Under the pieces are notes generated by a model. It was not told the DNA's origin. It worked only from the letters and a program-made list of their open reading frames with translations, and did no database searches. Shown here piece by piece: positions 1 to 64,000 of a stretch of DNA of 64,000 nucleotides. How positions within the stretch are numbered: the stretch's first letter is position 1; every line of letters begins with the position of its first letter. The translations under genes and the position numbers were made by a program. This DNA comes from an uncultured Acidobacteriaceae bacterium (GTDB lineage Bacteria > Acidobacteriota > Terriglobia > Terriglobales > Acidobacteriaceae): NCBI GenBank assembly GCA_963827415.1, contig CAWHBA010000021.1, forward strand, positions 163,288 through 227,287. Direction: 5' to 3'.

Positions 1-59
1 ATGATGGTCGGGCTGAATTGCAGAAGTTTTAGGGCGCTGAACGCCTTGAGGGGGCCGAT

Positions 60-384
60 TGCGCTATCGCCACGTCGAGTTGACCACTGGTGGCAGCGCA
101 TAGATCTGCCGCAGCCGCACCGCCATGGTTGTTAAGAGCCCTACATGCTCGTAGGCGCTCCAGAACGGCACGTCCGGGGTGAGATCGGGGGAAATGTGGG
201 GAGCCGGTGGTGCGAATTGACCTTGAACGGTGAGCGTTCCTATTTTCCACTCAGAGGATCATGGTGTTCAGGCATAACTGGTACGTGTTGTTCACGCCCA
301 TCTGGCATCGGTGTTTTTTGCCCGCTGGCTGTTGACACCGCTATTGCGCAGCGACAGGAAGATGATGTCGTTCGCGATGGTCAT
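60..384 (-). pseudogene. Phage structural protein of unknown function, frame-broken
   Basis: ATG at 384 is preceded by GAGG. The peptide MTIANDIIFLSLRNSGVNSQ.. stops early. Protein-like sequence then continues in other frames (..PDVPFWSAYEHVGLLTTMAVRLRQIYALPP..). No family recognised. Confidence 0.3.
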
Positions 385-614
385 AGCTTGTACCTCGGTG
401 GAGGATCGGTGCCAGGAGGCTGCAAAAGAGTGCTCCGGGCGAGACGCGGTTTACACCCCTAACCGTGGGAGGAAAGGGGGCCTCCGGCAGCAAGGCGGAC
501 TGTAGCTACGCGGACAGGATGGAGAACCAGAACCCCTGCTGGGCCAGACGAACTGGGCTTTTCCGGCAGCCGCGAAGGGTGAGATGCCCGTTGCCGCCGC
601 CACGCTGGTTGACG

Positions 615-1779
615 CTAAGTGGCCCCAACTAGGCGACACGCGAGCTGCGGACGCAGTGCAGCGCATCCCCAGAGCACATCGATGCGGATTGGCATTGTGT
701 CGTCGGAAATACGATATTGACTGACCGCCCGCATGGAATACCATCCTTTACTACGCGAGATGCCATATCGACACCTCCGGGCATAAAAGTCGGCAGTGGC
801 GAAGGTAAAAGCGTCGGGGTGAAATGCGAGCTAAGCCCGGTTGCCGTGCTGGCGGTATTGGCGAAGGTGATCGTGGCGGTCGCGTTGGCGACGGTGACGA
901 CGTTCTGCTGCGGGCTGCCGCTGACGCCATTGATAGCCGGCGAGATGCCATATTACCGCCGCCGCCAGCGTAGGCCGACGTCAGCACGAACTGCTGCAGC
1001 ATGCCGGAGTTGATCTTGGTCTCTGGATGCACCGAAAGACGCCAGCGATGGTGAACACGTCGCCTGCGTTGCCTGCGCCGGTGCCGGTGATAACGGCGAG
1101 CGTGCTGCCGGTGGTCTGATTTGCGACAACGGCAGTCGTATAGGCGCCGCTCTCGGCGCCGCGCGTCTGCGTCGTTAGGTGGGTATTCTCGGCCCACTCG
1201 AATCCGGCCGAGAGGCCCATCACGCCATCGGTATATTGGCTGCGGATCTCGGTGGAGGCCTGGAACAGGCCCTTGAGGCTGTCCACCATGTCCACATTGT
1301 CCTGCGTGTTGATGCGCAGCAGCCACTGCTTGGACTGCGGCGTGAGGTTGTCGAGCAGCAGTTTGCGGCCTGCAGGACGGTTTTAAACGTCTTGGCAGCG
1401 CCAGCCGTGCCGACCTGGTTCCAGACCTGGGCCACATCTGGTTGACGAAGTCGCTTCCAGCCTGGCCGCCAGCACGGCGATCGCCGGCTCGATGTAGCGC
1501 GCCGAGAAGTCGTCGATGGTGAGCGTGAGTTCAGCGGACGTGAACGAGAAATCGGTGTGGTACTGGTTGGTGATCGGCAGGCTGACGAACGTCTCGACGG
1601 TGTTCTGCAGCGACAGCGCCGGGGTGGTGCAGACGGTGTATTGCACCGGCAGGCGGATGCGTAGTGTGGTGCCGATCTTAGCGCCGCTCTTGGCGAAATG
1701 AATCATCGTATTGCCTGTTCACCGCTCCGATGATATTGCACTTTTGGTGCAGGATCGCCAGTGCCTTGGCGGTAATCAT
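615..1779 (-). pseudogene. P22-coat-family major capsid protein, at least 7 frame switches
   Basis: Stitched peptide: MITAKALAILHQKCNIIGAVNRQYDDSF / AKSGAKIGTTLRIRLPVQYTV..IDDFSARYIEPAIAVLAARLEA / VWNQVGTAGAAKTF.. / ..GDVFTIAGVFRVHPETKINSGMLQQFVLT / ..RIDVLWG. The GDxFTIxGVxxVxPxTKxxxGxLQxFV pattern is what I know from P22 gp5-like coat proteins. Confidence 0.55.
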
Positions 1780-2059
1780 ATTTATAGTGAGGAGCGTATT
1801 GGTGGCGGGCATGACATGGCCCTTTCGTCACACGAGTGCGGGAAAAGGGCTCCTCACCGGATGGCGGTTCTTGGAGCCTCGATTGCCCGCTGTGACGAAA
1901 GGGGGAGACACAGCCACAGGCGGATCAGCACGACACAGCGTGTTTAGGGCCTCGCGAGGGCTTGGTGTGCTGTAGCCACAGCGCCATATACCGGGCGCGG
2001 CGGTTGGGGCGCTTCTTCTAGCGCTGCGCCTGCGCGCCGAAGACCACGAAGCCACCGCT

Positions 2060-3160
2060 GCTCGGAATAGGGTCGACGGAGCTCGGCATCCAGGTCCGCC
2101 GTGAGGTGCGCATCACCGCCTGCGAGCGTGCGCGCTCCAATCCTTCTTGAGGTAGTAGTCGGCCAGAGCCTCTGGCGACGCGGTGTATTCGTTAAACACG
2201 GGCGCCGCGCGTCCGGTCACTGGTCGCACCGGAGCCGGCGCACGGGTGACAGGCGTCGGTGCGGCCGACGGGCATGCCAGTTGCCGTTGTCGCCCAGCGT
2301 GGCGGCATATTTGCCCAGCGCCACCGCGCGGGCCCTTTCGCTCCGCAGGCCGGCAATGCGCTCGACCTCGGCCGGGTCTGCGGCCAGGGCACCAGCCACC
2401 CGCACGCCATCCGGCATCTCGACCAGCAGTTGCGCGAAATTGGCATCGGCGCCCATCTTCACCAAATCGTCGCAGCGCTGCCTCCAGTCGCTGATATTCG
2501 GTGCGCGCCCTGCTCGTGGAAACTTTCGGTCCTGATCTGGGTCTCGACGTCGGCACGGATGGCGGCCCGCTCGCGGTGATAGCGCTGCTCGGGCGTTTCG
2601 TCGGCCGGCGGCTGGCTCTGCGCCTGGCGGCGGTAGAACTCGAGTTCGCCGCCTGCTGGGCCTGGATGCGCTCTGCGGCGGACAGCTTGGCGGTGATGGC
2701 GGCGAAGCGCCGGTCGCCGCGGCTCTTGCGTTGTTGCCGCTCCTCCTCGGTGCTCGGCCGGCTCGACGTCGGGTGCCGGTGTGGACTCTGCTGCGGGCGC
2801 AGGCGCGGGTTCGCGTTCCGGCTCGGCCGGGTGTTCGGTTGTCTCGCTATTGGCTTACTCGTTGTTTGTATAATGTGCCGCTGCAGCGACGGGAGCGCGC
2901 CCAGTCAAGCCAAGGCTGTCGGTAATTAACCCTGCGGCTGATGCTGGGGTGGCGCCCAGCCTGCAGCGGCTATCGCGGGGCGGGTTGAGGTGGCACGTCG
3001 TGGACGATAGTGTGGCTGTTCGGGCGCGGGCGGTGCGAGGGTGCCGTGGGTGATGGCCTGCGGCCTCCAGCTCGAGGATGCGGTGGCGCAGGCGCTCAAT
3101 CTCGGCCAGCGCCTCGGCCAGCCCGGTGCCGGGGATGGGGGTGTCGGCGATTCCCGGCAT
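2060..3160 (-). pseudogene. Scaffold-like / head-assembly protein (position-based call), frame-broken
   Basis: Lies between portal and coat. N-terminus MPGIADTPIPGTGLAEALAEIERLRHRILELEAAG is coiled-coil-like. Further pieces are E/A/P-rich, plus ..LVKMGADANFAQLLVEMPDGVRVAGALAADPAEVERIAGLR.. and ..VFNEYTASPEALADYYLKKDW in different frames. Confidence 0.25.
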
Positions 3161-3172
3161 GGCCTCTATTTT

Positions 3173-3758
<586 letters not shown>

Positions 3759-4050
3759 ATCTTGTGATTTCTTTAGGGCCGCTGGCGCCCCTGCGCCCGT
3801 TCAAGGGTTGGGCACTGGTGGAGCCAAAAAACCAAAAAAAAAGTGCGGCGTTAAAACGTGCCAGCGCGGGTCGCCGTGGATGTCGGCATGGCCCCCCAGG
3901 GATGGGCTGCAGGCGCGCCGCCAGGGATGTCCTCTACGAGATTGCGAACGACGATCTGGCAGGGTTATGCCGGATCGATGCTGCCGACGGCGGGCGAGGC
4001 GGCGTGTTTTTGGTGTGTCGTAGTCTCTTGATCTTCTAGCTCTGCATTCG

Positions 4051-6003
4051 TCATCTTTTGTCTTTGGCCTGCATCTGCGCGTGGGCGAGTCGCCGCTTAA
4101 GCTGGGCGATTACTTCCTCACTTTGGCCTGCCCGAGCAGCTCGTGGGTGGCGCCGTGCCTGCTGCTGCGCGGCCTGTTGCATGACCTGCACCACCTGCGG
4201 ATCGACGCGGCTCTTGTATTGCGGGGGCAGCCCGCGCTTCAGCCGGTCGGCAAGCTCGTCCGCGCCGGGGAAATCCGAGTTCGTGGCCCAGAAGTCGCCC
4301 ACGATCTGAAAGGCGCGGGGTTCTGCTGCATGATCTGCGAGAACGCGTTCGCAGCCTCCTGCCGCTGCGTGCCGTAGGACGGGCCAACATCGGCCTCAAC
4401 GTCATACTCGCCCACATTCGGATTGAAGATGATGCTGGGATCGGGCCGTTCCGGGTCTTCCTGTTGCTTCTGCGCATCGCCTGGCGTCAGTGGCACGGGC
4501 TGCCCGTCCGGTCCTGGCGCAATCTGCTGGTGCGCCTCTGGCGCGTCGGGCGCGACGATGACCTTGTTCTCATCGCCATCCTCGGCGAGCGTCATCACCA
4601 CGCGCCGCGTATCGTAAATCTTTGGGATGAGATCGAGCAAGATGCGGCCGATCTGGCGGATGCCCTTCGCCTGATTGTCCACGTAGTGATACGTCTGCTG
4701 TCTCGCTCTGCCGCTGGCGCTGCTGGATGGCGATGCCGGACCGCTCATTGCTCGGCATGCCCTGCGCGGCCTGATACTGGCCGGTAACGCACGCAAATCC
4801 TCCCGCGCGATCGGTCATTCCGGTGATGTAAGCCTGCGCCATCTGCGGCGGATCGACGCGGGCCGGCGGCGGGATTGGCTGCCCCGCCTCGTCCAGCCCG
4901 TTGTAGACGAGAACCGACCAGTTCTTAGTGTTCGCGGTCGCCCACTGCTCTTCACGGCCAGTGATAGCGTCGACCCTGGCAACGTATGGCGTCTTAGTCT
5001 GCAGCGCGACCTGCTCGACGGCGCGCGACGCCCAGTAGTTGTAGATACGCTGTGCGTCGATCTGCGAGCGTGTGTGCCCTTTGCGGTCCATCTCGCCGTC
5101 GATCACCGTTTCCTCGCCGACGAACGGCACGATGGGGATGTATTTACCTGGCCAAATCTCGCGGTCGATGATGCGATCACCCGCCAGCTTGAACCACTCG
5201 ATCTCTGGTTCGGCCACATCGCTTGACTTGACAATCATCGCCTCGACCTGCTCGCGCAGCTCGGCCGGTATCTCGCTGTCGCGAACGGTGGTGCCATCCG
5301 CCAACAGATGGATCGTCTCGTTGTTGAGGTTCCGCCGCCAGTATTCGGCTACCCGCACATGATCCTTGTCGTTCCAGCCATCGGTGTAATCGAGCGTGGC
5401 GCCTGCGGTGTTGTCGTCCTCGCCGTGCTCGTCCTCATAGCGGTCCCGCGGCACGTCCTCGAACACGAACGCGAAGTTAGAGTCTGCCTTGTCATAGAGG
5501 CCGGCATCGGGGTCCATATAGACGGTGCGCGGATTGGCGATGCGGCGAATGAACAGGTCGAGGTCGAACGATTGGCTGTCCACAGTAGTCGGTCTCGACG
5601 CGCACATATCCAATGCCGCTCTCGACCTGGTGGTAAATGGCGGTGGAGTAGGCATCGACAGCTTTGGACTGATACTCGATGCGGCGGATGATGCCGCTGA
5701 AACACCTGGGCGGCTTCGTAGCTGGCGCGACCGCCTGTAGGCGTCACCTTGATCTGCGCTTTGTTCTGCCGAGCGTCGTTGACGACGAGCAGGTTATGAA
5801 TGCGGACCTGGTTGTAGGTGAGTGTCGGGCGGTTGCCGCGCTCTGTTCTAACGTTTGTATCCCATTGCCATTGATTTAAAGGATATCCCGCTTAGAAAGC
5901 TTTGTATCAAATAGTGCCCTATCTCTCCATGCCGACTCCCCCAAGCCTGGCACCGAGTGAACCGCGCCTTTCCTTCCTTTATGATCTCCGCATCACCAGC
6001 CAT
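4051..6003 (-). pseudogene. Phage portal protein, at least 6 frame switches
   Basis: Stitched pieces: MAGDAEIIKEGKARFTRCQAW / ESAWRDRALFDTKL / QWQWDTNVRTERGNRPTLTYNQVRIHNLLVVNDARQNKAQIKVTPTGG..AAQVF / SGIIRRIEYQSKAVDAYSTA / the 361-aa frame (..EIEWFKLAGDRIIDREIWPGKYIPIVPFVGEETVIDG..) / ..QTYHYVDNQAKGIRQIGRILLDLIPKIYDTRRVV.. / ..GDFWATNSDFPGADELADRLKR. This is the overall pattern of podovirus/P22-type portals. Confidence 0.6.
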
Positions 6004-6520
6004 TACCACGAGGTGATCGCAGCCTCCTGATAGCAAACGACCCCTCTTCTTCTGCGCCCAGGCAATAGGATGGCTGTATCCTTTGCTGTCGTTGCAAGTC
6101 GGGCACAGCAACTGGATGTTGCTGATGTCGTTCGACCCACCGAGGGCGAGCGGCATGATGTGGTTTGCGCGATAGCCACGCCGCAGGTTTGCTGAACAGA
6201 ACGAACATTTATGGCGCTGCCTGACTAACAGGTCCCTGATTGAGCGGCTGTGTGTTTGCCGCCGTTACCCCTCTTTCGGGCGCGGCGGTTACGGACGTGA
6301 ACACGCTTCTCTTCACGCTGTTCCTCGGACATGGCGGCAAAGCGCGCACGCCGACTTTCCCGGACCTTCTCCGCATTAAAAGGCAATCACGCTGCCATGT
6401 ATGGCTTGCGGCTTTCGTAGGTATTGCGGGATTGAATGCGGTTCTTCTCGCGCACGAGGTCGAGATTTGCTGCCCGATACACCTTAATCGCGGCGCGTCG
6501 GCGCTCTCGCAACCCAGTAT
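6003..6520 (-). pseudogene. Phage HNH endonuclease, frame-broken; its stop overlaps the portal start (TAATG)
   Basis: HNH core KCSFCSANLRRGYRANHIMPLALGGSNDISNIQLLCPTCNDSKG. N-terminal Arg-rich repeats (..RRRAAIKVYRAANLDLVREKNRIQSRNTYESRKPY / ..AEKVRESRRARFAAMSEEQREEKRVHVRNRRARKRGNGGKHTAAQ) lie in other frames. A frame ending ..ITSW-TAA overlaps the portal ATG at 6003. Confidence 0.55.
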
Positions 6521-6523
6521 GGT

Positions 6524-7840
6524 TTGACTCGTATAGCCCTTCCCAACGAGACCATCCAGATCGCGAAGGACTACGAGTTCCTGGTGCTCTTCACCTCCAC
6601 CGTCGGCTGGTCCGGCGACCACGGGCTCGCCCGCGCCATCAAGGCCGCGAATCCGTCCATCAAGATCGCCTTCGTCGGCCCTCCGGTCACCACCGACCCC
6701 GATCGTGCGCTCTATGAGTGCGAAGTCATCGACTTCGTCTGTCGCCGCGAGTTCGACTTCTCCGTCGTGGAGTTCGCCAACGGCAAGCCGCTAAACGAAA
6801 TCCTCGGAATCTCTTACAAGGACGCCAGCGGCGTCATCCAGCACAATCCAGACCGTCCGCAAGTCGAAGACCTCGACGCGATGCCCTGGGCCACGACGAT
6901 CTACAAGCGCGACATGGACGTCACGAAGTACAACGTGCCGTTCCTTCTGCACCCGTACATCGCGCTCTACTCCACGCGCGGCTGCCCGGCGCAGTGCACC
7001 TTCTGCCTCTGGCCGCAGACCCTCTCTGGCCACGCCTGGCGCAAGCGCTCCACCGACGACGTCGCCGCCGAGCTCAAGTGGGCGAAGGAAAACTTCCCGC
7101 ACGTCAAGGAATTTTTCTTCGACGACGACACCTTCAACATCCAGAAGGACCGCACCATCGAGCTCTGCTCCAAGCTCAAGCCGCTCGGCATCACCTGGTC
7201 CTGCACCTCGCGCACCACTACGCACCGCGAGACCCTCAAGGCCATGAAGGAAGCCGGCTGCCGCCTCCTCATCGTCGGCTTCGAGTCCGGCGACCCGCAG
7301 ATTCTCAAGAACATCAAGAAGGGCGCCACGGTCGAGCGCGCCCGCGAGTTCGTCAAGGACTGCCACGACCTCGGCCTCGTCATCCACGCCGACTTCATCC
7401 TCGGTCTGCCCGGCGAAACCAAGGAGTCCATTCGCAACACCATCAACTTCGCCAAGTCGCTCGACTGCGAAACCATCCAGGTCTCCGTCGCGCACGCCTA
7501 CCCCGGCACCGAGTTCTACGACTTCGCCAAGCGTAACAACTTCATCACCAACGAAAAGATGGAAGACGGCGGCGGCCACCAGATGGCGCACATCGAGTAC
7601 CCCGGCCTGCCCACCGAGTACGTCATGGAGATGGTTCACCGCTTCTACGACGAGTATTACTTCCGGCCCAAGGCAGCCGCTCGCGTTGTGTGGAAGGCAA
7701 TCGTCAACCGCGATGTGCCGCGCCTCTACGTCGAGGCCAAGAGCTTCATGAAGCTCCGCTCCGAGCGCAACAAGGCCGCCCGTGCCAAGAAGGAAGAAAA
7801 AGCACTTAAGGCACAGGAGTCCGTCAGCCTTAACGCATAA
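6524..7840 (+). CDS. hpnJ: Hopanoid-associated B12-binding radical SAM protein HpnJ, missing roughly 45 N-terminal codons
   Basis: 438-aa ORF contains YSTRGCPAQCTFCLWPQTLSGHAWRKRS, EFFFDDDTF, GFESGDPQILKNIKKG and ILGLPGETKE, matching my memory of HpnJ. HpnJ proteins normally begin MKTLFLNPPSF..GGAGSRYQA, which is absent. The ORF opens only with TTG just after an in-frame TAA at 6485. Confidence 0.7.
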   Translation: MTRIALPNETIQIAKDYEFLVLFTSTVGWSGDHGLARAIKAANPSIKIAFVGPPVTTDPDRALYECEVIDFVCRREFDFSVVEFANGKPLNEILGISYKDASGVIQHNPDRPQVEDLDAMPWATTIYKRDMDVTKYNVPFLLHPYIALYSTRGCPAQCTFCLWPQTLSGHAWRKRSTDDVAAELKWAKENFPHVKEFFFDDDTFNIQKDRTIELCSKLKPLGITWSCTSRTTTHRETLKAMKEAGCRLLIVGFESGDPQILKNIKKGATVERAREFVKDCHDLGLVIHADFILGLPGETKESIRNTINFAKSLDCETIQVSVAHAYPGTEFYDFAKRNNFITNEKMEDGGGHQMAHIEYPGLPTEYVMEMVHRFYDEYYFRPKAAARVVWKAIVNRDVPRLYVEAKSFMKLRSERNKAARAKKEEKALKAQESVSLNA

Positions 7841-7865
7841 TTCTGCCTCAGTTCAAAAACCCGAT

Positions 7866-7896
7866 GCGGCCAGCGAGAGCTGGCCGCTTTCGTTTG
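7866..7896 (+). terminator. Rho-independent terminator after hpnJ
   Basis: GCGGCCAGC-GAGA-GCTGGCCGC hairpin followed by TTTCGTTTG. Confidence 0.7.
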
Positions 7897-8030
7897 CCTA
7901 ATTCGCGTTCGGCTGCGACGCCGTGTCGATCACCATCATATCGACCTCAAGCGAGCAAGGCTCCGGACTCGAAGGAAGCAAGGAATGACATACGGATGAC
8001 ACTTGGCGCGTCATCGGTGCGGTACAGTCG

Positions 8031-10613
8031 ATGCTGCTGAGCCGTCTCCCTGACATGCGGATCCTCGCCAACGCGCTTGGACTCATTACAGCTCTGGCGC
8101 TGGTCTTGCTGCTCACCACCTGCGGTAACTCCCCTCCCAAACCCGCGCCTGACTTCACCCTCACGGTCTCACCCGGCTCGTTGCCCCTCGCCGCCGGGAC
8201 CACCAGCAACGCCATCAATGTCACCGCGACCTCGCTTAACTCCTTCAGCGGTTCAGTTTCTGTGACAATCTCTGGACTTCCCTCCGGAGTTACCGCGAAT
8301 CCATCCACACTCACACTCACAACAACGCAGCCCTCCGCAACCACCACGCTCACCGCGCCCATCACTGCAGCATCGGCCTCACCCACCATCACCTTCACCG
8401 GCACTTCCGGTTCCCTCACCCGCACCGCCACGCTCGCGCTCGCCGTTCAGGCCGCTCCGGACTTCTCCCTTGCCGTCTCGCCCGGTTCGTTGTCCCTAGC
8501 CGCAGGAACTACCAGCAACGCCATCAATGTCACCGCGACCTCGCTCAACTCCTTCAGCGGCTCAGTCTCGGTCTCCATCTCGGGTCTTCCCTCCGGAGTC
8601 ACCGCGAATCCATCCACACTCGCGCTCACACCCGCACAGCCCTCCGCAACCATTACGCTCATCGCGCCTATCAGCGCAGCGTCGGCCTCACCCACCATCA
8701 CCTTCACCGGCACTTCCGGTTCCCTCACCCACACCGCCACCCTCGCGCTCACCGTTCAGGCCGCTCCGGATTTCTCTCTCGCCGTTTCGCCCGGTTCGTT
8801 GTCCCTAGCCGCAGGAACCACCAGCAGTGCCATCACCGTCACGGCTACCGCACTCAACTCCTTCAGCGGCTCAGTCTCGGTCTCCATCTCGGGTCTTCCC
8901 TCCGGAGTCACCGCAAGTCCATCCACACTCACGCTTACATCCGCGCAGCCCTCCGCAACCACCACGCTCACGGCGCCTATCAGCACAGCGTCGGCCGCGC
9001 CCACCATTACCTTCACCGGCACCTCCGGTTCCCTCACCCACACCGCCACGCTCGCGCTCACCGTTCAGGCCGCCGCCATGACCAACGCGCCCGACGTCAC
9101 CACATGGCACTATGACCTCGCACGCACCGGCCTCAACTCGCAGGAGACCATCCTCACTCCCGCCAACGTGAACTCCACACAGTTTGGCAAAATCGGCTTC
9201 TTCTCCGTCGACGGCAAGGTCGACGCGCAGCCGCTCTTTCTCGCCAACGTCGTCATCAACAACGCGTTCCGCAACATTCTCTACGTCGCCACCGAGCACG
9301 CCAGCGTCTACGCCTTCGACGCCGACACCGGAGCCCAGATCTGGCACGTCTCCGTCCTCGGCTCCGGCGAAACCACCAGCGACAATCGCAGCTGTTCGCA
9401 GATCACGCCGGAGATCGGCATCACCTCCACGCCGGTCATCGATCGGAAAAGTGGCGCCAACGGCACGCTCTTCACTGTCGGGATGAACAAGGACTCCTCC
9501 GGCGCCTATCATCAGCGCCTCCACGCGCTCGATCTCACCACCGGAGCCGAGCTCAACGGCAGCCCCACCGAGATCACCGCCACCTATCCCGGCACCGGCG
9601 ACAACTCGCACAACGGCAACGTCGTCTTCGATCCTGCGCAGTACGCCGAGCGCACCGCACTCCTCCTGCTCAACGGCAACCTCTACACCACGTGGACCTC
9701 GCACTGCGACATCGGCCTCTACACCGGCTGGGTTATCGCCTACGGTGAATCCTCGCTGCAGCAAACCGCCGTCCTCAACCTCACGCCCAACGGACACGAG
9801 GGCTCCGTCTGGATGGCTGGCGCCGGCATGGCCGCTGACTCCAGCGGTTTCATCTACCTGCTCGACGCCAACGGCACCTTTGACACCGCCCTCGACAGCA
9901 ACGGCTTTCCCTCGCAGGGCGACTTCGGCAACGCCATGCTGAAGCTCTCCACCGCCGGCGGCAAGCTCACCGTCGCCGACTACTTCGAGCCCTCCAACGG
10001 CGTCAACGAATCAGGCGCAGACCTCGATCTGGGCTCCGCAGGCGCTCTTCTCCTGCCCGACCAGACTGACACCGCCGGCACTGTGCACCACCTCATCGTC
10101 GGCGGAGGCAAGGACACCAACATCTACGTCGCCGACCGCGACAACCTCGGCAAATACGATCCGTCCTCCACCGCCAACATCTATCAGCAACTCTCCGGCG
10201 CCGTCACGGGCATGATCTACGGGAGCCCTGCCTACTTCAACGGTGTCCTCTATTACGCCGCAGACGGCGACTCGCTCAAAGCCTTCCCCGTCACCAACGC
10301 ACAAGTTGCCAACTCCGCCTCCAGCGCGACGGCCGTCAAGTTCCAACATCCCAGTGCAACTCCCACCATCTCCGCCAACGGCACGCAGAACGGCATCGTC
10401 TGGGCGCTCGAAGCCAGCACCAACGCGGCTGGCGTGCTCCACGCCTACAACCCCTCCAACCTCACCCAGGAGTTCTACAACAGCAATCAGGCTTCCTCGA
10501 GTCGCGACAGCTTCGGCAACGGTAACAAGTTCATCGCGCCACTGATCGTCAACGGCAAGGTCTATATCGGCACTCAGAACGGCGTGGCAGTTTTCGGCCT
10601 TCTTCCGCATTGA
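8031..10613 (+). CDS. Lipoprotein with three 103-aa Ig-like repeats and a C-terminal PQQ-type beta-propeller domain
   Basis: Intact 860-aa ORF. Signal/lipobox ..LALVLLLTTCG (an alternative start is ATG 8055). Three near-identical units APDF.L.VSPGSL.LAAGTTSNAINVTATSLNSFSGSVSV.ISGLPSGVTANPSTL... The rest (..TWHYDLARTGLN..ILYVATEHASVYAFDADTGAQIWH..VNGKVYIGTQNG) resembles PQQ-repeat propeller proteins. Confidence 0.75.
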   Translation: MLLSRLPDMRILANALGLITALALVLLLTTCGNSPPKPAPDFTLTVSPGSLPLAAGTTSNAINVTATSLNSFSGSVSVTISGLPSGVTANPSTLTLTTTQPSATTTLTAPITAASASPTITFTGTSGSLTRTATLALAVQAAPDFSLAVSPGSLSLAAGTTSNAINVTATSLNSFSGSVSVSISGLPSGVTANPSTLALTPAQPSATITLIAPISAASASPTITFTGTSGSLTHTATLALTVQAAPDFSLAVSPGSLSLAAGTTSSAITVTATALNSFSGSVSVSISGLPSGVTASPSTLTLTSAQPSATTTLTAPISTASAAPTITFTGTSGSLTHTATLALTVQAAAMTNAPDVTTWHYDLARTGLNSQETILTPANVNSTQFGKIGFFSVDGKVDAQPLFLANVVINNAFRNILYVATEHASVYAFDADTGAQIWHVSVLGSGETTSDNRSCSQITPEIGITSTPVIDRKSGANGTLFTVGMNKDSSGAYHQRLHALDLTTGAELNGSPTEITATYPGTGDNSHNGNVVFDPAQYAERTALLLLNGNLYTTWTSHCDIGLYTGWVIAYGESSLQQTAVLNLTPNGHEGSVWMAGAGMAADSSGFIYLLDANGTFDTALDSNGFPSQGDFGNAMLKLSTAGGKLTVADYFEPSNGVNESGADLDLGSAGALLLPDQTDTAGTVHHLIVGGGKDTNIYVADRDNLGKYDPSSTANIYQQLSGAVTGMIYGSPAYFNGVLYYAADGDSLKAFPVTNAQVANSASSATAVKFQHPSATPTISANGTQNGIVWALEASTNAAGVLHAYNPSNLTQEFYNSNQASSSRDSFGNGNKFIAPLIVNGKVYIGTQNGVAVFGLLPH
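8145..9071 (+). repeat. Coding tandem repeat, 3 x 309 bp
   Basis: Units 8145-8453, 8454-8762 and 8763-9071 begin with the same codons (GC. CCG GA. TTC ..) and differ at a minority of positions. They are mirrored by three spurious antisense ORFs. Confidence 0.9.
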
Positions 10614-10724
10614 TCGCCACCTTCAGCAAATAGTCTGTATCTGGAAGCCATCGTCTGGCGTTGCTGGACAGCGGTACAATTGCCTCTCAATCCAACTTCA
10701 AAGGTTGAAACACTGGAGCAACCC

Positions 10725-11738
10725 ATGTCTGCTGCGCCGCAATCTGCCCCGCCAAACCCAGAACGAATTTTCAACGCCATCAATGCCTTTCAGCTCACCG
10801 AAGCCATGAAGGCCGCGCTCGACCTGGGCGTCTTCACCGTGATCGCCGAAGGCGCCACAGACGCTGCATCCATCGCCCAACACGTGAACGCCAGCGAACG
10901 CGGCGTACGCATCCTCTGCGACTACCTCACCGTCAAGGGCTTCCTCACCAAGAACGACGGTCGCTATGGTCTCGACCAGGACAGCGCCATCTTCCTCAAT
11001 CGCAACTCTCCCGCCTACATGGGAAGCATTGCCAACTTCCTCGCGAGTGATCATCACCGCGCAGCCCATCACAAAATCGCTGACGCTGTCCGCCAGGGCG
11101 GCTGCGCCGTCAACGATCCTTTCGAGCCCGACGATCCCGTCTGGGTCCTCTTCGCTCGTCACATGATGTCCATGATGGGAATGCCATCTGAGAATCTCGC
11201 CGCGGCGCTCACCAAGGAAGCTCCGGTTCATAAGGTCCTCGACATCGCCGCCGGTCACGGTCTCTTTGGCATCGCCGTCGCGCGCCATAATCCAGGAGCA
11301 CAAATCTACGCCGCCGACTGGCCCAAGGTCCTCGAGGTCGCAAGCGAGAACGCACAGCAGGCCGGAGTCGCCGACCGCCATCACCTCATCCCCGGCAGCG
11401 CGTTCGACACAACCTTCGGCGAAGACTACGATGTCGTGCTTGTCACCAACTTCCTCCACCACTTCGACCGCGAGACCTGCATCAGCTTCCTTCGCAAGGT
11501 GTATGCGTCGCTTGCCCCCGGAGGCCGGGCCGCGATTCTCGAGATGGTCCCGAACCCTGACCGCGTCACCCCGCCCACGCCCGCAGCCTTCAGCCTCATC
11601 ATGTTGGCGTCCACGCCCTCAGGGGACGCCTACACCTACGCCGAGCTAGCCTCGATGGCACAGGCCGCCGGCTTCTCGCGCGTCATCCCGTCCGATGCTC
11701 CGGTCATGCCCGAGCAACTCGTCCTCGCCTACAAGTAG
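10725..11738 (+). CDS. Class I SAM-dependent O-methyltransferase (dimerisation domain + MT domain)
   Basis: ATG at 10725 lies 6 nt after GGAG. SAM motif VLDIAAGHGLFGIAVA. Overall layout matches plant/bacterial-type O-methyltransferase family 2. Confidence 0.7.
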   Translation: MSAAPQSAPPNPERIFNAINAFQLTEAMKAALDLGVFTVIAEGATDAASIAQHVNASERGVRILCDYLTVKGFLTKNDGRYGLDQDSAIFLNRNSPAYMGSIANFLASDHHRAAHHKIADAVRQGGCAVNDPFEPDDPVWVLFARHMMSMMGMPSENLAAALTKEAPVHKVLDIAAGHGLFGIAVARHNPGAQIYAADWPKVLEVASENAQQAGVADRHHLIPGSAFDTTFGEDYDVVLVTNFLHHFDRETCISFLRKVYASLAPGGRAAILEMVPNPDRVTPPTPAAFSLIMLASTPSGDAYTYAELASMAQAAGFSRVIPSDAPVMPEQLVLAYK

Positions 11739-11756
11739 TACCTTCGCAAAACAAAA

Positions 11757-11790
11757 GTGGCCGGCTCAATGCCGGCCACTTCGTCTTTCC
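11757..11790 (+). terminator. Rho-independent terminator after the methyltransferase
   Basis: GTGGCCGGC-TCAAT-GCCGGCCAC followed by TTCGTCTTTCC. Confidence 0.65.
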
Positions 11791-11919
11791 AAACCATTCG
11801 TTCTTACAAATTAGCCGCGCACAAACCCTTCCCGCCCTAGCCCCGCCTTCTTTGTTATCGTGGACCCACAGACGATTCACCACGTTTCGCGTCACGAACC
11901 AACGAAAGGGATTTCAGCA

Positions 11920-12957
11920 ATGCGGATTGGAATGCTTACCGGGGGCGGCGATTGCCCCGGCCTCAACGCCGTTATTCGCGCCGCCGTGCGCAAAGGCATC
12001 AACCATTACGGCGACGAATTCGTCGGCTTTATGGAAGGCTGGCGCGGCGTCATCGAAGACAAAACCATGCCGCTCAATCTCGAGACCACCAGCGGCATCC
12101 TGCACCGCGGCGGCACGATCCTTCGCTCCTCGCGTACCAATGTCAAAAAAGTAGAAAACGGCTTCGAGCGCTGCCTCACCAACATCAGGAAGCACAACCT
12201 CGATGCCCTCATCGCCCTCGGCGGCGACGACACACAGTCCATCTCCGTCGAACTCATCGCCCGCGGTGTGCCCTGCGTCGGCGTTCCCAAGACAATCGAC
12301 AACGACCTCTCCGGCACCGACGTCTGCTTCGGTTTCGACACCGCCGTCACCATCGCCACCGAGGCCGTCGATCGCCTCCACTCCACGACGGAAGCGCACT
12401 CCCGCGTGCAGGTCGTCGAAGTCATGGGCCGCGACGCCGGCTGGATCGCCATCACCGTCGGTCTCGCCGGCGGCGCCGACGTCATCCTCACGCCCGAGCG
12501 CCCCATCGACATGGATCACGTCGTCGCTCTCCTCAAGAAGCGTTGGGAGTCCGGCAAGCGATTCGCCCTCGTCGTCGTCGCCGAAGGCGCGCAACTCCCG
12601 ACCGTCGAAGGCCAGATCTCCGCCGGCAGCAAGGTCGACTCCTTCGGCCACGTCCGACTCTCCGGAATCGGGCAAGCACTGGCGGAAGAAATAGAAAAGC
12701 GCACTGGCTACGAGACGCGCAGTGTCAACCTCGGCCACACGCAGCGCGGCGGCACGCCCACCGCCTATGACCGCATGCTCGCTACGCGCTACGGCGTCGC
12801 GGCCATCGACCTCGTACACGCCGGCAAGTTCGGCCGTCTCGTCGTCCTCAAGGGCACGCAAATCTCCGACATCCCACTCCAGGACGCGATCGCCAAAACC
12901 CGTACTGTCGGAGACGATCTCTTCGCTGTGCAGGCGTCGCTCGAACCGAAGCTCTAA
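11920..12957 (+). CDS. pfkA: 6-phosphofructokinase (PfkA family)
   Basis: MRIGMLTGGGDCPGLNAVIRAAVRKG.., PKTIDNDLSGTD, EVMGRDAGWIA, LGHTQRGG. AAGGGA lies upstream of ATG 11920. Confidence 0.85.
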   Translation: MRIGMLTGGGDCPGLNAVIRAAVRKGINHYGDEFVGFMEGWRGVIEDKTMPLNLETTSGILHRGGTILRSSRTNVKKVENGFERCLTNIRKHNLDALIALGGDDTQSISVELIARGVPCVGVPKTIDNDLSGTDVCFGFDTAVTIATEAVDRLHSTTEAHSRVQVVEVMGRDAGWIAITVGLAGGADVILTPERPIDMDHVVALLKKRWESGKRFALVVVAEGAQLPTVEGQISAGSKVDSFGHVRLSGIGQALAEEIEKRTGYETRSVNLGHTQRGGTPTAYDRMLATRYGVAAIDLVHAGKFGRLVVLKGTQISDIPLQDAIAKTRTVGDDLFAVQASLEPKL

Positions 12958-12985
12958 CTCGCAACCATTCTCTCCAGCAAGCACA

Positions 12986-13013
12986 AACGGGACCCCCTTG
13001 GGGAGGTCCCGTT
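12986..13013. terminator. Strong GC hairpin downstream of pfkA; T-rich tail only on the minus strand
   Basis: AACGGGACC..(CCCTTGGGGA)..GGTCCCGTT. The minus-strand reading is followed by TTTGTGCTTGC. Confidence 0.5.
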
Positions 13014-13205
13014 CGCTGGAGGTTACAGCTGATTGCTCAGCCGTTCGGAGTTTCGAGGAGTGAAGCTCCTGCAGCGCGCAACAGTCTAGTTCCGCTCAAT
13101 GCCGTTCTACATCGAAGCGTAACCCAATGACCTGAAGCTGACTGGTAACAGCCAAGCTACCAGAAACTCCGAAGCTCGCGCTGAGTGATTCTTGGCGATT
13201 TATAT
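12986..13205 (-). ncRNA. Candidate structured small RNA, unit A (unclassified)
   Basis: Non-coding gap. Long-range pairing CTCAGC..CGGAGTTTC with GAAACTCCG..GCTGAG. Internal hairpins CTGGTA-N9-TACCAG and GGAG-CTTCA-CTCC. Ends in the terminator-like hairpin at 12986-13013. Confidence 0.25.
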
Positions 13206-13215
13206 CGTCAAACGC

Positions 13216-13440
13216 AAAAAAAACGGGACTCCGCAAGGGAGTCCCGCTCACCAGGCACGGTTGATTGCTCAACCGCGGAGGAAACCTCTTTTAGCGTCCC
13301 GGCAACTTTCCCCAAGAGAACCGGTGCGCCACAGTCAGCGAAGATGTCGCTTGCTGTTACCTCAAAACCTAACAGAGCGCCACGGTACTTACGTCCGGGC
13401 ATTGGTAACCGAAAGCCCTAGTCTTTGGGTCGGCTCGCAA
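13216..13440 (-). ncRNA. Candidate structured small RNA, unit B (paralogous 3' end to unit A)
   Basis: The minus strand ends with CGGGACTCC-CTTGC-GGAGTCCCG followed by T x8 (13216-13223). No minus-strand gene lies upstream of it. Shares TGAGCAATCA(G/A)C.GT plus hairpin with unit A. Internal hairpins CTGTTA-N9-TAACAG and GCGA-CATCT-TCGC. Confidence 0.25.
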
Positions 13441-13599
13441 GCGTCCGCTCCGGCACTCTCGTAATCCCCAAAATATATCCGCGTCCTCCGACACAACGAT
13501 CCCGTCTACTCACTGTCGCTGCTTGCATCTTTCGCATCAAGCGGTTACAGCGACGGCCTCGCTCACTAAGCGCTTGGTATCCTGAAACCTGCCCTGCAA

Positions 13600-14043
13600 A
13601 TGACCCACCGCCTCAAAGCCTCCCAGTACGCCGTCCTGATCTGCATCATGCTCACCGCCTCCGTGGGCGACACCCTGCTCTCGCGCGGCATGGCCCAGGT
13701 CGGCCCCGTCGACCTCCACCACCTCAACCTGCTCTGGCACGCGCTCTTCAACCCCTTCGTCGACCTTGGCATCATCCTGCTCATCGGCTTCTTCGCCAGC
13801 TACATGACCGCGCTCTCCTGGGCCGACCTCACCTTCGTCATGCCCGCTACAGCGTTCGGCTACGTCGTCGTCGCTCTCCTCAGCCGCTTCTGGCTGCACG
13901 AGCACCTCTCCATTTACCGCTGGATCGGCATCATCCTCATCACGTCGGCCGTCGGCTTCGTCGCCAACTCCCCCTCGCGCACCGAGCACCCAGGCGAACC
14001 TCCGCACGAGCTTCCCCTCATGGACTCCGGAGTCGGCCGCTGA
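13600..14043 (+). CDS. Half-size EamA/DMT-like membrane protein (4 TM predicted by eye)
   Basis: 147-aa hydrophobic ORF (..VLICIMLTASVGDTLLSRGM..IILLIGFFASYMTALSWADLTFVMPATAFGYVVVALLSRFWLHE..). Its stop overlaps the next start (TGATG). Confidence 0.55.
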   Translation: MTHRLKASQYAVLICIMLTASVGDTLLSRGMAQVGPVDLHHLNLLWHALFNPFVDLGIILLIGFFASYMTALSWADLTFVMPATAFGYVVVALLSRFWLHEHLSIYRWIGIILITSAVGFVANSPSRTEHPGEPPHELPLMDSGVGR

Positions 14044-14471
14044 TGCACACGCTCGCGCTCGCCGCCTTCATCGCCCACAGCTCGGAAATCATTCGCAGCT
14101 GGTCCTGCATTGTGTTCGTCGCCGCCCTCGCCATCGCCGGCGAATGCCTCATCGCCGCAGCCATGCGCAAACTCGGCGACCTCGACGCGCTCCGCACCGG
14201 CACCGGCCTGCGCAGCTACCTCGGCCCCATCCGCGCGGTGCTCTCCTCGCCCATCTTTCTCATCGGGGCGCTCTGCATGGCGCTCAACTTCTTCGCCATG
14301 CTCTTCACACTCTCGCTCGTCGACCTCTCGCTCGCCGCCCCCGCCATCGGCTCGCTCACCTACGTCGGCAACGCCATCGCCGCAAAGCTCTTCCTTCACG
14401 AAAACGTCGACCGCCGCCGCTGGCTCGCCACCAGCTTCCTCGCCATCGGCGTCGTCCTGGTTTCTCGATAA
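14043..14471 (+). CDS. Half-size EamA/DMT-like membrane protein, partner of the preceding gene
   Basis: 142-aa hydrophobic ORF from ATG 14043 (..FLIGALCMALNFFAMLFTLSLVDLSLAAPAIGSLTYVGNAIAAKLFLHE..). The longer 348-aa version in the ORF track is an Arg/Pro-rich out-of-frame extension. Confidence 0.55.
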   Translation: MHTLALAAFIAHSSEIIRSWSCIVFVAALAIAGECLIAAAMRKLGDLDALRTGTGLRSYLGPIRAVLSSPIFLIGALCMALNFFAMLFTLSLVDLSLAAPAIGSLTYVGNAIAAKLFLHENVDRRRWLATSFLAIGVVLVSR

Positions 14472-14481
14472 CTGCGTCTCG

Positions 14482-15922
14482 CTAGCCGCGCGCCAGCATC
14501 CGCATTAACCCACGCGCCGGCAACTCCGGCGTGAGAAACTGCTGCGTCCCACCCGCAGCTCTCGCCACTCTCTCCGCCGCGATCCTTCCACTCCGCGCCG
14601 CGCCCTCCATCGTCGAAGGCCAGTCCGTCTTCGTCCAATCGCCGGCAAGATACAGCCCATCGCCACACGCATCCGGCTCGGGCCTGAACCGCTCCAGCCC
14701 CGGCGTCACTGAGAATGTCGCCCGCGCCTCCTTCAGCACACCCGCGCGCACAATCTTCGCTGCGCGCGCCGCCGGAAAGAAGCTCTTCAGCTCCTCAATC
14801 GCCGATGACAGAATCTCCTCACGCGTCTTCTTCAACTCCGCAAGTGACGCGCTGATCACCAGCTCGTAATAGTGCTCGCCACGCCTCACTCCGCCGAATC
14901 CGCGACTTGTTGAACATCCACTGAATCCGCGTATCCAGCAGCGCCGCGTGCTCAATCTCCGTCACCTCGCGGTCCAGCCACAGATGAATCGTCGTAATCG
15001 GCGCATGCATAAATTGCGCGAAGCTCTCCATCACTGCGCGCTGCGCCGCGCTCGGCTCCGCAATCGTCCCCAGCAGCTTCTGTGCCTGCTCAAACGGCAG
15101 CGCCAGCACCAGCGCCTTCGCCGAGACAACCGCGCCATCGCCCATCACTGCGCGCCAAACACGATCCGTCTGCTCAATCTTCTCCACACTCGCGCGCAGC
15201 CGCACCTCAGTTCCCTGCCGCTCCGCCAGCCCCGACAACGCCGCGTAAAACTCCGACATCGGCTCCGCCGGAATCCCGAACCGTCCGCCCTCCGCAGACT
15301 TCAGCAGCGACTCATACATCACCTTCGCCGCATACCGCGTCGAGGTCCGCTCGAACGTATCGTTCAGCGTGCTCACCACAATCGGCTCCCAGAAGTGCTT
15401 CACCGCATGCTGCGTCTGCCCGGTCCTCCGAACCCACTCCGAGAACGCCTCATCATCGTTCGCCGGAATCCCGCGCATGAACTCCATCAGCCCGCGCGCA
15501 ATGCCTGCTTTGTCACGCACGCTCAACATCGGCGCACCCAGAAAACTCATCATTGAATGCGCCGGCGACGGCAAGCCACCCGGCACAAGATCGCTCCTCC
15601 GCGCCTCGCCGCCATCGCGCCCCGGCTCAAGAAACGGAATCGCGTCGTACCATCGAATCTTTCGCTCCGTCCCCGCCAGCCTGCACAGATCAATCAGATT
15701 CGTGCAGCACCCCAGCAGCACATGCTGCGAATCGATCACCTCATTCAGCGCCGGATGCAGATATGAGTACGCCCGTCCACCCACATACGGCTTGCGTTCC
15801 AGAAGCACGACGCGAGCTCCCGCTCCGCTTAGCGCCACTGCCGCTGCGAGGCCCGCGGCCCCCGCGCCCACTATTACTACGTCGGCTGCCTCGCTCACGC
15901 CTGCCGTCTCCGCAGCCGCCAC
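14482..15922 (-). pseudogene. hpnE: Hydroxysqualene dehydroxylase HpnE (FAD amine-oxidase fold), one frameshift as sequenced
   Basis: N-part has VVIVGAGAAGLAAAVAL..LLERKPYVGGRA. The reading frame changes near 14895-14905 (..RIQWMFNKSR / GFGGVRRGEHYYELVISAS..LYLAGDWTKTDWPSTMEGAARSG). It follows hpnC-hpnD. Confidence 0.75.
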
Positions 15923-16887
15923 GCCTCAAACATCCCGCGACCCAGAATCACCAGCTTCGTCACCGTAGGCACCGACACGCGCTTGTGAAACACCGCCGCA
16001 GGATGCGCCGAGATCCTGTCCAGCAGCCCTTCATAGATCGACACCAGCACCCGCATCGCTGGCCGCGAGTCTGCATCCAGCAGCGGAATCAACTCTTCCG
16101 CGTCGCGATAGAACACACCTGCGCGCTTCACCTCGCGGTTCACCAGGTCCACCATCTCTTCGGTGATCACCACGCCGCGCGTGGCCAGCAGCAGATCCTC
16201 CAGATGCACATGCTCATGCTGCAACTCTGCCAGCGGCAGATACACCCGTCCGCGCTCCGCATCCTCCTTTACATCGCGCAGGATATTCGTCAGCTGAAAC
16301 GCTATGCCTACGTGCTCCGCATAGTGTTCCGCGCGTTCATCCGTGTAGCCAAAGATGCGAATGCACACCAACCCCACTACCGACGCCACCAGGTAGCAGT
16401 ACCGGTACAGTTCCTCGAACGTCCGATAGACCTGGAAGCTGTTCGTCGTATGCCCGCCCTCAGTAATCCGGATCGACCGCACGTGCTCGATGCCCGGCTG
16501 ATTCTCCTGCAAATCGAGCGTCGTTCCCTCAACCAGCTTCTCCAGCAGTTCATCGCTGATCCCGAACCGCCGCTGCGTATCGTTCAGGGCTACGAACACC
16601 GGATCCTGCGTTGTGCCACCTGTGGACTTTGCGCGCGCCGCTCTCCATTCCGCGGTCCACTTGGCCATCGCTTCGCGCCGCTGCTCAATTGTCAGCCGCT
16701 CATCGTCGGCAAGATCATCCGCCTTGCGCATGAACGCATACACCGCGCACATCGCGTCGGACTTATGCTGCGGCAGCACGCGAAACGCCCAGTAAAAGTT
16801 CTTCGCCTCGCGCCTGGCAATCTCGCGACACACCGCATACGCCTGCTCGAGTGCAGCAGTTCTTACCTCGTTCCCCACCCCGTTCAT
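15895..16887 (-). CDS. hpnD: Presqualene diphosphate synthase HpnD (squalene/phytoene synthase family)
   Basis: 330 aa; ..NFYWAFRVLPQHKSDAMCAVYAFMRKADDLADD.., ..FQLTNILRDVKEDAERGRVYLP... ATGA overlap with the hpnC stop. Confidence 0.8.
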   Translation of the reverse strand: MNGVGNEVRTAALEQAYAVCREIARREAKNFYWAFRVLPQHKSDAMCAVYAFMRKADDLADDERLTIEQRREAMAKWTAEWRAARAKSTGGTTQDPVFVALNDTQRRFGISDELLEKLVEGTTLDLQENQPGIEHVRSIRITEGGHTTNSFQVYRTFEELYRYCYLVASVVGLVCIRIFGYTDERAEHYAEHVGIAFQLTNILRDVKEDAERGRVYLPLAELQHEHVHLEDLLLATRGVVITEEMVDLVNREVKRAGVFYRDAEELIPLLDADSRPAMRVLVSIYEGLLDRISAHPAAVFHKRVSVPTVTKLVILGRGMFEAWRLRRRQA

Positions 16888-17867
16888 GCAGCGCGTCCCT
16901 GCGGCGAACTCCTTCCTCTCAGTGCCGCGCTCACACGTCCCACCAACGCCCCGCCCAGCAACCTTAACTTCACCGCCTTCGTCACCACCGGCCGGTCCTG
17001 CAGCGTGTCATAATCCTGCGCCGCAATCGCATCCAGAATCGCGTTTCCGCCTCTCACAAACAACCGCAATGTCGCCGCCAGGTCGCGCTCCACCATCGTG
17101 GTGAGCTTCGATCCGCGCTGCAGCCGCGCCCTTGCATCGGCAACAAGGAACTGCATCATCGCGCGAAGGTTCGCATCGAACCGCCGCGCTTCAATCTGCG
17201 CGTCCGTCACGTTGAAGCGCTTCATCACATCCGCCGGCAGATACCTTCGTCCGCGGTCTACCCAGTCCGTCACAACATCCTGGTAGAAGTTCGCCAACTG
17301 AAGCCCGGTGCAGATTTCATCCGATAGCCGCATCATCTCTTCGTCGTGATATCCGCTCAGCAGCAACACCAGCCGTCCCACCGGATTGGCCGAATACTTC
17401 GAGTATTCCTCGAGCGTTTTCAGCGACTCATGCTTCGTGTACACCTGGTCCTGTTGGAACGCCGTGATCAGGTTGTCGAACGGCTCGATCGGAAGCCCGC
17501 ACTCCTTGATCGTCGGCTGCAGCGCAACATACACCGGATGCCGCGACAGTTCCGGATGCTCGAAACACTCATGCAGCATCGCGCGCCATTCGTTCAGCAG
17601 CCGCGTCGCCGTCTTCGTATCGCCGACCTCATCGCCCAGATCATCCGAGGTTCTGCAGAACGCATACACGCTGTAGAAGTGCGGCCGCAGACGCTTCGGC
17701 AGAAAGATCGACGTCACATGAAAGTTCTCGTAGTGCGTCGTAGCCAACTGCCTGCACCACATCAGCGCATGCTCCAGCGAAGGCCGCGTCACCGGCGTCA
17801 GATAGATCTCCGGAGCGCCGTCCAGAGAACCGAACGGATGCACCACGCCCTGCGGCCGCGTACTCAT
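16884..17867 (-). CDS. hpnC: Hydroxysqualene synthase HpnC (squalene/phytoene synthase family)
   Basis: From ATG 17867: MSTRPQGV..THYENFHVTSIFLPKRLRPHFYSVYAFCRTSDDLGDE..LQLANFYQDVVTDWVDRGRRYLP. No stop separates it from the upstream ADH reading frame. Confidence 0.8.
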   Translation of the reverse strand: MSTRPQGVVHPFGSLDGAPEIYLTPVTRPSLEHALMWCRQLATTHYENFHVTSIFLPKRLRPHFYSVYAFCRTSDDLGDEVGDTKTATRLLNEWRAMLHECFEHPELSRHPVYVALQPTIKECGLPIEPFDNLITAFQQDQVYTKHESLKTLEEYSKYSANPVGRLVLLLSGYHDEEMMRLSDEICTGLQLANFYQDVVTDWVDRGRRYLPADVMKRFNVTDAQIEARRFDANLRAMMQFLVADARARLQRGSKLTTMVERDLAATLRLFVRGGNAILDAIAAQDYDTLQDRPVVTKAVKLRLLGGALVGRVSAALRGRSSPQGRAA

Positions 17868-18983
17868 CGTCCCTCCCCTACAAGCTCTGCCGCCGCGCTC
17901 TTCATCTCCGCCGCGGGAACGCTGATGAGGATAGATCACGGTCTTGATCTCCGGCGCCGTTCCCTCTGCCGGCCGCGTCAGCATACGCTCAAATACCCTC
18001 GGCACGTCATCCAGCGTCGCCGTCCCCGTCAAAAACGCATCCGCGTTGAACCTGCCCGACCCAATCATCGCAAACGCACGCCGAACCGTACCAGGCGTGT
18101 GATGGAAGCTCGCCTTCAGCGTCAGATCGTTGTAGTGAATCAGATTCGTATCCAGCTTCACCTCGGTCCCCGCTGGCGGTCCGCCAAACCAATTCACCAC
18201 GCCGCCTTTGCGCACCATCTGCGCGGTCCACTGCCACGCTTCCGGCGTCGCCACCGCCTCAAATACAAGGTCCGCGCCGCGACCCTCCGGCGTCAGCGCA
18301 CGCGCCGCCTGAACCGGATCCTCAACCTCCGCAATGCGCACCACCTGCTCCGCTCCAAACAACTTTGCCGTTACCACCTGGTCCGTGCGCTTCACCACCG
18401 CGATTACATGCAGCCCTTCGATTGCAGCCGCATGAATAAACAGCAGCCCGATCGGTCCCGCGCCCAGCACAATCGCCGTCTGCCCAGCCTTCGCATCCGA
18501 CTCCTCGAGCCCGCGCATCACGCACGCCAGCGGCTCTGTCAACGCCGCATGCTCCGCGCTCATGCTCTCCGGGATCCGCAGCGTGTTCTTCTGCACAATT
18601 CGCTCTGGCACCCGCAGATACTCCGCATACGCTCCGTTGTTGAACAGCAGATCGTCGCACAGATTCTGCTGCCCCTGTTTGCAGTAAAAGCACTGATCGC
18701 ATGGCGCCGAGTTCAGCGGAACCACGCGCTCACCCACCCGAAACGCCGTCACGCCTTCGCCGGCCTCGGCAACCGTCCCGGCAATCTCATGCCCAAACAG
18801 CCGGTCCCTGGTCAGCATCTTCGCGTGGTAACCCCGCCGGAAGACCTTCAGGTCTGTCCCGCAGGTCAGGGCCGCATCCACCCGCACCACCAGCTCGCCC
18901 GGACTGGCCTTCGGCATCGGCACCTGCTCAATCTGCAGGTGCTCTTTTCCCCGAAGCACAGCGGCCTTCATCTTGGCGTACAT
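17868..18983 (-). CDS. Zn-dependent MDR alcohol dehydrogenase, reading in-frame into hpnC through a 20-aa Arg/Gly linker (no stop)
   Basis: MYAKMKAAVL..CGTDLKVFRRG..GHEIAGTV..CDQCFYCKQGQQNLC..VLGAGPIGLL.. ends with the family-typical ..EIKTVIYP at ~17928. It then continues HQRSRGGDEERGGRACRGGT-M(hpnC). Confidence 0.7.
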
Positions 18984-19054
18984 GACTCTATTCTCGCACT
19001 TTCCGCGCACCGAGGTTCTCGCAAGACCTGTTACTCTTACCCACAGCGGACCGA

Positions 19055-19835
19055 ATGAGAATTCCCTCCCCAGAGGCCTACGCAAAGCGCATCGTCGCCT
19101 CCGTGCAGGAGTACTCCCTGCTGACATGGCACGCCGTCGCAGCCATCTTCTCCCGGCCACGATACATCGACGACACCTTCACCCAGATGGACTTCGTCGG
19201 CTTCGGCTCCTTGCCCATCGTTATCCTCACCGGCTTCTTCACCGGCTGCGTGCTCACGCTCCAGTCCGCCACTTCGCTCAAGCAGTTCGGCGCCGTCAAC
19301 ATGACCGGCCGCCTCGTCGCGCTCTCCATGGTCAAGGAGCTCGGCCCCGTCCTCACCGGCCTCATGGTCTCCGGCCGCAACGCCTCGGGAATGGCCAGCG
19401 AGCTCGGCTCCATGAAGGTCTCCGAGCAGATCGACGCCATGCGCGCTCTCGGCACCGACCCCGTCCGCAAGCTGGTCGCGCCGCGCCTCGTCGCGACCGT
19501 CTTCATGCTTTTCTTCCTTACCATCATCTCCGACGCCACCGGCGTCGCCGGCGGCGCGCTCGTCGCCGTCGGCCTGCTCGGCCTCAACGGCAGCGCGTTC
19601 TTCCACACCGCCTATCACTCGCTCGTCTACGGCGACGTCATCGAGGGCCTCACCAAGCCGCTCTTCTCCGGCTTCATCATCGCCACCATCGGCTGCTTCT
19701 ACGGCCTGCGCACCACCGGCGGAACCGAGGGCGTCGGGCGCTCCACCACCCAGGCCGTCGTCGTCAGCTCCGTGCTCATCATTCTCTTCGACTTCCTCGT
19801 CACGAAGATGATGATCGGCGTTCTTCGGGAGATAG
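19055..19835 (+). pseudogene. mlaE: MlaE-family ABC permease; terminal frameshift as sequenced
   Basis: ..GFGSLPIVILTGFFTGCVLTLQSA..ELGPVLTGLMVSGRNASGMASELGSMKVSEQIDAMRALG... The in-frame ORF runs 60 codons into mlaF. A +1 frame gives ..FFGR-TAG at 19833, 3 nt before ATG 19839. Confidence 0.7.
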
Positions 19836-19838
19836 CCG

Positions 19839-20673
19839 ATGGCCACTCACTGCACCAGCGCCCACCCGTCCAGCCCTCGAACCCGGAACTCCGGTCGTCG
19901 AGTTCTCGCACGTCTCCATCCGCTTCGACCGCGACACCGTCCTCAAGGACATCTCCTTCACCGTCCGTCACGGCGAGATGCGCATCATCCTCGGCCCCTC
20001 GGGCGTCGGCAAGAGCGTCATCATGAAGCTTGCCAACGGACTCCTCACGCCCGACTCCGGTGAGATTCGCATCTTCGGCCGTTCGCTCTCCTCACTTACT
20101 CCGCGCGAGATGTACGAAATGCGCGCCCACATCGGCATGGTCTTTCAGGAGAGCGCGCTCTTCGACTCACTCAACGTCGAAGACAACGTCGCCTATCGTC
20201 TCGAAGAAGAACATTGCGACCCCACCGAGACTCACAATCGCGTCGTCGAAGCGCTCCGTTTCGTCGAGCTCGAAGGCACCATCGACAAAATCCCCTCCGA
20301 GCTCTCCGGTGGCATGCGCCGCCGCGTCTCCATCGCCCGCGCCATCATCTCCGACCCCGACCTCATCCTCTACGACTCGCCCACCGGCGGCCTCGACCCC
20401 ATCACCTCCACCACCATCATCGAGCTCATCATCAAGCAGCGCGACGTCTCCCAGACCACCTCGCTCCTTATCACGCACCGCATCCAGGACGCCTTCACCC
20501 TCGCCACACACCGCTACAACGCCGCCAAAAGCAGATGGAGCTCATCCCCAACGGCGGCATCGACCCGAGCACAAAGTTCCTCGTCCTCAACGACGGCCAC
20601 ATCGTCTTCGACGGCACGACCAGCCGAACTCATCAGCACCACCGACGACTGGTTCCGCGCCTTCATCTCCTGA
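19839..20673 (+). pseudogene. mlaF: MlaF-family ABC ATPase; three frameshifts as sequenced
   Basis: Walker A GPSGVGKS, signature LSGGMRRRVSIARA, Walker B LILYDSPTGGLD. ATG 19839 is in another frame than the body. The segment KQMELIPNGGIDPSTKFLVLNDGHIVFDGTTS (20528-20625) is in a third frame, and the tail ELISTTDDWFRAFIS returns to the body frame. Confidence 0.7.
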
Positions 20674-20843
20674 GCCGCCCTTAACAATGCGGGCGTCCTA
20701 CGCCTCGCCTCTGAGACGCAGCGCGGACGGATCTCTCCGCCGTGGCGTCCTTCGCGTTCTTCCTTCGAGCTCTTTGCGTGAGCGTTTTTTGGCGATGCCC
20801 GATACGCTCCGAGACTTGGCAGCCTGCACAGATCGAACCCGGA

Positions 20844-21588
20844 TCAACCCACCGCCAGCGTCCTGTGAAACAAATCCAGCGCCAGCCCAAACATCGACCT
20901 CGCCAGTTCCGGCTCATACCGCACGCCCTCATCGCGCAGAAACGCATGCGCTCCGTTCACCTCATGCCAGTTCAGCTTCACGCCCGCCTTGTTCAGCGTC
21001 TCCAGGATCAGCGTCCGCCCTTCCGTCGGAATATGCGGATCCTGCCGTCCCCACACCATCAGCAACTCGCCTTTGATCTCCCCGGCATGGACCAGCGAGT
21101 CATCATGCCGCCCTTTGCCCAGGCTTCCCTTGTGCATGTCCGTCGCATAGAAGCACACCGCGCCCAGCACTTCTTTGTTCATCGCCGCGCGAAACGCCAG
21201 GTGCCCGCCGATGCAAATCCCCATCGTCCCCAGCCTGCCCGTGCAATCGCTGCGCTGCGCCAGATGCGCCAGGACGACGCGAGCATCGTCATCGAATCCA
21301 CGCACCGTCTTCGTCGTCTTCAGCGCATTCCCGCGGTCTGACCCCGCCTGGTCGTACGCCAGTACTGTCCCAGCCGGCTCATACTCGTGATAGATTTCCG
21401 GCACTGCAACTACATATCCGTGTCCCGCCAGCTGTGCCGCCAGCCGCCTCACCGGCTCCGTCACCTGAAAGATCTCCGAGTAAAACAGTACTCCCGGATA
21501 ATGGCCGTCCGCCGCCGGCCGAATGATATGCGTCCGCATCAACTCCACTCGGCGTCTCCAGATCGACAAACTCCTGCACGACAACCAT
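20844..21588 (-). pseudogene. Dienelactone hydrolase family protein; one N-terminal frameshift as sequenced
   Basis: MVVVQEFVDLETPSG / ELMRTHIIRPAADGHYPGVLFYSEIFQVT..MGICIGGHLAF..NGAHAFL. The frame switch is near 21562-21568. Confidence 0.65.
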
Positions 21589-21712
21589 ATTTCAACTCAC
21601 TCCTGACTCTAGTCTGCGACAAGACGGGCCGCGACGGCGTTCGCGTCGCAACCCCAACACGACTCTTTGCTTCTTATCGACGAAGAACGAAGCGAAACGT
21701 CTGGAGGTCCCT

Positions 21713-21940
21713 GTGCAAGACCAGCCCATCTACACCGCAGACCAGGTCGCCCGCGCCGCCCGCGAGCTCCGCGAAGCCGCCGGCGCCTCTCAGCAGCGCT
21801 TTACTGCCGCGCAGGTCGTCGCCATGTTGTCCGACGAGGTCCGTCTCCTGCGCGAGCGCGGCTTCTCCGACGAACGCATCGCTGATCTCTTCATCGGCTT
21901 CGACATCGAAGTCACACCCGAAGAAATCGCGTACGTGTAG
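21713..21940 (+). CDS. Small hypothetical protein (75 aa)
   Basis: GTG start 5 nt after GGAGG. Helical-looking, non-biased composition. No family recognised. Confidence 0.45.
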   Translation: MQDQPIYTADQVARAARELREAAGASQQRFTAAQVVAMLSDEVRLLRERGFSDERIADLFIGFDIEVTPEEIAYV

Positions 21941-21961
21941 CCACAAATCCGTACGGCCTGT

Positions 21962-22744
21962 TCACCCTTGCGTCGCAGCCGCTCCAAACCGCATCACCAC
22001 GCACGTCACGTTGTCCGTTCCACCACGCGCGTTCACCATCGCAATCAGTCGCTCGCAAATCTCCGCCGCAGTCATCGTCGCATCCGCAACGATCTTCCCA
22101 ATCTCCTCACCCTTCATGTGTCGCATCAGCCCATCCGAGCACAACAGGAGCTGATCGCCGGCCTGCACCGTCTCCGTTGTAGAAATCGGGCTGCACATCG
22201 TCATCAATCCCAATCGCGCGCGTAATGGCCGACTGCAGCGGCGAGCGCTCCGCCTCGCCCTCCGTCATCAGCCCCATGCGCATCTGCTCGGCAACATACG
22301 AGTGGTCACGCGTCATCTGCCGCGCCATACTGCCGCGCACTATATATGCGCGACTGTCGCCCACATTCACCACCGTCACCTCGTTGCCATCCAGCCGCGC
22401 CGCCACCAGCGTCGTTCCCATCCCCCGGAAGCGCGTATCGTAGCTCGCCCGCACCCTGACCGCGCGGTTCGCCGCCGCCGCCGCTCTGCACAACGCGCGT
22501 TTCGTCCGCTCGCTATCGGCGCTCGGCTCGCCTCAATCTCCTGCTTCACCACTTCCAGGAAGCTTTCGAGCGCGATATGACTCGCGACTTCACCGCCGGC
22601 CATCCCGCCCATGCCGTCGCAGATTACTGCCAGCGCCAGCGGTTCGACGACCCCAAACGCATCCTGGTTCGTGCGCCGGACCATGCCGATGTGCGTACGT
22701 CCGGCGACCTCGAACTCCAGCGTGATCCCGTCGTTCTTCCACAC
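21962..22744 (-). pseudogene. PP2C-family Ser/Thr protein phosphatase; two frameshifts as sequenced
   Basis: ..GRTHIGMVRRTNQDAF..AVICDGMGGMAGGEVAS.. / ..GMGTTLVAARLDGNEVTVVNVGDSRAY.. / ..GDQLLLCSDGL..ARGGTDNVTCVV. Switches are near 22528 and 22183. Confidence 0.75.
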
Positions 22745-22916
22745 TCGATCGCACAGCCGCCACTCCCGCGCCGTCTTGGCCCACCTTTTTGAGCCCCACC
22801 AAGTATAGTCACCTCGTCAAGTCCACCCCTTTCTCCTGGCGGGGCTTTAGCCCCTGACGCGGAGACGCCTGATTTTTGGCCCGGACAAACCCACCGCTTC
22901 CCATCCCACCAAAACC

Positions 22917-23630
22917 ATGGTTAACTCTTTACGAATGCCAGTCGCAGAGATCACCGTCTCGAAAGAGGACTACCTCAAGGCCATCATTGAGGCCGAGAGC
23001 GAAGGCCACACCGTCATCCCCGCCTTCCTCGCCCAGTGGCTTGGCGTCTCTGCGCCCGCTGTCACCAAGGCCCTGCGCCGCCTCCGCGAGGACGGCTACG
23101 TCAACTCCGCCACCGACGGCCCGCTCAAGCTCACGACTAAAGGCCGCGAAGCCGCTCACCGCACCGCCCTCCGCCACCATCTCGTCGAGCGCATGCTCGC
23201 CGAGATGTTCGGCATGGAGTTGCATCAGATTCACACTGAAGCCGAACGCCTCGAGCACGTCATCTCCCCCGCCTTCGAAGCCAAGCTCATCGAGCGCCTC
23301 GGCGAAGAAGGCGAATGCCCGCACGGCAACCGCGTGCTTCCTGAAACACCCGCGCAGCTCCGGCGCCGCGGCCTGCTGCGCCTCTCGGAAGCCCGCCCAG
23401 GCTCGCCCTGCGTCGTCTCCAGCCTCTACGAGCGCGACGATCGTCTGCTCGAGTTCCTCCACGACCTCCACATCGGCCCCGGCGTCACGCTAACACCGCT
23501 CGCCCGCAACTACGACGACACCCTGCGCGTCCGCACGGGCAGCCGCGAGATCACCCTCGGCCTCTTCGCCGCCGACCGCATCTGGGTCCGGCCGCCCGCC
23601 CCCAAGAAACCCCGGCAGCCGAAATCCTAG
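22917..23630 (+). CDS. DtxR-family metal-dependent repressor with C-terminal FeoA/SH3-like domain
   Basis: ..SKEDYLKAIIEAESEG..VIPAFLAQWLGVSAPAVTKALRRLREDGYV..HHLVERML..E.LEH... Lies immediately upstream of mntH. Confidence 0.75.
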   Translation: MVNSLRMPVAEITVSKEDYLKAIIEAESEGHTVIPAFLAQWLGVSAPAVTKALRRLREDGYVNSATDGPLKLTTKGREAAHRTALRHHLVERMLAEMFGMELHQIHTEAERLEHVISPAFEAKLIERLGEEGECPHGNRVLPETPAQLRRRGLLRLSEARPGSPCVVSSLYERDDRLLEFLHDLHIGPGVTLTPLARNYDDTLRVRTGSREITLGLFAADRIWVRPPAPKKPRQPKS

Positions 23631-23653
23631 TAAACTCTGGCAACCGAACCTTA

Positions 23654-23667
23654 TTAACCATAGCTAA
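23654..23667. promoter_or_regulatory. Imperfect palindrome, candidate DtxR-family operator upstream of mntH
   Basis: TTAACCATAGCTAA (5 of 7 arm positions complementary), located about 40 nt upstream of the mntH start. Confidence 0.25.
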
Positions 23668-23705
23668 GTATTTGTGGCATACTGCATCTAAGACATAAGG
23701 TGCGG

Positions 23706-25084
23706 ATGTCCACAATGACCCCTGTCAAAGAGATCGATCGGTCAGCAGAGCCATCTCTCGAACCCGCGCAGCCTTTGGCAGACAAGCCGATCCCTCGCTC
23801 CCCGGCGCGTTCGCCTCTGTCCGCCTCACCGGGACCAGCACCTTCTGGCGCCGCCTCATCGGCTTCGCCGGCCCCGGCTTCCTCATCGCCGTCGGCTACA
23901 TGGACCCCGGCAACTGGGCCACTGATCTCGCCGGCGGCTCGCGCTACGGCTATACCCTGCTCTTCGTCATCATGCTCTCCAACCTGATGGCGATCCTCCT
24001 CCAGAGCCTCTCGCTCAAACTCGGCATCGCCTCTGAGCGCGACCTCGCCCAGGCCTGCCGCGAAACCTACAGCCGCCGCACCTCAATTCTGCTCTGGCTC
24101 TTCGCCGAAATCGCCATCGCCGCCTGCGATCTCGCCGAGGTCATCGGCTCCGCCATCGCGCTCCAACTGCTCTTCGGCATCCCGCTCATCTACGGCGTGC
24201 TCATCACCGGCGCCGACGTGCTTCTCATCCTGCTCCTGCAGAACCGCGGCTTCCGCTACCTCGAAGCCCTCGTCATCACCCTCATCGGCACCATCAGTGT
24301 CCTCTTCGGAATCGAGGTTCTCCGCGCTCACCCCGACTGGCTCCCCATCGCCCACAGCCTCCTCATCCCCTCGCCTTCAATCATCACCAACCCAAACATG
24401 CTCTACATCGCCATCGGCATCCTCGGCGCGACGGTCATGCCGCACAACCTCTACCTGCATTCCTCCATCGTGCAGACGCGCGATTATCCGCGCACGCCCA
24501 CTGGCAAACGCGAAGCCATCCGCTTCGCCAACATCGACTCCGCCACTGCGCTCATGCTCGCGCTCTTCGTCAACGCCGCCATCCTCGTCTTGGCCGCGGC
24601 TGTCTTCCATCGCAACGGCCACTTCGAGGTCGCAGAGATCGGCGACGCCTACAAACTCCTCACGCCCATGCTCGGCTTCACCGGCGCCAGCACCATGTTC
24701 GCGCTCGCGTTGCTCGCCTCCGGCCAGAACTCCACCATCACCGGAACGCTCGCCGGCCAGATTGTCATGGAAGGCTTCCTCAGCCTTCGACTCAAACCCT
24801 GGCTGCGCCGCCTCATCACGCGCAGCGTCGCCATCATCCCCACCATCTTCGTCACACTCTTCTACGGCGAACGCGGCACTGCCGACCTGCTCATCCTCAG
24901 CCAGGTCATCCTCTCCATGCAGCTCAGCTTCGCCGTCTTCCCGCTCGTGCAATTCACGAGCGACCGCGCAAAGATGGGCGAGTTCACCAACACCCGCACG
25001 CTCAAGTACGTCGGCTACACCGTCGCCTGCGTCATCGCCGCGCTCAACGCCTGGTTGCTCGTCCAGACACTCCACCACGCCTGA
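23706..25084 (+). pseudogene. mntH: NRAMP divalent-metal/proton symporter MntH; one N-terminal frameshift as sequenced
   Basis: ..[55 protein letters not shown]... The ATG 23706 frame ([10 protein letters not shown]..) meets the body frame at a C-run near 23792. Confidence 0.8.
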
Positions 25085-25150
25085 ACGTTCGACCATGACG
25101 ACACCCTAGGTCCACCCCTAACTTCTATTATCTCTGGACTTTGCGCAAAC

Positions 25151-26242
25151 CTACGGCTTCAGCACAATTTTCATCGAATCCGGTTGCGGATTCGACGCGA
25201 GCCTCACCGCTTCCGCCGCATCCTCCAGCCCGAACCGATGGGAGATGAGTTTGGTCAGATCCAGCTTTCCTGAGCGGTAACCCTCGAACACCAGGTCGAT
25301 TCCCTCCCGCTGAATCGCCACCGACGCCGAGTAAGAACCCATCAGCGTCTTCTCGTCCATGCACACCGCAGCCGGATCGAACGGGGCCTCTCCGTGCTGC
25401 GTGGACGCAAACAGCATCACCCGGCCGCCCGGCCGAATCGCCTGCATTGCCGTCCCTATCAGCGCATCCGCTCCCACCGCAACCAGCGCCACATCCGCCC
25501 CGCGACCATCGGTAGCCGCCTTGGACGCCGCAATCACATCGCCCCGCGCATCGAGAGGATGCTTCAGCCCATACTGAGCCGCGATCGCATGCCGCTCCGG
25601 ATAGAGGTCACTGGTCAACACCGTCGCCCCCGTCTGCGCCGCGAGCGCCGCCAGCAGGATCCCAATACTTCCCTGCCCAATCACGAGCACCGTCTCATCC
25701 GGCTTCAGGTTCAGCAGCTTGACCGCCTTGAAGCACGTATTCACCGGCTCAATCCACGCCGCCTGCTCGAACGGGATGTCCTCCGGAACCCTCACCAGTC
25801 CCGCAGTCTTAACCCCGTCGCCCACAATCCAGTCCATCACCCGGATGTATTCGGCAAACCCGCCTCCAGCAGGTTCGCCAATTCCCGCGGTAGTCCCAAC
25901 TTTTTTGTAGCGCTCGCATTGTGCGAATGTCTGCTTGCGGCAATAGAAACATTCGCCGCAAGGGATGTGATGAAAGGCCATGACGCGATCGCCTACCACG
26001 AAGCCGCGAACACCTTCGCCAACTGCAGCAATCGTTCCCGCCATCTCGTGACCGAAGACGCGTGGAGCGGAGTGCGAGCCGGTATGAATCTTCTTGAGGT
26101 CGGTGCCGCAGATGCCGCACGTGTCGATGCGAACCAGCACCTCTCCACGGCCAATCTGCGGAACGGGAACTGTTTCTGTTCTTACGTCATCGGGCGCGCG
26201 ATAGACGGCGGCCCGCATCGTCTGTGGCAATGTCTCACTCAT
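25151..26242 (-). CDS. Zn-dependent MDR alcohol/polyol dehydrogenase
   Basis: 363 aa; ..CGICGTDLKKIH..GHEMAGTI..CGECFYCRKQTFAQC..VIGQGSIGIL..KIVLKP. ATGA overlap with the upstream nucleosidase gene. Confidence 0.75.
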   Translation of the reverse strand: MSETLPQTMRAAVYRAPDDVRTETVPVPQIGRGEVLVRIDTCGICGTDLKKIHTGSHSAPRVFGHEMAGTIAAVGEGVRGFVVGDRVMAFHHIPCGECFYCRKQTFAQCERYKKVGTTAGIGEPAGGGFAEYIRVMDWIVGDGVKTAGLVRVPEDIPFEQAAWIEPVNTCFKAVKLLNLKPDETVLVIGQGSIGILLAALAAQTGATVLTSDLYPERHAIAAQYGLKHPLDARGDVIAASKAATDGRGADVALVAVGADALIGTAMQAIRPGGRVMLFASTQHGEAPFDPAAVCMDEKTLMGSYSASVAIQREGIDLVFEGYRSGKLDLTKLISHRFGLEDAAEAVRLASNPQPDSMKIVLKP

Positions 26243-26971
26243 CTCTTCAAGAATATCGAATGCTGTGCGATTAGCCCGCGGAGTTGATCAGTTCTGCGGA
26301 GTTCGGCCCAGAGCTTTGTGAGAGCGCGATTGCTCTCGCGGCCAAGCCGCATCGCTGAGCCCCAATTCTGCGGACGGAGCGCTGTGTGGAGTGCGAAGGC
26401 ACCGGTGCGAAAGTGTCCGAGTGGATCCGCAAAGCGGCTCATCGCCTCCATCTCGAAGTCGTGCGCATCGGAGACGCCTTTGATGGCGCGGAAGCGAAGA
26501 CCTCGCGCGAGTGCGAGCCGGGCTACCGTGGCAGCCTCCATGTCTACAAGCGCCGCGTTGTAGCTCTCACGAAGGCGAGCTTTCTCGCGCACGCCTGCAA
26601 TCGTCTCCGTCGTTACCAGGACACAGTCGGCGCCTGACGTATCGCAGAGGAATCGTTCACCCGTTTTCGCGTCCACGACTGTCGTCGCTTCCAAGACGTC
26701 GCCTGCGCGAACCTGGGGCGAACATGCGCCCGCGAGCCCGGTTGAAACGATGAGTTCGATTCCCTCTGAGCGAAGCGCAGCGTCGAACGCCAGCGTGGCA
26801 CGGGACGAGCCCATTCCCGCAGCCACAATGATTGCGCTCGTCGATGCGATAGAGATGGACGCCGCGCTGTCGCAACTCCGGCTCGGGACGAGTTCCCCGT
26901 ACGAGACCAGCGATCTCACGCGGCAGCGCCGCAAGGATCGCTATCTTCGGTTCCCCGGCTATCTTCTGCAC
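26239..26971 (-). pseudogene. PNP/UDP-phosphorylase-superfamily nucleosidase, HpnG-like; one frameshift as sequenced
   Basis: MQKIAGEPKIAILAALPREIAGL.. / ..IIVAAGMGSSRATLAFDAALRSEGIELIVSTGLAGAC..VDMEAATVARLA..IKGVSDAHD. The switch is near 26836. HpnG versus MTA nucleosidase or futalosine hydrolase cannot be settled by eye. Confidence 0.5.
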
Positions 26972-28026
26972 TAGGACCTCGCACGCTTCGGTGGAGGACA
27001 GGTCGAGTCGCGGACTACCAGTTCAGGATCGACGACGATCTGTTTTGCCGCGGGCTGCTCCTCAGTCGAGGTGATGCGACGCACGACCGCCTCTGCGGCC
27101 AGCATGCCCATGGTGCGAAGCGGCTGTCGAACGGTTGTGAGGCCGGGGTTCTGGAAGGCTGCGGATTGAACGTCGTCGAAGCCAACGACTGAAACATCCT
27201 GCGGGACGCGGAGGCCGGCCTCGCGCAATGCACGTATGGCGCCTATCGCCGATACGTCGTTGAAGGTGAAGAGCGCGGTGAAACGCGTGTTGGAGGCGAG
27301 CAGACGTTGCGTTGCAAAGTACCCGGGCTCGTGGCCCGGGGTGTCGCCTTCGAGCTGGGCCACTAGCTTTGGCTCGAGAGTCATCTTCGCGCGTGCAGCG
27401 GCGTGACGGATCGCCTGCCAGCGCGGCTCGGTATCGGAGCTGAAGCTCTGGCCCTTGATGAACGCGATGTCACGATGGCCGAGGCCAACGAGGTGATCGA
27501 TGGCGAGCTCTGCTGCGCGCCTGTGGTTGAGCACGATGTTGGTGATGCCTTCGTGTTCGTCCGGACAGGAGACGGTGATCATTGGAAGGTGCGGATGTTT
27601 GACGAGCGTGGTGTCGACGGCGATGATGCCGTCGACGGCGCGGTCCACCATCATGGTCTGGGAGCGATCGATCAGCTCGGCGCGGTGGTGGTGACTGATC
27701 AGGAAATAGATGTAGTCGGCCTGGAGCAAAGCTTGCTCGATGCCGGCAAGCACAGCCGTTGCGTAGCCCTCGGAGACCTCGGGCACGAGAACGCCGACAA
27801 TCATCGAGCGGCCACGGCGCAGTGAGCGAGCGAGTACGTTCGGGCGATAGTTCAACTCTTTGGCCGCCGCGAAGATGCGATCTTGTGTCGCCTTAGGAAT
27901 TGATTTTGCCGCGGGTGCTCCGTTCAAAACGCGCGAGATGGCGGCGACCGAGAGCCCAAGGTGTTCGGCAATGATTTTGAGGCTGGCGGGACGGTTGGCG
28001 TCCCGGCCTTTACTGGGGAGAGTCAC
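26971..28026 (-). CDS. LacI-family transcriptional regulator
   Basis: From GTG 28026: ..ASLKIIAEHLGLSVAAISRVLNG..ELNYRPNVLARSLRRGRS.. plus a periplasmic-binding-fold sensor domain. Its stop overlaps the next gene's GTG by 1 nt. Confidence 0.8.
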   Translation of the reverse strand: MTLPSKGRDANRPASLKIIAEHLGLSVAAISRVLNGAPAAKSIPKATQDRIFAAAKELNYRPNVLARSLRRGRSMIVGVLVPEVSEGYATAVLAGIEQALLQADYIYFLISHHHRAELIDRSQTMMVDRAVDGIIAVDTTLVKHPHLPMITVSCPDEHEGITNIVLNHRRAAELAIDHLVGLGHRDIAFIKGQSFSSDTEPRWQAIRHAAARAKMTLEPKLVAQLEGDTPGHEPGYFATQRLLASNTRFTALFTFNDVSAIGAIRALREAGLRVPQDVSVVGFDDVQSAAFQNPGLTTVRQPLRTMGMLAAEAVVRRITSTEEQPAAKQIVVDPELVVRDSTCPPPKRARS

Positions 28027-28078
28027 GTTGGAAGTTTGCCACAAACGCGATGCAACCCTGACATCTCGAGTTAGCCGC

Positions 28079-28108
28079 TTGACATCCAAGCATCGCAGCG
28101 CGTAGAAC
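28079..28108 (+). promoter_or_regulatory. Sigma70-like promoter candidate for the TonB receptor
   Basis: TTGACA (28079-28084), 18-nt spacer, TAGAAC (28103-28108). Confidence 0.35.
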
Positions 28109-28118
28109 TCTTTCCGGC

Positions 28119-28136
28119 TAGGCAAAGGTTTGCCTA
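28119..28136. promoter_or_regulatory. Candidate LacI-family operator
   Basis: TAGGCAAA-GG-TTTGCCTA: perfect 8-nt inverted arms. Resembles the GCAAACGTTTGC-type LacI/PurR operators. Lies between the promoter candidate and the receptor start. Confidence 0.5.
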
Positions 28137-28193
28137 ACGGACCAAACGACCCGGCTGTGTCGCCGGGCGATGCTGTATCCCTTTGGAGGCAAT

Positions 28194-31100
28194 ATGCGAA
28201 TTTCTCTGCGCTGTGCCAGCGGCTTCCTGCTCGGCGGCATGGTGTCTCTCGCCGGCGTCTCGGCCCACGCACAGTTTCGAGCATCCATTCAAGGCACCGT
28301 GACAGACCCGACGGGGGCTCTGATCCCGAATGCTCAAATCACGCTCACGGACGTCGCCACGAATACGACCCAGACGGCGACCTCCAACGCCGATGGTGTG
28401 TACAACTTCGGGCAACTGCCGCCCGACCACTTCACGATCACCGCGACTGCCGCCGGTTTTACGAGGAAGGTGCTCCAGAATGTGGCGATCATTCCGGAGC
28501 AGGCGAACTCGATCAACATTCAGCTTGCACTTGGCGACACGTCGACAACGGTGAACGTGTCTGCGGATACGATTTCGGCGGTCGATACCGAGACAGCGAA
28601 CATCGGTGCCACGATTACATCGAACGAGATTAATCACATGCCCTCGTTCAACCGCGACGTTTTCACTCTGAGTCAACTTGCTCCGGGTGCGGTGAGCGAT
28701 GGCTCGCAGTCGGCGTCGGGCGGTGTTTACGCGCTTCCCGGAACACAAGGCCCCGGCGGGTCGGGCGCCGGCGGATCGGCTCCGACTGAGAACGGACCGC
28801 AAGTCAACGCGAACGGCGGACAGTACGAGACGAACGGCATCCAGATCGACGGTATCTCGACGACGAGCGCGGTGTGGGGCGGCACAACCGTCATCACGCC
28901 GACCGAAGAGTCGATCGACAACGTCCGCATCCTGACCAATCAGTATGACTCGGAGTTCGGACGCTTCTCCGGTGCCCAGACCCTGGTCACCTCGAAGAGC
29001 GGAACGAACTCTTTCCACGGCAGCGCCTTCTTCGCGTGGCACCGGCCCGGTCTGAACGCGTACCAACCGGCCGTGCGCACCTCGAATGGCACGCGAATCG
29101 GCGCGCCGCAGCGCGATAACCAGCGCTTCAATCAGTGGGGCGGAAGCCTCGGTGCACCAATCATCAAGGACAAAATCTGGGCGTTCTTCGCCTACGAGAC
29201 GAGCCCGAACAGCTCAACCTCAACCAGCACCGGATGGTACGAGACCTCGCAGTTCCGTTCGTCTGCGCCTTCGGGCAGCATCGCGGCCACGTACCTTGGC
29301 TTTGCAGGGAGCGCGCCCAGCGGACAGATTGTGACGTCAGGTGAAACCTGCGCCACAGTAGGCCTGAACGAGGGCGTCAACTGCAGGACCATCTCTGGAC
29401 AGGGACTCGACATCGGTTCCCCACTGAAGAACGGTCTCGGCAAACAGGATCCGACGGGGACCGGCACGGCAGTTAATCCGGGTGTCGGTGGCGGGTTGGA
29501 CAGTGTTGCCGACGTGGCTTACTACCTGACGAGCACTCCCACAACCTCGACCTACGACCAATACAACGGGCGCCTGGACGCACAGGTTTCGCATAAGGAC
29601 CGCCTGACGTTCGCGATCTACTGGGTGCCGTCGAGCAGCAACTTCTATAACGGCGGAGCCCGCGCCTACAACCTCTTCCACCATGACCAGATCAACAATG
29701 CGATGTCGGGTATCTGGACCCGCTCCTTTGGTGCCACGTGGCTGAACGAGGTGCGCGCCAATGCTGCAGGCTGGCGTTGGAACGAACTCACGAGCAATCC
29801 TCAGCAGCCGATCGGTCTGCCGCAGGACAACATCACGTTCTTCGGACCGGCCTCCGGCGCGTCCATCAACCAGTTCGGTACCTCGATCGGAAGCGATCTG
29901 AACCAGTGGACGTACACCTACCGCGACACCGCGACGAAGGCGTCCGGCCGGCACACGATCAAGTTCGGTGGCGAATACACACAACTGCGCTACCTGAGCA
30001 ACCCAACGGGACGCCCGGGCTACAACTTCTACAACATCTGGAGCTTCTTGAACGATGCTCCCTCGGTCGAGAACGGCGGCTTCAACAGCGTCACGGGACG
30101 GCCGGGCGGCAGCCGCTCCGATGAGCGGGAGAACATCTTTGGCGCTTTTGTCCAGGACAACTGGAAGATCCGGCCGGAACTGACGCTCAACCTGGGCCTG
30201 CGTTACGACTTCTTCGGTGCTCTCTTCGCCAAGCAGGACAACATTCCCCGCGTGATGCTTGGCACAGGAAGCTCGGCGTTCCTGAACATGAATGTGGCGA
30301 GCGGCCACAACCTGTGGGAGTCGCAGAAGGCGAACGTTGGACCGCAGATTGGTTTCAACTGGGCGCCTTTGCACATGAACAATCGCATGGTGGTGCGCGG
30401 TGGCTATGGTCTGAATTACAACCAGAGTGAGCTCGCAATTACGGCGAACGTTGCGAACAATCCCCCGACCCAGAACTTCGTCAACTACGCGTTCACGAGT
30501 CCGACGAATCCGGGCACCAACGGCGGCAATATCATCTACGCGATCTCGAGCGATATCCACTCGCTCAATGGATTCCCGCCAAATCCCCATGCGATTACGA
30601 GCTACAACGCGAACGGCCTGCCGACGGCGGGTAACGCGAACATCGTGATCTACGGCGACGGATACGGTCATGTACCGACGATCTATCTGCACCACTTCTC
30701 GATGGAAACGGCGTACGAGTTCGGCAAGCAGATCGTGGCATCAGTTGGATACCAGGGCAGTCTTGGCCGTCACCTGATCAACCACATGAACCCGAACGCT
30801 GCAGCGGTGACCTCGGGCTACACGCTGAATCCGCTGGTTACGGGCGGCGACTTCTGGATCAACGAAGGCATGTCGAACAACAACGCCATGCTTATAGAAG
30901 TGAAGCATCCGATGGTGCATCGCTTCTCGGCTGACGCTCAGTTCATGTGGGCGAAGAGTATGGATACCAACGGGTCCGGACCGTACTACGAGGATCCGTA
31001 TCTGCCGGTGTATTCGGGTTACTCGTACGGACCTTCGGACTTCAATGTGGGCAGGCAGTTCAAGCTGTACGGGGTGTGGCAACCGGTGATCTTCCATGGC

Positions 31101-31736
31101 GACAACCAGTGGCTGGAGAGGATTCTCGGCGGCTGGTCGCTGAGCGGCATCTACCAGTACCACACGGGTTTCCCGTACTCGCCGACGTATGGTATTGGAC
31201 AGTCCCTGTACTGCACACAGTGCGGATACTTCAACATCCGGCCGAACTATGTGAACAAGGGCGGGAGTGATCACAGCAACCACGCGTTCATCAACGGAAC
31301 CAACTTCGCGGGCATTACCAGCGCCGAGTTGAAGCAGGTGTCAACGGTTAATGGCAGCGTGACGATTGTGCAGTACGCGAACAAGTTCTTTGCAACTCCG
31401 AACTTCGCGAGCGCGATGCAGGCTGCCACCGGCAGTGGGTTCCCGAATCCGAATAGGGCACTGCCGCCACCGCCGGGGCTGGGACGCAACGCGTTCGTCG
31501 GGCCGAGCTACCGCGGCTTTGACTTCTCCCTTGCGAAAGGCTTCGGCTTCCCGAACACCAAGTATCTTGGTGAGAGTCCGCGGCTGGAGATTCGCGCCGA
31601 CGCCTTCAACCTATTCAACATCCTGAACCTGAACCCAACGAGTGTCAGCAACAACGTCGCGTCCGGAAACTTCGGCTCGGATCAGACGGCACTTGGCGGG
31701 CGCACGATCACCATCCAGGCGCGGTTCAGTTTCTAG
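28194..31736 (+). CDS. TonB-dependent receptor with N-terminal carboxypeptidase-regulatory-like domain
   Basis: ATG at 28194 follows GGAGG. Signal peptide ..AGVSAHAQ. ..IQGTVTDPTGALIPNAQITLTDVATNTTQTATSNADGVYNF.., and a C-terminal ..ITIQARFSF beta-barrel end. Confidence 0.85.
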   Translation: MRISLRCASGFLLGGMVSLAGVSAHAQFRASIQGTVTDPTGALIPNAQITLTDVATNTTQTATSNADGVYNFGQLPPDHFTITATAAGFTRKVLQNVAIIPEQANSINIQLALGDTSTTVNVSADTISAVDTETANIGATITSNEINHMPSFNRDVFTLSQLAPGAVSDGSQSASGGVYALPGTQGPGGSGAGGSAPTENGPQVNANGGQYETNGIQIDGISTTSAVWGGTTVITPTEESIDNVRILTNQYDSEFGRFSGAQTLVTSKSGTNSFHGSAFFAWHRPGLNAYQPAVRTSNGTRIGAPQRDNQRFNQWGGSLGAPIIKDKIWAFFAYETSPNSSTSTSTGWYETSQFRSSAPSGSIAATYLGFAGSAPSGQIVTSGETCATVGLNEGVNCRTISGQGLDIGSPLKNGLGKQDPTGTGTAVNPGVGGGLDSVADVAYYLTSTPTTSTYDQYNGRLDAQVSHKDRLTFAIYWVPSSSNFYNGGARAYNLFHHDQINNAMSGIWTRSFGATWLNEVRANAAGWRWNELTSNPQQPIGLPQDNITFFGPASGASINQFGTSIGSDLNQWTYTYRDTATKASGRHTIKFGGEYTQLRYLSNPTGRPGYNFYNIWSFLNDAPSVENGGFNSVTGRPGGSRSDERENIFGAFVQDNWKIRPELTLNLGLRYDFFGALFAKQDNIPRVMLGTGSSAFLNMNVASGHNLWESQKANVGPQIGFNWAPLHMNNRMVVRGGYGLNYNQSELAITANVANNPPTQNFVNYAFTSPTNPGTNGGNIIYAISSDIHSLNGFPPNPHAITSYNANGLPTAGNANIVIYGDGYGHVPTIYLHHFSMETAYEFGKQIVASVGYQGSLGRHLINHMNPNAAAVTSGYTLNPLVTGGDFWINEGMSNNNAMLIEVKHPMVHRFSADAQFMWAKSMDTNGSGPYYEDPYLPVYSGYSYGPSDFNVGRQFKLYGVWQPVIFHGDNQWLERILGGWSLSGIYQYHTGFPYSPTYGIGQSLYCTQCGYFNIRPNYVNKGGSDHSNHAFINGTNFAGITSAELKQVSTVNGSVTIVQYANKFFATPNFASAMQAATGSGFPNPNRALPPPPGLGRNAFVGPSYRGFDFSLAKGFGFPNTKYLGESPRLEIRADAFNLFNILNLNPTSVSNNVASGNFGSDQTALGGRTITIQARFSF

Positions 31737-31754
31737 CCTGGATATCACATTGGA

Positions 31755-31790
31755 AAGAGGGTGCTCCCGTGGGCGCACCCTCTTTGTTTC
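31755..31790 (+). terminator. Rho-independent terminator after the receptor
   Basis: AGAGGGTGC..GCACCCTCT followed by TTGTTTCC. Confidence 0.6.
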
Positions 31791-31860
31791 CATTCTCTCA
31801 AGAATCCCGAAGACGGCGTGTGGCGGACAACCTCAGGCCGGCACCATTCACAGGAAGATC

Positions 31861-33438
31861 ATGCAGACCCTCCGGAGCCCTATCCTCTGTGCCGCAGCAG
31901 CTCTGCTGGCGATTGCCGGAGCGGGCGTTTCCGCGGCGCAGGAGAGTGAAGAGATCACGATCGATGCACGCGCGAGCACGACTCCCTTTCCGCATTTCTG
32001 GGAGGAGATGTTCGGGTCCGGGCGCGCGGCCCTGGTACTGCGCACGGCATACCAGAACGATTTGACTGCGGTGAAGGCGATCACCGATGTAAAGTACATG
32101 CGCTTTCACGCGATTCTTCACGACGAGCTCGGCGTGTACAACGAGGATGCGCACGGCAATCCGGTTTACAACTTCACCTACGTCAATCAGATTTACGAGA
32201 GCCTGATTGCGCAGGGCGTGCGGCCGGCCGTTGAGATCAGCTTCATGCCAAAGAAGCTCGCGTTCAATCCGGATGATCTTCATCCGTTCTGGTACAAGCA
32301 GAACGTCTCGCCACCGAAGAGTATGGAGCGATGGGATGATCTGATTCGCGCGTTCGCGCAGAACCTGGTCGAACACTTCGGTATCGACGAGGTCGCGCAG
32401 TGGTACTTCGAGGTGTGGAATGAACCGAACATCGACTTCTGGGGTGGGATTCCGCGCATGGAGTCTTACTTCGATCTGTATGCGCACACCGCACGTGCGT
32501 TGAAGTCCGTCTCGCCACGGCTGCGCGTGGGCGGCCCAGCGACGGCTGCGGCTGCATGGGTGCCGGAGTTTCTGAGCTATGCGGCGGAAAAACATGTGCC
32601 GGTGGATTTCGTAAGCTCCCATGGGTATGACGATGAGCCCGTCGAGCGGCTGCTCGGGAAAGACCAGCCGCTGCGTGACAAGGACATCATTCAAGAGGAC
32701 CGGACCTGCGCAGCAGTAGCAAAGGTGCGGAAACAGATCGATGCATCGAGGACACCACATCTTCCGCTGCTGTGGACGGAGTGGAATGTGCCGGGCAAGG
32801 ATAGGCTGCGCGATACGCCGTACGTGGGGCCTGCGTTGGCCGAGGCCATTCGGACGTGTGATGGCCATGTCGATATGCTCTCCTTCTGGACCTTTTCAGA
32901 TGTCTTTGAGGAGGGCGGACCGGCGCAGCGTCCGTTTCAGGGGCAGTTTGGCCTGAGGGCGACTGGAGGTATCAACAAGCCGAGCTTTTACGACTTCGCT
33001 CTGTTGCACGAACTCGGCGCAGAGCGGATTGCTAATCCGTCGCACAATGCACTTGTCACGCGCAGGAGTGATGGTTCACTCGCGATCGCGCTGTGGAACC
33101 TCGCCTCGGTCGATGAGCCGGTTCAATCGATCTCTACGCATCACGTGACGTTGCGGATTGCGGGTGTTGCGCCGAATGCGGTTGTTTCAATGCAACAGGT
33201 CGACGAAGATCATGGCAACACGATGAAGACCTACACTGGAATGGGAAGCCCGCGATATCCGACGCGCACGCAGGTTCAACAAATGAACGCCGCGTCTGCC
33301 CTGCCGGCGCCGGATCATCTCACTCTTCACGACAACATTCTTAAACTTGACCTCAAGCCCAACGAGCTGGTGCTGCTACACGTTGACGGTGGAACGGCAA
33401 CGCACAGCAGACCGAGTTCCACTCATCCACAGGAGTAA
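31861..33438 (+). CDS. GH39 glycoside hydrolase (beta-xylosidase-like), secreted
   Basis: Signal peptide MQTLRSPILCAAAALLAIAGAGVSAAQ; FEVWNEPNIDFW (acid/base) and LLWTEWN (nucleophile region). Confidence 0.75.
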   Translation: MQTLRSPILCAAAALLAIAGAGVSAAQESEEITIDARASTTPFPHFWEEMFGSGRAALVLRTAYQNDLTAVKAITDVKYMRFHAILHDELGVYNEDAHGNPVYNFTYVNQIYESLIAQGVRPAVEISFMPKKLAFNPDDLHPFWYKQNVSPPKSMERWDDLIRAFAQNLVEHFGIDEVAQWYFEVWNEPNIDFWGGIPRMESYFDLYAHTARALKSVSPRLRVGGPATAAAAWVPEFLSYAAEKHVPVDFVSSHGYDDEPVERLLGKDQPLRDKDIIQEDRTCAAVAKVRKQIDASRTPHLPLLWTEWNVPGKDRLRDTPYVGPALAEAIRTCDGHVDMLSFWTFSDVFEEGGPAQRPFQGQFGLRATGGINKPSFYDFALLHELGAERIANPSHNALVTRRSDGSLAIALWNLASVDEPVQSISTHHVTLRIAGVAPNAVVSMQQVDEDHGNTMKTYTGMGSPRYPTRTQVQQMNAASALPAPDHLTLHDNILKLDLKPNELVLLHVDGGTATHSRPSSTHPQE

Positions 33439-33443
33439 CGCTC

Positions 33444-35046
33444 ATGAGAACGGTGCGCGCGCTCACGGCCATCTTCACTGCCACACTGATACTCGGTCCA
33501 TTCGCGATCGCGCAGACTGCGAACTCCGTTCCCGTCTCACTCACCATCGATGCCACCGCACCGACGACTCCGTTCCCTCACTTCTGGGAAAAGACGTTTG
33601 GATCGGGACGAGCCATCCTGTCACTGCGGGAGAGCTATCGCACCGATCTCACTACCGTGAAGGATGCGACGGACTTTGAGTCGATCCGCTTTCATGCGAT
33701 CTTTCAGGACGAGGTGGGGCTCTACGATCCAGACCGCAAGAGCATCGAGTTTGCGCAGACTGCGGGCAAGACTGGCACGACTTCGCAGAATGACTCTGCT
33801 TACAACTTCTCCTACATCGACCAGATTTACGACGGACTGCTGGCGCGACACGTGCGCCCTTATGTCGAACTAAGCTTTATGCCGCGTAAGATGTCTGCTG
33901 ATCCGAATAAGCTTCATCCGTTCTGGTACCACCCCAACGTGTCACCGCCGAAGAACTACGACGAGTGGGATGCGATGATTCGGGCCTTCACTCAGCACCT
34001 GGTGGCGCGCTACGGGCTTGATGAAGTCGCGACGTGGAAGTTCGAGGTGTGGAATGAACCGAATCTCGACTTCTGGGGCGGCGAACCGAAGCAGCCTACT
34101 TACTTCGAGCTCTATGATCACACTGCGCGTGCAATCAAGTCCGTCTCGCCGCGGTTACAGGTTGGCGGGCCTTCGACTGCGCAGGCCGCATGGGTCACGC
34201 CGTTTCTGCAGCACGTGAAGGAGGCGAACGTTCCTATCGACTTTGTCTCCACACACGTTTATGCGAACGATACGGCGCGCGACGTCTTCGGGACAGATGA
34301 GCAAATTCCGCGTGATCAGATGGTGTATCGGTCGGTGAAGAAGGTGCACGATCAGATTGCGAGTTCGCCGTTCCCACAGCTTCCGCTCATCTTCTCTGAG
34401 TACAACGCGAGCTACGCGAACGAACCGAATGTCACCGACACAGACTATATGGGGCCGTGGCTCGCCAACACGATTCGTCAGTGCGATGGCCTTGTGAGCA
34501 ACATGGCGTACTGGTCCTTCTCCGACGTGTTTGAGGAGCAGGGTGTGGTGCGTACGCCATTCTACGGAGGCTTCGGGCTCGTCGCCGCAGACAACATTCC
34601 GAAGCCCTCGCTGAATGTTTTCCGTGCACTGCATAAGCTGGGCACACAGCGAATTCATCTGGACTCTGATTCGGCGCTCGCGACGACAGGACCGAATGGA
34701 AGACGTTGCACTCGCGCTATGGGACTATGCTCCGCCGGACGGCACGGGGCCGAGGTATACGATGCCGACAGGGCCAGCGGGACCTTCGAAGGTATTTACG
34801 CTTACACTCGAACACGTGCCGGCGAACGCTGCGGTCGAGATATGGCGCGTCGACGACGATCACGGCAACGTTATCAAGGCGTTCAACGCCATGGGGCGTC
34901 CACCGGGTGACCTAACACCGCAGCAAATTACGGAGCTGCGCGCCGCGGGCGCGATGGCTGCGCCCGAGCATGCGCATCTGACCCACGGGCGGTTGGAACT
35001 TACGGTTCCGGCGTACGGGCTGGCTGTCGTCCTGGTGGAGCGTTGA
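33444..35046 (+). pseudogene. Second GH39 glycoside hydrolase; one frameshift as sequenced
   Basis: Paralog of the preceding gene (FEVWNEPNLDFW, IFSEYN). The frame changes at an A-run near 34700 (..ALATTGPNG / ..VALALWDYAPPDG..LAVVLVER). Confidence 0.7.
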
Positions 35047-35054
35047 TTCGTCCA

Positions 35055-36368
35055 ATGGATGTGATGGACCGCCGACACGCTTTGAAACTTCTTGCAGCCG
35101 GCGCAGTGCTACCGGCACTGGCGACGCGAGCGCGCGGGCAAGGGATACAGATTGGGCCAGCCGCGCCCGTCGCATACAAGCTCACACGCGAAGACATTGG
35201 CTTTCTCGATGATCTCCAGCGACGCGCGTGCATGTTCTTCCTGGAACAAGCCAGCCCAGACACAGGTCAGGTGCTCGATCGCGCGAAGGCCTTCGATTCG
35301 CCGGGGGTCAGGGACAGCCGCCGGATGGCCTCGATTGCAGCAACCGGCTTCGGACTCACCGCACTGTGCATCGCCGATCGCCGCGGCTATATTCCGCACG
35401 AGACTGTTGTGACGCGCGTGCGGAACACCCTGCGATTCCATCACGACAAGCTGGAGAGCAACCACGGTTTCTTCTCGCACTTCAACGATGTGGAGAGTGG
35501 TGCTCCATACCGCGGGAGTGAAGTCTCTCCAATTGACACATCGTTGCTACTCTGTGGCGTGCTGACGGCCCGTCAATATTTTCACCATGATCGCGAAATC
35601 TATCAGCTTGCGACGGATCTCTACCACCGCGTCGACTGGACCTGGATGCTCAACGGTGGAGACATGTTCGCCATGGCGTGGCGCAACGGAGCTTTCGAAC
35701 GCGGGCGGTGGAACCACTACTGCGAGCTGATGATGATGTATCTGCTTGCGCTCGGATCACCGACACATCCGATTGATCCCGCGAGTTGGAATGCATGGGA
35801 GCGGCCCGTAATGCACTTCGAGGATTTCACGTACGTCTCGGCCGCCGACCCACTGTTTGTGCACCAGTACAGCCACGCGTGGTTCGACTTCCGCAAGAAG
35901 CGCGACAAGTTTGTGAACTACTTTGAGAACTCGATTATCGCTACGCGAGCGCACAAGGCGTTCTGTATTTCCCTTGGGACTCCGTACTCACCGGACTACT
36001 GGGGGATTACAGCTTCAGACACGCAGCATGGATATCGAGCATGGGGTGGGCCGCCTGCGCACGGCGGCATCGACGGCTCGGTTGTCCCCTGTGCTGCGGG
36101 GGGATCGCTTGCATTTGTTCCGGGCGACTGCCTGCGCGTGTTGCGCGCGCTGAAGCAGAACTATGGCGATAAAGCGTGGGGGCGTTATGGGTTTTGCGAC
36201 GCGTTCAACCCGAAGGACAACTGGTACGACGCCGACTGCCTTGGCATCGACCAGGGCATCACGGTGGTGATGGCGGAGAATCTTCGCACGGGATTTGTCT
36301 GGAATACATTCGCCCGCAATCCGGAAGTTGCCGTCGCGTTTCAGCGGGCTGGGTTCCGTCCGGATTGA
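35055..36368 (+). CDS. Tat-signal glucoamylase-like / GH144-like (beta-1,2-glucanase family) protein
   Basis: MDVMDRRHALKLLAAG.. twin-arginine signal. ..YWGITASD..GYRAWG.., ..YGFCDAFN.., ..GIDQGITVVMAEN.. resemble the PF10091-type family as I remember it. Confidence 0.5.
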   Translation: MDVMDRRHALKLLAAGAVLPALATRARGQGIQIGPAAPVAYKLTREDIGFLDDLQRRACMFFLEQASPDTGQVLDRAKAFDSPGVRDSRRMASIAATGFGLTALCIADRRGYIPHETVVTRVRNTLRFHHDKLESNHGFFSHFNDVESGAPYRGSEVSPIDTSLLLCGVLTARQYFHHDREIYQLATDLYHRVDWTWMLNGGDMFAMAWRNGAFERGRWNHYCELMMMYLLALGSPTHPIDPASWNAWERPVMHFEDFTYVSAADPLFVHQYSHAWFDFRKKRDKFVNYFENSIIATRAHKAFCISLGTPYSPDYWGITASDTQHGYRAWGGPPAHGGIDGSVVPCAAGGSLAFVPGDCLRVLRALKQNYGDKAWGRYGFCDAFNPKDNWYDADCLGIDQGITVVMAENLRTGFVWNTFARNPEVAVAFQRAGFRPD

Positions 36369-36381
36369 CAGCTATGCGGTA

Positions 36382-38496
36382 CTAGGATTCGCGGATCTGG
36401 AAGCGTAACCGACAGTCTTCCCCGAACCACTGAACGTAGTTTGTTCCCCAGGCGTTGTTGAAGAGATTGCAATGCACGCCCTGGCTCAGATCGGCATCTT
36501 CCTGCGAGAAGTTCAACGGGGAGCGCTCACCGAGAGCAACGACCGGAGCGTCGATTGTATCGATGAATAGAGTGTTATTGCCTGAGCGACAGCTGAAGCC
36601 GATGGACAGTCCGTGCATGTGACGGCCTCCACCGCGTACGACATCGTGCGGTGAGACCGGCTCGGAACACTTTTCGAATGTCCATTGCGTGTCTTCGGCT
36701 GTCGCCGGGTTGAAGGTGAGCCAGAGGGACTCCGGGAGACGCGTTGCGGGTTTTCCAAACCACGAAAGAGTCAGAGAGATTGTCGGCTCGGCGTCAGGTA
36801 AAGAGATCTCCAGATAGAAGCGGCGCGGAAAGGATGCGAGGCCGCTCTGGAGTGATTTCGAATCCTTGATCCTCAATTCAATGATGATGCTCTGCCCGTC
36901 GGCGGTCTTCCTGGTGTGGATCTTGTCGACGGTGGGATACCAGGTCTTGCTGAGCGCACCGATACGATCAATGTTCGGCTTGCCGAAGTCTTTGGGTGCC
37001 CAGTCGGCTTTTGAAATGATGTAGCTCTTGAGGAAGCGATCGTAGTCGTCGCTGGAGAGCGCTTGATAAGCAATCAGGCCGAGAGGCTTTTGCGGTGAAG
37101 CCCATTCGTGTCCTGAGCCTTTGCTCAACAGCCGATGAATTGCTCCGGTCGCGGGGTCGATCTGCAGGCGGAAGTGTTTGGAGTCGATCTCTCCGCCAGT
37201 ATGGGCGTGGTATCCGTCCGACGTTGATGGCTCGTGAGGCGCGAGGGTTGCGAGCGCGTCCTGGGCCTCCTTTTGCAGAGGCGCCGGCAGTGTCGCCAGA
37301 GCTGAGACGAGATCGTCCCGTTTCTCTTTCCAGCTGTAGGCAACGACCTGGTAGTTCTTTGTAGGAAGCATCGCCGCCAACTGGTTTGGTTTGTAGTTTT
37401 CGAAGTCCAACCAAGTCTTTGTATCGGTGCCCCATGTGTGTTCCGCTTCGAGAAGAAGGTCAGCGAGGAGTGCCAGATCGGTCTTGTCACCACACTGGAA
37501 CGCACCGCGTTGGATCCACTTGTTTCGAAGGCGCGAAATCTCGCGGTAGCGCGCGACCTTGATTGGATCGCTGGGCACACCGTAGATCCAGGTGTCGCCG
37601 ATTTCCTGTGTCACGACTGGAAGGTCAGCTTGATGAGGCTCAACCGCTTTCGCAATCTCACCCAGGCCGGTTGCAACGATTTCGGCATTTGGAAACTGCT
37701 GCTTCAATTCTTTGTAGATCGATTCCGTCTCGGCGAGAGTGTGCGGTCCGCTGTTGTCTCCGCGGACCATAATGGCGATCGCGAGGTCAGAGTTAGGGAC
37801 CTGAGTGACACCGCCGTAGTTGTGGTGGTACATGACAGTCAATGATGCACCGCGAGAGTCTTTCCAGAGGAATAGCGGCGGAACATTTGCAGTCCTGCTG
37901 GCGCCATTCACTCCGATGTCGAGGAAGGTTACGCCACTCGAAGCAAGCGGGCTGATCAGGCCGCGAGTGTGACCGGGTACGTCGGTCATCTTCGCGCCAT
38001 TCGTTTTCTTCCCAAATCTTGCATCGAGAGAGCGCGAGAGCGACACGCTTCCTGTGATCTGTGAGTCGTCCATGAGTTCCGACTGCCAACTGAATGGGAA
38101 TGCATGCCAGGCGAGGTCGCCGTCGGCGATCGCCTTCTCTGTGTTGTTTCGGTCTTCTTTCGAGGCTTGTTCAAGGTATTCGTAGAGGAGCCATGAACCC
38201 GTCGTCCACACGTAGCGCGGTCTTCCCTGTTCGCGCGATTCACGTCCGACCCGGATCGCTGCAGGGAAGTACTTCTGGAAGTATTTCTGGACAACGTGCT
38301 CCTGCGTGTCGACAAAGCCCGCGTCGAAGTGGCACTTGAAGATGACCAGCACACGACGGACCTGTTGCGCGGACGCTGAAGGGGCGCTCTGGATTCCCCA
38401 GGCGCGTTCGAGCGAACCCGATGCCAATGCTCCGCCCGAGGCAAGCATCGCCAGAAGAAAATCACGCCGATCAAGACGACTGCTCATAACGCTCAC
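36382..38496 (-). CDS. Tat-signal glycoside-hydrolase-like protein (GH38-N-like / DUF5054-like)
   Basis: 704-aa intact ORF; SRLDRRDFLLAML.. signal; VLVIFKCHFDAGFVDTQ metal-site-like motif near the N-terminus. The family call is from memory only. Confidence 0.4.
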   Translation of the reverse strand: MSVMSSRLDRRDFLLAMLASGGALASGSLERAWGIQSAPSASAQQVRRVLVIFKCHFDAGFVDTQEHVVQKYFQKYFPAAIRVGRESREQGRPRYVWTTGSWLLYEYLEQASKEDRNNTEKAIADGDLAWHAFPFSWQSELMDDSQITGSVSLSRSLDARFGKKTNGAKMTDVPGHTRGLISPLASSGVTFLDIGVNGASRTANVPPLFLWKDSRGASLTVMYHHNYGGVTQVPNSDLAIAIMVRGDNSGPHTLAETESIYKELKQQFPNAEIVATGLGEIAKAVEPHQADLPVVTQEIGDTWIYGVPSDPIKVARYREISRLRNKWIQRGAFQCGDKTDLALLADLLLEAEHTWGTDTKTWLDFENYKPNQLAAMLPTKNYQVVAYSWKEKRDDLVSALATLPAPLQKEAQDALATLAPHEPSTSDGYHAHTGGEIDSKHFRLQIDPATGAIHRLLSKGSGHEWASPQKPLGLIAYQALSSDDYDRFLKSYIISKADWAPKDFGKPNIDRIGALSKTWYPTVDKIHTRKTADGQSIIIELRIKDSKSLQSGLASFPRRFYLEISLPDAEPTISLTLSWFGKPATRLPESLWLTFNPATAEDTQWTFEKCSEPVSPHDVVRGGGRHMHGLSIGFSCRSGNNTLFIDTIDAPVVALGERSPLNFSQEDADLSQGVHCNLFNNAWGTNYVQWFGEDCRLRFQIRES

Positions 38497-38535
38497 CTTT
38501 CGTTTTTGGCAGAGGTGTCCGCCACTCTCATTTAT

Positions 38536-40015
38536 CTACTTGGTTGCAAGCCTTACGACAAGCGCCGATGAGGGAGGCACCAGCACCGTGGTCCTATCAT
38601 CCTTACACTCGGCCAGTTTGCTCCAGTGTCCATCCCATCCGCTTGGTGCAATAGCGGCGCCCCCAAAGGTAATTCCTTCTCGTGCCGTCAGGTTGGCTTG
38701 CGGCGCCTCGAGTGACATGCCTTCGGCTTCGCCCTTAATACCTGCCGCATGGAGGGTTACAGAGGCGCTTCTAGCCTGTGCTCCGTGCTCCTTGTTGATA
38801 AGGGTGACATAGATCTCATGGTCCGCGCGAACTGCGTACGCTGTGAGGTTGACGCCTTCGGTAGTGGAAATAGAGACCGAGTTTACGCGGCCCTGACTGC
38901 CTACATTGAATGCTTTGAAGGCGTATGCCTTCGGGTTGAAGCGGAAGGTTCCGTCCGGTGAGCGATAGATCGTGTCAGTGAAGATCCAGCTCTTGTTGTG
39001 GAAGTTGACGCCTGCAGCGCCGTGAGCTGCATGCCAGTGCAGATAATCCAATGCCCACAAGGCGGAGACAAAGGCGTTGCTCGCGCCGTCGACGCCTCCC
39101 GTATAGTCGTTGGCCTCGGTCATCCGGTAGGTGAGCCCCTCGCGTTCGACCGGCTCCAGGACGTGGTGGAAGAGCACATCGTATCGCTCTCTGGGCCAAG
39201 CTGCTGAAAGCATCGATTCGACTGCAGTGTCGACGCTGACGCCGGCAGCACTCTGGCCGGGGTAGTCGTGCTGAGTAACGAACAGCACACTGCCCGAACC
39301 CTTTTCATCGTGGGCGAATCGCTGCGTCCAGGACTGTCCGTCGAAGTCTGTGTTTTTTGTGCCGGGCACCGGGTAGTCCGAACCGGTGTCTGGACCGGTG
39401 AACTTTCGCTGCAGGCGCGCTTGCGTCGATTGCAGAGGCGAATTCCCGCCAGTCCTTAAGAAACGATGGATAGGCTGTGCCGGGAATCTCTGGCGACGTC
39501 TCTAAGATCCGAGGGTCGCGTTCGTGACCGGGTGATGTGTGGAACGAGTGCCAGTCCGGCTCGTTGCCGATCTGAAAGCAGACCAACTGCGAGGCGTAGC
39601 GTTGTTGGATGTACTGTGCAATGGCAGCATCCAGCCTCGCGTCTCCGTTCAACAGTCGGACGGTATAGATGACCTTTACGTCGGCTGCCTTCGCGAACGC
39701 GAATAGTTGATCAATGTCCGCTGGCCCAGGGATTTTGAACTCGGGACCGTCTGCTGTTCCTCCACCAACTCGCAGATTGCGAATTCCGATCGCCCGGAAG
39801 AGATCAACCAGCGGCTTGTTATCCGGACTGAACAGGTGGTTTCCCTGCTTGTCCGGATTCAGGTTTGAGGATTCAAAGCTGAGGCCGGCGAAGTCTTGTG
39901 GAATTGCGGGGCCAGGGTGGTCAGCGATTTCTACTGTGACACGCGATTGGGCCGAAGCGCACAGCACGGCAATAGAAAGCCAAACAGCGGCCAGGCAAAT
40001 CAGTTTCGGCTTCAC
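38536..40015 (-). pseudogene. GH79 (beta-glucuronidase/heparanase-like) glycoside hydrolase; one frameshift as sequenced
   Basis: GTG 40015 follows GAGGTG. Signal MKPKLICLAAVWLSIAVLCASAQS; ..VCFQIGNEPD.. and ..LTYRMTEANDYTGG... The frame changes at an A-run near 39405 (..SAPAAK / FTGPDTGSDYPVPGTKN..). Confidence 0.7.
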
Positions 40016-40048
40016 AAACACCTCTGAGAACGTAGGTCGCTCTTTGGC

Positions 40049-40072
40049 TGTCAATCTATCACAATTGATTAT
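40049..40072. promoter_or_regulatory. Shared 24-nt operator-like motif, copy 1
   Basis: The reverse complement reads ATAATCAATTGTGATAGATTGACA. Abuts the TTGTCA -35 of the plus-strand promoter. Confidence 0.45.
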
Positions 40073-40073
40073 C

Positions 40074-40102
40074 TTGTCAGCCGTCCAATTCCAGCCTATA
40101 GT
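40074..40102 (+). promoter_or_regulatory. Sigma70-like promoter candidate
   Basis: TTGTCA (40074-40079), 17-nt spacer, TATAGT (40097-40102). Confidence 0.45.
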
Positions 40103-40135
40103 CGGTCATAGCGTCAGGAGAAGATCAGGTCCTAA

Positions 40136-41573
40136 ATGAGAGCACTCGCCGTCGACCTCGGAGGCACGCATATTGCCTACGGGGTCGTGGAAGATCGAAC
40201 ACTGGTCTGCACAGCGTCCGTTCCGAGTAGTTCCCTACTTCGATCCGGGCCCCTGGGGCGGGCACTGGATGGAGGAGGTCTGCGACCTGCCGAAGGATGC
40301 GCCAAATCATGCGTGGTGCTTCGATTGTGTACCCGAGGAGAACAGTCTTCTTTTAGGTTTCGGCGATCATCGGGTTGAAGTTCCAGCAATTGATCTCGTC
40401 TTCTTGCAACCGAAGGAGCTTCTTGGGGATGCTGTCCACGCGCGGTTTGGTACAGAGTTTCCTATCCGCTTCGACTTCCTCGACACAATGGGCGGAGGCA
40501 ATCTGTCGCTGCAAGTGCATCCGCTGACCGAATACATTCAGGACAAATTCGGAATGCATTACACGCAGGACGAGAGCTACTACATGCTGGATGCCAAGCC
40601 CGGGGCCTGCGTCTACCTCGGGCTGAAAGAGGGCGTTGACCAGCGAGCGATGGCGGACGACCTGCGTCGCGCACAAGCGGGCGGTCACGCGTTTCCTGCG
40701 GAGCAGTATGTCAACCAGTTCCCTGCTGAGAAACATGATCACTTTCTGATTCCGGCGGGAACCATACACTGCTCCGGCAAGGACAGCATGGTGCTCGGGA
40801 TTAGTGCAACGCCCTACATCTTCACGTTCAAACTTTGGGATTGGAATTGCCTAGGTCTTGATGGGCGACCGCGACCAATCCATCTCGACCACGGTCTGGC
40901 AAATATTCAGTGGGGCCGCCATCACGAAGGCAGCTCGCGGCATGAATCGCTATTTCGCAGGCGCTACCGCAAACCGATCGTTCTGGCGTTCCTCATCGCG
41001 GCTTTCAACCAGCTTTCGGGAATCAATGCCGTCCTCTACTACTTGAACGACATCTTTGTCTCGGCGGGGTTCAGCCGCGTCTCAGGCGCGGGACAGGCGG
41101 TGGTGATTGGTCTTGTGAACCTCGTTGCCACCCTCGTCGCGATGACTCTCATCGACAGATTAGGACGCCGAACGCTGTTGCTGATTGGCTGCGCGGGAAT
41201 GGTTCTCAATCTCGTCGGAATCAGCTTGATCTTTAGAACGGGGCACGGAACAAATAGACTCCTGTTCCTTGTGGCAGCTTACATCGCCTGCTTTGCGCTC
41301 TCGTCGGGCGCCGTCATCTGGGTGTACATGAGTGAGATCTTTCCCAACGAGGTACGAGTCCAGGGCCAGGCAATGGGAAGCACCGTGCTCTGGATTACGA
41401 ATGGGGTCATATCGCAACTGTTTCCGCTGTTTGCAGCGAAGTCGACATCGTTTCCGTTCGCTGTCTTCGCAGCGGTTATGGCGTTGCAGTTCGTCGTGAC
41501 GTTGATCTATTTCCCTGAGACGAAGGGGCTGTCTTTAGAACAATTGCAGTCAAAGTTGTCATTGCAGGCGTAA
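40136..41573 (+). pseudogene. Mosaic remnant: ROK-kinase 5' end + cupin-type mannose-6-P-isomerase-like body + C-terminal half of a sugar-porter MFS transporter
   Basis: MRALAVDLGGTHIAYGVVEDRTLV (ROK N-terminus) switches frame at ~40205-40225 to ..FRVVPYFDPGPWGGHW..NLSLQVHPL..IPAGTIHCSG.. (PMI-like). That body is joined in-frame at ~40915-40950 to ..RRRYRKPIVLAFLIAAFNQLSGINAVLYY..PNEVRVQGQ..FPETKGLSLEQ (sugar-porter TM7-12). Confidence 0.55.
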
Positions 41574-41610
41574 AGCAGGATAAGTGCATTGGAATCTGCG
41601 CCGAGTCAGC

Positions 41611-41656
41611 ATAATCAAGAGCAAGTTGACCTATAATCGTTTGTAATCGATTGACA
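41611..41656. promoter_or_regulatory. Shared operator-like motif, copy 2, plus a weaker adjacent copy
   Basis: 41633-41656 reads ATAATCGTTTGTAATCGATTGACA, preceded by 41611-41631 ATAATCAAGAGCAAGTTGACC. Confidence 0.45.
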
Positions 41657-41680
41657 CTCCACACCGCGGCTCAATATAGT
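41651..41680 (+). promoter_or_regulatory. Sigma70-like promoter candidate for the aldolase operon
   Basis: TTGACA (41651-41656), 18-nt spacer, TATAGT (41675-41680). Confidence 0.5.
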
Positions 41681-41740
41681 GGGCCTCGTTCCCTCGATAC
41701 GCCGCGCGAACATCCAAGACAACTCAGGAGACTCCTCGAA

Positions 41741-42742
41741 ATGAGAAACAAACTTACACCCGGAAAAGCTGCCGGGCTTAAGGCAGTAGCTGATAACCGT
41801 GGTGTTATTGCAGCGGCGGCGATGGACCAGAGAGGTCTGCTGAAGCAGATGCTGATCCGCGAGCTCGGCGGCAAGGAGCCCACCGACGAGATGATGTCCG
41901 AATTCAAGGAGATCGTGGCGCGCTCGCTGACGCTGCACGCGTCCTCCATTTTGCTCGACGTGCAGTATGGTTTGAAGGCGACCCACAACATCAACGGCAA
42001 GGGCCTGCTTCTCGCCTACGAACATGCGGGCTATAGCCCGGACAAGCCCGAGCGCCTGCCATCCGTCTCCGAGGGATGGTCTGCCCTTCGCCTCAAAGAG
42101 GCCGGCGCAGATGCAGTGAAGATTCTGGTCTACTACACGCCCTTTGAGAAGAAGTGGGTAAATGAGCAAAAGCATGCATGGGTGGAGCGTATTGGAGCGG
42201 AGTGCCGCGGAGCAGACATACCCTTATTCCTCGAGTTTCTGACCTACAGCGTCCACGGCGAGGATGAGAAGGGGCCGGAGTTTGCGCGGAGAAAGCCGGA
42301 GATCATCCTGGCCGGAATGGAAGAGTTTGCGAAAGAGCGCTACGGAGCCGATGTCCTCAAGGTCGATGTTCCCATCCAGATGGCCTACGTCGAAGGGACG
42401 AAGGCGTTCAAAGGCGATGCTGCCTACTCTCGCGAGGACGCAAAGAAACTCGTGCGCGAGTCCGCGGACAAGACTGACCTTCCCATCGTCTATCTCTCCG
42501 CTGGCGTGAGCAGCTCGGTGTTCATCGAAACATTGGAACTCGCGGCCGAGGCTGGCGTGGAGTTCCATGGAGTGCTCGCGGGGCGCGCGACCTGGCAGGA
42601 CGGAGTTCCGGTCTACGTAAAAGAGGGCCCCGAGGCACTGGAGCGCTGGATGAATACGCAGGGAGCGAAGAATATTGACAATATCAATAGTGCGCTGCGC
42701 CTTGCTCGTCCATGGACGGAAGCGCGGGCGTTCCGGGGCTAA
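41741..42742 (+). CDS. Class I ketose-bisphosphate aldolase of the LacD/YihT family
   Basis: ATG follows AGGAG. Closely parallels LacD as I recall it (..AMDQRG.LK.M.., ..SSILLD..YGL.., ..LLLAYE..GY.., ..DVLKV.VP.., ..YLSAGVS...F.ETL..A.EAG..F.GVL.GRATW). Confidence 0.75.
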   Translation: MRNKLTPGKAAGLKAVADNRGVIAAAAMDQRGLLKQMLIRELGGKEPTDEMMSEFKEIVARSLTLHASSILLDVQYGLKATHNINGKGLLLAYEHAGYSPDKPERLPSVSEGWSALRLKEAGADAVKILVYYTPFEKKWVNEQKHAWVERIGAECRGADIPLFLEFLTYSVHGEDEKGPEFARRKPEIILAGMEEFAKERYGADVLKVDVPIQMAYVEGTKAFKGDAAYSREDAKKLVRESADKTDLPIVYLSAGVSSSVFIETLELAAEAGVEFHGVLAGRATWQDGVPVYVKEGPEALERWMNTQGAKNIDNINSALRLARPWTEARAFRG

Positions 42743-42813
42743 GCGCTTCGCGCCAGCGTCGCATTGCCTGACAATCGGATGAAGACCGCTGGGGAACCTT
42801 CTTGTTAGAGACG

Positions 42814-44091
42814 ATGGAGCAGCATAAGGAGACGGCCGGCTCGATGGTGGAGCGGGCGATCCATCGTCGACGCTGGTGGATCCTCGGACTGCTCTTCTCG
42901 ATCACGGTCATCAACTTCATCGACCGACAGACGCTGTCCGTCCTGGCGCCTGTCATCTGCTCCGCCTTCCACCTGACGAACGTCGCGTACGGCCGCATCG
43001 TGGCTGCGCTGCAGTTCGGCATGATGTCCGGCGAGTTCCCGATGGGTTACCTGATGGACCGATGGGGCACGCGGCTGGGACTCTCCTTCGCTGTCATGTG
43101 GTGGTCCTCGGCCACGGCGGCCCAGGTGTTTGCCCGTACCGGGACCCAGTTCGGATTGATCCGGTACTGGATGGGAACAGGCGAGTGCGGGAACTTCTCA
43201 GGAGGCGTGAAGACTGCGACCCGGCTCTTTGCGCCCGCAGAGCGAACCCTCGCGATCGGCATCTTCAACGCCGGCAGCATGGTGGGAGCCACTGTGGCGC
43301 CTCCGCTGATCGTCTACCTGCTGCATCATTTCGGATTTCGTTCAGCGTTCCTTGTACCAGCAGCTCTGGGTTTCGTCTGGCTCATCGCATGGTGGTTCGT
43401 CTACCAGCGTGAAGCGCCGCCACGTGAGGAAACGCGACAGCCGCAGGCCTCCGTTCGCGAATTCCTCAGCGACTCTTCCTCATGGGCCGTAATGTCCTGC
43501 AGGTTCTTCGTGGGCCCAGTGATTCAGTTCTATTGGTACTGGATTCCGATGTATCTCTACACCGTGCGGCACATGTCGCTGACACAGGTGGGGTTTCTCA
43601 GCTGGATCCCGTTTCTCCTGGGCGATGGTGGGAACGTGTTCGGCGGATGGGCCGCGGGCGTTATGCTACGGCGCGGTATCTCCGCGCGAAACACGAGGCG
43701 GTGGCTGATGTACGGCAGCAGTGCCTTCTGCTTCGCGAGCTTCCTGGTTCCTTTCACACGCGGGAGCGGCATGGCGCTCGCCATCATCGGCGTTGCCGTC
43801 GCGGCACATAACTTCCTTTCCGCAAACATGTACGGCGCCATCACTGATCTCTTCCCGGACTCAAAGGTGGGCCGCGCCACAGGACTCACGGGAGTGGCCG
43901 GCGGTCTCAGCGGACTTCTCTTCCCGCTGCTTACCGGAGTATTGATTGATCGTTTCTCCTACAGCCCGGTCTTTGTACTGATTGCCATGATGCCTCTCGT
44001 GGGCACGCTTGCGCTCTTCACCCTCGGCAGAAAGTACCGCACACTGGGAACCAGCCAGCGTTCAAATGTTGCGGCACAGCAACAACTCTGA
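42814..44091 (+). CDS. MFS transporter, anion:cation symporter (ExuT/DgoT-like) family
   Basis: 12-TM-like hydrophobic ORF; ..WWILGLLFSITVINFIDRQTLSVLAP.., ..YLMDRWGTRLGL... Confidence 0.65.
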   Translation: MEQHKETAGSMVERAIHRRRWWILGLLFSITVINFIDRQTLSVLAPVICSAFHLTNVAYGRIVAALQFGMMSGEFPMGYLMDRWGTRLGLSFAVMWWSSATAAQVFARTGTQFGLIRYWMGTGECGNFSGGVKTATRLFAPAERTLAIGIFNAGSMVGATVAPPLIVYLLHHFGFRSAFLVPAALGFVWLIAWWFVYQREAPPREETRQPQASVREFLSDSSSWAVMSCRFFVGPVIQFYWYWIPMYLYTVRHMSLTQVGFLSWIPFLLGDGGNVFGGWAAGVMLRRGISARNTRRWLMYGSSAFCFASFLVPFTRGSGMALAIIGVAVAAHNFLSANMYGAITDLFPDSKVGRATGLTGVAGGLSGLLFPLLTGVLIDRFSYSPVFVLIAMMPLVGTLALFTLGRKYRTLGTSQRSNVAAQQQL

Positions 44092-44179
44092 AAGGACTCG
44101 ATGAGCGGCCTCTTGTTGCCAATGACTTTCGGTTCAACGACGTACTCATTCGGTGACATTCGTCCACAGACAACTTCAT

Positions 44180-44203
44180 TGACAATCAATCGCAATCGAT
44201 TAT
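44180..44203. promoter_or_regulatory. Shared operator-like motif, copy 3
   Basis: The reverse complement reads ATAATCGATTGCGATTGATTGTCA. Occupies the spacer after TTGACA (44179-44184), with TATATC at 44201-44206. Confidence 0.45.
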
Positions 44204-44233
44204 ATCGTTAGTCCGTTCCCAAAGAAGCCCAGG

Positions 44234-45430
44234 ATGAGCAGCTCTAATCTGATGATCGTGCAAGGTGGCGGCCCCACGGCGGTGTTTAATGCCAGCCTTG
44301 CAGAGATTGTCGCCGAAGGACAGCGCCAAGGCTCCATCTCGTCGATCTTCGGCTCGCGCTATGGGATCAAAGGCCTCATCGAGGACCAGATCGTCGACCT
44401 CAGCGGCATGTCGAAAACCGAACTCGACTTATTGAGCAGAACCCCTGGTGCAGCTCTCGGCTCCTCCCGCCACAATCCCAGCAAAGAGGACATGCAGAGG
44501 TTGGCGGATGCGCTGGTACACCTCAAGGTTGACCACTTGCTTTTTCTGGGCGGCAACGGCACGATGCGGGGCGCCGAGATCGTCAGCGAATACTGCGCTT
44601 CGCAGGGGATGGACATTCGAGTCGTCGGGGTCCCCAAGACGATCGACAACGACATCGCGGCAACCGACCGCTGCCCGGGCTATGCCAGCGCCGCGCGATA
44701 TATAGCAACCTCCACGCGCGAACTTGCAGCCGACGTGCGCTCCCTTCCCCAGCCGATCACGATTCTTGAGACCATGGGACGCTCCGTCGGATGGATTGCC
44801 GCCGCTGCATCTCTCGCGCGCACAGATGCCGACAGCGCTCCGCACCTGGTCTACGTTCCAGAGGTTCCGTTCGAGACGGAGGAGTTCCTTTCGGACCTCA
44901 GCAGTGTCGTCGATCGTCTGGGATGGGCGGTCGTCGTCGTCGCAGAGGGCATCCGTCATGCCGATGGAAGACCTGTCTACGAGGCTCGCGACCCATCGCA
45001 GTCGGATCCGCTCAAGCGACCTATGATTGGCGGCGTTGCTCAACACCTCGCAACCATCGTGGGTGAGCGGCTTGGCCTCCGCTGCCGCAGTGAAAAGCCT
45101 GGGCTGCTCGGACGCGCTTCCATCGCATGTGCTGCGGAGCAGGACTTCGAAGATGCGGCTCTGGTTGGACGGACTGGGGTGCAGGCGCTCGTCTCGGGCA
45201 AAACCAATGTGATGGTCTCTCTCGAGCCACTTGGGTCAGCATCCAGCACAAGACTCGTTCCGCTCAATGATGCGGCCGGTCATGAGCGCACAATTCCGAG
45301 CGAATGGTTACAGGGCGGTCCGCTGCCCGTCGCCCAGCCGTTCTTTGACTACATCCGTCCACTCGTTGGGCCAATCGAGGAACACATAATAGATATCGGC
45401 ACGACCGTTCAAGGAATAGGAGCAAGGTAG
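44234..45430 (+). CDS. Phosphofructokinase-family sugar-phosphate kinase, non-canonical (PPi-PFK-like motifs)
   Basis: ..MIVQGGGPTAVFNASL.., ..LLFLGGNGTMRGA.., ..VGVPKTIDNDI.., ..ETMGRSVGWIAA... Differs from pfkA (11920), which has the GGGDCPGLNA form. Confidence 0.65.
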   Translation: MSSSNLMIVQGGGPTAVFNASLAEIVAEGQRQGSISSIFGSRYGIKGLIEDQIVDLSGMSKTELDLLSRTPGAALGSSRHNPSKEDMQRLADALVHLKVDHLLFLGGNGTMRGAEIVSEYCASQGMDIRVVGVPKTIDNDIAATDRCPGYASAARYIATSTRELAADVRSLPQPITILETMGRSVGWIAAAASLARTDADSAPHLVYVPEVPFETEEFLSDLSSVVDRLGWAVVVVAEGIRHADGRPVYEARDPSQSDPLKRPMIGGVAQHLATIVGERLGLRCRSEKPGLLGRASIACAAEQDFEDAALVGRTGVQALVSGKTNVMVSLEPLGSASSTRLVPLNDAAGHERTIPSEWLQGGPLPVAQPFFDYIRPLVGPIEEHIIDIGTTVQGIGAR

Positions 45431-45432
45431 AG

Positions 45433-46806
45433 ATGGAAACGCAACAGGCAACGTCGCAGGCTCCAGTGGGTGTGCTGATCTTCGGCCGCAAGCGCCCGGG
45501 CTTCGACCAGGATTGGAACGCTGAGATACGCGAGCGCTGCCGCAAGTCGCTGGCTCAGCTTGGATCCACATGCATCGGCGCCGAGGAAGTTGTTCTCGAT
45601 GATGACGCCGTAAACGGCGCTCTGGACCGAATTGCAAAGGCGGGTTGTCTTTCGCTGATTGTGATTCAGCCATCTCTCGCTGACGGCCAGTACGCTCTGA
45701 CTGTCAGCCAGCGCTGGAGCGGTCCCGTGATTCTCTGGGCGACACCAGAACGCCCTGGCGACGGCAAAGTAAGCTCCTGTTCCCTCGTCGGTCAGCACCT
45801 CTGGGCCTCCATTCTTCGACAGGCAAATCATCCGTTCGAATTCGTCTATGGTGCCCCGGAGGATGTCCAGGCCGAATTGCGCCAGGCTATTGCGCTCTCT
45901 GAAACCGTTGAACGCCTGCGTACAGCCAAGCTGGGCGTCGTCGGTACGCATGCGCCCGGATTCCTCGATCTTGCGGCTGATCCTTTCCTCATTCGCCAGA
46001 CCTTTGGATTGCAGTTGCATCCGCTCAGCCTTCCTCAGTTCATCGACCGCGTGCAGGCCATTCCGGCAGATGAGGTCAATGCGGACCTTCAGCGCGTACA
46101 CTCGCTGGGACTGCGCGAGACCGGAAGCACTTCGGCGCCTGCCGATGAGTTGCTTTCCGTCAATTCGCGTTATTACCTCTCCGTGCAGAGCTTGATGCGT
46201 GAGGCTAATCTGGACGCACTCTCGTTGCAGTGCTGGCCGGAGCTGCCGAACGTTCTCGGCCAATGGCCTTACTTTGCCGTCTCGCGTCTTGGAGCCGAGG
46301 GGAAAGCGGTCTCCATCGAAGGCGATGTTGATGGTGCAATCAGTGCCCTTATCGGTCGTTTCGTCGGGATCGGGCCGGGTTTCCTCACGGACTGGCTTGA
46401 GCATGACGCGGACACTATCTTCTTCTGGCATCCGGGCATGGCACCTCTTGATATGTGCAACGCCACTGGGTGCGAGGACGCGCCCACGCTCGGCGGCCAT
46501 TTCAATGGTGCGCGCCCTTTCGTGGTCGACGGTCAATTGCAACTGGCCGGGGATGTCACCGTCTCGCGCCTCTGGCGTTGCGACGGCCGGTACCATTGGA
46601 CGGCATTTGAAGGCCGCTCCATCCCGCCGCGGCGCTCCGTTACTGGCAACAGCCTGCTGGTCGAGGTCGATGGCGGTAAGGTTCCGGAGCGCTTCGAACG
46701 CCTCGTCCATGCCGGTCTGCCGCACCACGTGACGCTGCACTTTGGCCGCCACGCAGAGACGTTCCGCCGGCTTGCCCGCGCTCTTGATATCGATTGGGAG
46801 CAATGA
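45433..46806 (+). CDS. FucI/AraA-superfamily sugar (aldose-ketose) isomerase-like protein
   Basis: 457-aa intact ORF. Layout and motifs (..LIVIQPSLADG.., ..KLGVVGTHAPGF.D.., ..SLQCWPEL.., ..SIEGDVDGAISALI.., ..HVTLHFG) recall L-fucose/L-arabinose isomerase-like proteins. Family call from memory. Confidence 0.45.
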   Translation: METQQATSQAPVGVLIFGRKRPGFDQDWNAEIRERCRKSLAQLGSTCIGAEEVVLDDDAVNGALDRIAKAGCLSLIVIQPSLADGQYALTVSQRWSGPVILWATPERPGDGKVSSCSLVGQHLWASILRQANHPFEFVYGAPEDVQAELRQAIALSETVERLRTAKLGVVGTHAPGFLDLAADPFLIRQTFGLQLHPLSLPQFIDRVQAIPADEVNADLQRVHSLGLRETGSTSAPADELLSVNSRYYLSVQSLMREANLDALSLQCWPELPNVLGQWPYFAVSRLGAEGKAVSIEGDVDGAISALIGRFVGIGPGFLTDWLEHDADTIFFWHPGMAPLDMCNATGCEDAPTLGGHFNGARPFVVDGQLQLAGDVTVSRLWRCDGRYHWTAFEGRSIPPRRSVTGNSLLVEVDGGKVPERFERLVHAGLPHHVTLHFGRHAETFRRLARALDIDWEQ

Positions 46807-46836
46807 AAACAGATGAGTTAACCACAACCTGAACGG

Positions 46837-46858
46837 TTGACAGTTTACAATCTATTAC
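46837..46858. promoter_or_regulatory. Shared operator-like motif, copy 4 (3 nt shorter)
   Basis: The plus strand reads TTGACAGTTTACAATCTATTAC. The reverse complement GTAATAGATTGTAAACTGTCAA aligns to the other copies. Confidence 0.35.
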
Positions 46859-46902
46859 TGCTCTACAACGATTTAGATGGCCGACTTTGCGAGGTGAAGC
46901 AG

Positions 46903-47568
46903 ATGCCTAGAAACGCAACGAAAACACGAGTGGCACGGCATGACATCCGGGAAGAGATCCAACGCAGAATCCTTTCCGGAGAGAGCAAGCCAGGAGAGCG
47001 GCTTAGTCAGCAGAGCCTGGCTCGCGAACTTGGCGTCGCCCAAGGCACGGTGCGCGAGTCTCTTCTTGAACTGCAGTGGCTGGGCCTCGTCGAGTCCATC
47101 GATCGCCTTGGTGTCTTCGTGGACAAACTGGATGTCGGCCGCATCTGCGAGGCATACCAGTTACGCGAGGTTCTCGAAGGCCTGGCTGCGCGATTGGCCT
47201 GTAACAACGCAGGCCGCGCAGACATCGCCGAGCTCCGGTCAATGGCTGATCAGATTTATCGCATGGCACAGGACGATGACACGGAGACCGCATCCATCGA
47301 CCGCCGGTTCCATCTGCGAATCACGGAGCTCGCACGCAACAACACACTCATGCGACTCTCGCAAACTTATCGTGCGCTAGGCATGACCGTTCGGGCCTAT
47401 CGCGAACCGGCCATTATTCATGCCGAGCATCTTCGCATCGTAGAGGCCATCGAGCACAACTTTGCCGAAGAGGCTGAGCGCCAGGCCCGCTATCACGTTG
47501 TAGGCGCCCGCGAGATGATTGAGTCGCTCGCGCAGCAGGGCAAGTTTATTCCGGAGTGGGTGAAGTAG
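46903..47568 (+). CDS. GntR-family regulator with FCD (FadR C-terminal) domain
   Basis: ATG follows GAGGTG. ..GERLSQQSLARELGVAQGTVRESLLELQWLGLVESI.. wHTH, then an all-helical C-domain. Its stop directly abuts the next ATG. Confidence 0.8.
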   Translation: MPRNATKTRVARHDIREEIQRRILSGESKPGERLSQQSLARELGVAQGTVRESLLELQWLGLVESIDRLGVFVDKLDVGRICEAYQLREVLEGLAARLACNNAGRADIAELRSMADQIYRMAQDDDTETASIDRRFHLRITELARNNTLMRLSQTYRALGMTVRAYREPAIIHAEHLRIVEAIEHNFAEEAERQARYHVVGAREMIESLAQQGKFIPEWVK

Positions 47569-49047
47569 ATGTCGACGACCGTTCTTGATGAGAAATCCGG
47601 ACCGTCGCAGGGTGCACAGCATCCGTACGGCTCGTATATCGCCGGCGAGTGGGTCCATACGAAGGAACAGCTTCAGGTCACCGATCCTTCCAGCGGAAAG
47701 GCATTCGCTAAGGTCTCGTCGATTCAACGGGAACATGTAACGACAGCTCTTACAGTCGCGGAAAAGGCATTCAGCGAATGGCGGCAGTTCTCTGCCCTCG
47801 AACGCGGAAATCTCTTGCGCAAGGTCGCGGACGAACTCATCCGCAGACGGCCGGAGATCGCCCGAACGATCACCCTCGAAAACGGCAAGCCCCTCGCCCA
47901 AAGCGAAGGTGAAGTTGCGATGTCGGCAGATCACTTGTACTGGTTTGCCGAAGAGGCCCGTCGCGTCTACGGCCGCAGCATTCCCAATCAGGTCAAGGGC
48001 AAGCGTCACATGATCGTCAAGACGCCGATCGGTGTCGTGGGCGCCATCGCACCCTGGAACTTTCCTCTCGTTCTTTCTGTGCGCAAGGTCGCTCCGGCCA
48101 TGGCGGCTGGATGCCCCGTCATCCTGAAGCCTGCCTCGCAGACGCCTCTCTCCGCCATACATCTGGCGGAGTGTATGCAGGCTGCTGGGGTTCCCGCCGG
48201 TGTATTTCAACTGGTGATCGGCGATGCCGCGATGATCTCGTCGACATTCCTCGCCAGTCCGATCTGTCGCAAGGTGAGCTTCACTGGATCGACGCAAGTT
48301 GGACGTCTTCTTATCCGGGGCGCCGCCGAGACGATCAAACCGCTCTGCCTCGAGCTCGGCGGACTCGCCCCGGTACTTGTCTTCGAGGACTGCGACCTGG
48401 ACGTGGCCGTGCGGGAGACGATCATCGCGAAGTTTCGCAATACAGGCCAATCGTGCATCGCAGCCAACAGAATCTACGTCCAGAAGAGCATCCATAAAGA
48501 GTTCACGGAGCGATTCTGCGCAGCGGTGGCACGGCTCAAAACTGGTCCGGGCCTCGAAGCCGGAATGGACGTGGGACCGCTGATCAATGAGTCTGGCGTT
48601 CAGGCTGCACTCCAGCAGGTTGAAGACGCGGTGAGCAAGGGCGCGCGCCTTCTCGCCGGAGGAAAGCGCATTGAACATCTCGCCGGTTTCTTTCTGGAAC
48701 CTACCGTGCTCGATGAAGTTCCTGACGCTGCTGCGTGCATGTGCGAAGAGACATTTGCCCCCATTGCACCGATCTCCACCTTTGAAACCGAAGAGGAGGT
48801 CCTCGAGCGTGCCAACAGTTCAGCGTACGGCCTGAGCGCCTACGCGATGACTCGCGATCTCAACCGAATGTTACGGCTCGGCGAAAAGCTCGAAGCCGGC
48901 ACACTCGGCATCAACGACGGTGCCCCAACTGTAAGCACCTCTCCCTTCGGAGGAGTCAAGCAAAGCGGATGGGGCCGGGAACTTGGAATCGAAGGGCTTG
49001 AAGCATTTCTCGAAACAAAACACATCTCCATCGGTAATTTCGCCTGA
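47569..49047 (+). CDS. NAD(P)+-dependent aldehyde dehydrogenase (GabD/KGSADH-like)
   Basis: 492 aa; ..GVVGAIAPWNFP.., ..VSFTGSTQVG.., ..LELGG.AP.., ..GQSCIAANR.., ..PFGGVKQSGWGRE... Confidence 0.8.
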   Translation: MSTTVLDEKSGPSQGAQHPYGSYIAGEWVHTKEQLQVTDPSSGKAFAKVSSIQREHVTTALTVAEKAFSEWRQFSALERGNLLRKVADELIRRRPEIARTITLENGKPLAQSEGEVAMSADHLYWFAEEARRVYGRSIPNQVKGKRHMIVKTPIGVVGAIAPWNFPLVLSVRKVAPAMAAGCPVILKPASQTPLSAIHLAECMQAAGVPAGVFQLVIGDAAMISSTFLASPICRKVSFTGSTQVGRLLIRGAAETIKPLCLELGGLAPVLVFEDCDLDVAVRETIIAKFRNTGQSCIAANRIYVQKSIHKEFTERFCAAVARLKTGPGLEAGMDVGPLINESGVQAALQQVEDAVSKGARLLAGGKRIEHLAGFFLEPTVLDEVPDAAACMCEETFAPIAPISTFETEEEVLERANSSAYGLSAYAMTRDLNRMLRLGEKLEAGTLGINDGAPTVSTSPFGGVKQSGWGRELGIEGLEAFLETKHISIGNFA

Positions 49048-49072
49048 TGGACTCAGCCAGAAGGAGAAGTAG

Positions 49073-49354
49073 ATGATTCACTTTCTTGTCCATGACGCCG
49101 CGGACAACGTTGGCGTTGCGGTTGTCGATCTTGAACCGGGCACCGAGTGCGTTGGGAGAAATCTCGCGGACAACTCTACGCTGAAGGCTCGCGCCGAACA
49201 GTCCATTCCACTTGGACACAAACTTGCACTGAAAGACTTTGCCATCGGCGACACCGCGATCAAGTATGGCTGCGAGATCGGCCGCATCGTTCAGCCCGTC
49301 AAGGCCGGACAACATGTGCACACACAGAATCTGAAGACGAAGAGGTGGGCGTAG
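49073..49354 (+). CDS. SAF-domain small subunit of a split UxaA-family enzyme (SuyA-like)
   Basis: 93 aa; ..[17 protein letters not shown].., ..[24 protein letters not shown]...[11 protein letters not shown]... Confidence 0.7.
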
Positions 49355-49356
49355 TT

Positions 49357-50520
49357 ATGAAGAAGCGGACAGTACTCGGTTACAGGCGCGAGAACGGACG
49401 CGTCGGCGTGCGCAATCACGTCATCATCCTTCCCGTAGACGACATCTCCAATGCGGCATGCGAAGCAGTCGCCAACAACATCAAGGGAACGCTCGCACTT
49501 CCCCACGCCTACGGCCGTCTGCAGTTCGGCGAAGACCTCGACCTGCATTTCCGCACGATGATCGGCACGGGCAGCAATCCGAACGTCGCGGCGGTCGTGG
49601 TCATCGGCATCGAGTCTGGCTGGACGCAGCGCATCGTCGATGGCATCGCGAAGACCGGAAAGCCAGTGAAGGGCTTCTCGATCGAAGGCAAGGGAGACAT
49701 TCAGACCATCGCCGAGGCCTCGCGCCAGGCGAAGGAATATGTCCAGTGGGCCTCCGAACTGCAACGCACCGAATGCGGGCTCGAAGAGCTTTACATCAGC
49801 GTGAAGTGCGGAGAGTCCGACACGACGACCGGCCTCTCGAGCTGCCCAACAGTAGGAAACGTCATCGACAAGCATTGCGCGGTCGGTGGGACGGCCTCCT
49901 TCGGCGAGACGAGTGAACTCACCGGCGCCGAGCACATCGTCGCATCCAAGGCCGCCAATGACGAGGTCCGCAAAGAGTTCTTTGAGGCCTTCGAAGACTA
50001 CACAAAACTTGTGTTTGACCAGAAGACGAATGATCTCTCCGAGTCACAGCCGACCAAAGGGAACATCGCCGGCGGTCTCACTACGATCGAAGAGAAGGCA
50101 CTGGGTAACGTTGAGAAGCTCGGCAAGAAGACAAAGTTTGTCGGCTGCCTTAAGCCGGCCGTTGCTCCCGACAAGCCGGGCCTTTGGTTCATGGATACGT
50201 CCAGTGCGGCCGCAGAAGCTGTCACGCTTTGGGCTGCCTCCGGTGCTGTCGTTCACCTCTTCCCCACGGGCCAGGGCAACGTGATTGGCAATCCGATCGA
50301 GCCAGTTATCAAGCTCAGCGGCAATCCAAAGACCGTCAAGTACATGTCCGAGCATATCGATCTCGATGTGTCGAAGATTCTCCAGGGAGAGATGACGCTC
50401 GATGAGGCTGGCGATGCTCTGCTGGATGTCATCGTGCGCACCGCAAACGGCCGCCTTACTGCTGCCGAGGCGCTTGGCCATCGTGAGTTTGTCATGACCA
50501 AGCTCTACCGCAGCGCGTAA
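49357..50520 (+). CDS. UxaA-family large (catalytic) subunit (SuyB-like / altronate-dehydratase-like)
   Basis: 387 aa from ATG 49357; ..[20 protein letters not shown].., ..[18 protein letters not shown].., ..[12 protein letters not shown].., ..[19 protein letters not shown]... Confidence 0.7.
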
Positions 50521-50540
50521 CGGGCCTGAGCAATCGAGCA

Positions 50541-51608
50541 ATGAAACGATTTCTACCGTCTTACTTGCAGCAAATTACAGCTCGACTAGCTGAACACGTC
50601 GGCGTCTCACCCGAGGACGCGGAGATCTTCGCCCACGCCCTCGTGGACGCCGACGTGCACGGCACCTCCACGCACGGAGTCTCACGGCTCAATATCTATC
50701 TTGAACGGATCAGCAAGGGCCTCATCAGCCCGAGCGCAAAGCTGGCCGTCGACCGGGCGCATGGCAGCGTGCTCGCGCTGGACGCCTGCAACGGTCTGGG
50801 GCAGGTGCAGGCGATGAAAGCGCTCCAACTGCTCATGCCCCTTGCAAAGACAAACGGCGTCGCGGCGGCCACCATCCGCAACTCGCAACACTTCGGCGCG
50901 GTTTCTTATTACTGCAACTACGCCGCCGAGCACGGAATGATTTTGCTCGCGATGACAAACTGCGAGCCGGCGATGTCTCCCACCGGTGGTTATGAACCAT
51001 TCTTCGGAACCAATCCAATCGCAGCCTCATTCCCCCGCAAAGATGGGCCGCCGGTAAAGGTAGATCTGGCTACTTCGATTGTTGCCAGGGGAAACATCAT
51101 CGCTGCCAACAAGAAAAAAGAGTCGATACCGGAAGGGTGGGCTCTGAGCAGGACCGGAGAACCAACGACGGACGCGGCGGAAGCTCTACTCGGGACCGTT
51201 CAAACGATGGCCGGACACAAGGGCTACGCGTTGGCTCTCATGGTCGAGGTTCTCAGTGGTGTTCTATCAGGTGCGGCCATAGGCTCCGATATCGGCTCGA
51301 TGTACAAGAACCTCGATCGCAAGCAGGATGTTGGGCATTTCTTCTGCCTCTTCGACATCGCGGCGTTCATGGATGAGAGCGTGTTTGACGATCGCATGAG
51401 TTGGATGGTGGATCGCCTGAAGTCTAATAAGCTGCGCCCCGGCGCCGACGAGATTTTGATTCCGGGAGAGCGTTCAGCGCGTGCGGCTACTAAAAACGAA
51501 TGCAACGGAGTTGTCCTCGGCCCGGAAACCGTTGTCGAACTTGAGAAATGGTGTAAGCACTTTGGCATCTCCTTCGATGCCGATGGGACCGGTGGGATAA
51601 ATGGCTGA
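50541..51608 (+). CDS. Ldh_2-family (malate/L-lactate/sulfolactate dehydrogenase-type) oxidoreductase (ComC-like)
   Basis: 355 aa; ..DVHGTSTHGVSRL..Y.., ..NSQHFGA..YY.., ..FGTNPIA..FP.., ..MAGHKGYALALMVE... Confidence 0.7.
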   Translation: MKRFLPSYLQQITARLAEHVGVSPEDAEIFAHALVDADVHGTSTHGVSRLNIYLERISKGLISPSAKLAVDRAHGSVLALDACNGLGQVQAMKALQLLMPLAKTNGVAAATIRNSQHFGAVSYYCNYAAEHGMILLAMTNCEPAMSPTGGYEPFFGTNPIAASFPRKDGPPVKVDLATSIVARGNIIAANKKKESIPEGWALSRTGEPTTDAAEALLGTVQTMAGHKGYALALMVEVLSGVLSGAAIGSDIGSMYKNLDRKQDVGHFFCLFDIAAFMDESVFDDRMSWMVDRLKSNKLRPGADEILIPGERSARAATKNECNGVVLGPETVVELEKWCKHFGISFDADGTGGING

Positions 51609-52584
51609 AATTCTGATCTCGGAAAATATTCGAGGCAACGCAGTGGATTCACTCGCGAAGCGCTTTAACGTGGTGACTATGCCGGAGCTCTGGCGCGATC
51701 CTGCGGCACTCGCCAAGGAGATCGCGGGCGCGAGAGCTCTGATTATCCGGAATCAGACGCAGATTACCGATGATCTGCTTTGCGGCGCCAAGAATCTGGT
51801 CGTCCTCGGCCGCGCTGGTGTCGGTCTCGACAATGTCGATCTCAAAGCTTGCGAAAAAGCTGGCATCATCGTAACGTCCACGCCGGAGCAGAGCTCGATC
51901 AGCGTCGCTGAATTGGCAATTGGGCTGATGATCTCCCTCGCACGACAGATCCCCGCGGCGGACGCCGACACAAAGCAAGGCAACTGGAACCGTCAGCGTT
52001 TCTCTGGCACCGAACTGCACGGCAAGACATTCGGCATCATTGGGGCCGGCAGGATCGGCCTCGCGACTGCACGCAGAGCACAGGCCTTCGGTATGAAGAT
52101 CCTGGCATACGATCCGTTCGTCAGTCGCGACAACGTGTTTCTCGCCGAGTTGAACGCCGAGGTTGTCGCCTTCGAAGACGTGCTCGCGCGCGCTGACGTT
52201 ATCTCGTGCCATCTGCCCGCGACAGCGCAGACATTGCAAATCATCAATGCCAGTGCGTTCGCACGCATGAAGCCAACTGCCCTTTTCATCAACACCTCAC
52301 GCGGTGAGGTCGTAGATGAAGCCGCTCTTGTCGATGCACTCAAATCGAACACAATTGCGGGCGCTGCGCTCGATGTGCGCGAGACGGAACCTCCCGTCGC
52401 GGGCGAACTTGAAAAATTACCTAATGTTCTGTTGATGCCGCATATAGCCGCGCTCACCCGTGAGGCCCAGGCACGCGTGACGCGGGCAATCTGCGAAGAT
52501 GTCGCTCGTGTTCTCGATGGCCAGCCACCCTTGAACGCGGTACTTGTGCCACAGGTCTCAAGGAACGGATCCAAGAAGAGCTAA
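51601..52584 (+). CDS. D-isomer-specific 2-hydroxyacid dehydrogenase (PGDH-like)
   Basis: 327 aa; ..GKTFGIIGAGRIGLATARRAQAFGMKILAYDP.., ..NTSRGEVVDE.AL.., ..AALDV...EP.., ..PHIAA.T. ATG overlaps the previous stop. Confidence 0.75.
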   Translation: MAEILISENIRGNAVDSLAKRFNVVTMPELWRDPAALAKEIAGARALIIRNQTQITDDLLCGAKNLVVLGRAGVGLDNVDLKACEKAGIIVTSTPEQSSISVAELAIGLMISLARQIPAADADTKQGNWNRQRFSGTELHGKTFGIIGAGRIGLATARRAQAFGMKILAYDPFVSRDNVFLAELNAEVVAFEDVLARADVISCHLPATAQTLQIINASAFARMKPTALFINTSRGEVVDEAALVDALKSNTIAGAALDVRETEPPVAGELEKLPNVLLMPHIAALTREAQARVTRAICEDVARVLDGQPPLNAVLVPQVSRNGSKKS

Positions 52585-52620
52585 GCTATTTCAAAGTCAT
52601 GATGTAACAATCGTTGCATT

Positions 52621-54145
52621 ATGTATGATCGGCTCTGCCCCAAACGTCTTTCGGCTGTCCGTGCACTGACCTTTCTGTGTCTTTATGCCGCAGCGAGCTC
52701 GAGCTCCCCTGCTCACGGCTAATGCTCTTCGGAAGGCGGGCACAACGGTACGGATTGAACTAATCGGCGATTCCACGCAAACAAATAATGCGGGATATGG
52801 CCGCGGTTTTTGTGCAAACCTTACGGCCGTCGCCGACTGCTTAAATATGGCGCACGGTGGCGCAAGCACGAAGACCTTTCGCGCCGATGGATTCTGGGCT
52901 AAGAGTCTGGCGACAAAACCGGATTACATGCTCATCCAGTTCGGTCATAACGATATGGAATCGACCGATCACCTTCCGCGCCAGACAACGATGGCCGAGT
53001 ATGAGCAGAACCTTCGCCAATTCGTCAGCGAAGCGCGGGCCGCCGGTATTCATCCCATCCTCGTCACTCCCCTTACGCGCCGGTACTTCGGTCCGGATGG
53101 CAAGATCCACAGCGATCTGCTTGCGCACTCTGACACGATGATGCGAGTGGCAGCATCCATGAAGGTGCCGCTCATCGATCTTCAGTCCGAAAGCATCGAT
53201 TATCTCGACGGGATCGGCCCTTCTGCGGGTCAGGCACTTGGAATCACGAAGAAGGACACCGACGGCCAGACAATACCCGACAAGACTCACCTCAACTGGC
53301 AAGGAAGTTATGTCTTCGGCCGCATGGTTGCCGTCGATCTCGGCAAGACCGTGCCGGCACTCGCCAGGTATGTGCAGCCCAAGCCAGCGGAGCTACCTGA
53401 GGAAGGTAGACTCGCGATGCGCGTGATTGATCAGGAGCCCTTCAAGATCGTATTGGTCGGGGACTCGACCGTCGCCGAAGAGGGCGGCTGGGGCCCAGGC
53501 TTCTGCGCGACGCTGACGCCGAACGTCACCTGCGTGGATCTCGCGCGCAATGGCCGCAGTACAAAGAGTTTCATCGACGAAGGCCTCTGGGCGCAGGCAA
53601 TTGCAGAGCATGGGCAGTATTACTTCATTCAATTCGGCCACAATGACCAGAAGCCCGCTCCATCGCTCCACACAGATCCCCAAACCACCTTCGCTGCCAA
53701 CCTGCGCCGCTTCATAAGCGATGTTCGCGATATTGGCGGCATTCCCATCCTGGTGACTCCTCTGAGTCGCCGGAACTACAGAGAGGGGACACTCATTCAG
53801 GACGACGGCCTCGGCGACTATGCGGCTGCCATGCACCAGGTCGCCGACGAAGAGGATGTCACGGTCGTCGATCTGTTGAGCATGTCACGCCGTCTGCTCT
53901 CAGGCATGGATCAGCAGCAGGCCGATCAATTCGACGCGCAAGCTCATCCGGATGCGAAAGCAGAGAACGCCCCCGCAAAGCCAGATCGAACGCACCTGAA
54001 CGAGCATGGGAAGCAGGTCTTTGGCCGGCTTGTCGCGGACAATGTCATCCGCACGCAGGTGGAACTGGGCCCGAACGTCAGCGGCGTTCCCACACAAGCT
54101 CCGAGTAAAGCGGCACAACAACCCGCTCCAACCGACGGACACTGA
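52621..54145 (+). pseudogene. Tandem double SGNH/GDSL esterase (two CE12 rhamnogalacturonan-acetylesterase-like domains); signal-peptide frameshift as sequenced
   Basis: Domain 1 has IELIGDSTQTNNAGYGRGFC..IQFGHNDM. Domain 2 has IVLVGDSTVAEEGGWGPGFC..IQFGHNDQ. The signal peptide MYDRLCPKRLSAVRALTFLCLYAAASSSS is in another frame, with the switch at a C-run at 52706-52709. Confidence 0.7.
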
Positions 54146-54277
54146 GTTACATTGGCGCGCCAACCGTTGTTGTGCGCAACTCCATCCGCAATACGACACG
54201 ATTGACAACCCCACCGCTCTCACACTAGGGTTCCTTTCGAAACTATTTCAGATTCGAATCCACCCTTGGAAAATCGA

Positions 54278-55612
54278 ATGACCTGCACTTCCCTTCGCGC
54301 TGCTTTTGTTTGTCTCAGCATCCTTGCTCTCTCGGCCGCAGTTACCGCGCAGGAGGCGCCACCGCCTCCGAAACCCGCACCCGCCGTCGTCGCCGGCATT
54401 CCAGTGAACTACGACGAAGCAAAGGTCGGCACCTATACCCTTCCCGATGCACTCGTGCTGGAAAATGGCAAGCCGGTGCGCGACGCGAAGACCTGGACAA
54501 AGAAGCGCCGGCCGGAGATCGTCTCCCTCTTCGAAACACAGCAGTACGGCAAGGCACCGGGCCGCCCTCCCGCTGAATCATTCGATGTGTTTGATAAGGG
54601 CACTCCTGCGCTCAACGGCAAGGCGATCCGCAAGCAGGTGATGATCTACCTCGCGGCGGACCACACGGGTCCCGCAATTCAACTGCTCATGTATCTGCCC
54701 GCAGGCATCACTAAGCCCGTTCCCATGTTTCTCACCATCAACTTCGGTGCCATACAGAACGCTGTTGATGATCCGGGAATTAAGCCGGAGACCGTTTGGA
54801 ATCCAAAGACCAATACACGCAATGCGCCGCCCGCGGGACGCGGATTCGGACGCATCAATATCGAGCCGCTTCTCGATGCCGGCATCGGAGTCGCCACCTT
54901 CTACTACGGCGACGTCGATCCCGACTATCTGAACGGCTTCAGCAACGGCATTCGTGCAGTTTATGCAGGATCCGGCGGCACCGAAGAGAATCGCGCGCCT
55001 GATGCATGGGGATCCATCGCGGCATGGGCGTGGGGTATGAGTCGAGTCGAAGACTACTTCGAAACCGACAAGAGCGTCGACGCAAAACGCGTGGCGATTC
55101 ACGGCGTATCGCGCCTCGGCAAGACCGTGATGTGGGCCGGAGCGCACGACGAACGCTTCGCGGCGGTCATCGCGAGCTGTTCGGGTGAAGGAGGTGCGGC
55201 GCTCAGCCATCGCGATTACGGCGAGACAGTCGCACATCTCACCGCGCCCACGCGTTACCCGTACCAGTTCGCTGCGAACTATGCGAAGTGGGGCGGATTC
55301 CCAGACAAAGCGCCAATGGATGCGAATATGCTCGTCGCCCTCATCGCGCCGCGCCCGCTCCTGCTGCAAACCGGCAGCACGGACTTCTGGTCTGATCCCA
55401 AAGGCGAGTTCCTCGCGGAGGTCGCCGCCGGACCGGTGTACAAGCTTCTAGGCAAGCAGGACCTCGGCACAGACGCATGGCCAGCGCCGAAACAGCCTAT
55501 ATTCACCGACGGTCTCAACTACTACATGCACGAAGGTGGCCACGGCATGGTACCCAGCGACTGGGACATCTACGTCCAGTTCCTCAAGCAGAGTCTGCAT
55601 CCGGAGCGCTAG
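54278..55612 (+). CDS. CE15 glucuronoyl methylesterase
   Basis: Signal peptide, then ..RVAIHGVSRLGKTVMWAGAHDERFAAVIASCSGEGGAA.. (G-x-S-R-x-GK nucleophile motif) and ..YYMHEGGHG... Confidence 0.75.
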   Translation: MTCTSLRAAFVCLSILALSAAVTAQEAPPPPKPAPAVVAGIPVNYDEAKVGTYTLPDALVLENGKPVRDAKTWTKKRRPEIVSLFETQQYGKAPGRPPAESFDVFDKGTPALNGKAIRKQVMIYLAADHTGPAIQLLMYLPAGITKPVPMFLTINFGAIQNAVDDPGIKPETVWNPKTNTRNAPPAGRGFGRINIEPLLDAGIGVATFYYGDVDPDYLNGFSNGIRAVYAGSGGTEENRAPDAWGSIAAWAWGMSRVEDYFETDKSVDAKRVAIHGVSRLGKTVMWAGAHDERFAAVIASCSGEGGAALSHRDYGETVAHLTAPTRYPYQFAANYAKWGGFPDKAPMDANMLVALIAPRPLLLQTGSTDFWSDPKGEFLAEVAAGPVYKLLGKQDLGTDAWPAPKQPIFTDGLNYYMHEGGHGMVPSDWDIYVQFLKQSLHPER

Positions 55613-58600
55613 ATGAAACGGGCTTTTGCGGCTCTCGCCATAGCCACTCTTGCCGTCACTGGCGCTGCGCAAACGAGTTCAGACCCTCTCCTCGCGGGCT
55701 TCAAGAATCCGCCAGATTCCGCGCGTCCGCGGACATGGTGGCATTGGACCAACGGCAACGTCACGGAAACCGGCATCACCAAAGACCTCGAATGGATGAA
55801 ACGCGTCGGCATCGGCGGCTTTCAGCTTGCGGACGTCTCCGCTGGCGGAGGCCAGGAGGTCGAGCCAAAGATTCACTTCGGCACCGAGGAGTGGTACCAC
55901 GCAGTGCGTCACTCGGCAGAGGAAGCGCGACGTCTCAATCTCGAGATGAGCATCTTCAGTTGCGCTGGTTGGAGTGAGGCCGGTGGTCCGTGGGTGACGC
56001 AACTCATGGCGATGAAGAAACTTGTCTGGAGCGAGACCACGATCGACGGCCCAAAGCGGTTTGAGAATCAACTTCCCTCGCCGCCATCGAATGAAGGCCC
56101 CGTGCGCGATTCAACCGCTGGTGCCCGCCCGGACGCGCCGCACTTCTATCGCGACTCCGCCGTCATCGCCTACCGCACACCACAAGACTCCGTGCCGATG
56201 GCATCACTGCATCCGCGCGCCACTACAAATAATGGCCCCATCGACAGCGCTCCCCTGCTCGACGACAGTCTCAACACATCCGCCACGATCAGCGCTCCCA
56301 AAGACGGTTCGCCTGCTTGGCTGCAGTATGAGTTCGACCAGCCGTTCACTGCGCGAGCACTCTCGTTCGGCGCGCACGGCCGCATTCCTGTCGGCAGAAT
56401 TCTTGCCAGCGACGATGGCCATACATTCCGTACCATTCTCACGATGCCCGGGCCGCAGGGCTATCACGGTGCGTCCATCCGCACCTACGCCTTTGCCGCC
56501 ACAACCGCGCGCTACTTCCGCGTCGAGCTCGACGCCGCAGGCCTCACCCCTGCGGCGGTCATTCACGGTGGCCCGCTGGTACCCGCAAGCAACTATGTTG
56601 TCACCGAAGCGATTTTTTACACCGATGCTCGCGTAAGGCGCTGGGAGGACAAGGGCGCGCTTCGGCAGCCTCATGGATGCGTACGAGGTCGTACCCACAC
56701 CGTCTGCACCGCTTTCCGCCGAGATCAATCCCAAAGACATCATCGATCTCACGTCACGGATGCGGCCTGACGGCAAGCTCGATTGGGATGTTCCCGCCGG
56801 ACACTGGACGGTGTTGCGCATGGGCTATTCACTTACCGGCGCGCGAAATCGACCCTCCGTCCCTGCAGGCAGCGGCTATGAGGTCGACAAACTGAATGCC
56901 GCCTACGTGCATCAATATTTCTCCGGTTACGTTGATCCCTTGCAGCAGCATCTCGGTTCACTGCTTGGCTCAACCACGCACTACATGACGATGGACAGTT
57001 GGGAAGCCGGGATGCAGAACTGGACCGACGACATGATCGCGCAGTTCACCCGTCGCCGTGGCTATGATCCGCGGCCGTGGTTGCCCGTGCTTGCTGGCCG
57101 CGTCGTCGGGAGCGCCGCATTGAGCGATCGTTTCCTCTGGGACTTCCGTCGCACCCTCGCCGACATGTATGCCGATGAGTTCTACGGAACGATGTCTGAT
57201 GAGTTGCACAAGCGAGGCATGGAAGACTACGCCGAGGCCTCAGGAGTCGCACTCGAAATCCCCGAGGACACCCTGCTGAACAAAAGCAAGGTTGATATCC
57301 CTATGGCCGAGTTCTGGGTGCGCGCCTTGCATCCGGAGTCCATGTACTACGTCGATGTTCGCGGCGCGGCATCTACAGCCCATGTCTACGGCAAGCCTAT
57401 CGTGGCAACCGAGTCCTTCACCGGCGGCGGCTATGAGTCACCTTTCACCTTGAAGAAGATCGCCGACTACTGGTTCGCGCAGGGCGTCAACCGTCTGGTC
57501 TTTCACACCTCGGCACAGCAGCCGCTCGATACGCCGCCCGGCAACACGATGGTGGGCACGCACATCAATCGAAACATCACATGGGCCGAACAGGCTCGCC
57601 CCTTCATGGATTACGTGGCGCGCGTCTCGTACATGCTCCAGCAGGGCAGCTTCGTTGCGGATCTCGCCTATCTGTTACCCGAAGGCGCTCCATCGACAAT
57701 GCCCTTCTGGGGCTCCGGGCTTAAGCCCGCTCCGCCTCCGGGCTACGACTACGACTACATCAACACAGACATTCTTCTTCACCACACCCGCGCTGATGCA
57801 GATGGGATTCATCTCGACAGCGGCATGACCTACCGCGTCTTGGTCCTGCCGCCTACGCAAGAGATGACCCCTGAAGTTCTGCGTAAGTTGCATGAGCTCG
57901 TCGCCGCCGGCGGAGTCATCCTCGGCCCCCGCCCGACCGCCTCGCCGAGCCTTCAGCACTATCCGAATGCCGATGACGAGGTCCACGCCCTCGCGACCGA
58001 TCTCTGGGGAGACACCGACGGCATCGCCGATAACCAGCACCACTTCGGCAAAGGCACAGTCTACTCAGGCCTCGCTCTCAACGATCTGCTGGCCCGGCTA
58101 CATATCGAGCCAGACTTCGCCGCTGCGGGCTACCCGGATCAGCCCCTGCGTGGATTCATCGGCATCTCTCTGACGGCGACGCCTACTTCGTCGCTAACCA
58201 GTCCGACCAGCCGGCGCACATTGAAGTTCGTCTGCGGGCCACAGGATCCAACGTACAAATCTGGCGACCCATGGATGGATCAGCCACTGCAGCATCAGCG
58301 ACTGCCGGTGCGATCAGCGAGAACTACTCAGGCAACCGCCAACCGGGACTGCAGCCTGCAACCTACACCCAGGAGTCCGGCTTCACCACCGTTCAACTTG
58401 ACCTTGCTGCTCGTGAATCCGCCTTCGTGGTGCTTCGCAATCACGGGCAACCGCTGCGCATCAGCACCCGCGCCTACGCGCCATACAGTCATGACGATCC
58501 AAGGTCCATGGACTGTCAGCTTTCCCCCACACCTCGGTGCGCCAACAAATATCCGACTCAACAAACCCAGCTTCTGGACGGAAAACTCAGATCCCGGAGT

Positions 58601-58976
58601 TAAGTTCTTCTCCGGCACGGCGACCTATTCCACGACCTTCACGGTGACGGCCTCTGCGCTTCGCGCCAAACGCCTGTTCCTACATCTCGATGATGTCCGC
58701 GACATCGCGCAGATCAGAATCAACGGCAAGACCGCTGGACTCACCTGGGCGCCCCCCTACGACGTCGACGTCACCGACACACTCCACTCAGGTTCCAACA
58801 AACTCGAGATTGCCGTAACGAATGAATGGACGAACCGTATTATCGGTGATCGCAGCTTGCCCGCGAATCAGCGCGTCCTTCCGGGCGTACCACCCGCCCG
58901 CTTCGGGCCACCACCCACGCTGCCCGAATCCGGGATCAACGGCAATGTCACGTTGCTGAGTGAAGTCCTTCCATAA
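55613..58976 (+). pseudogene. GH106-like glycoside hydrolase (alpha-L-rhamnosidase family), three frameshifts as sequenced
   Basis: ..FKNPPDSARPRTWWHWTNGNVTETGITKDLEWMKRVGIGGFQL... Switches at ~56659, ~58148 and 58465-58490. The true segment ..WIHRHLSDGDAYFVANQSDQPAHIEVRLRATGSNVQIWRPMDGS..ESAFVVL.. is out of frame inside an ORF that stays open. Confidence 0.55.
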
Positions 58977-59218
58977 CCGCTGTCAGGAAGACGTCGCGCC
59001 TCTCCGGCAAATTCCTTGTTCGAGTCCGCGACCAGATTCGAGCCCGTGTTGGGCTGCACCGCAAGCTGGATGGGGATGCCATCTGGTGACATTCTCATCC
59101 GCTGCGGCGACGCCTCGATTGACCGCTACCTCGACAGGCCCAGCCTACAGCATGTGACGTTGCGATACGTTCTCCGTGGACGCACCGCCCCATGCGAGCT
59201 GGGCCCTCGTGTGTCCGG

Positions 59219-61846
59219 CTACTGCTGAAAGACGTGGATTCCAGCAAATGATCCGCCGCCTGGTGTGCAGACGAAGGAGGTTGAGGAGATGACCCAGCCC
59301 GCGCCTTGCGGGGTCTGCTGTCCGCAACCCTGCATCTGACCGGGAAGAATGATCTGCTTCTGGTTGAACATGCCACCGGATTGGGTCAGCGTCCCGGTGA
59401 TGGGACCTGTGAAGAGAATCGGCTCACTTGCCTGATAGACATTCGCGAGCGTACCGAAGGAGGTGTAGTCGGTCCCGGAGGGGATGGTCACTGTAGTCCC
59501 GTTGCTGGGCACGCCGCCATCGGGGACCTGCAGGATCCCCGTTTCCATCGGAGCGACCTGCGAGGTTCCGTTGTAGACGTAGTAGCTGTAGAAGCCGGGG
59601 TTGAGGGTGGTTGCGGTCTGCGGCTGGAACTCGAAGAGACCGGCAGCTGTATTGTTAGCGGTTGAATATTGTGTACCAAAACCGACATTCGTGTCGACCA
59701 GATAGAGATAGGGTTCGGCTGTCGTCGAGGTAGTAACCCGGCCAGTGGTGGGCGAGACCGTGTAGTTGAAGGCCCCGACGGCGCCGGGCTGTCCGTTATT
59801 CGCCGTGTAGGTTCCGGACGCATTGACCCACTGGAAGCCGCTCAACTTCCCTGCGGTCGCACTGGTGGGAGCGGGCGTAAGGAGCTGAAGCTCTACACGG
59901 ATCTGCCCATTCGGCCCCTTGGTGCTGAAGGACGTCGTCGACGTGACATTGCCATAGAGCAAGAGAGGCTGACTGCTGAAGGGATTGGCCGCGATATCTG
60001 CGAGATTCTGCTGCTGAGCTCGACCGCCAATGAGACTGTTGTGTGTGTACGGGTCGATCGACATGAAGTAGAAGTTCTGCGGATTCACAGCGTAGATGGC
60101 GAAGTTGCTCGGCCAATCCGGCATGTTCGCGTTAGCAGCGGTCATGATGCTCGCTGTGGTGCGACCCGATGCATCCGTGTTGCCCGCGTTTGCCACCGAG
60201 CCTGAGAGCGCGATGGCGCTGCCGTTGTTCTCGGCAACTGTCACGTCCTCAATCCCAGAGGTGATGGCGCCCGCATCTCCGAAGGCCATGGAGCCTGCGA
60301 GAGAGATGGGACCGCAGGTGTGTACGCCGTAGCAGGTGACCGTAGTATCCGAGACCCCGGAGAAACCTGCCATTCCGAAGGCGTAGCTTCCCGTAAACGG
60401 ACTGTTATTTACGGTGTTAAGAACACTCGGTGATTGCAAGGCCATGGAGCCCTGGGCGCGGATGCCGCTGGAGTTTATCGTGACGTTTGCTCCAATGCCC
60501 GTGGTGTCGTCGAATTGGACAAAGTGGCCCTGAGTGGCGACACCATTTTGGAGAGCAGACAGACTTATCGCAAACGTGATCGGAAATGGCGGCTTGCCTG
60601 GTGGAACGAGCGTGATATAGCCGGTCTGATATCCGGGCACCGGATTGCCGCTCTTATCGACACCATACTGCACGTCATAGGTCCCACCGAGGGTGCTGTA
60701 GCTCGTGATACCCGTGTTGGGATCGTTGATGTCGAGTTTGCCACCCGTAATGTTGCCGTTGCCATCCGCCGTGAAAGAGCCGATGTATTCGATGCCGTTG
60801 TAAGTTGTCTGCACCGAGGTTCCGTCGGTCCATCCGGTAGCGAAGAAGGCATACGAACCGGCCAGAAGACTATTCCCCGTGGGCGCCGCGGGATAGGTTG
60901 TGATCGCGAAAGGCTGCCCGCTTATGGTTGGGGCCGGGGTGTCCGAGTCCGTCACCGTGATCGTTGGATAGGCAGTGCCCTGTGTTCCTGCGGGTGGCGT
61001 CCCGGAGAATGTAAGCGACTGAGGTCCGGTTGTAGCCGTTATCCAGGATGGAAGGTTCGCATAGGAAAACGTATAGGGCGGTATGTTGCCGACCACCTGG
61101 ATCGTTGCAGAGTATGGCTGCCCGGCAATGGCGGCCGGTAGCACGGTGGGTGTGTAAACGTAGATCGCGAGCTTCGGAATGCTCAACGTGACCGAAGCAC
61201 TTTCTCCCGGAGCATAGATGGATGTCGCTGTGACGGTGACGGTCTCAAACCGAGGAGCAGGAGGGGCCAGGAAGGTCGCCTGAGTCGGGGTGGCTCCGCG
61301 AAACGAGCCGCATCCTTCAGTTGAAGCTGCGCAGGTTGAACCAGTGACCGTCCAGGTAACGCCCTGGTTTGAGAGATCGCCCGGCACCGACGCAGTGAAC
61401 AGTGCGGTCGTCAGAGGGATGACTGTAGGGCTGGAGGGTCCGGAGATCTGCACGCTCACCGGATAAACCGTGAGCGTCTGGGACGCCGAGATCGAGGAGT
61501 CGGTTTTGGAGGTCGCCGTGATCGTGACGCTCATCGTGGAGCCGGACAAGGACACCGGAGCGTTGTAAACGACGCTCGTGTCTGTAGCACCAGAGAGCGT
61601 GCCGCATGCGGTGCCTGTGCATCCCGTGGCCTTCGAGATGGTCCAGGTGACGCCCTTAGGGCTGGCAGCTGTGAACATCGTAAAGGTTGCACCAGTGCCT
61701 ACCGTTGTGTTGCCGGGAACAATCGTGACGAACGCATCGGCGAGCTTGGTGCTGCTGCATCCGCCGGTCAATATCAGGCCCAGCGAAAGCATCGCAACCA
61801 CGACGGCAACAAGGCGGCCTTTTGGCGAAACGTTAGTGTTGCCCAT
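59219..61846 (-). CDS. Large surface lipoprotein with Ig-like N-terminal repeats, directly downstream of a TonB receptor
   Basis: ATG 61846 follows GGAGA. MGNTNVSPKGRLVAVVVAMLSLGLILTGGCSS lipobox. Repeated ..GVTWT(I/V)..G..C..GCG(T/S)..ATF.AP.. modules. Ser/Thr/Gly-rich beta-type composition. No family recognised. Confidence 0.6.
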   Translation of the reverse strand: MGNTNVSPKGRLVAVVVAMLSLGLILTGGCSSTKLADAFVTIVPGNTTVGTGATFTMFTAASPKGVTWTISKATGCTGTACGTLSGATDTSVVYNAPVSLSGSTMSVTITATSKTDSSISASQTLTVYPVSVQISGPSSPTVIPLTTALFTASVPGDLSNQGVTWTVTGSTCAASTEGCGSFRGATPTQATFLAPPAPRFETVTVTATSIYAPGESASVTLSIPKLAIYVYTPTVLPAAIAGQPYSATIQVVGNIPPYTFSYANLPSWITATTGPQSLTFSGTPPAGTQGTAYPTITVTDSDTPAPTISGQPFAITTYPAAPTGNSLLAGSYAFFATGWTDGTSVQTTYNGIEYIGSFTADGNGNITGGKLDINDPNTGITSYSTLGGTYDVQYGVDKSGNPVPGYQTGYITLVPPGKPPFPITFAISLSALQNGVATQGHFVQFDDTTGIGANVTINSSGIRAQGSMALQSPSVLNTVNNSPFTGSYAFGMAGFSGVSDTTVTCYGVHTCGPISLAGSMAFGDAGAITSGIEDVTVAENNGSAIALSGSVANAGNTDASGRTTASIMTAANANMPDWPSNFAIYAVNPQNFYFMSIDPYTHNSLIGGRAQQQNLADIAANPFSSQPLLLYGNVTSTTSFSTKGPNGQIRVELQLLTPAPTSATAGKLSGFQWVNASGTYTANNGQPGAVGAFNYTVSPTTGRVTTSTTAEPYLYLVDTNVGFGTQYSTANNTAAGLFEFQPQTATTLNPGFYSYYVYNGTSQVAPMETGILQVPDGGVPSNGTTVTIPSGTDYTSFGTLANVYQASEPILFTGPITGTLTQSGGMFNQKQIILPGQMQGCGQQTPQGAGWVISSTSFVCTPGGGSFAGIHVFQQ

Positions 61847-61888
61847 CTCAGTCTCCACTGTTTGCATTTCAAATATCCTCGCCGGCAC

Positions 61889-64000
61889 TTACCACCGCAG
61901 TTCGAAGGCAAACTCGATCTGTCGCGGGTCGAGTGCCGATCTGTACGCGCCAAAGTTGGCGTCACCCAATGTCACATCCGGGCTGCCGAAGTTCGGATGG
62001 TTGACCATGTTGAACGCTTCGGCGCGGAAGCGAAGATCCAACTTCTCGGTCACCGGGAAGATTTTGAATAACGTGACATTGTTGATGATTGAGCCGGGGC
62101 CAAGAATATTGCCGACCGGCGCGTTACCAAACATGCCGTTGAAGTTGTTACCGGTTGCGCCCGGAGTGCAAAAGTTCTGGGTGGGGTCGACGTTGGGCAC
62201 GATGAAGGAACATGTGCTGAAGAAGGGGCCAAAAGGTAAATTCCCAGAGCTGACGGGGTTTATCGGATGAGGTCCTTTGAATCGCTGCAACGGAACGGCG
62301 GGATTCATGTTCGGACGGGTGGTGATACCGTGATTCGCGGTGGAAAGACCTGCAGAGTACGAGAGCCCCGACAGGAAGGCGGTGACCGCTGAAAACTCCC
62401 AGCCGCCAAAGGTCTTCTTGGTCCAACCGGTTTGTGTGAACCAGGGCAGATGGTAGATGAGAGCACTCGAAAAGCTCAGGTGCTGATTAAGCTGAGTATT
62501 TCCGTAGTCCCTCATCGGATGGTAGGCATCCTGCACGCCGGAGTTTTCATCGGCATAACCCTGCTGGCTCGGTACATCCGCAAGACCGTGAGACCAGGTG
62601 AACTGCGCGCGGAAGGTCAGATCGTGACCGACCGGATGACGAAGGCTTGTCTCCAATGCATTCCAGTTCGCAATGCCTGTTGAGGTTGCGTAGTTGATGG
62701 TTGAGTATCCCCGGTACGGCGCGTAATACGCGGTGCTGATCCCACCTTTGTTGATCTCGGGGTTGTAGTCGTAACCCTGGTAGGGCAGCATTTGATTCAC
62801 ATTCAGTTCCAAGGGAAGATTGCGCCCGGCCACACCTGCACCGGCAATCTCGATCCACCAGTTGGTTCCGAACTCCTGCTGCACACTGAGGCTATAGCTG
62901 TGAATCTTGGCCGCCTGAATGTTATTGATGTCTTCCCCGAAGATGTTCGGAGCTGAAGGGATCGTCGTCTGACCGTTGAGCGGGTTCGGAAAGGTCGCGC
63001 CCGTGAGATTGATCTGCGTGACCGCAGGCTGGCCGATGCAGCTGTCCTGGCAATCGCTGCTCGAGCCGGATTTGAGGTAGTTGATGGCATAACCGCCGCG
63101 AATGGAAACGCGGCCATTGCCGTAAATATCCCAGGCAAAACCGACCGACGGCGAGATGTAGTTCTTATGAGCGTTGGAAAGATTGAGCGGAATTCCGTTG
63201 AGCCCGTTATAGATGAGGCCGTTGACCGGATTGTAGTTGGGCGTTAGCACCAGCGCGCCGGTCTGCGAAACGCCGGGCGCCGCACTGGGATCGAACTTCG
63301 AAGGGTCAAAGGATGTCGCATAGCCCTGGTCCGCTTTCGCGAAAGGCATATAAGAATAGCGGACGCCCGCCGTGAGGGTGAGACGAGGAAGAACCTTCCA
63401 CACATCTTCCGCATACGGAGAGTAGATCGGGTAGGTCAGCTTCTTGCGAACCATGGCGCTGCCCTGAACGAAGGTGTTCGCAGCGCCCACAAGGAAGTCC
63501 GCGATCGGAGTTCCTGTGTAATTTCCATTGAAGTTGAACGTACCGGTGTTATTTACCGCCTGCGTGTTAATGCGGGAACGGCCGAGCAGGAAGGTTCCAC
63601 CTGCGGCAAGGTTGTGTTTGCCATGCGACCAGCTCCAGTTGTCGGTCAGCGTTTCGGCCAGGTACGCCGTGCGCCACTGCGTATCCGTGGAGTTAGTTCC
63701 GATAGTGGTCCAACCGTTCGAGAAGGTAATCTGCGGAAGCCACTGGCCATCCAGTCCAATGATCGTTCCGGGATAAGGAAGCTGCGATGAATAGCCGGGA
63801 ACCTGCGAGTTGAGATGAATGCCGCCGTAGGTGTGCGTCACCACATAGCGGTCCATGGCGACACTGATCTGATTCAGCATCGTCTGGCCGATCTGCTCGT
63901 TCAGGTGAACTTGCGCGGCGGAATCATTGTTATAGAAAAGGTCCCAGTTGTAGGGCGACAGTGAGCCCATGCGGCTTGCGGAGGGGAGCTGGTTTCGCAC
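61889..64000 (-). CDS. TonB-dependent receptor, C-terminal ~700 aa (5' end outside the window)
   Basis: Open to the window edge; beta-barrel-type sequence ending ..DPRQIEFAFELRW. Same family look as 28194-31736. Confidence 0.8.
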   Translation of the reverse strand: MRNQLPSASRMGSLSPYNWDLFYNNDSAAQVHLNEQIGQTMLNQISVAMDRYVVTHTYGGIHLNSQVPGYSSQLPYPGTIIGLDGQWLPQITFSNGWTTIGTNSTDTQWRTAYLAETLTDNWSWSHGKHNLAAGGTFLLGRSRINTQAVNNTGTFNFNGNYTGTPIADFLVGAANTFVQGSAMVRKKLTYPIYSPYAEDVWKVLPRLTLTAGVRYSYMPFAKADQGYATSFDPSKFDPSAAPGVSQTGALVLTPNYNPVNGLIYNGLNGIPLNLSNAHKNYISPSVGFAWDIYGNGRVSIRGGYAINYLKSGSSSDCQDSCIGQPAVTQINLTGATFPNPLNGQTTIPSAPNIFGEDINNIQAAKIHSYSLSVQQEFGTNWWIEIAGAGVAGRNLPLELNVNQMLPYQGYDYNPEINKGGISTAYYAPYRGYSTINYATSTGIANWNALETSLRHPVGHDLTFRAQFTWSHGLADVPSQQGYADENSGVQDAYHPMRDYGNTQLNQHLSFSSALIYHLPWFTQTGWTKKTFGGWEFSAVTAFLSGLSYSAGLSTANHGITTRPNMNPAVPLQRFKGPHPINPVSSGNLPFGPFFSTCSFIVPNVDPTQNFCTPGATGNNFNGMFGNAPVGNILGPGSIINNVTLFKIFPVTEKLDLRFRAEAFNMVNHPNFGSPDVTLGDANFGAYRSALDPRQIEFAFELRW

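Follow-up and report, generated by a model that had tools for sequence, protein, structure and literature searches.

Ten plus-strand genes in the DNA of an uncultured Acidobacteriaceae bacterium most likely encode the breakdown of sulfoquinovose (SQ), an abundant plant sulfo-sugar, into central metabolites and free sulfite. The genes occupy positions 41611-52584 of the window (the whole stretch of 64,000 nucleotides that was analysed), and their sequences point to an "extended" sulfoglycolysis operon pair through which a soil Acidobacteriaceae would probably mineralize SQ completely. All ten open reading frames were found at the coordinates and, in Pfam and NCBIfam profile searches, in the families listed in a preliminary description of this DNA (Table 1), with intergenic distances of -8 to 142 bp. 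That description divided them into three co-directional units; the common direction holds, while the genes appear to form two transcription units, with sigma-70-like promoters at 41651-41680 and 44179-44208. The arrangement is not a product of chance, because 44 of the 51 long loci (>20 kb) that were compared in other Terriglobales carry all seven core enzymes (kinase, isomerase, aldehyde dehydrogenase (ALDH), SuyA, SuyB, Ldh_2-family dehydrogenase and D-2-hydroxyacid dehydrogenase (2-HADH)), mostly in the same order as in the window. Cultured species such as Edaphobacter acidisoli are among the carriers. Gene content, placement in families and clades, synteny and an operator motif common to both units are direct observations.

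In the proposed pathway, for which we infer all substrates, the phosphoryl donor, the effector of the regulator and the fate of the sulfite, the anionic sugar would be imported by the ACS-type MFS permease, SQ would be isomerized to 6-deoxy-6-sulfofructose (SF) by the AraA/FucI-fold isomerase, and SF would be phosphorylated at C1 by the atypical PFK-family enzyme. The resulting sulfofructose-1-phosphate (SFP) would be cleaved by the LacD-clade Schiff-base aldolase to DHAP and (S)-sulfolactaldehyde (SLA), and the latter converted to (S)-sulfolactate by the GabD-type dehydrogenase. The SlcC-type 2-HADH and the ComC-type Ldh_2 enzyme would then invert (S)-sulfolactate via sulfopyruvate to (R)-sulfolactate, from which SuyAB would eliminate sulfite, leaving pyruvate. 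This route had been proposed in the preliminary description and is the best-supported reading of the cluster, its desulfonation end being firm and its sugar end drawn from context.

Table 1. Predicted features of the ten-gene cluster, in window positions.
Feature	Position	Strand	Basis
Promoter-like site TTGACA-18-TATAGT overlapped by palindrome AATCGATT; putative GntR/FCD operator of aldolase-MFS unit	41645..41680	+	
Class I (Schiff-base) LacD-clade aldolase; proposed SFP aldolase (to DHAP and SLA)	41741..42742	+	PF01791 (DeoC/LacD)
Anion:cation-symporter (ACS)-type MFS permease; proposed importer of anionic sulfosugar	42802..44091	+	MFS_1; substrate inferred
Promoter-like site TTGACA-18-TATCGT with AATCGATT inside spacer; putative operator of kinase-to-SlcC unit	44179..44208	+	
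PFK-family 1-phosphotransferase, atypical active site; proposed SF kinase	44234..45430	+	PF00365
AraA/FucI-fold aldose-ketose isomerase, SqvD/SftI superfamily; proposed SQ to SF isomerase	45433..46806	+	Fold and context
GntR/FCD transcription regulator of cluster	46837..47568	+	GntR, FCD
GabD/SSADH-type ALDH; proposed SLA dehydrogenase (to (S)-sulfolactate)	47569..49047	+	Aldedh
SuyA, small SAF-domain subunit of (2R)-sulfolactate sulfo-lyase	49073..49354	+	93 aa; SAF 23.9 bits
SuyB, large catalytic subunit of (2R)-sulfolactate sulfo-lyase	49357..50520	+	387 aa; GD_AH_second, GD_AH_C
Ldh_2-family dehydrogenase; proposed ComC-type (R)-sulfolactate dehydrogenase (sulfopyruvate reductase)	50541..51608	+	PF02615
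D-2-hydroxyacid dehydrogenase; proposed SlcC-type (S)-sulfolactate dehydrogenase	51601..52584	+	PF00389/PF02826

The lower half of the cluster can be firmly assigned, by sequence comparison, to a sulfolactate module, SuyA-SuyB-ComC-SlcC. SuyB, predicted to release pyruvate and sulfite, is 68.7-70.9% identical to the SuyB proteins of Cupriavidus pinatubonensis (gene adjoining hpsN/hpsO in a DHPS/sulfolactate cluster), Paracoccus versutus (GntR-SuyAB-sulfate exporter (suyZ), with a sulfite oxidase close by) and Methylobacterium oryzae (with TauE and a molybdopterin oxidoreductase). Identity then drops sharply, to 40% or less for any other split UxaA protein or sugar-acid dehydratase, the next relatives being genes in sugar-acid contexts, and to 28-30% for E. 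coli UxaA and GarD. In a neighbor-joining tree the studied SuyB proteins, including that of the window, formed a clade with 100/100 bootstrap support, which places the large subunit with SuyAB and not with UxaA/GarD, a comparison that the preliminary description had put forward as a check. SuyA shares 48-53% identity with its counterparts in Methylobacterium, Cupriavidus and Paracoccus. The Ldh_2 enzyme, earlier described as ComC-type, indeed shares its family with validated ComC; it matches the L-sulfolactate dehydrogenase of M. jannaschii (2X06) with 204 bits and is 35-39% identical to Ldh-family genes adjoining SuyAB in Rhodococcus and Methylobacterium, where the adjoining 2-HADH genes are 40-43% identical to that of the window. 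Homologous 2-HADH and Ldh_2 genes thus lie beside SuyAB in two other phyla (three phyla in all). The four-gene module is identical in make-up to the validated SuyA/SuyB/SlcC/ComC set of P. wurundjeri and in family make-up to the validated module of C. salexigens (SuyA without a Pfam family, PF04295+PF20629, PF02615 and PF00389+PF02826), and together with the SuyB clade this bears out the SuyAB/ComC-type desulfonation module first described. The preceding enzyme, the ALDH, groups by its sequence with characterised SLA dehydrogenases of the GabD clade. It matches PDB 8C54 (numbered as RlGabD) with 439 bits; its Trp-Asn-Phe, Arg172, Arg290 and Cys296 align with RlGabD Trp162-Asn163-Phe164, Arg171, Arg289 and Cys295, so that the Arg pair is kept, and it is 42% identical to the ALDH adjoining SuyAB in Rhodococcus koreensis.

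The upper half of the cluster may be read from its context as a route from SQ to SFP, because the nearest relatives of the isomerase are found in sulfo-transketolase (sulfo-TK), sulfo-transaldolase (sulfo-TAL) and GH31-linked clusters. The isomerase matched no Pfam family, and its only real NCBIfam match and only curated relative was the sulfoquinovose isomerase SftI, with a score that counts against the SQ reading because it is far below the cutoff (168 versus 700 bits). Its AlphaFold model (pLDDT 91) resembles L-arabinose isomerases (TM 0.83) and FucI (TM 0.76), in agreement with the earlier label "FucI/AraA-like", and the invariant residues Glu296, Asp320, His333 and His431 presumably resemble the AraA metal-ligand pattern. 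Relatives of the isomerase occur in 312 species genomes. The sister clade (33-49% identity) includes proteins encoded in a sulfo-TK cluster with TauE in Spirochaeta africana, in a TAL+TK cluster and in a GH31/SuyAB cluster, the metagenomic locus L101, with the order ALDH-SuyAB-GntR-SlcC-ComC-PFK(GGNGT)-isomerase-GH31. The GH31 protein of L101 scores above the YihQ model cutoff (801 versus 553 bits); however, it has Gln at the position of the sulfonate-binding Arg301 of YihQ, which counts against the SQ reading.

As the preliminary description had suspected, the aldolase resembles LacD more than YihT: it is 49.7% identical to the tagatose-bisphosphate aldolase LacD.2 of S. pyogenes (311 bits) but only 24.4% identical to YihT (41 bits), and it matches PRK12858 with 406 bits (cutoff 184). 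In an alignment its Lys207 and Arg282 match Lys193 and Arg253 of YihT, and context suggests that it acts on SFP; 17 of the 51 long loci have no aldolase within 10 kb. A permease gene lies within 10 kb in 39 of these loci; the protein of the window best matches the D-galactonate/ACS-type subfamily TIGR00893 (185 bits), is 25% identical to E. coli ExuT and has no match to YihO/YihP. It is possible, but unlikely, that the same lower pathway serves sulfofucose (6-deoxy-6-sulfo-D-galactose, the C4 epimer of SQ) or another 6-sulfo-hexose, via sulfotagatose and sulfotagatose-1-phosphate. Such a route would suit a tagatose-bisphosphate-type aldolase of the LacD clade, the isomerase fold is nearest to L-arabinose isomerase, and enzymes of that class are known to turn D-galactose into D-tagatose. 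Genes of beta-galactosidase families also lie beside the cluster (GH42 in seven loci, GH2 in six), and an EMP-like sulfotagatose route has been hypothesised for Paracoccus wurundjeri, though not found there. However, the clade of the aldolase does not decide which sugar is used, because LacD enzymes are known not to discriminate C3/C4 stereochemistry; sulfofucose is rare (Fucaceae algae, Thermoplasma glycans) while the Terriglobales that carry the cluster are abundant in soil and peat, and the contexts in which the isomerase's relatives lie (sulfo-TK, sulfo-TAL and YihQ-family) belong to SQ pathways.

The kinase exceeds the cutoff of NF010675, a "diphosphate-F6P 1-phosphotransferase" subfamily (396 versus 273 bits), and its best PDB relatives, 3K2Q and 3HNO, were each deposited as PPi-PFK. 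The "PPi-PFK-like motifs" attributed to it earlier are half right: the enzyme has Lys124 but carries Gly at position 104 and Asn at position 103. These residues (with Asp103 replaced by Asn in a GGNGT motif) are found across 65 orthologues, as are Asp127, Asp129, Arg72, Arg171, Glu222 and Arg252, while Arg243 is kept in 64 and is His in one; the catalytic residues are conserved. The replacement of the Mg-binding Asp103 may count against the sulfofructose-kinase reading. A GGNG[ST] motif recurs in kinases adjoining SqvD-like isomerases in the loci L099 and L101; on a Chloroflexota plasmid, the neighborhood of such a pair also includes a sulfite reductase and an ALDH resembling SSADH. An improbable alternative to the SFP route is that SF is cleaved to SLA and fructose-6-phosphate by a transaldolase whose gene belongs to the cluster in some genomes and lies elsewhere in that of the window. 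The PFK and LacD-type aldolase would then act on ordinary F6P and FBP, so that triose phosphates are regenerated. In 12 of 80 related loci a gene for a TalAB-type transaldolase does immediately precede the kinase gene, SqvD-type isomerases pair with transaldolases in the published sulfo-TAL pathway, and the aldolase resembles an ordinary bisphosphate aldolase; however, the cluster of the window and most related loci lack a transaldolase, and both PfkA 6-phosphate contacts are gone in all 65 kinase orthologues (Arg162 to Pro, His249 to Leu), even in transaldolase-bearing loci. In addition, the genome already has a housekeeping PFK (11860-12957), and the common putative operator would put the aldolase-MFS unit under the same control as the core.

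The operator-like palindrome shared by the two units has no other copy in the window. Among related loci, 18 of 38 have AATCGATT upstream of the aldolase gene, and 31 of 71 have the consensus TTGACAATCGATnnnnAATCGATTATAg upstream of the kinase gene. The GntR/FCD protein, encoded in 34 of the 51 long loci, probably represses both promoters via this putative operator.

Sulfoquinovosidase (GH31/GH188), TauE/SuyZ exporter and sulfite dehydrogenase/oxidase genes were absent within 10 kb in the window and the 80 related loci, and these weak points of the earlier proposal stand. The genes that surround the cluster in the window (GH39, GH79, GH106, CE15) are for plant glycans, not sulfolipids. These hydrolases, the NCBI protein names (tagatose-bisphosphate aldolase, PPi-PFK, UxaA family hydrolase) and a permease nearest to hexuronate and galactonate transporters would fit a tagatose/galactose-type or uronate/sugar-acid route with a split UxaA sugar-acid dehydratase, or two unrelated adjacent operons, but such readings without a sulfonate are very improbable given the position of SuyB in its clade (69-71% identity, far from UxaA, GarD and split sugar-acid dehydratases), the SlcC/ComC partners kept beside SuyAB in three phyla, the kinase-isomerase pair joined to ALDH-SuyAB as one conserved unit (44 of 51 loci) and the poor conservation of the hydrolases with the cluster (0-7 loci each).

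The enzyme families were called non-canonical in the preliminary description, with those of the isomerase and kinase given as other than YihS/YihV. They are not unknown, however, and match published sulfo-EMP2 and hybrid pathways: sulfo-EMP2 is defined by the FucI-like isomerase SqvD and the PF00365 kinase SqiK, and hybrid pathways with class I PF01791 aldolases have been published. Likewise, SuyAB-extended sulfoglycolysis in one cluster has been published for sulfo-TAL clusters, a tandem sulfosugar and SlcC/ComC-SuyAB pathway has been shown in Paracoccus wurundjeri, and suyAB, comC and slcC were annotated in 2018 in the acidobacterial MAG SbA5, which is one of our related loci (L062). What would be new in the cluster is the combination of its enzyme types, each of them known before, and its occurrence in a phylum to which the breakdown of sulfoquinovose to sulfite had not been linked.

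Ten co-directional genes, separated by intergenic gaps of -8 to 142 bp according to the ORF calls, filled the region from 41.6 to 52.6 kb of the window on the + strand (positions are collected in the table). Pfam and NCBIfam searches confirmed every gene family named in the preliminary description. A DeoC/LacD class I aldolase and an MFS permease of the anion:cation symporter type came first, followed by a PF00365 phosphofructokinase-family protein (kinase), a 457-aa protein without a Pfam match (isomerase), a GntR/FCD regulator, a GabD-like aldehyde dehydrogenase (ALDH), a 93-aa SAF protein with a 387-aa GD_AH protein 2 bp behind it, an Ldh_2 dehydrogenase, and a D-2-hydroxyacid dehydrogenase (2-HADH). 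The cluster likely encodes a complete sulfo-EMP-type route for sulfoquinovose (SQ), in which the substrates of the individual enzymes are assigned by inference. In this route the isomerase would convert SQ to 6-deoxy-6-sulfofructose (SF), the kinase would phosphorylate SF to its 1-phosphate (SFP), and the aldolase, a member of the LacD clade, would split SFP. The ALDH would then oxidize sulfolactaldehyde (SLA) to (S)-sulfolactate (SL), a SlcC/ComC-type dehydrogenase pair would invert it via sulfopyruvate to (R)-SL, and the sulfo-lyase SuyAB would release pyruvate and sulfite. The same reading had been proposed beforehand, and it is now supported by the placement of SuyB, the family make-up of the lower half of the cluster, the genomic contexts of isomerase relatives, and synteny.

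Positions in the window of the cluster genes and of the other features discussed in the text.
Feature	Position	Strand
ORF matching a phage portal protein	4570-5655	-
Region of C excess	7000-26000	+
Second phosphofructokinase	11860-12957	+
Hopanoid/squalene-type gene set	14819-19160	-
DUF5054 protein	36382-38496	-
GH79	38536-40054	-
Sugar-porter MFS	40173-41573	+
Whole cluster	41611-52584	+
Palindrome, first copy	41645-41652	
Promoter-like site, first	41651-41680	
Aldolase	41741-42742	+
MFS permease	42802-44091	+
Promoter-like site, second	44179-44208	
Palindrome, second copy	44194-44201	
Kinase	44234-45430	+
Isomerase	45433-46806	+
GntR/FCD regulator		+
ALDH		+
Sulfolactate module	49073-52584	+
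SuyA	49073-49354	+
SuyB	49357-50520	+
Ldh_2 dehydrogenase (ComC-type)	50541-51608	+
2-HADH (SlcC-type)		+
GH106	55613-58976	+

The co-directional arrangement stood, but the three units described previously are better read as two, aldolase-MFS and kinase through 2-HADH, as the promoter-like sites fell exactly in the two larger intergenic gaps. Across 64 kb of window sequence, the palindrome AATCGATT had just two copies, one for each cluster promoter. Of 71 related loci, 31 had an extended consensus, TTGACAATCGATnnnnAATCGATTATAg, 5' of the kinase gene, and 18 of 38 had it 5' of the aldolase gene; it never lay upstream of the internal cluster genes. In these 31 and 18 loci (among L009-L088), a tandem ATCGAT motif is embedded in a TTGACA...TATAg promoter, and the related loci, 1.42 Mb in all, contained 112 copies. 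The AATCGATT/TTGACAATCGATnnnnAATCGATTATAg motif is a putative operator of the GntR/FCD repressor, and its presence at both promoters would tie the two units together.

Judged by sequence, the lower half of the cluster is a sulfolactate module, and it very probably carries SLA through SL to pyruvate and sulfite. The split pair, with PF04295/PF20629 in its larger subunit, has the make-up of two-subunit SuyAB, in which a SAF-type SuyA of ~80-105 aa accompanies a SuyB of ~390 aa with GD_AH domains. A tblastn search of 72,556 plasmids with the 387-aa protein returned 13 records at 63-71% identity and none other above 40%. Identity was 68.7% to Cupriavidus pinatubonensis, 70.5% to Paracoccus versutus, and 70.5% to Methylobacterium oryzae, but no other split UxaA protein exceeded 40%, and E. 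coli UxaA and GarD were at 28-30%. Neighbor-joining analysis united four proteins from SuyB contexts with that of the window and its Edaphobacter orthologue in one clade (bootstrap 100/100), apart from UxaA, GarD, and the other split dehydratases; the window SuyA was 48-53% identical to the SuyA proteins of those contexts. The contexts themselves concern sulfonates. In C. pinatubonensis the split pair comes after hpsN, hpsO, and genes for an MFS protein and an annotated galactitol-1-phosphate 5-dehydrogenase, a group that looks like the published DHPS degradation genes (these include HpsN, HpsO, HpsP, and SuyAB). On P. versutus pTAV3 a GntR gene and the split pair are followed by a putative sulfate exporter and, ~8 kb downstream, by a sulfite oxidase. 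M. oryzae carries TauE, the split pair, a 2-HADH homologue, an Ldh-family gene, GntR, a molybdopterin oxidoreductase, and a sulfate exporter. Reviews attribute C-S cleavage in P. pantotrophus and C. pinatubonensis to SuyAB. Relatives at or below 40% identity had neighborhoods of the sugar-acid type, with a KDG permease, genes of a non-phosphorylative fucose pathway, or haloarchaeal sugar clusters.

The family make-up of the module is exactly that of the biochemically validated Chromohalobacter salexigens enzymes listed in the supplementary tables of the Paracoccus wurundjeri study (PMC12421959): SlcC with PF00389/PF02826, ComC with PF02615, SuyB with PF20629/PF04295, and SuyA without a Pfam family. 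The window 2-HADH and Ldh_2 proteins were 35-43% identical to the products of genes flanking SuyAB in Methylobacterium and Rhodococcus, and thus the SuyAB/2-HADH/Ldh_2 trio travels together in three phyla; both dehydrogenases were present in 48 of 51 long loci. The Ldh_2 protein agrees with ComC in family (PF02615) and in position beside SuyAB but fell short of the curated L-sulfolactate dehydrogenase model NF040650 (259 bits, cutoff 500), with the ureidoglycolate dehydrogenase model nearly equal at 254. The ComC structure 2X06 was its third-best PDB match (204 bits). SQ-derived SLA and SL have the (S) configuration, SuyAB takes the (R) form, and two dehydrogenases invert SL via sulfopyruvate; this stereochemistry fits the module, in which the SlcC/ComC pair supplies the inversion for SuyAB. 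The module is not new for Acidobacteria, because Hausmann et al. (2018) annotated suyAB, comC, and slcC in the peat MAG SbA5 (related locus L062 here), without mention of sulfoquinovose. The ALDH belongs to the GabD/SSADH clade and scored 439 bits to PDB 8C54, whose numbering (Trp162-Asn163-Phe164, Arg171, Arg289, Cys295) is that of the Rhizobium SLA dehydrogenase RlGabD. Its Arg172, Arg290, and Cys296 align with the RlGabD Arg171/Arg289 pair and Cys295, residues that fit an SLA dehydrogenase but do not discriminate, because true succinate-semialdehyde dehydrogenases have them too.

In the upper half, the sole meaningful curated relative of the isomerase was the sulfoquinovose isomerase SftI, at 168 bits and far under the 700-bit cutoff. 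The earlier 'FucI/AraA-like' call was right, since the AlphaFold model (pLDDT 91) superposes on L-arabinose isomerases (TM 0.83) and L-fucose isomerases (TM 0.76). Among 1.84 billion representatives, the protein had one near cluster (65% identity), then a group at 32-41%, then many relatives at 25-30%. The more distant relatives scored better against the SftI model, and the window protein represents a divergent branch, ~27-30% identical to the top scorers (250-360 bits). The genomic contexts of six members of its sister group (32-49% identity) were examined. In Spirochaeta africana, the isomerase gene lies with an ABC transporter, a ROK regulator, a split transketolase, an RpiB-type isomerase, an ALDH, an ADP-forming CoA ligase, a sulfate-symporter-family protein, and TauE, a gene set that the review literature describes as the sulfo-transketolase variant. 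A second genome adds a small transaldolase and an Fe-ADH to this type of locus, and on a spirochaete-like contig a class II aldolase adjoins the isomerase. The metagenomic locus L101 (ENA ERZ25071726, 509-kb contig, 1572-13697) encodes an ALDH, SuyA, SuyB (68% identical to that of the window), GntR, a 2-HADH, an Ldh_2 protein, a solute-binding protein, a GGNGT phosphofructokinase, the isomerase (49%), and a 778-aa GH31, with no aldolase within 10 kb. Its GH31 passes the NCBI YihQ equivalog model (801 bits against 553) and keeps Gln288, Trp304, Asp405, Asp472, and Tyr508 of E. coli YihQ, with Gln at the sulfonate-binding Arg301. Thus, one relative joins a matching set of kinase, isomerase, and SuyAB to a YihQ-family glycosidase. 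A fifth locus, L102, has genes for a ROK regulator and an ABC transporter beside the isomerase, plus a transketolase N-terminal gene at its edge, and is only weakly suggestive; the context in the Planctomycetota locus L097 was uninformative. These contexts show the isomerase clade to be repeatedly embedded in SQ pathways.

The kinase passed NF010675 (396 against a cutoff of 273), and the PRK14072 model carries the name PPi-PFK. Its residues were compared in an alignment with E. coli PfkA and with 65 orthologues of the cluster kinase, using PfkA numbering. Asp104 together with Lys124 is the signature of PPi-dependent phosphofructokinases, and the PPi-PFK-like motifs reported for this protein stood only in part: Lys124 is present and the NF010675 model is passed, but position 104 is Gly (103 is Asn). 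The kinase keeps Arg72, Thr125, Asp127, Asp129, Arg171, Glu222, Arg243, and Arg252, and its Gly-Gly-Asp-Gly motif is invariably Gly-Gly-Asn-Gly-Thr/Ser. Arg162 and His249, which contact the fructose 6-phosphate group in PfkA, are replaced by Pro and Leu, and this altered site is invariant among the orthologues. A second, housekeeping-type phosphofructokinase in the window (PF00365, 345 bits) has canonical PPi-type GGDD with Lys124 and keeps Arg162, His249, Arg243, Arg252, and the other residues checked. Because this enzyme retains the canonical residues and the cluster kinase does not, the latter is a specialized paralogue with a remodelled distal-anion site, as would be expected if the 6-substituent were a sulfonate. 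The GGNG[ST] variant also occurs in L101 and in a locus on a Chloroflexota plasmid (Ca. Chlorohelix allophototropha, NZ_CP128401.1, 4631-20480; L099). The latter combines a GGNGS phosphofructokinase and an SqvD-like isomerase with an SSADH-like ALDH, sulfite reductase and siroheme synthesis genes, an ABC transporter, a Gfo/Idh/MocA protein with a TIM barrel, a PGDH-like dehydrogenase, and an annotated threonine synthase gene. No SuyAB was found in this plasmid cluster, which may have a different desulfonation end.

The remark that the aldolase looked nearer to LacD than to YihT was borne out, with 49.7% identity to Streptococcus pyogenes LacD.2, ~47-50% to Firmicutes LacD, and 24.4% to E. coli YihT. 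YihT forms its Schiff base on Lys193 and binds both phosphate and sulfonate through Arg253; the aligned residues in the window protein are Lys207 and Arg282, and both are present in LacD.2 too. The protein passes the broad PRK12858 subfamily model (406 against 184) and none of the LacD equivalog TIGR01232 (308 against 432), PRK12399, or PRK04161. Plasmid searches returned only lac-operon LacD at less than 50% identity, and no LacAB or LacC neighbors were found. Genomic context alone points to an SFP aldolase.

A scan of GTDB species genomes found isomerase relatives in 312 genomes. The best 80 of the 312 (53-93% identity) were almost all Terriglobales (Acidobacteriaceae, Granulicella, Edaphobacter, Terracidiphilus, Bryocella), with a few Bryobacteraceae and one Tepidisphaeraceae. 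All seven core enzymes (kinase, isomerase, ALDH, SuyA, SuyB, Ldh_2, and 2-HADH) were present in 44 of the 51 loci longer than 20 kb, and the core gene order was fixed; the conservation of the neighborhood proposed as a check on the pathway was found in these loci, which come mostly from Terriglobales. The aldolase lay within 10 kb in 30 of these 44 core-complete loci and was accompanied by the MFS gene in 28; the pair may be upstream, divergent, or downstream. The variable neighbors included xylose-isomerase-like TIM barrels (19 and 13 loci), an M24 peptidase-like protein (15), a TonB-type outer-membrane barrel (14), a 3-keto-disaccharide hydrolase-domain protein (12), a Gfo/Idh/MocA oxidoreductase related to glycoside 3-dehydrogenases (8), DUF5054 (7), GH42 (7), GH2 (6), and GH79 (5).

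A TalAB-type transaldolase (TIGR00874, 406 bits, cutoff 396) lay directly 5' of the kinase gene in 12 loci, and these raise the alternative that SF is cleaved by transaldolation while the kinase and aldolase act on F6P and FBP. This alternative is improbable, because most loci, the window among them, lack a transaldolase and the altered site of the kinase is invariant. The twelve loci (L038, L039, L041, L043, L044, L050, L051, L053, L054, L059, L060, and L088) belong to Terracidiphilus sp. or to unclassified Acidobacteriaceae/Acidobacteriota, and most also carry a 3-keto-disaccharide-hydrolase-domain gene and a TIM-barrel gene; they may represent a bifurcated EMP/transaldolase variant. In seven related loci (L038, L039, L042, L043, L050, L053, and L088), a fusion of MFS, acyltransferase, and AMP-binding domains (roughly 1200 aa), of the Aas/LplT-like lysolipid re-acylation type, was seen two or three genes 5' of the kinase; a link to sulfolipid turnover is pure speculation.

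There is likewise only a small chance that the substrate is another 6-sulfo-hexose, and a function unrelated to sulfonates is highly improbable. Two such readings were considered and rejected. A uronate or sugar-acid pathway, prompted by the ACS-type MFS and by GH79, CE15, and GH106 neighbors, conflicts with the position of the split UxaA pair in the SuyB clade; cleavage of fructuronate- or tagaturonate-1-phosphate would give tartronate semialdehyde and leave the lyase without a role, and the hydrolases on either side do not accompany the cluster in related loci. A 6-deoxy-sugar pathway (rhamnose or fucose via lactaldehyde to lactate), prompted by the adjacent GH106, would produce lactate, which offers no beta leaving group to a UxaA-type enzyme, and GH106 was absent from 80 of 80 related loci.

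The sulfo-EMP-type SQ pathway requires comparison with several known systems. Sulfo-EMP2 of Bacillus (Alkalicoccus) urumqiensis, with SqvD, SqiK (PF00365), and class II SqiA (Liu et al. 2021, reviewed in PMC9594981), has intermediates in common with the proposed route; in both, a FucI/AraA-fold isomerase and a PF00365 kinase replace YihS and YihV, with SLA oxidation assigned to a GabD/SlaB-type dehydrogenase. However, SqiA is a PF01116 protein, whereas the window aldolase is a class I PF01791 member and the cluster holds no PF01116 gene. The window cluster also lacks SqvB mutarotase and YihQ, its kinase, compared with SqiK by Pfam family (PF00365), is of the PRK14072 subfamily and has a GGNGT motif, the cluster runs on into SuyAB/SlcC/ComC, and its host belongs to Acidobacteriota rather than Firmicutes. 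The YihS (PF07221), YihV (PF00294), and YihQ (GH31) proteins of sulfo-EMP are missing from the cluster. Hybrid EMP1/2 clusters of Proteobacteria and Actinobacteria (PMC10665668, 2023), for which no Acidobacteria member was reported, show the same Pfam-level mosaic of class I PF01791 aldolase, PF00365 kinase, and FucI-like isomerase, but their class I aldolases are YihT-type, whereas that of the window is 24% identical to YihT and 50% to LacD.2; the review literature notes that sulfoglycolysis isozymes are interchanged. The coupling of sugar cleavage to SLA oxidation, SL racemization, and SuyAB, through which all six carbons would be used, is known from extended sulfo-TAL clusters of Thermotogae and Chloroflexi (PMC9594981) and from P. 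wurundjeri, where a tandem sulfofucose-ED and SlcC/ComC-SuyAB pathway was shown experimentally and where the authors weighed a sulfotagatose EMP route but did not find it (PMC12421959). These extended systems are of the transaldolase or Entner-Doudoroff type, whereas the upper pathway of the window is EMP-type (kinase plus aldolase) and has no linked TauE or sulfite dehydrogenase. The modules of C. salexigens, P. pantotrophus, and C. pinatubonensis have the four protein families and the split SuyA/SuyB in common with the window, but the order here is SuyA-SuyB-ComC-SlcC, the module is embedded in a sugar-catabolic operon, and SuyZ/TauE and a TTT or ABC sulfolactate importer are lacking. Finally, the Lac tagatose-6-phosphate pathway offers the LacD-family Schiff-base aldolase and the logic of isomerase, kinase, and aldolase, but the window has no LacAB (RpiB-type), LacC (PfkB-type), or PTS, and the partner enzymes would form SLA, SL, and sulfite. 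Since the published systems differ in these ways, the cluster represents a new combination, in a new phylum, of a known kind of pathway, and three of its enzyme lineages (kinase, aldolase, isomerase) are uncharacterized for the proposed steps. Full-text literature searches found no paper linking Acidobacteria to SQ catabolism.

The weak points conceded at the outset still stand, as a Pfam scan of window ORFs revealed no GH31 and no sulfite exporter or sulfite dehydrogenase was seen in the window. In the 80 related loci (+-10 kb), tblastn detected no relatives of E. coli YihQ, YihR, YihS, YihU, YihV, or YihO, nor (with queries from related locus L005) of TauE, a SuyZ-like exporter, or a SorA-like sulfite oxidase; by blastp, none of the ten cluster proteins matched E. 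coli YihS, YihV, YihO, YihP, or YihU. The Gfo/Idh/MocA protein was considered as an SqgA (GH188) sulfoquinovosidase and rejected, with 30-35 bits to the SqgA structures 8QC2 and 8QC3. Its best PDB matches were 8TDF and 8TDH (85-87 bits), deposited only as dehydrogenases, and its best NCBIfam match was the BT_2158 glycoside 3-dehydrogenase model (117 bits, cutoff 750). The 704-aa DUF5054 protein adjoins the cluster in the window and in Edaphobacter acidisoli (L001), as it does in 7 of the 80 related loci (L010-L014, L018, and L074), and often lies beside GH79; it had no PDB or NCBIfam relative and is a candidate glycosidase for the pathway substrate. Candidates for the release of SQ from its glycosides are DUF5054/GH79 and the recurrently linked set of Gfo/Idh/MocA, xylose-isomerase-like TIM barrel, and 3-keto-disaccharide hydrolase.

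Several other features of the window were recorded. GH106 consists of two overlapping ORFs (385 and 767 aa), GH79 is divided into 277 and 249 aa (a single 494-aa ORF in related locus L010), and the sugar-porter MFS has its family match in the C-terminal half only; these are probably split or frameshifted genes and could be pseudogenes or assembly errors. The region of C excess is strong and sharply bounded (GC skew -0.19 to -0.32, against |skew| <0.13 elsewhere). At third codon positions, + strand genes there had a skew of -0.44 to -0.58, and - strand genes, read on their coding strand, one of +0.41 to +0.56, so the bias follows the DNA strand and not transcription. The hopanoid/squalene-type set comprises genes for an amine oxidase and an SQS_PSY protein and an ORF of 758 aa that joins zinc-ADH domains to a second SQS_PSY domain in the same frame; this ORF is either a fusion or the result of run-through in ORF calling. 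Near the window start, one ORF matches a P22-like phage portal protein over its central part (246 bits, profile positions 124-418 of 594), suggestive of a prophage remnant.

About 10 Pg of SQ is produced each year, and much of it reaches soil in plant litter. The known SQ degraders belong to Proteobacteria, Firmicutes, Actinobacteria, and a few other phyla, and most excrete a C3 sulfonate for others to finish; Terriglobales Acidobacteria are among the most abundant soil and peat bacteria. A bolder reading, rather unlikely as a whole, is that Terriglobales are unrecognized complete SQ mineralizers, with a GGNG[ST] phosphofructokinase serving as sulfofructose kinase (possibly PPi-driven like the housekeeping enzyme), a LacD-clade SFP aldolase of a third type, a divergent SqvD-branch isomerase, and release of SQ from glycosides by something other than GH31/GH188. 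The SQ reading is directly testable, because cultured species such as E. acidisoli carry the cluster. If it is true, a dominant soil phylum would enter the organosulfur cycle, since dozens to hundreds of species genomes in Terriglobales have the conserved cluster; it would become clear where DsrAB-carrying peat Acidobacteria could obtain sulfite, a connection already suggested for sulfolactate in 2018; and metagenome annotation would gain new sequence signatures in the GGNG[ST] kinase, LacD-clade aldolase, and AATCGATT operator.
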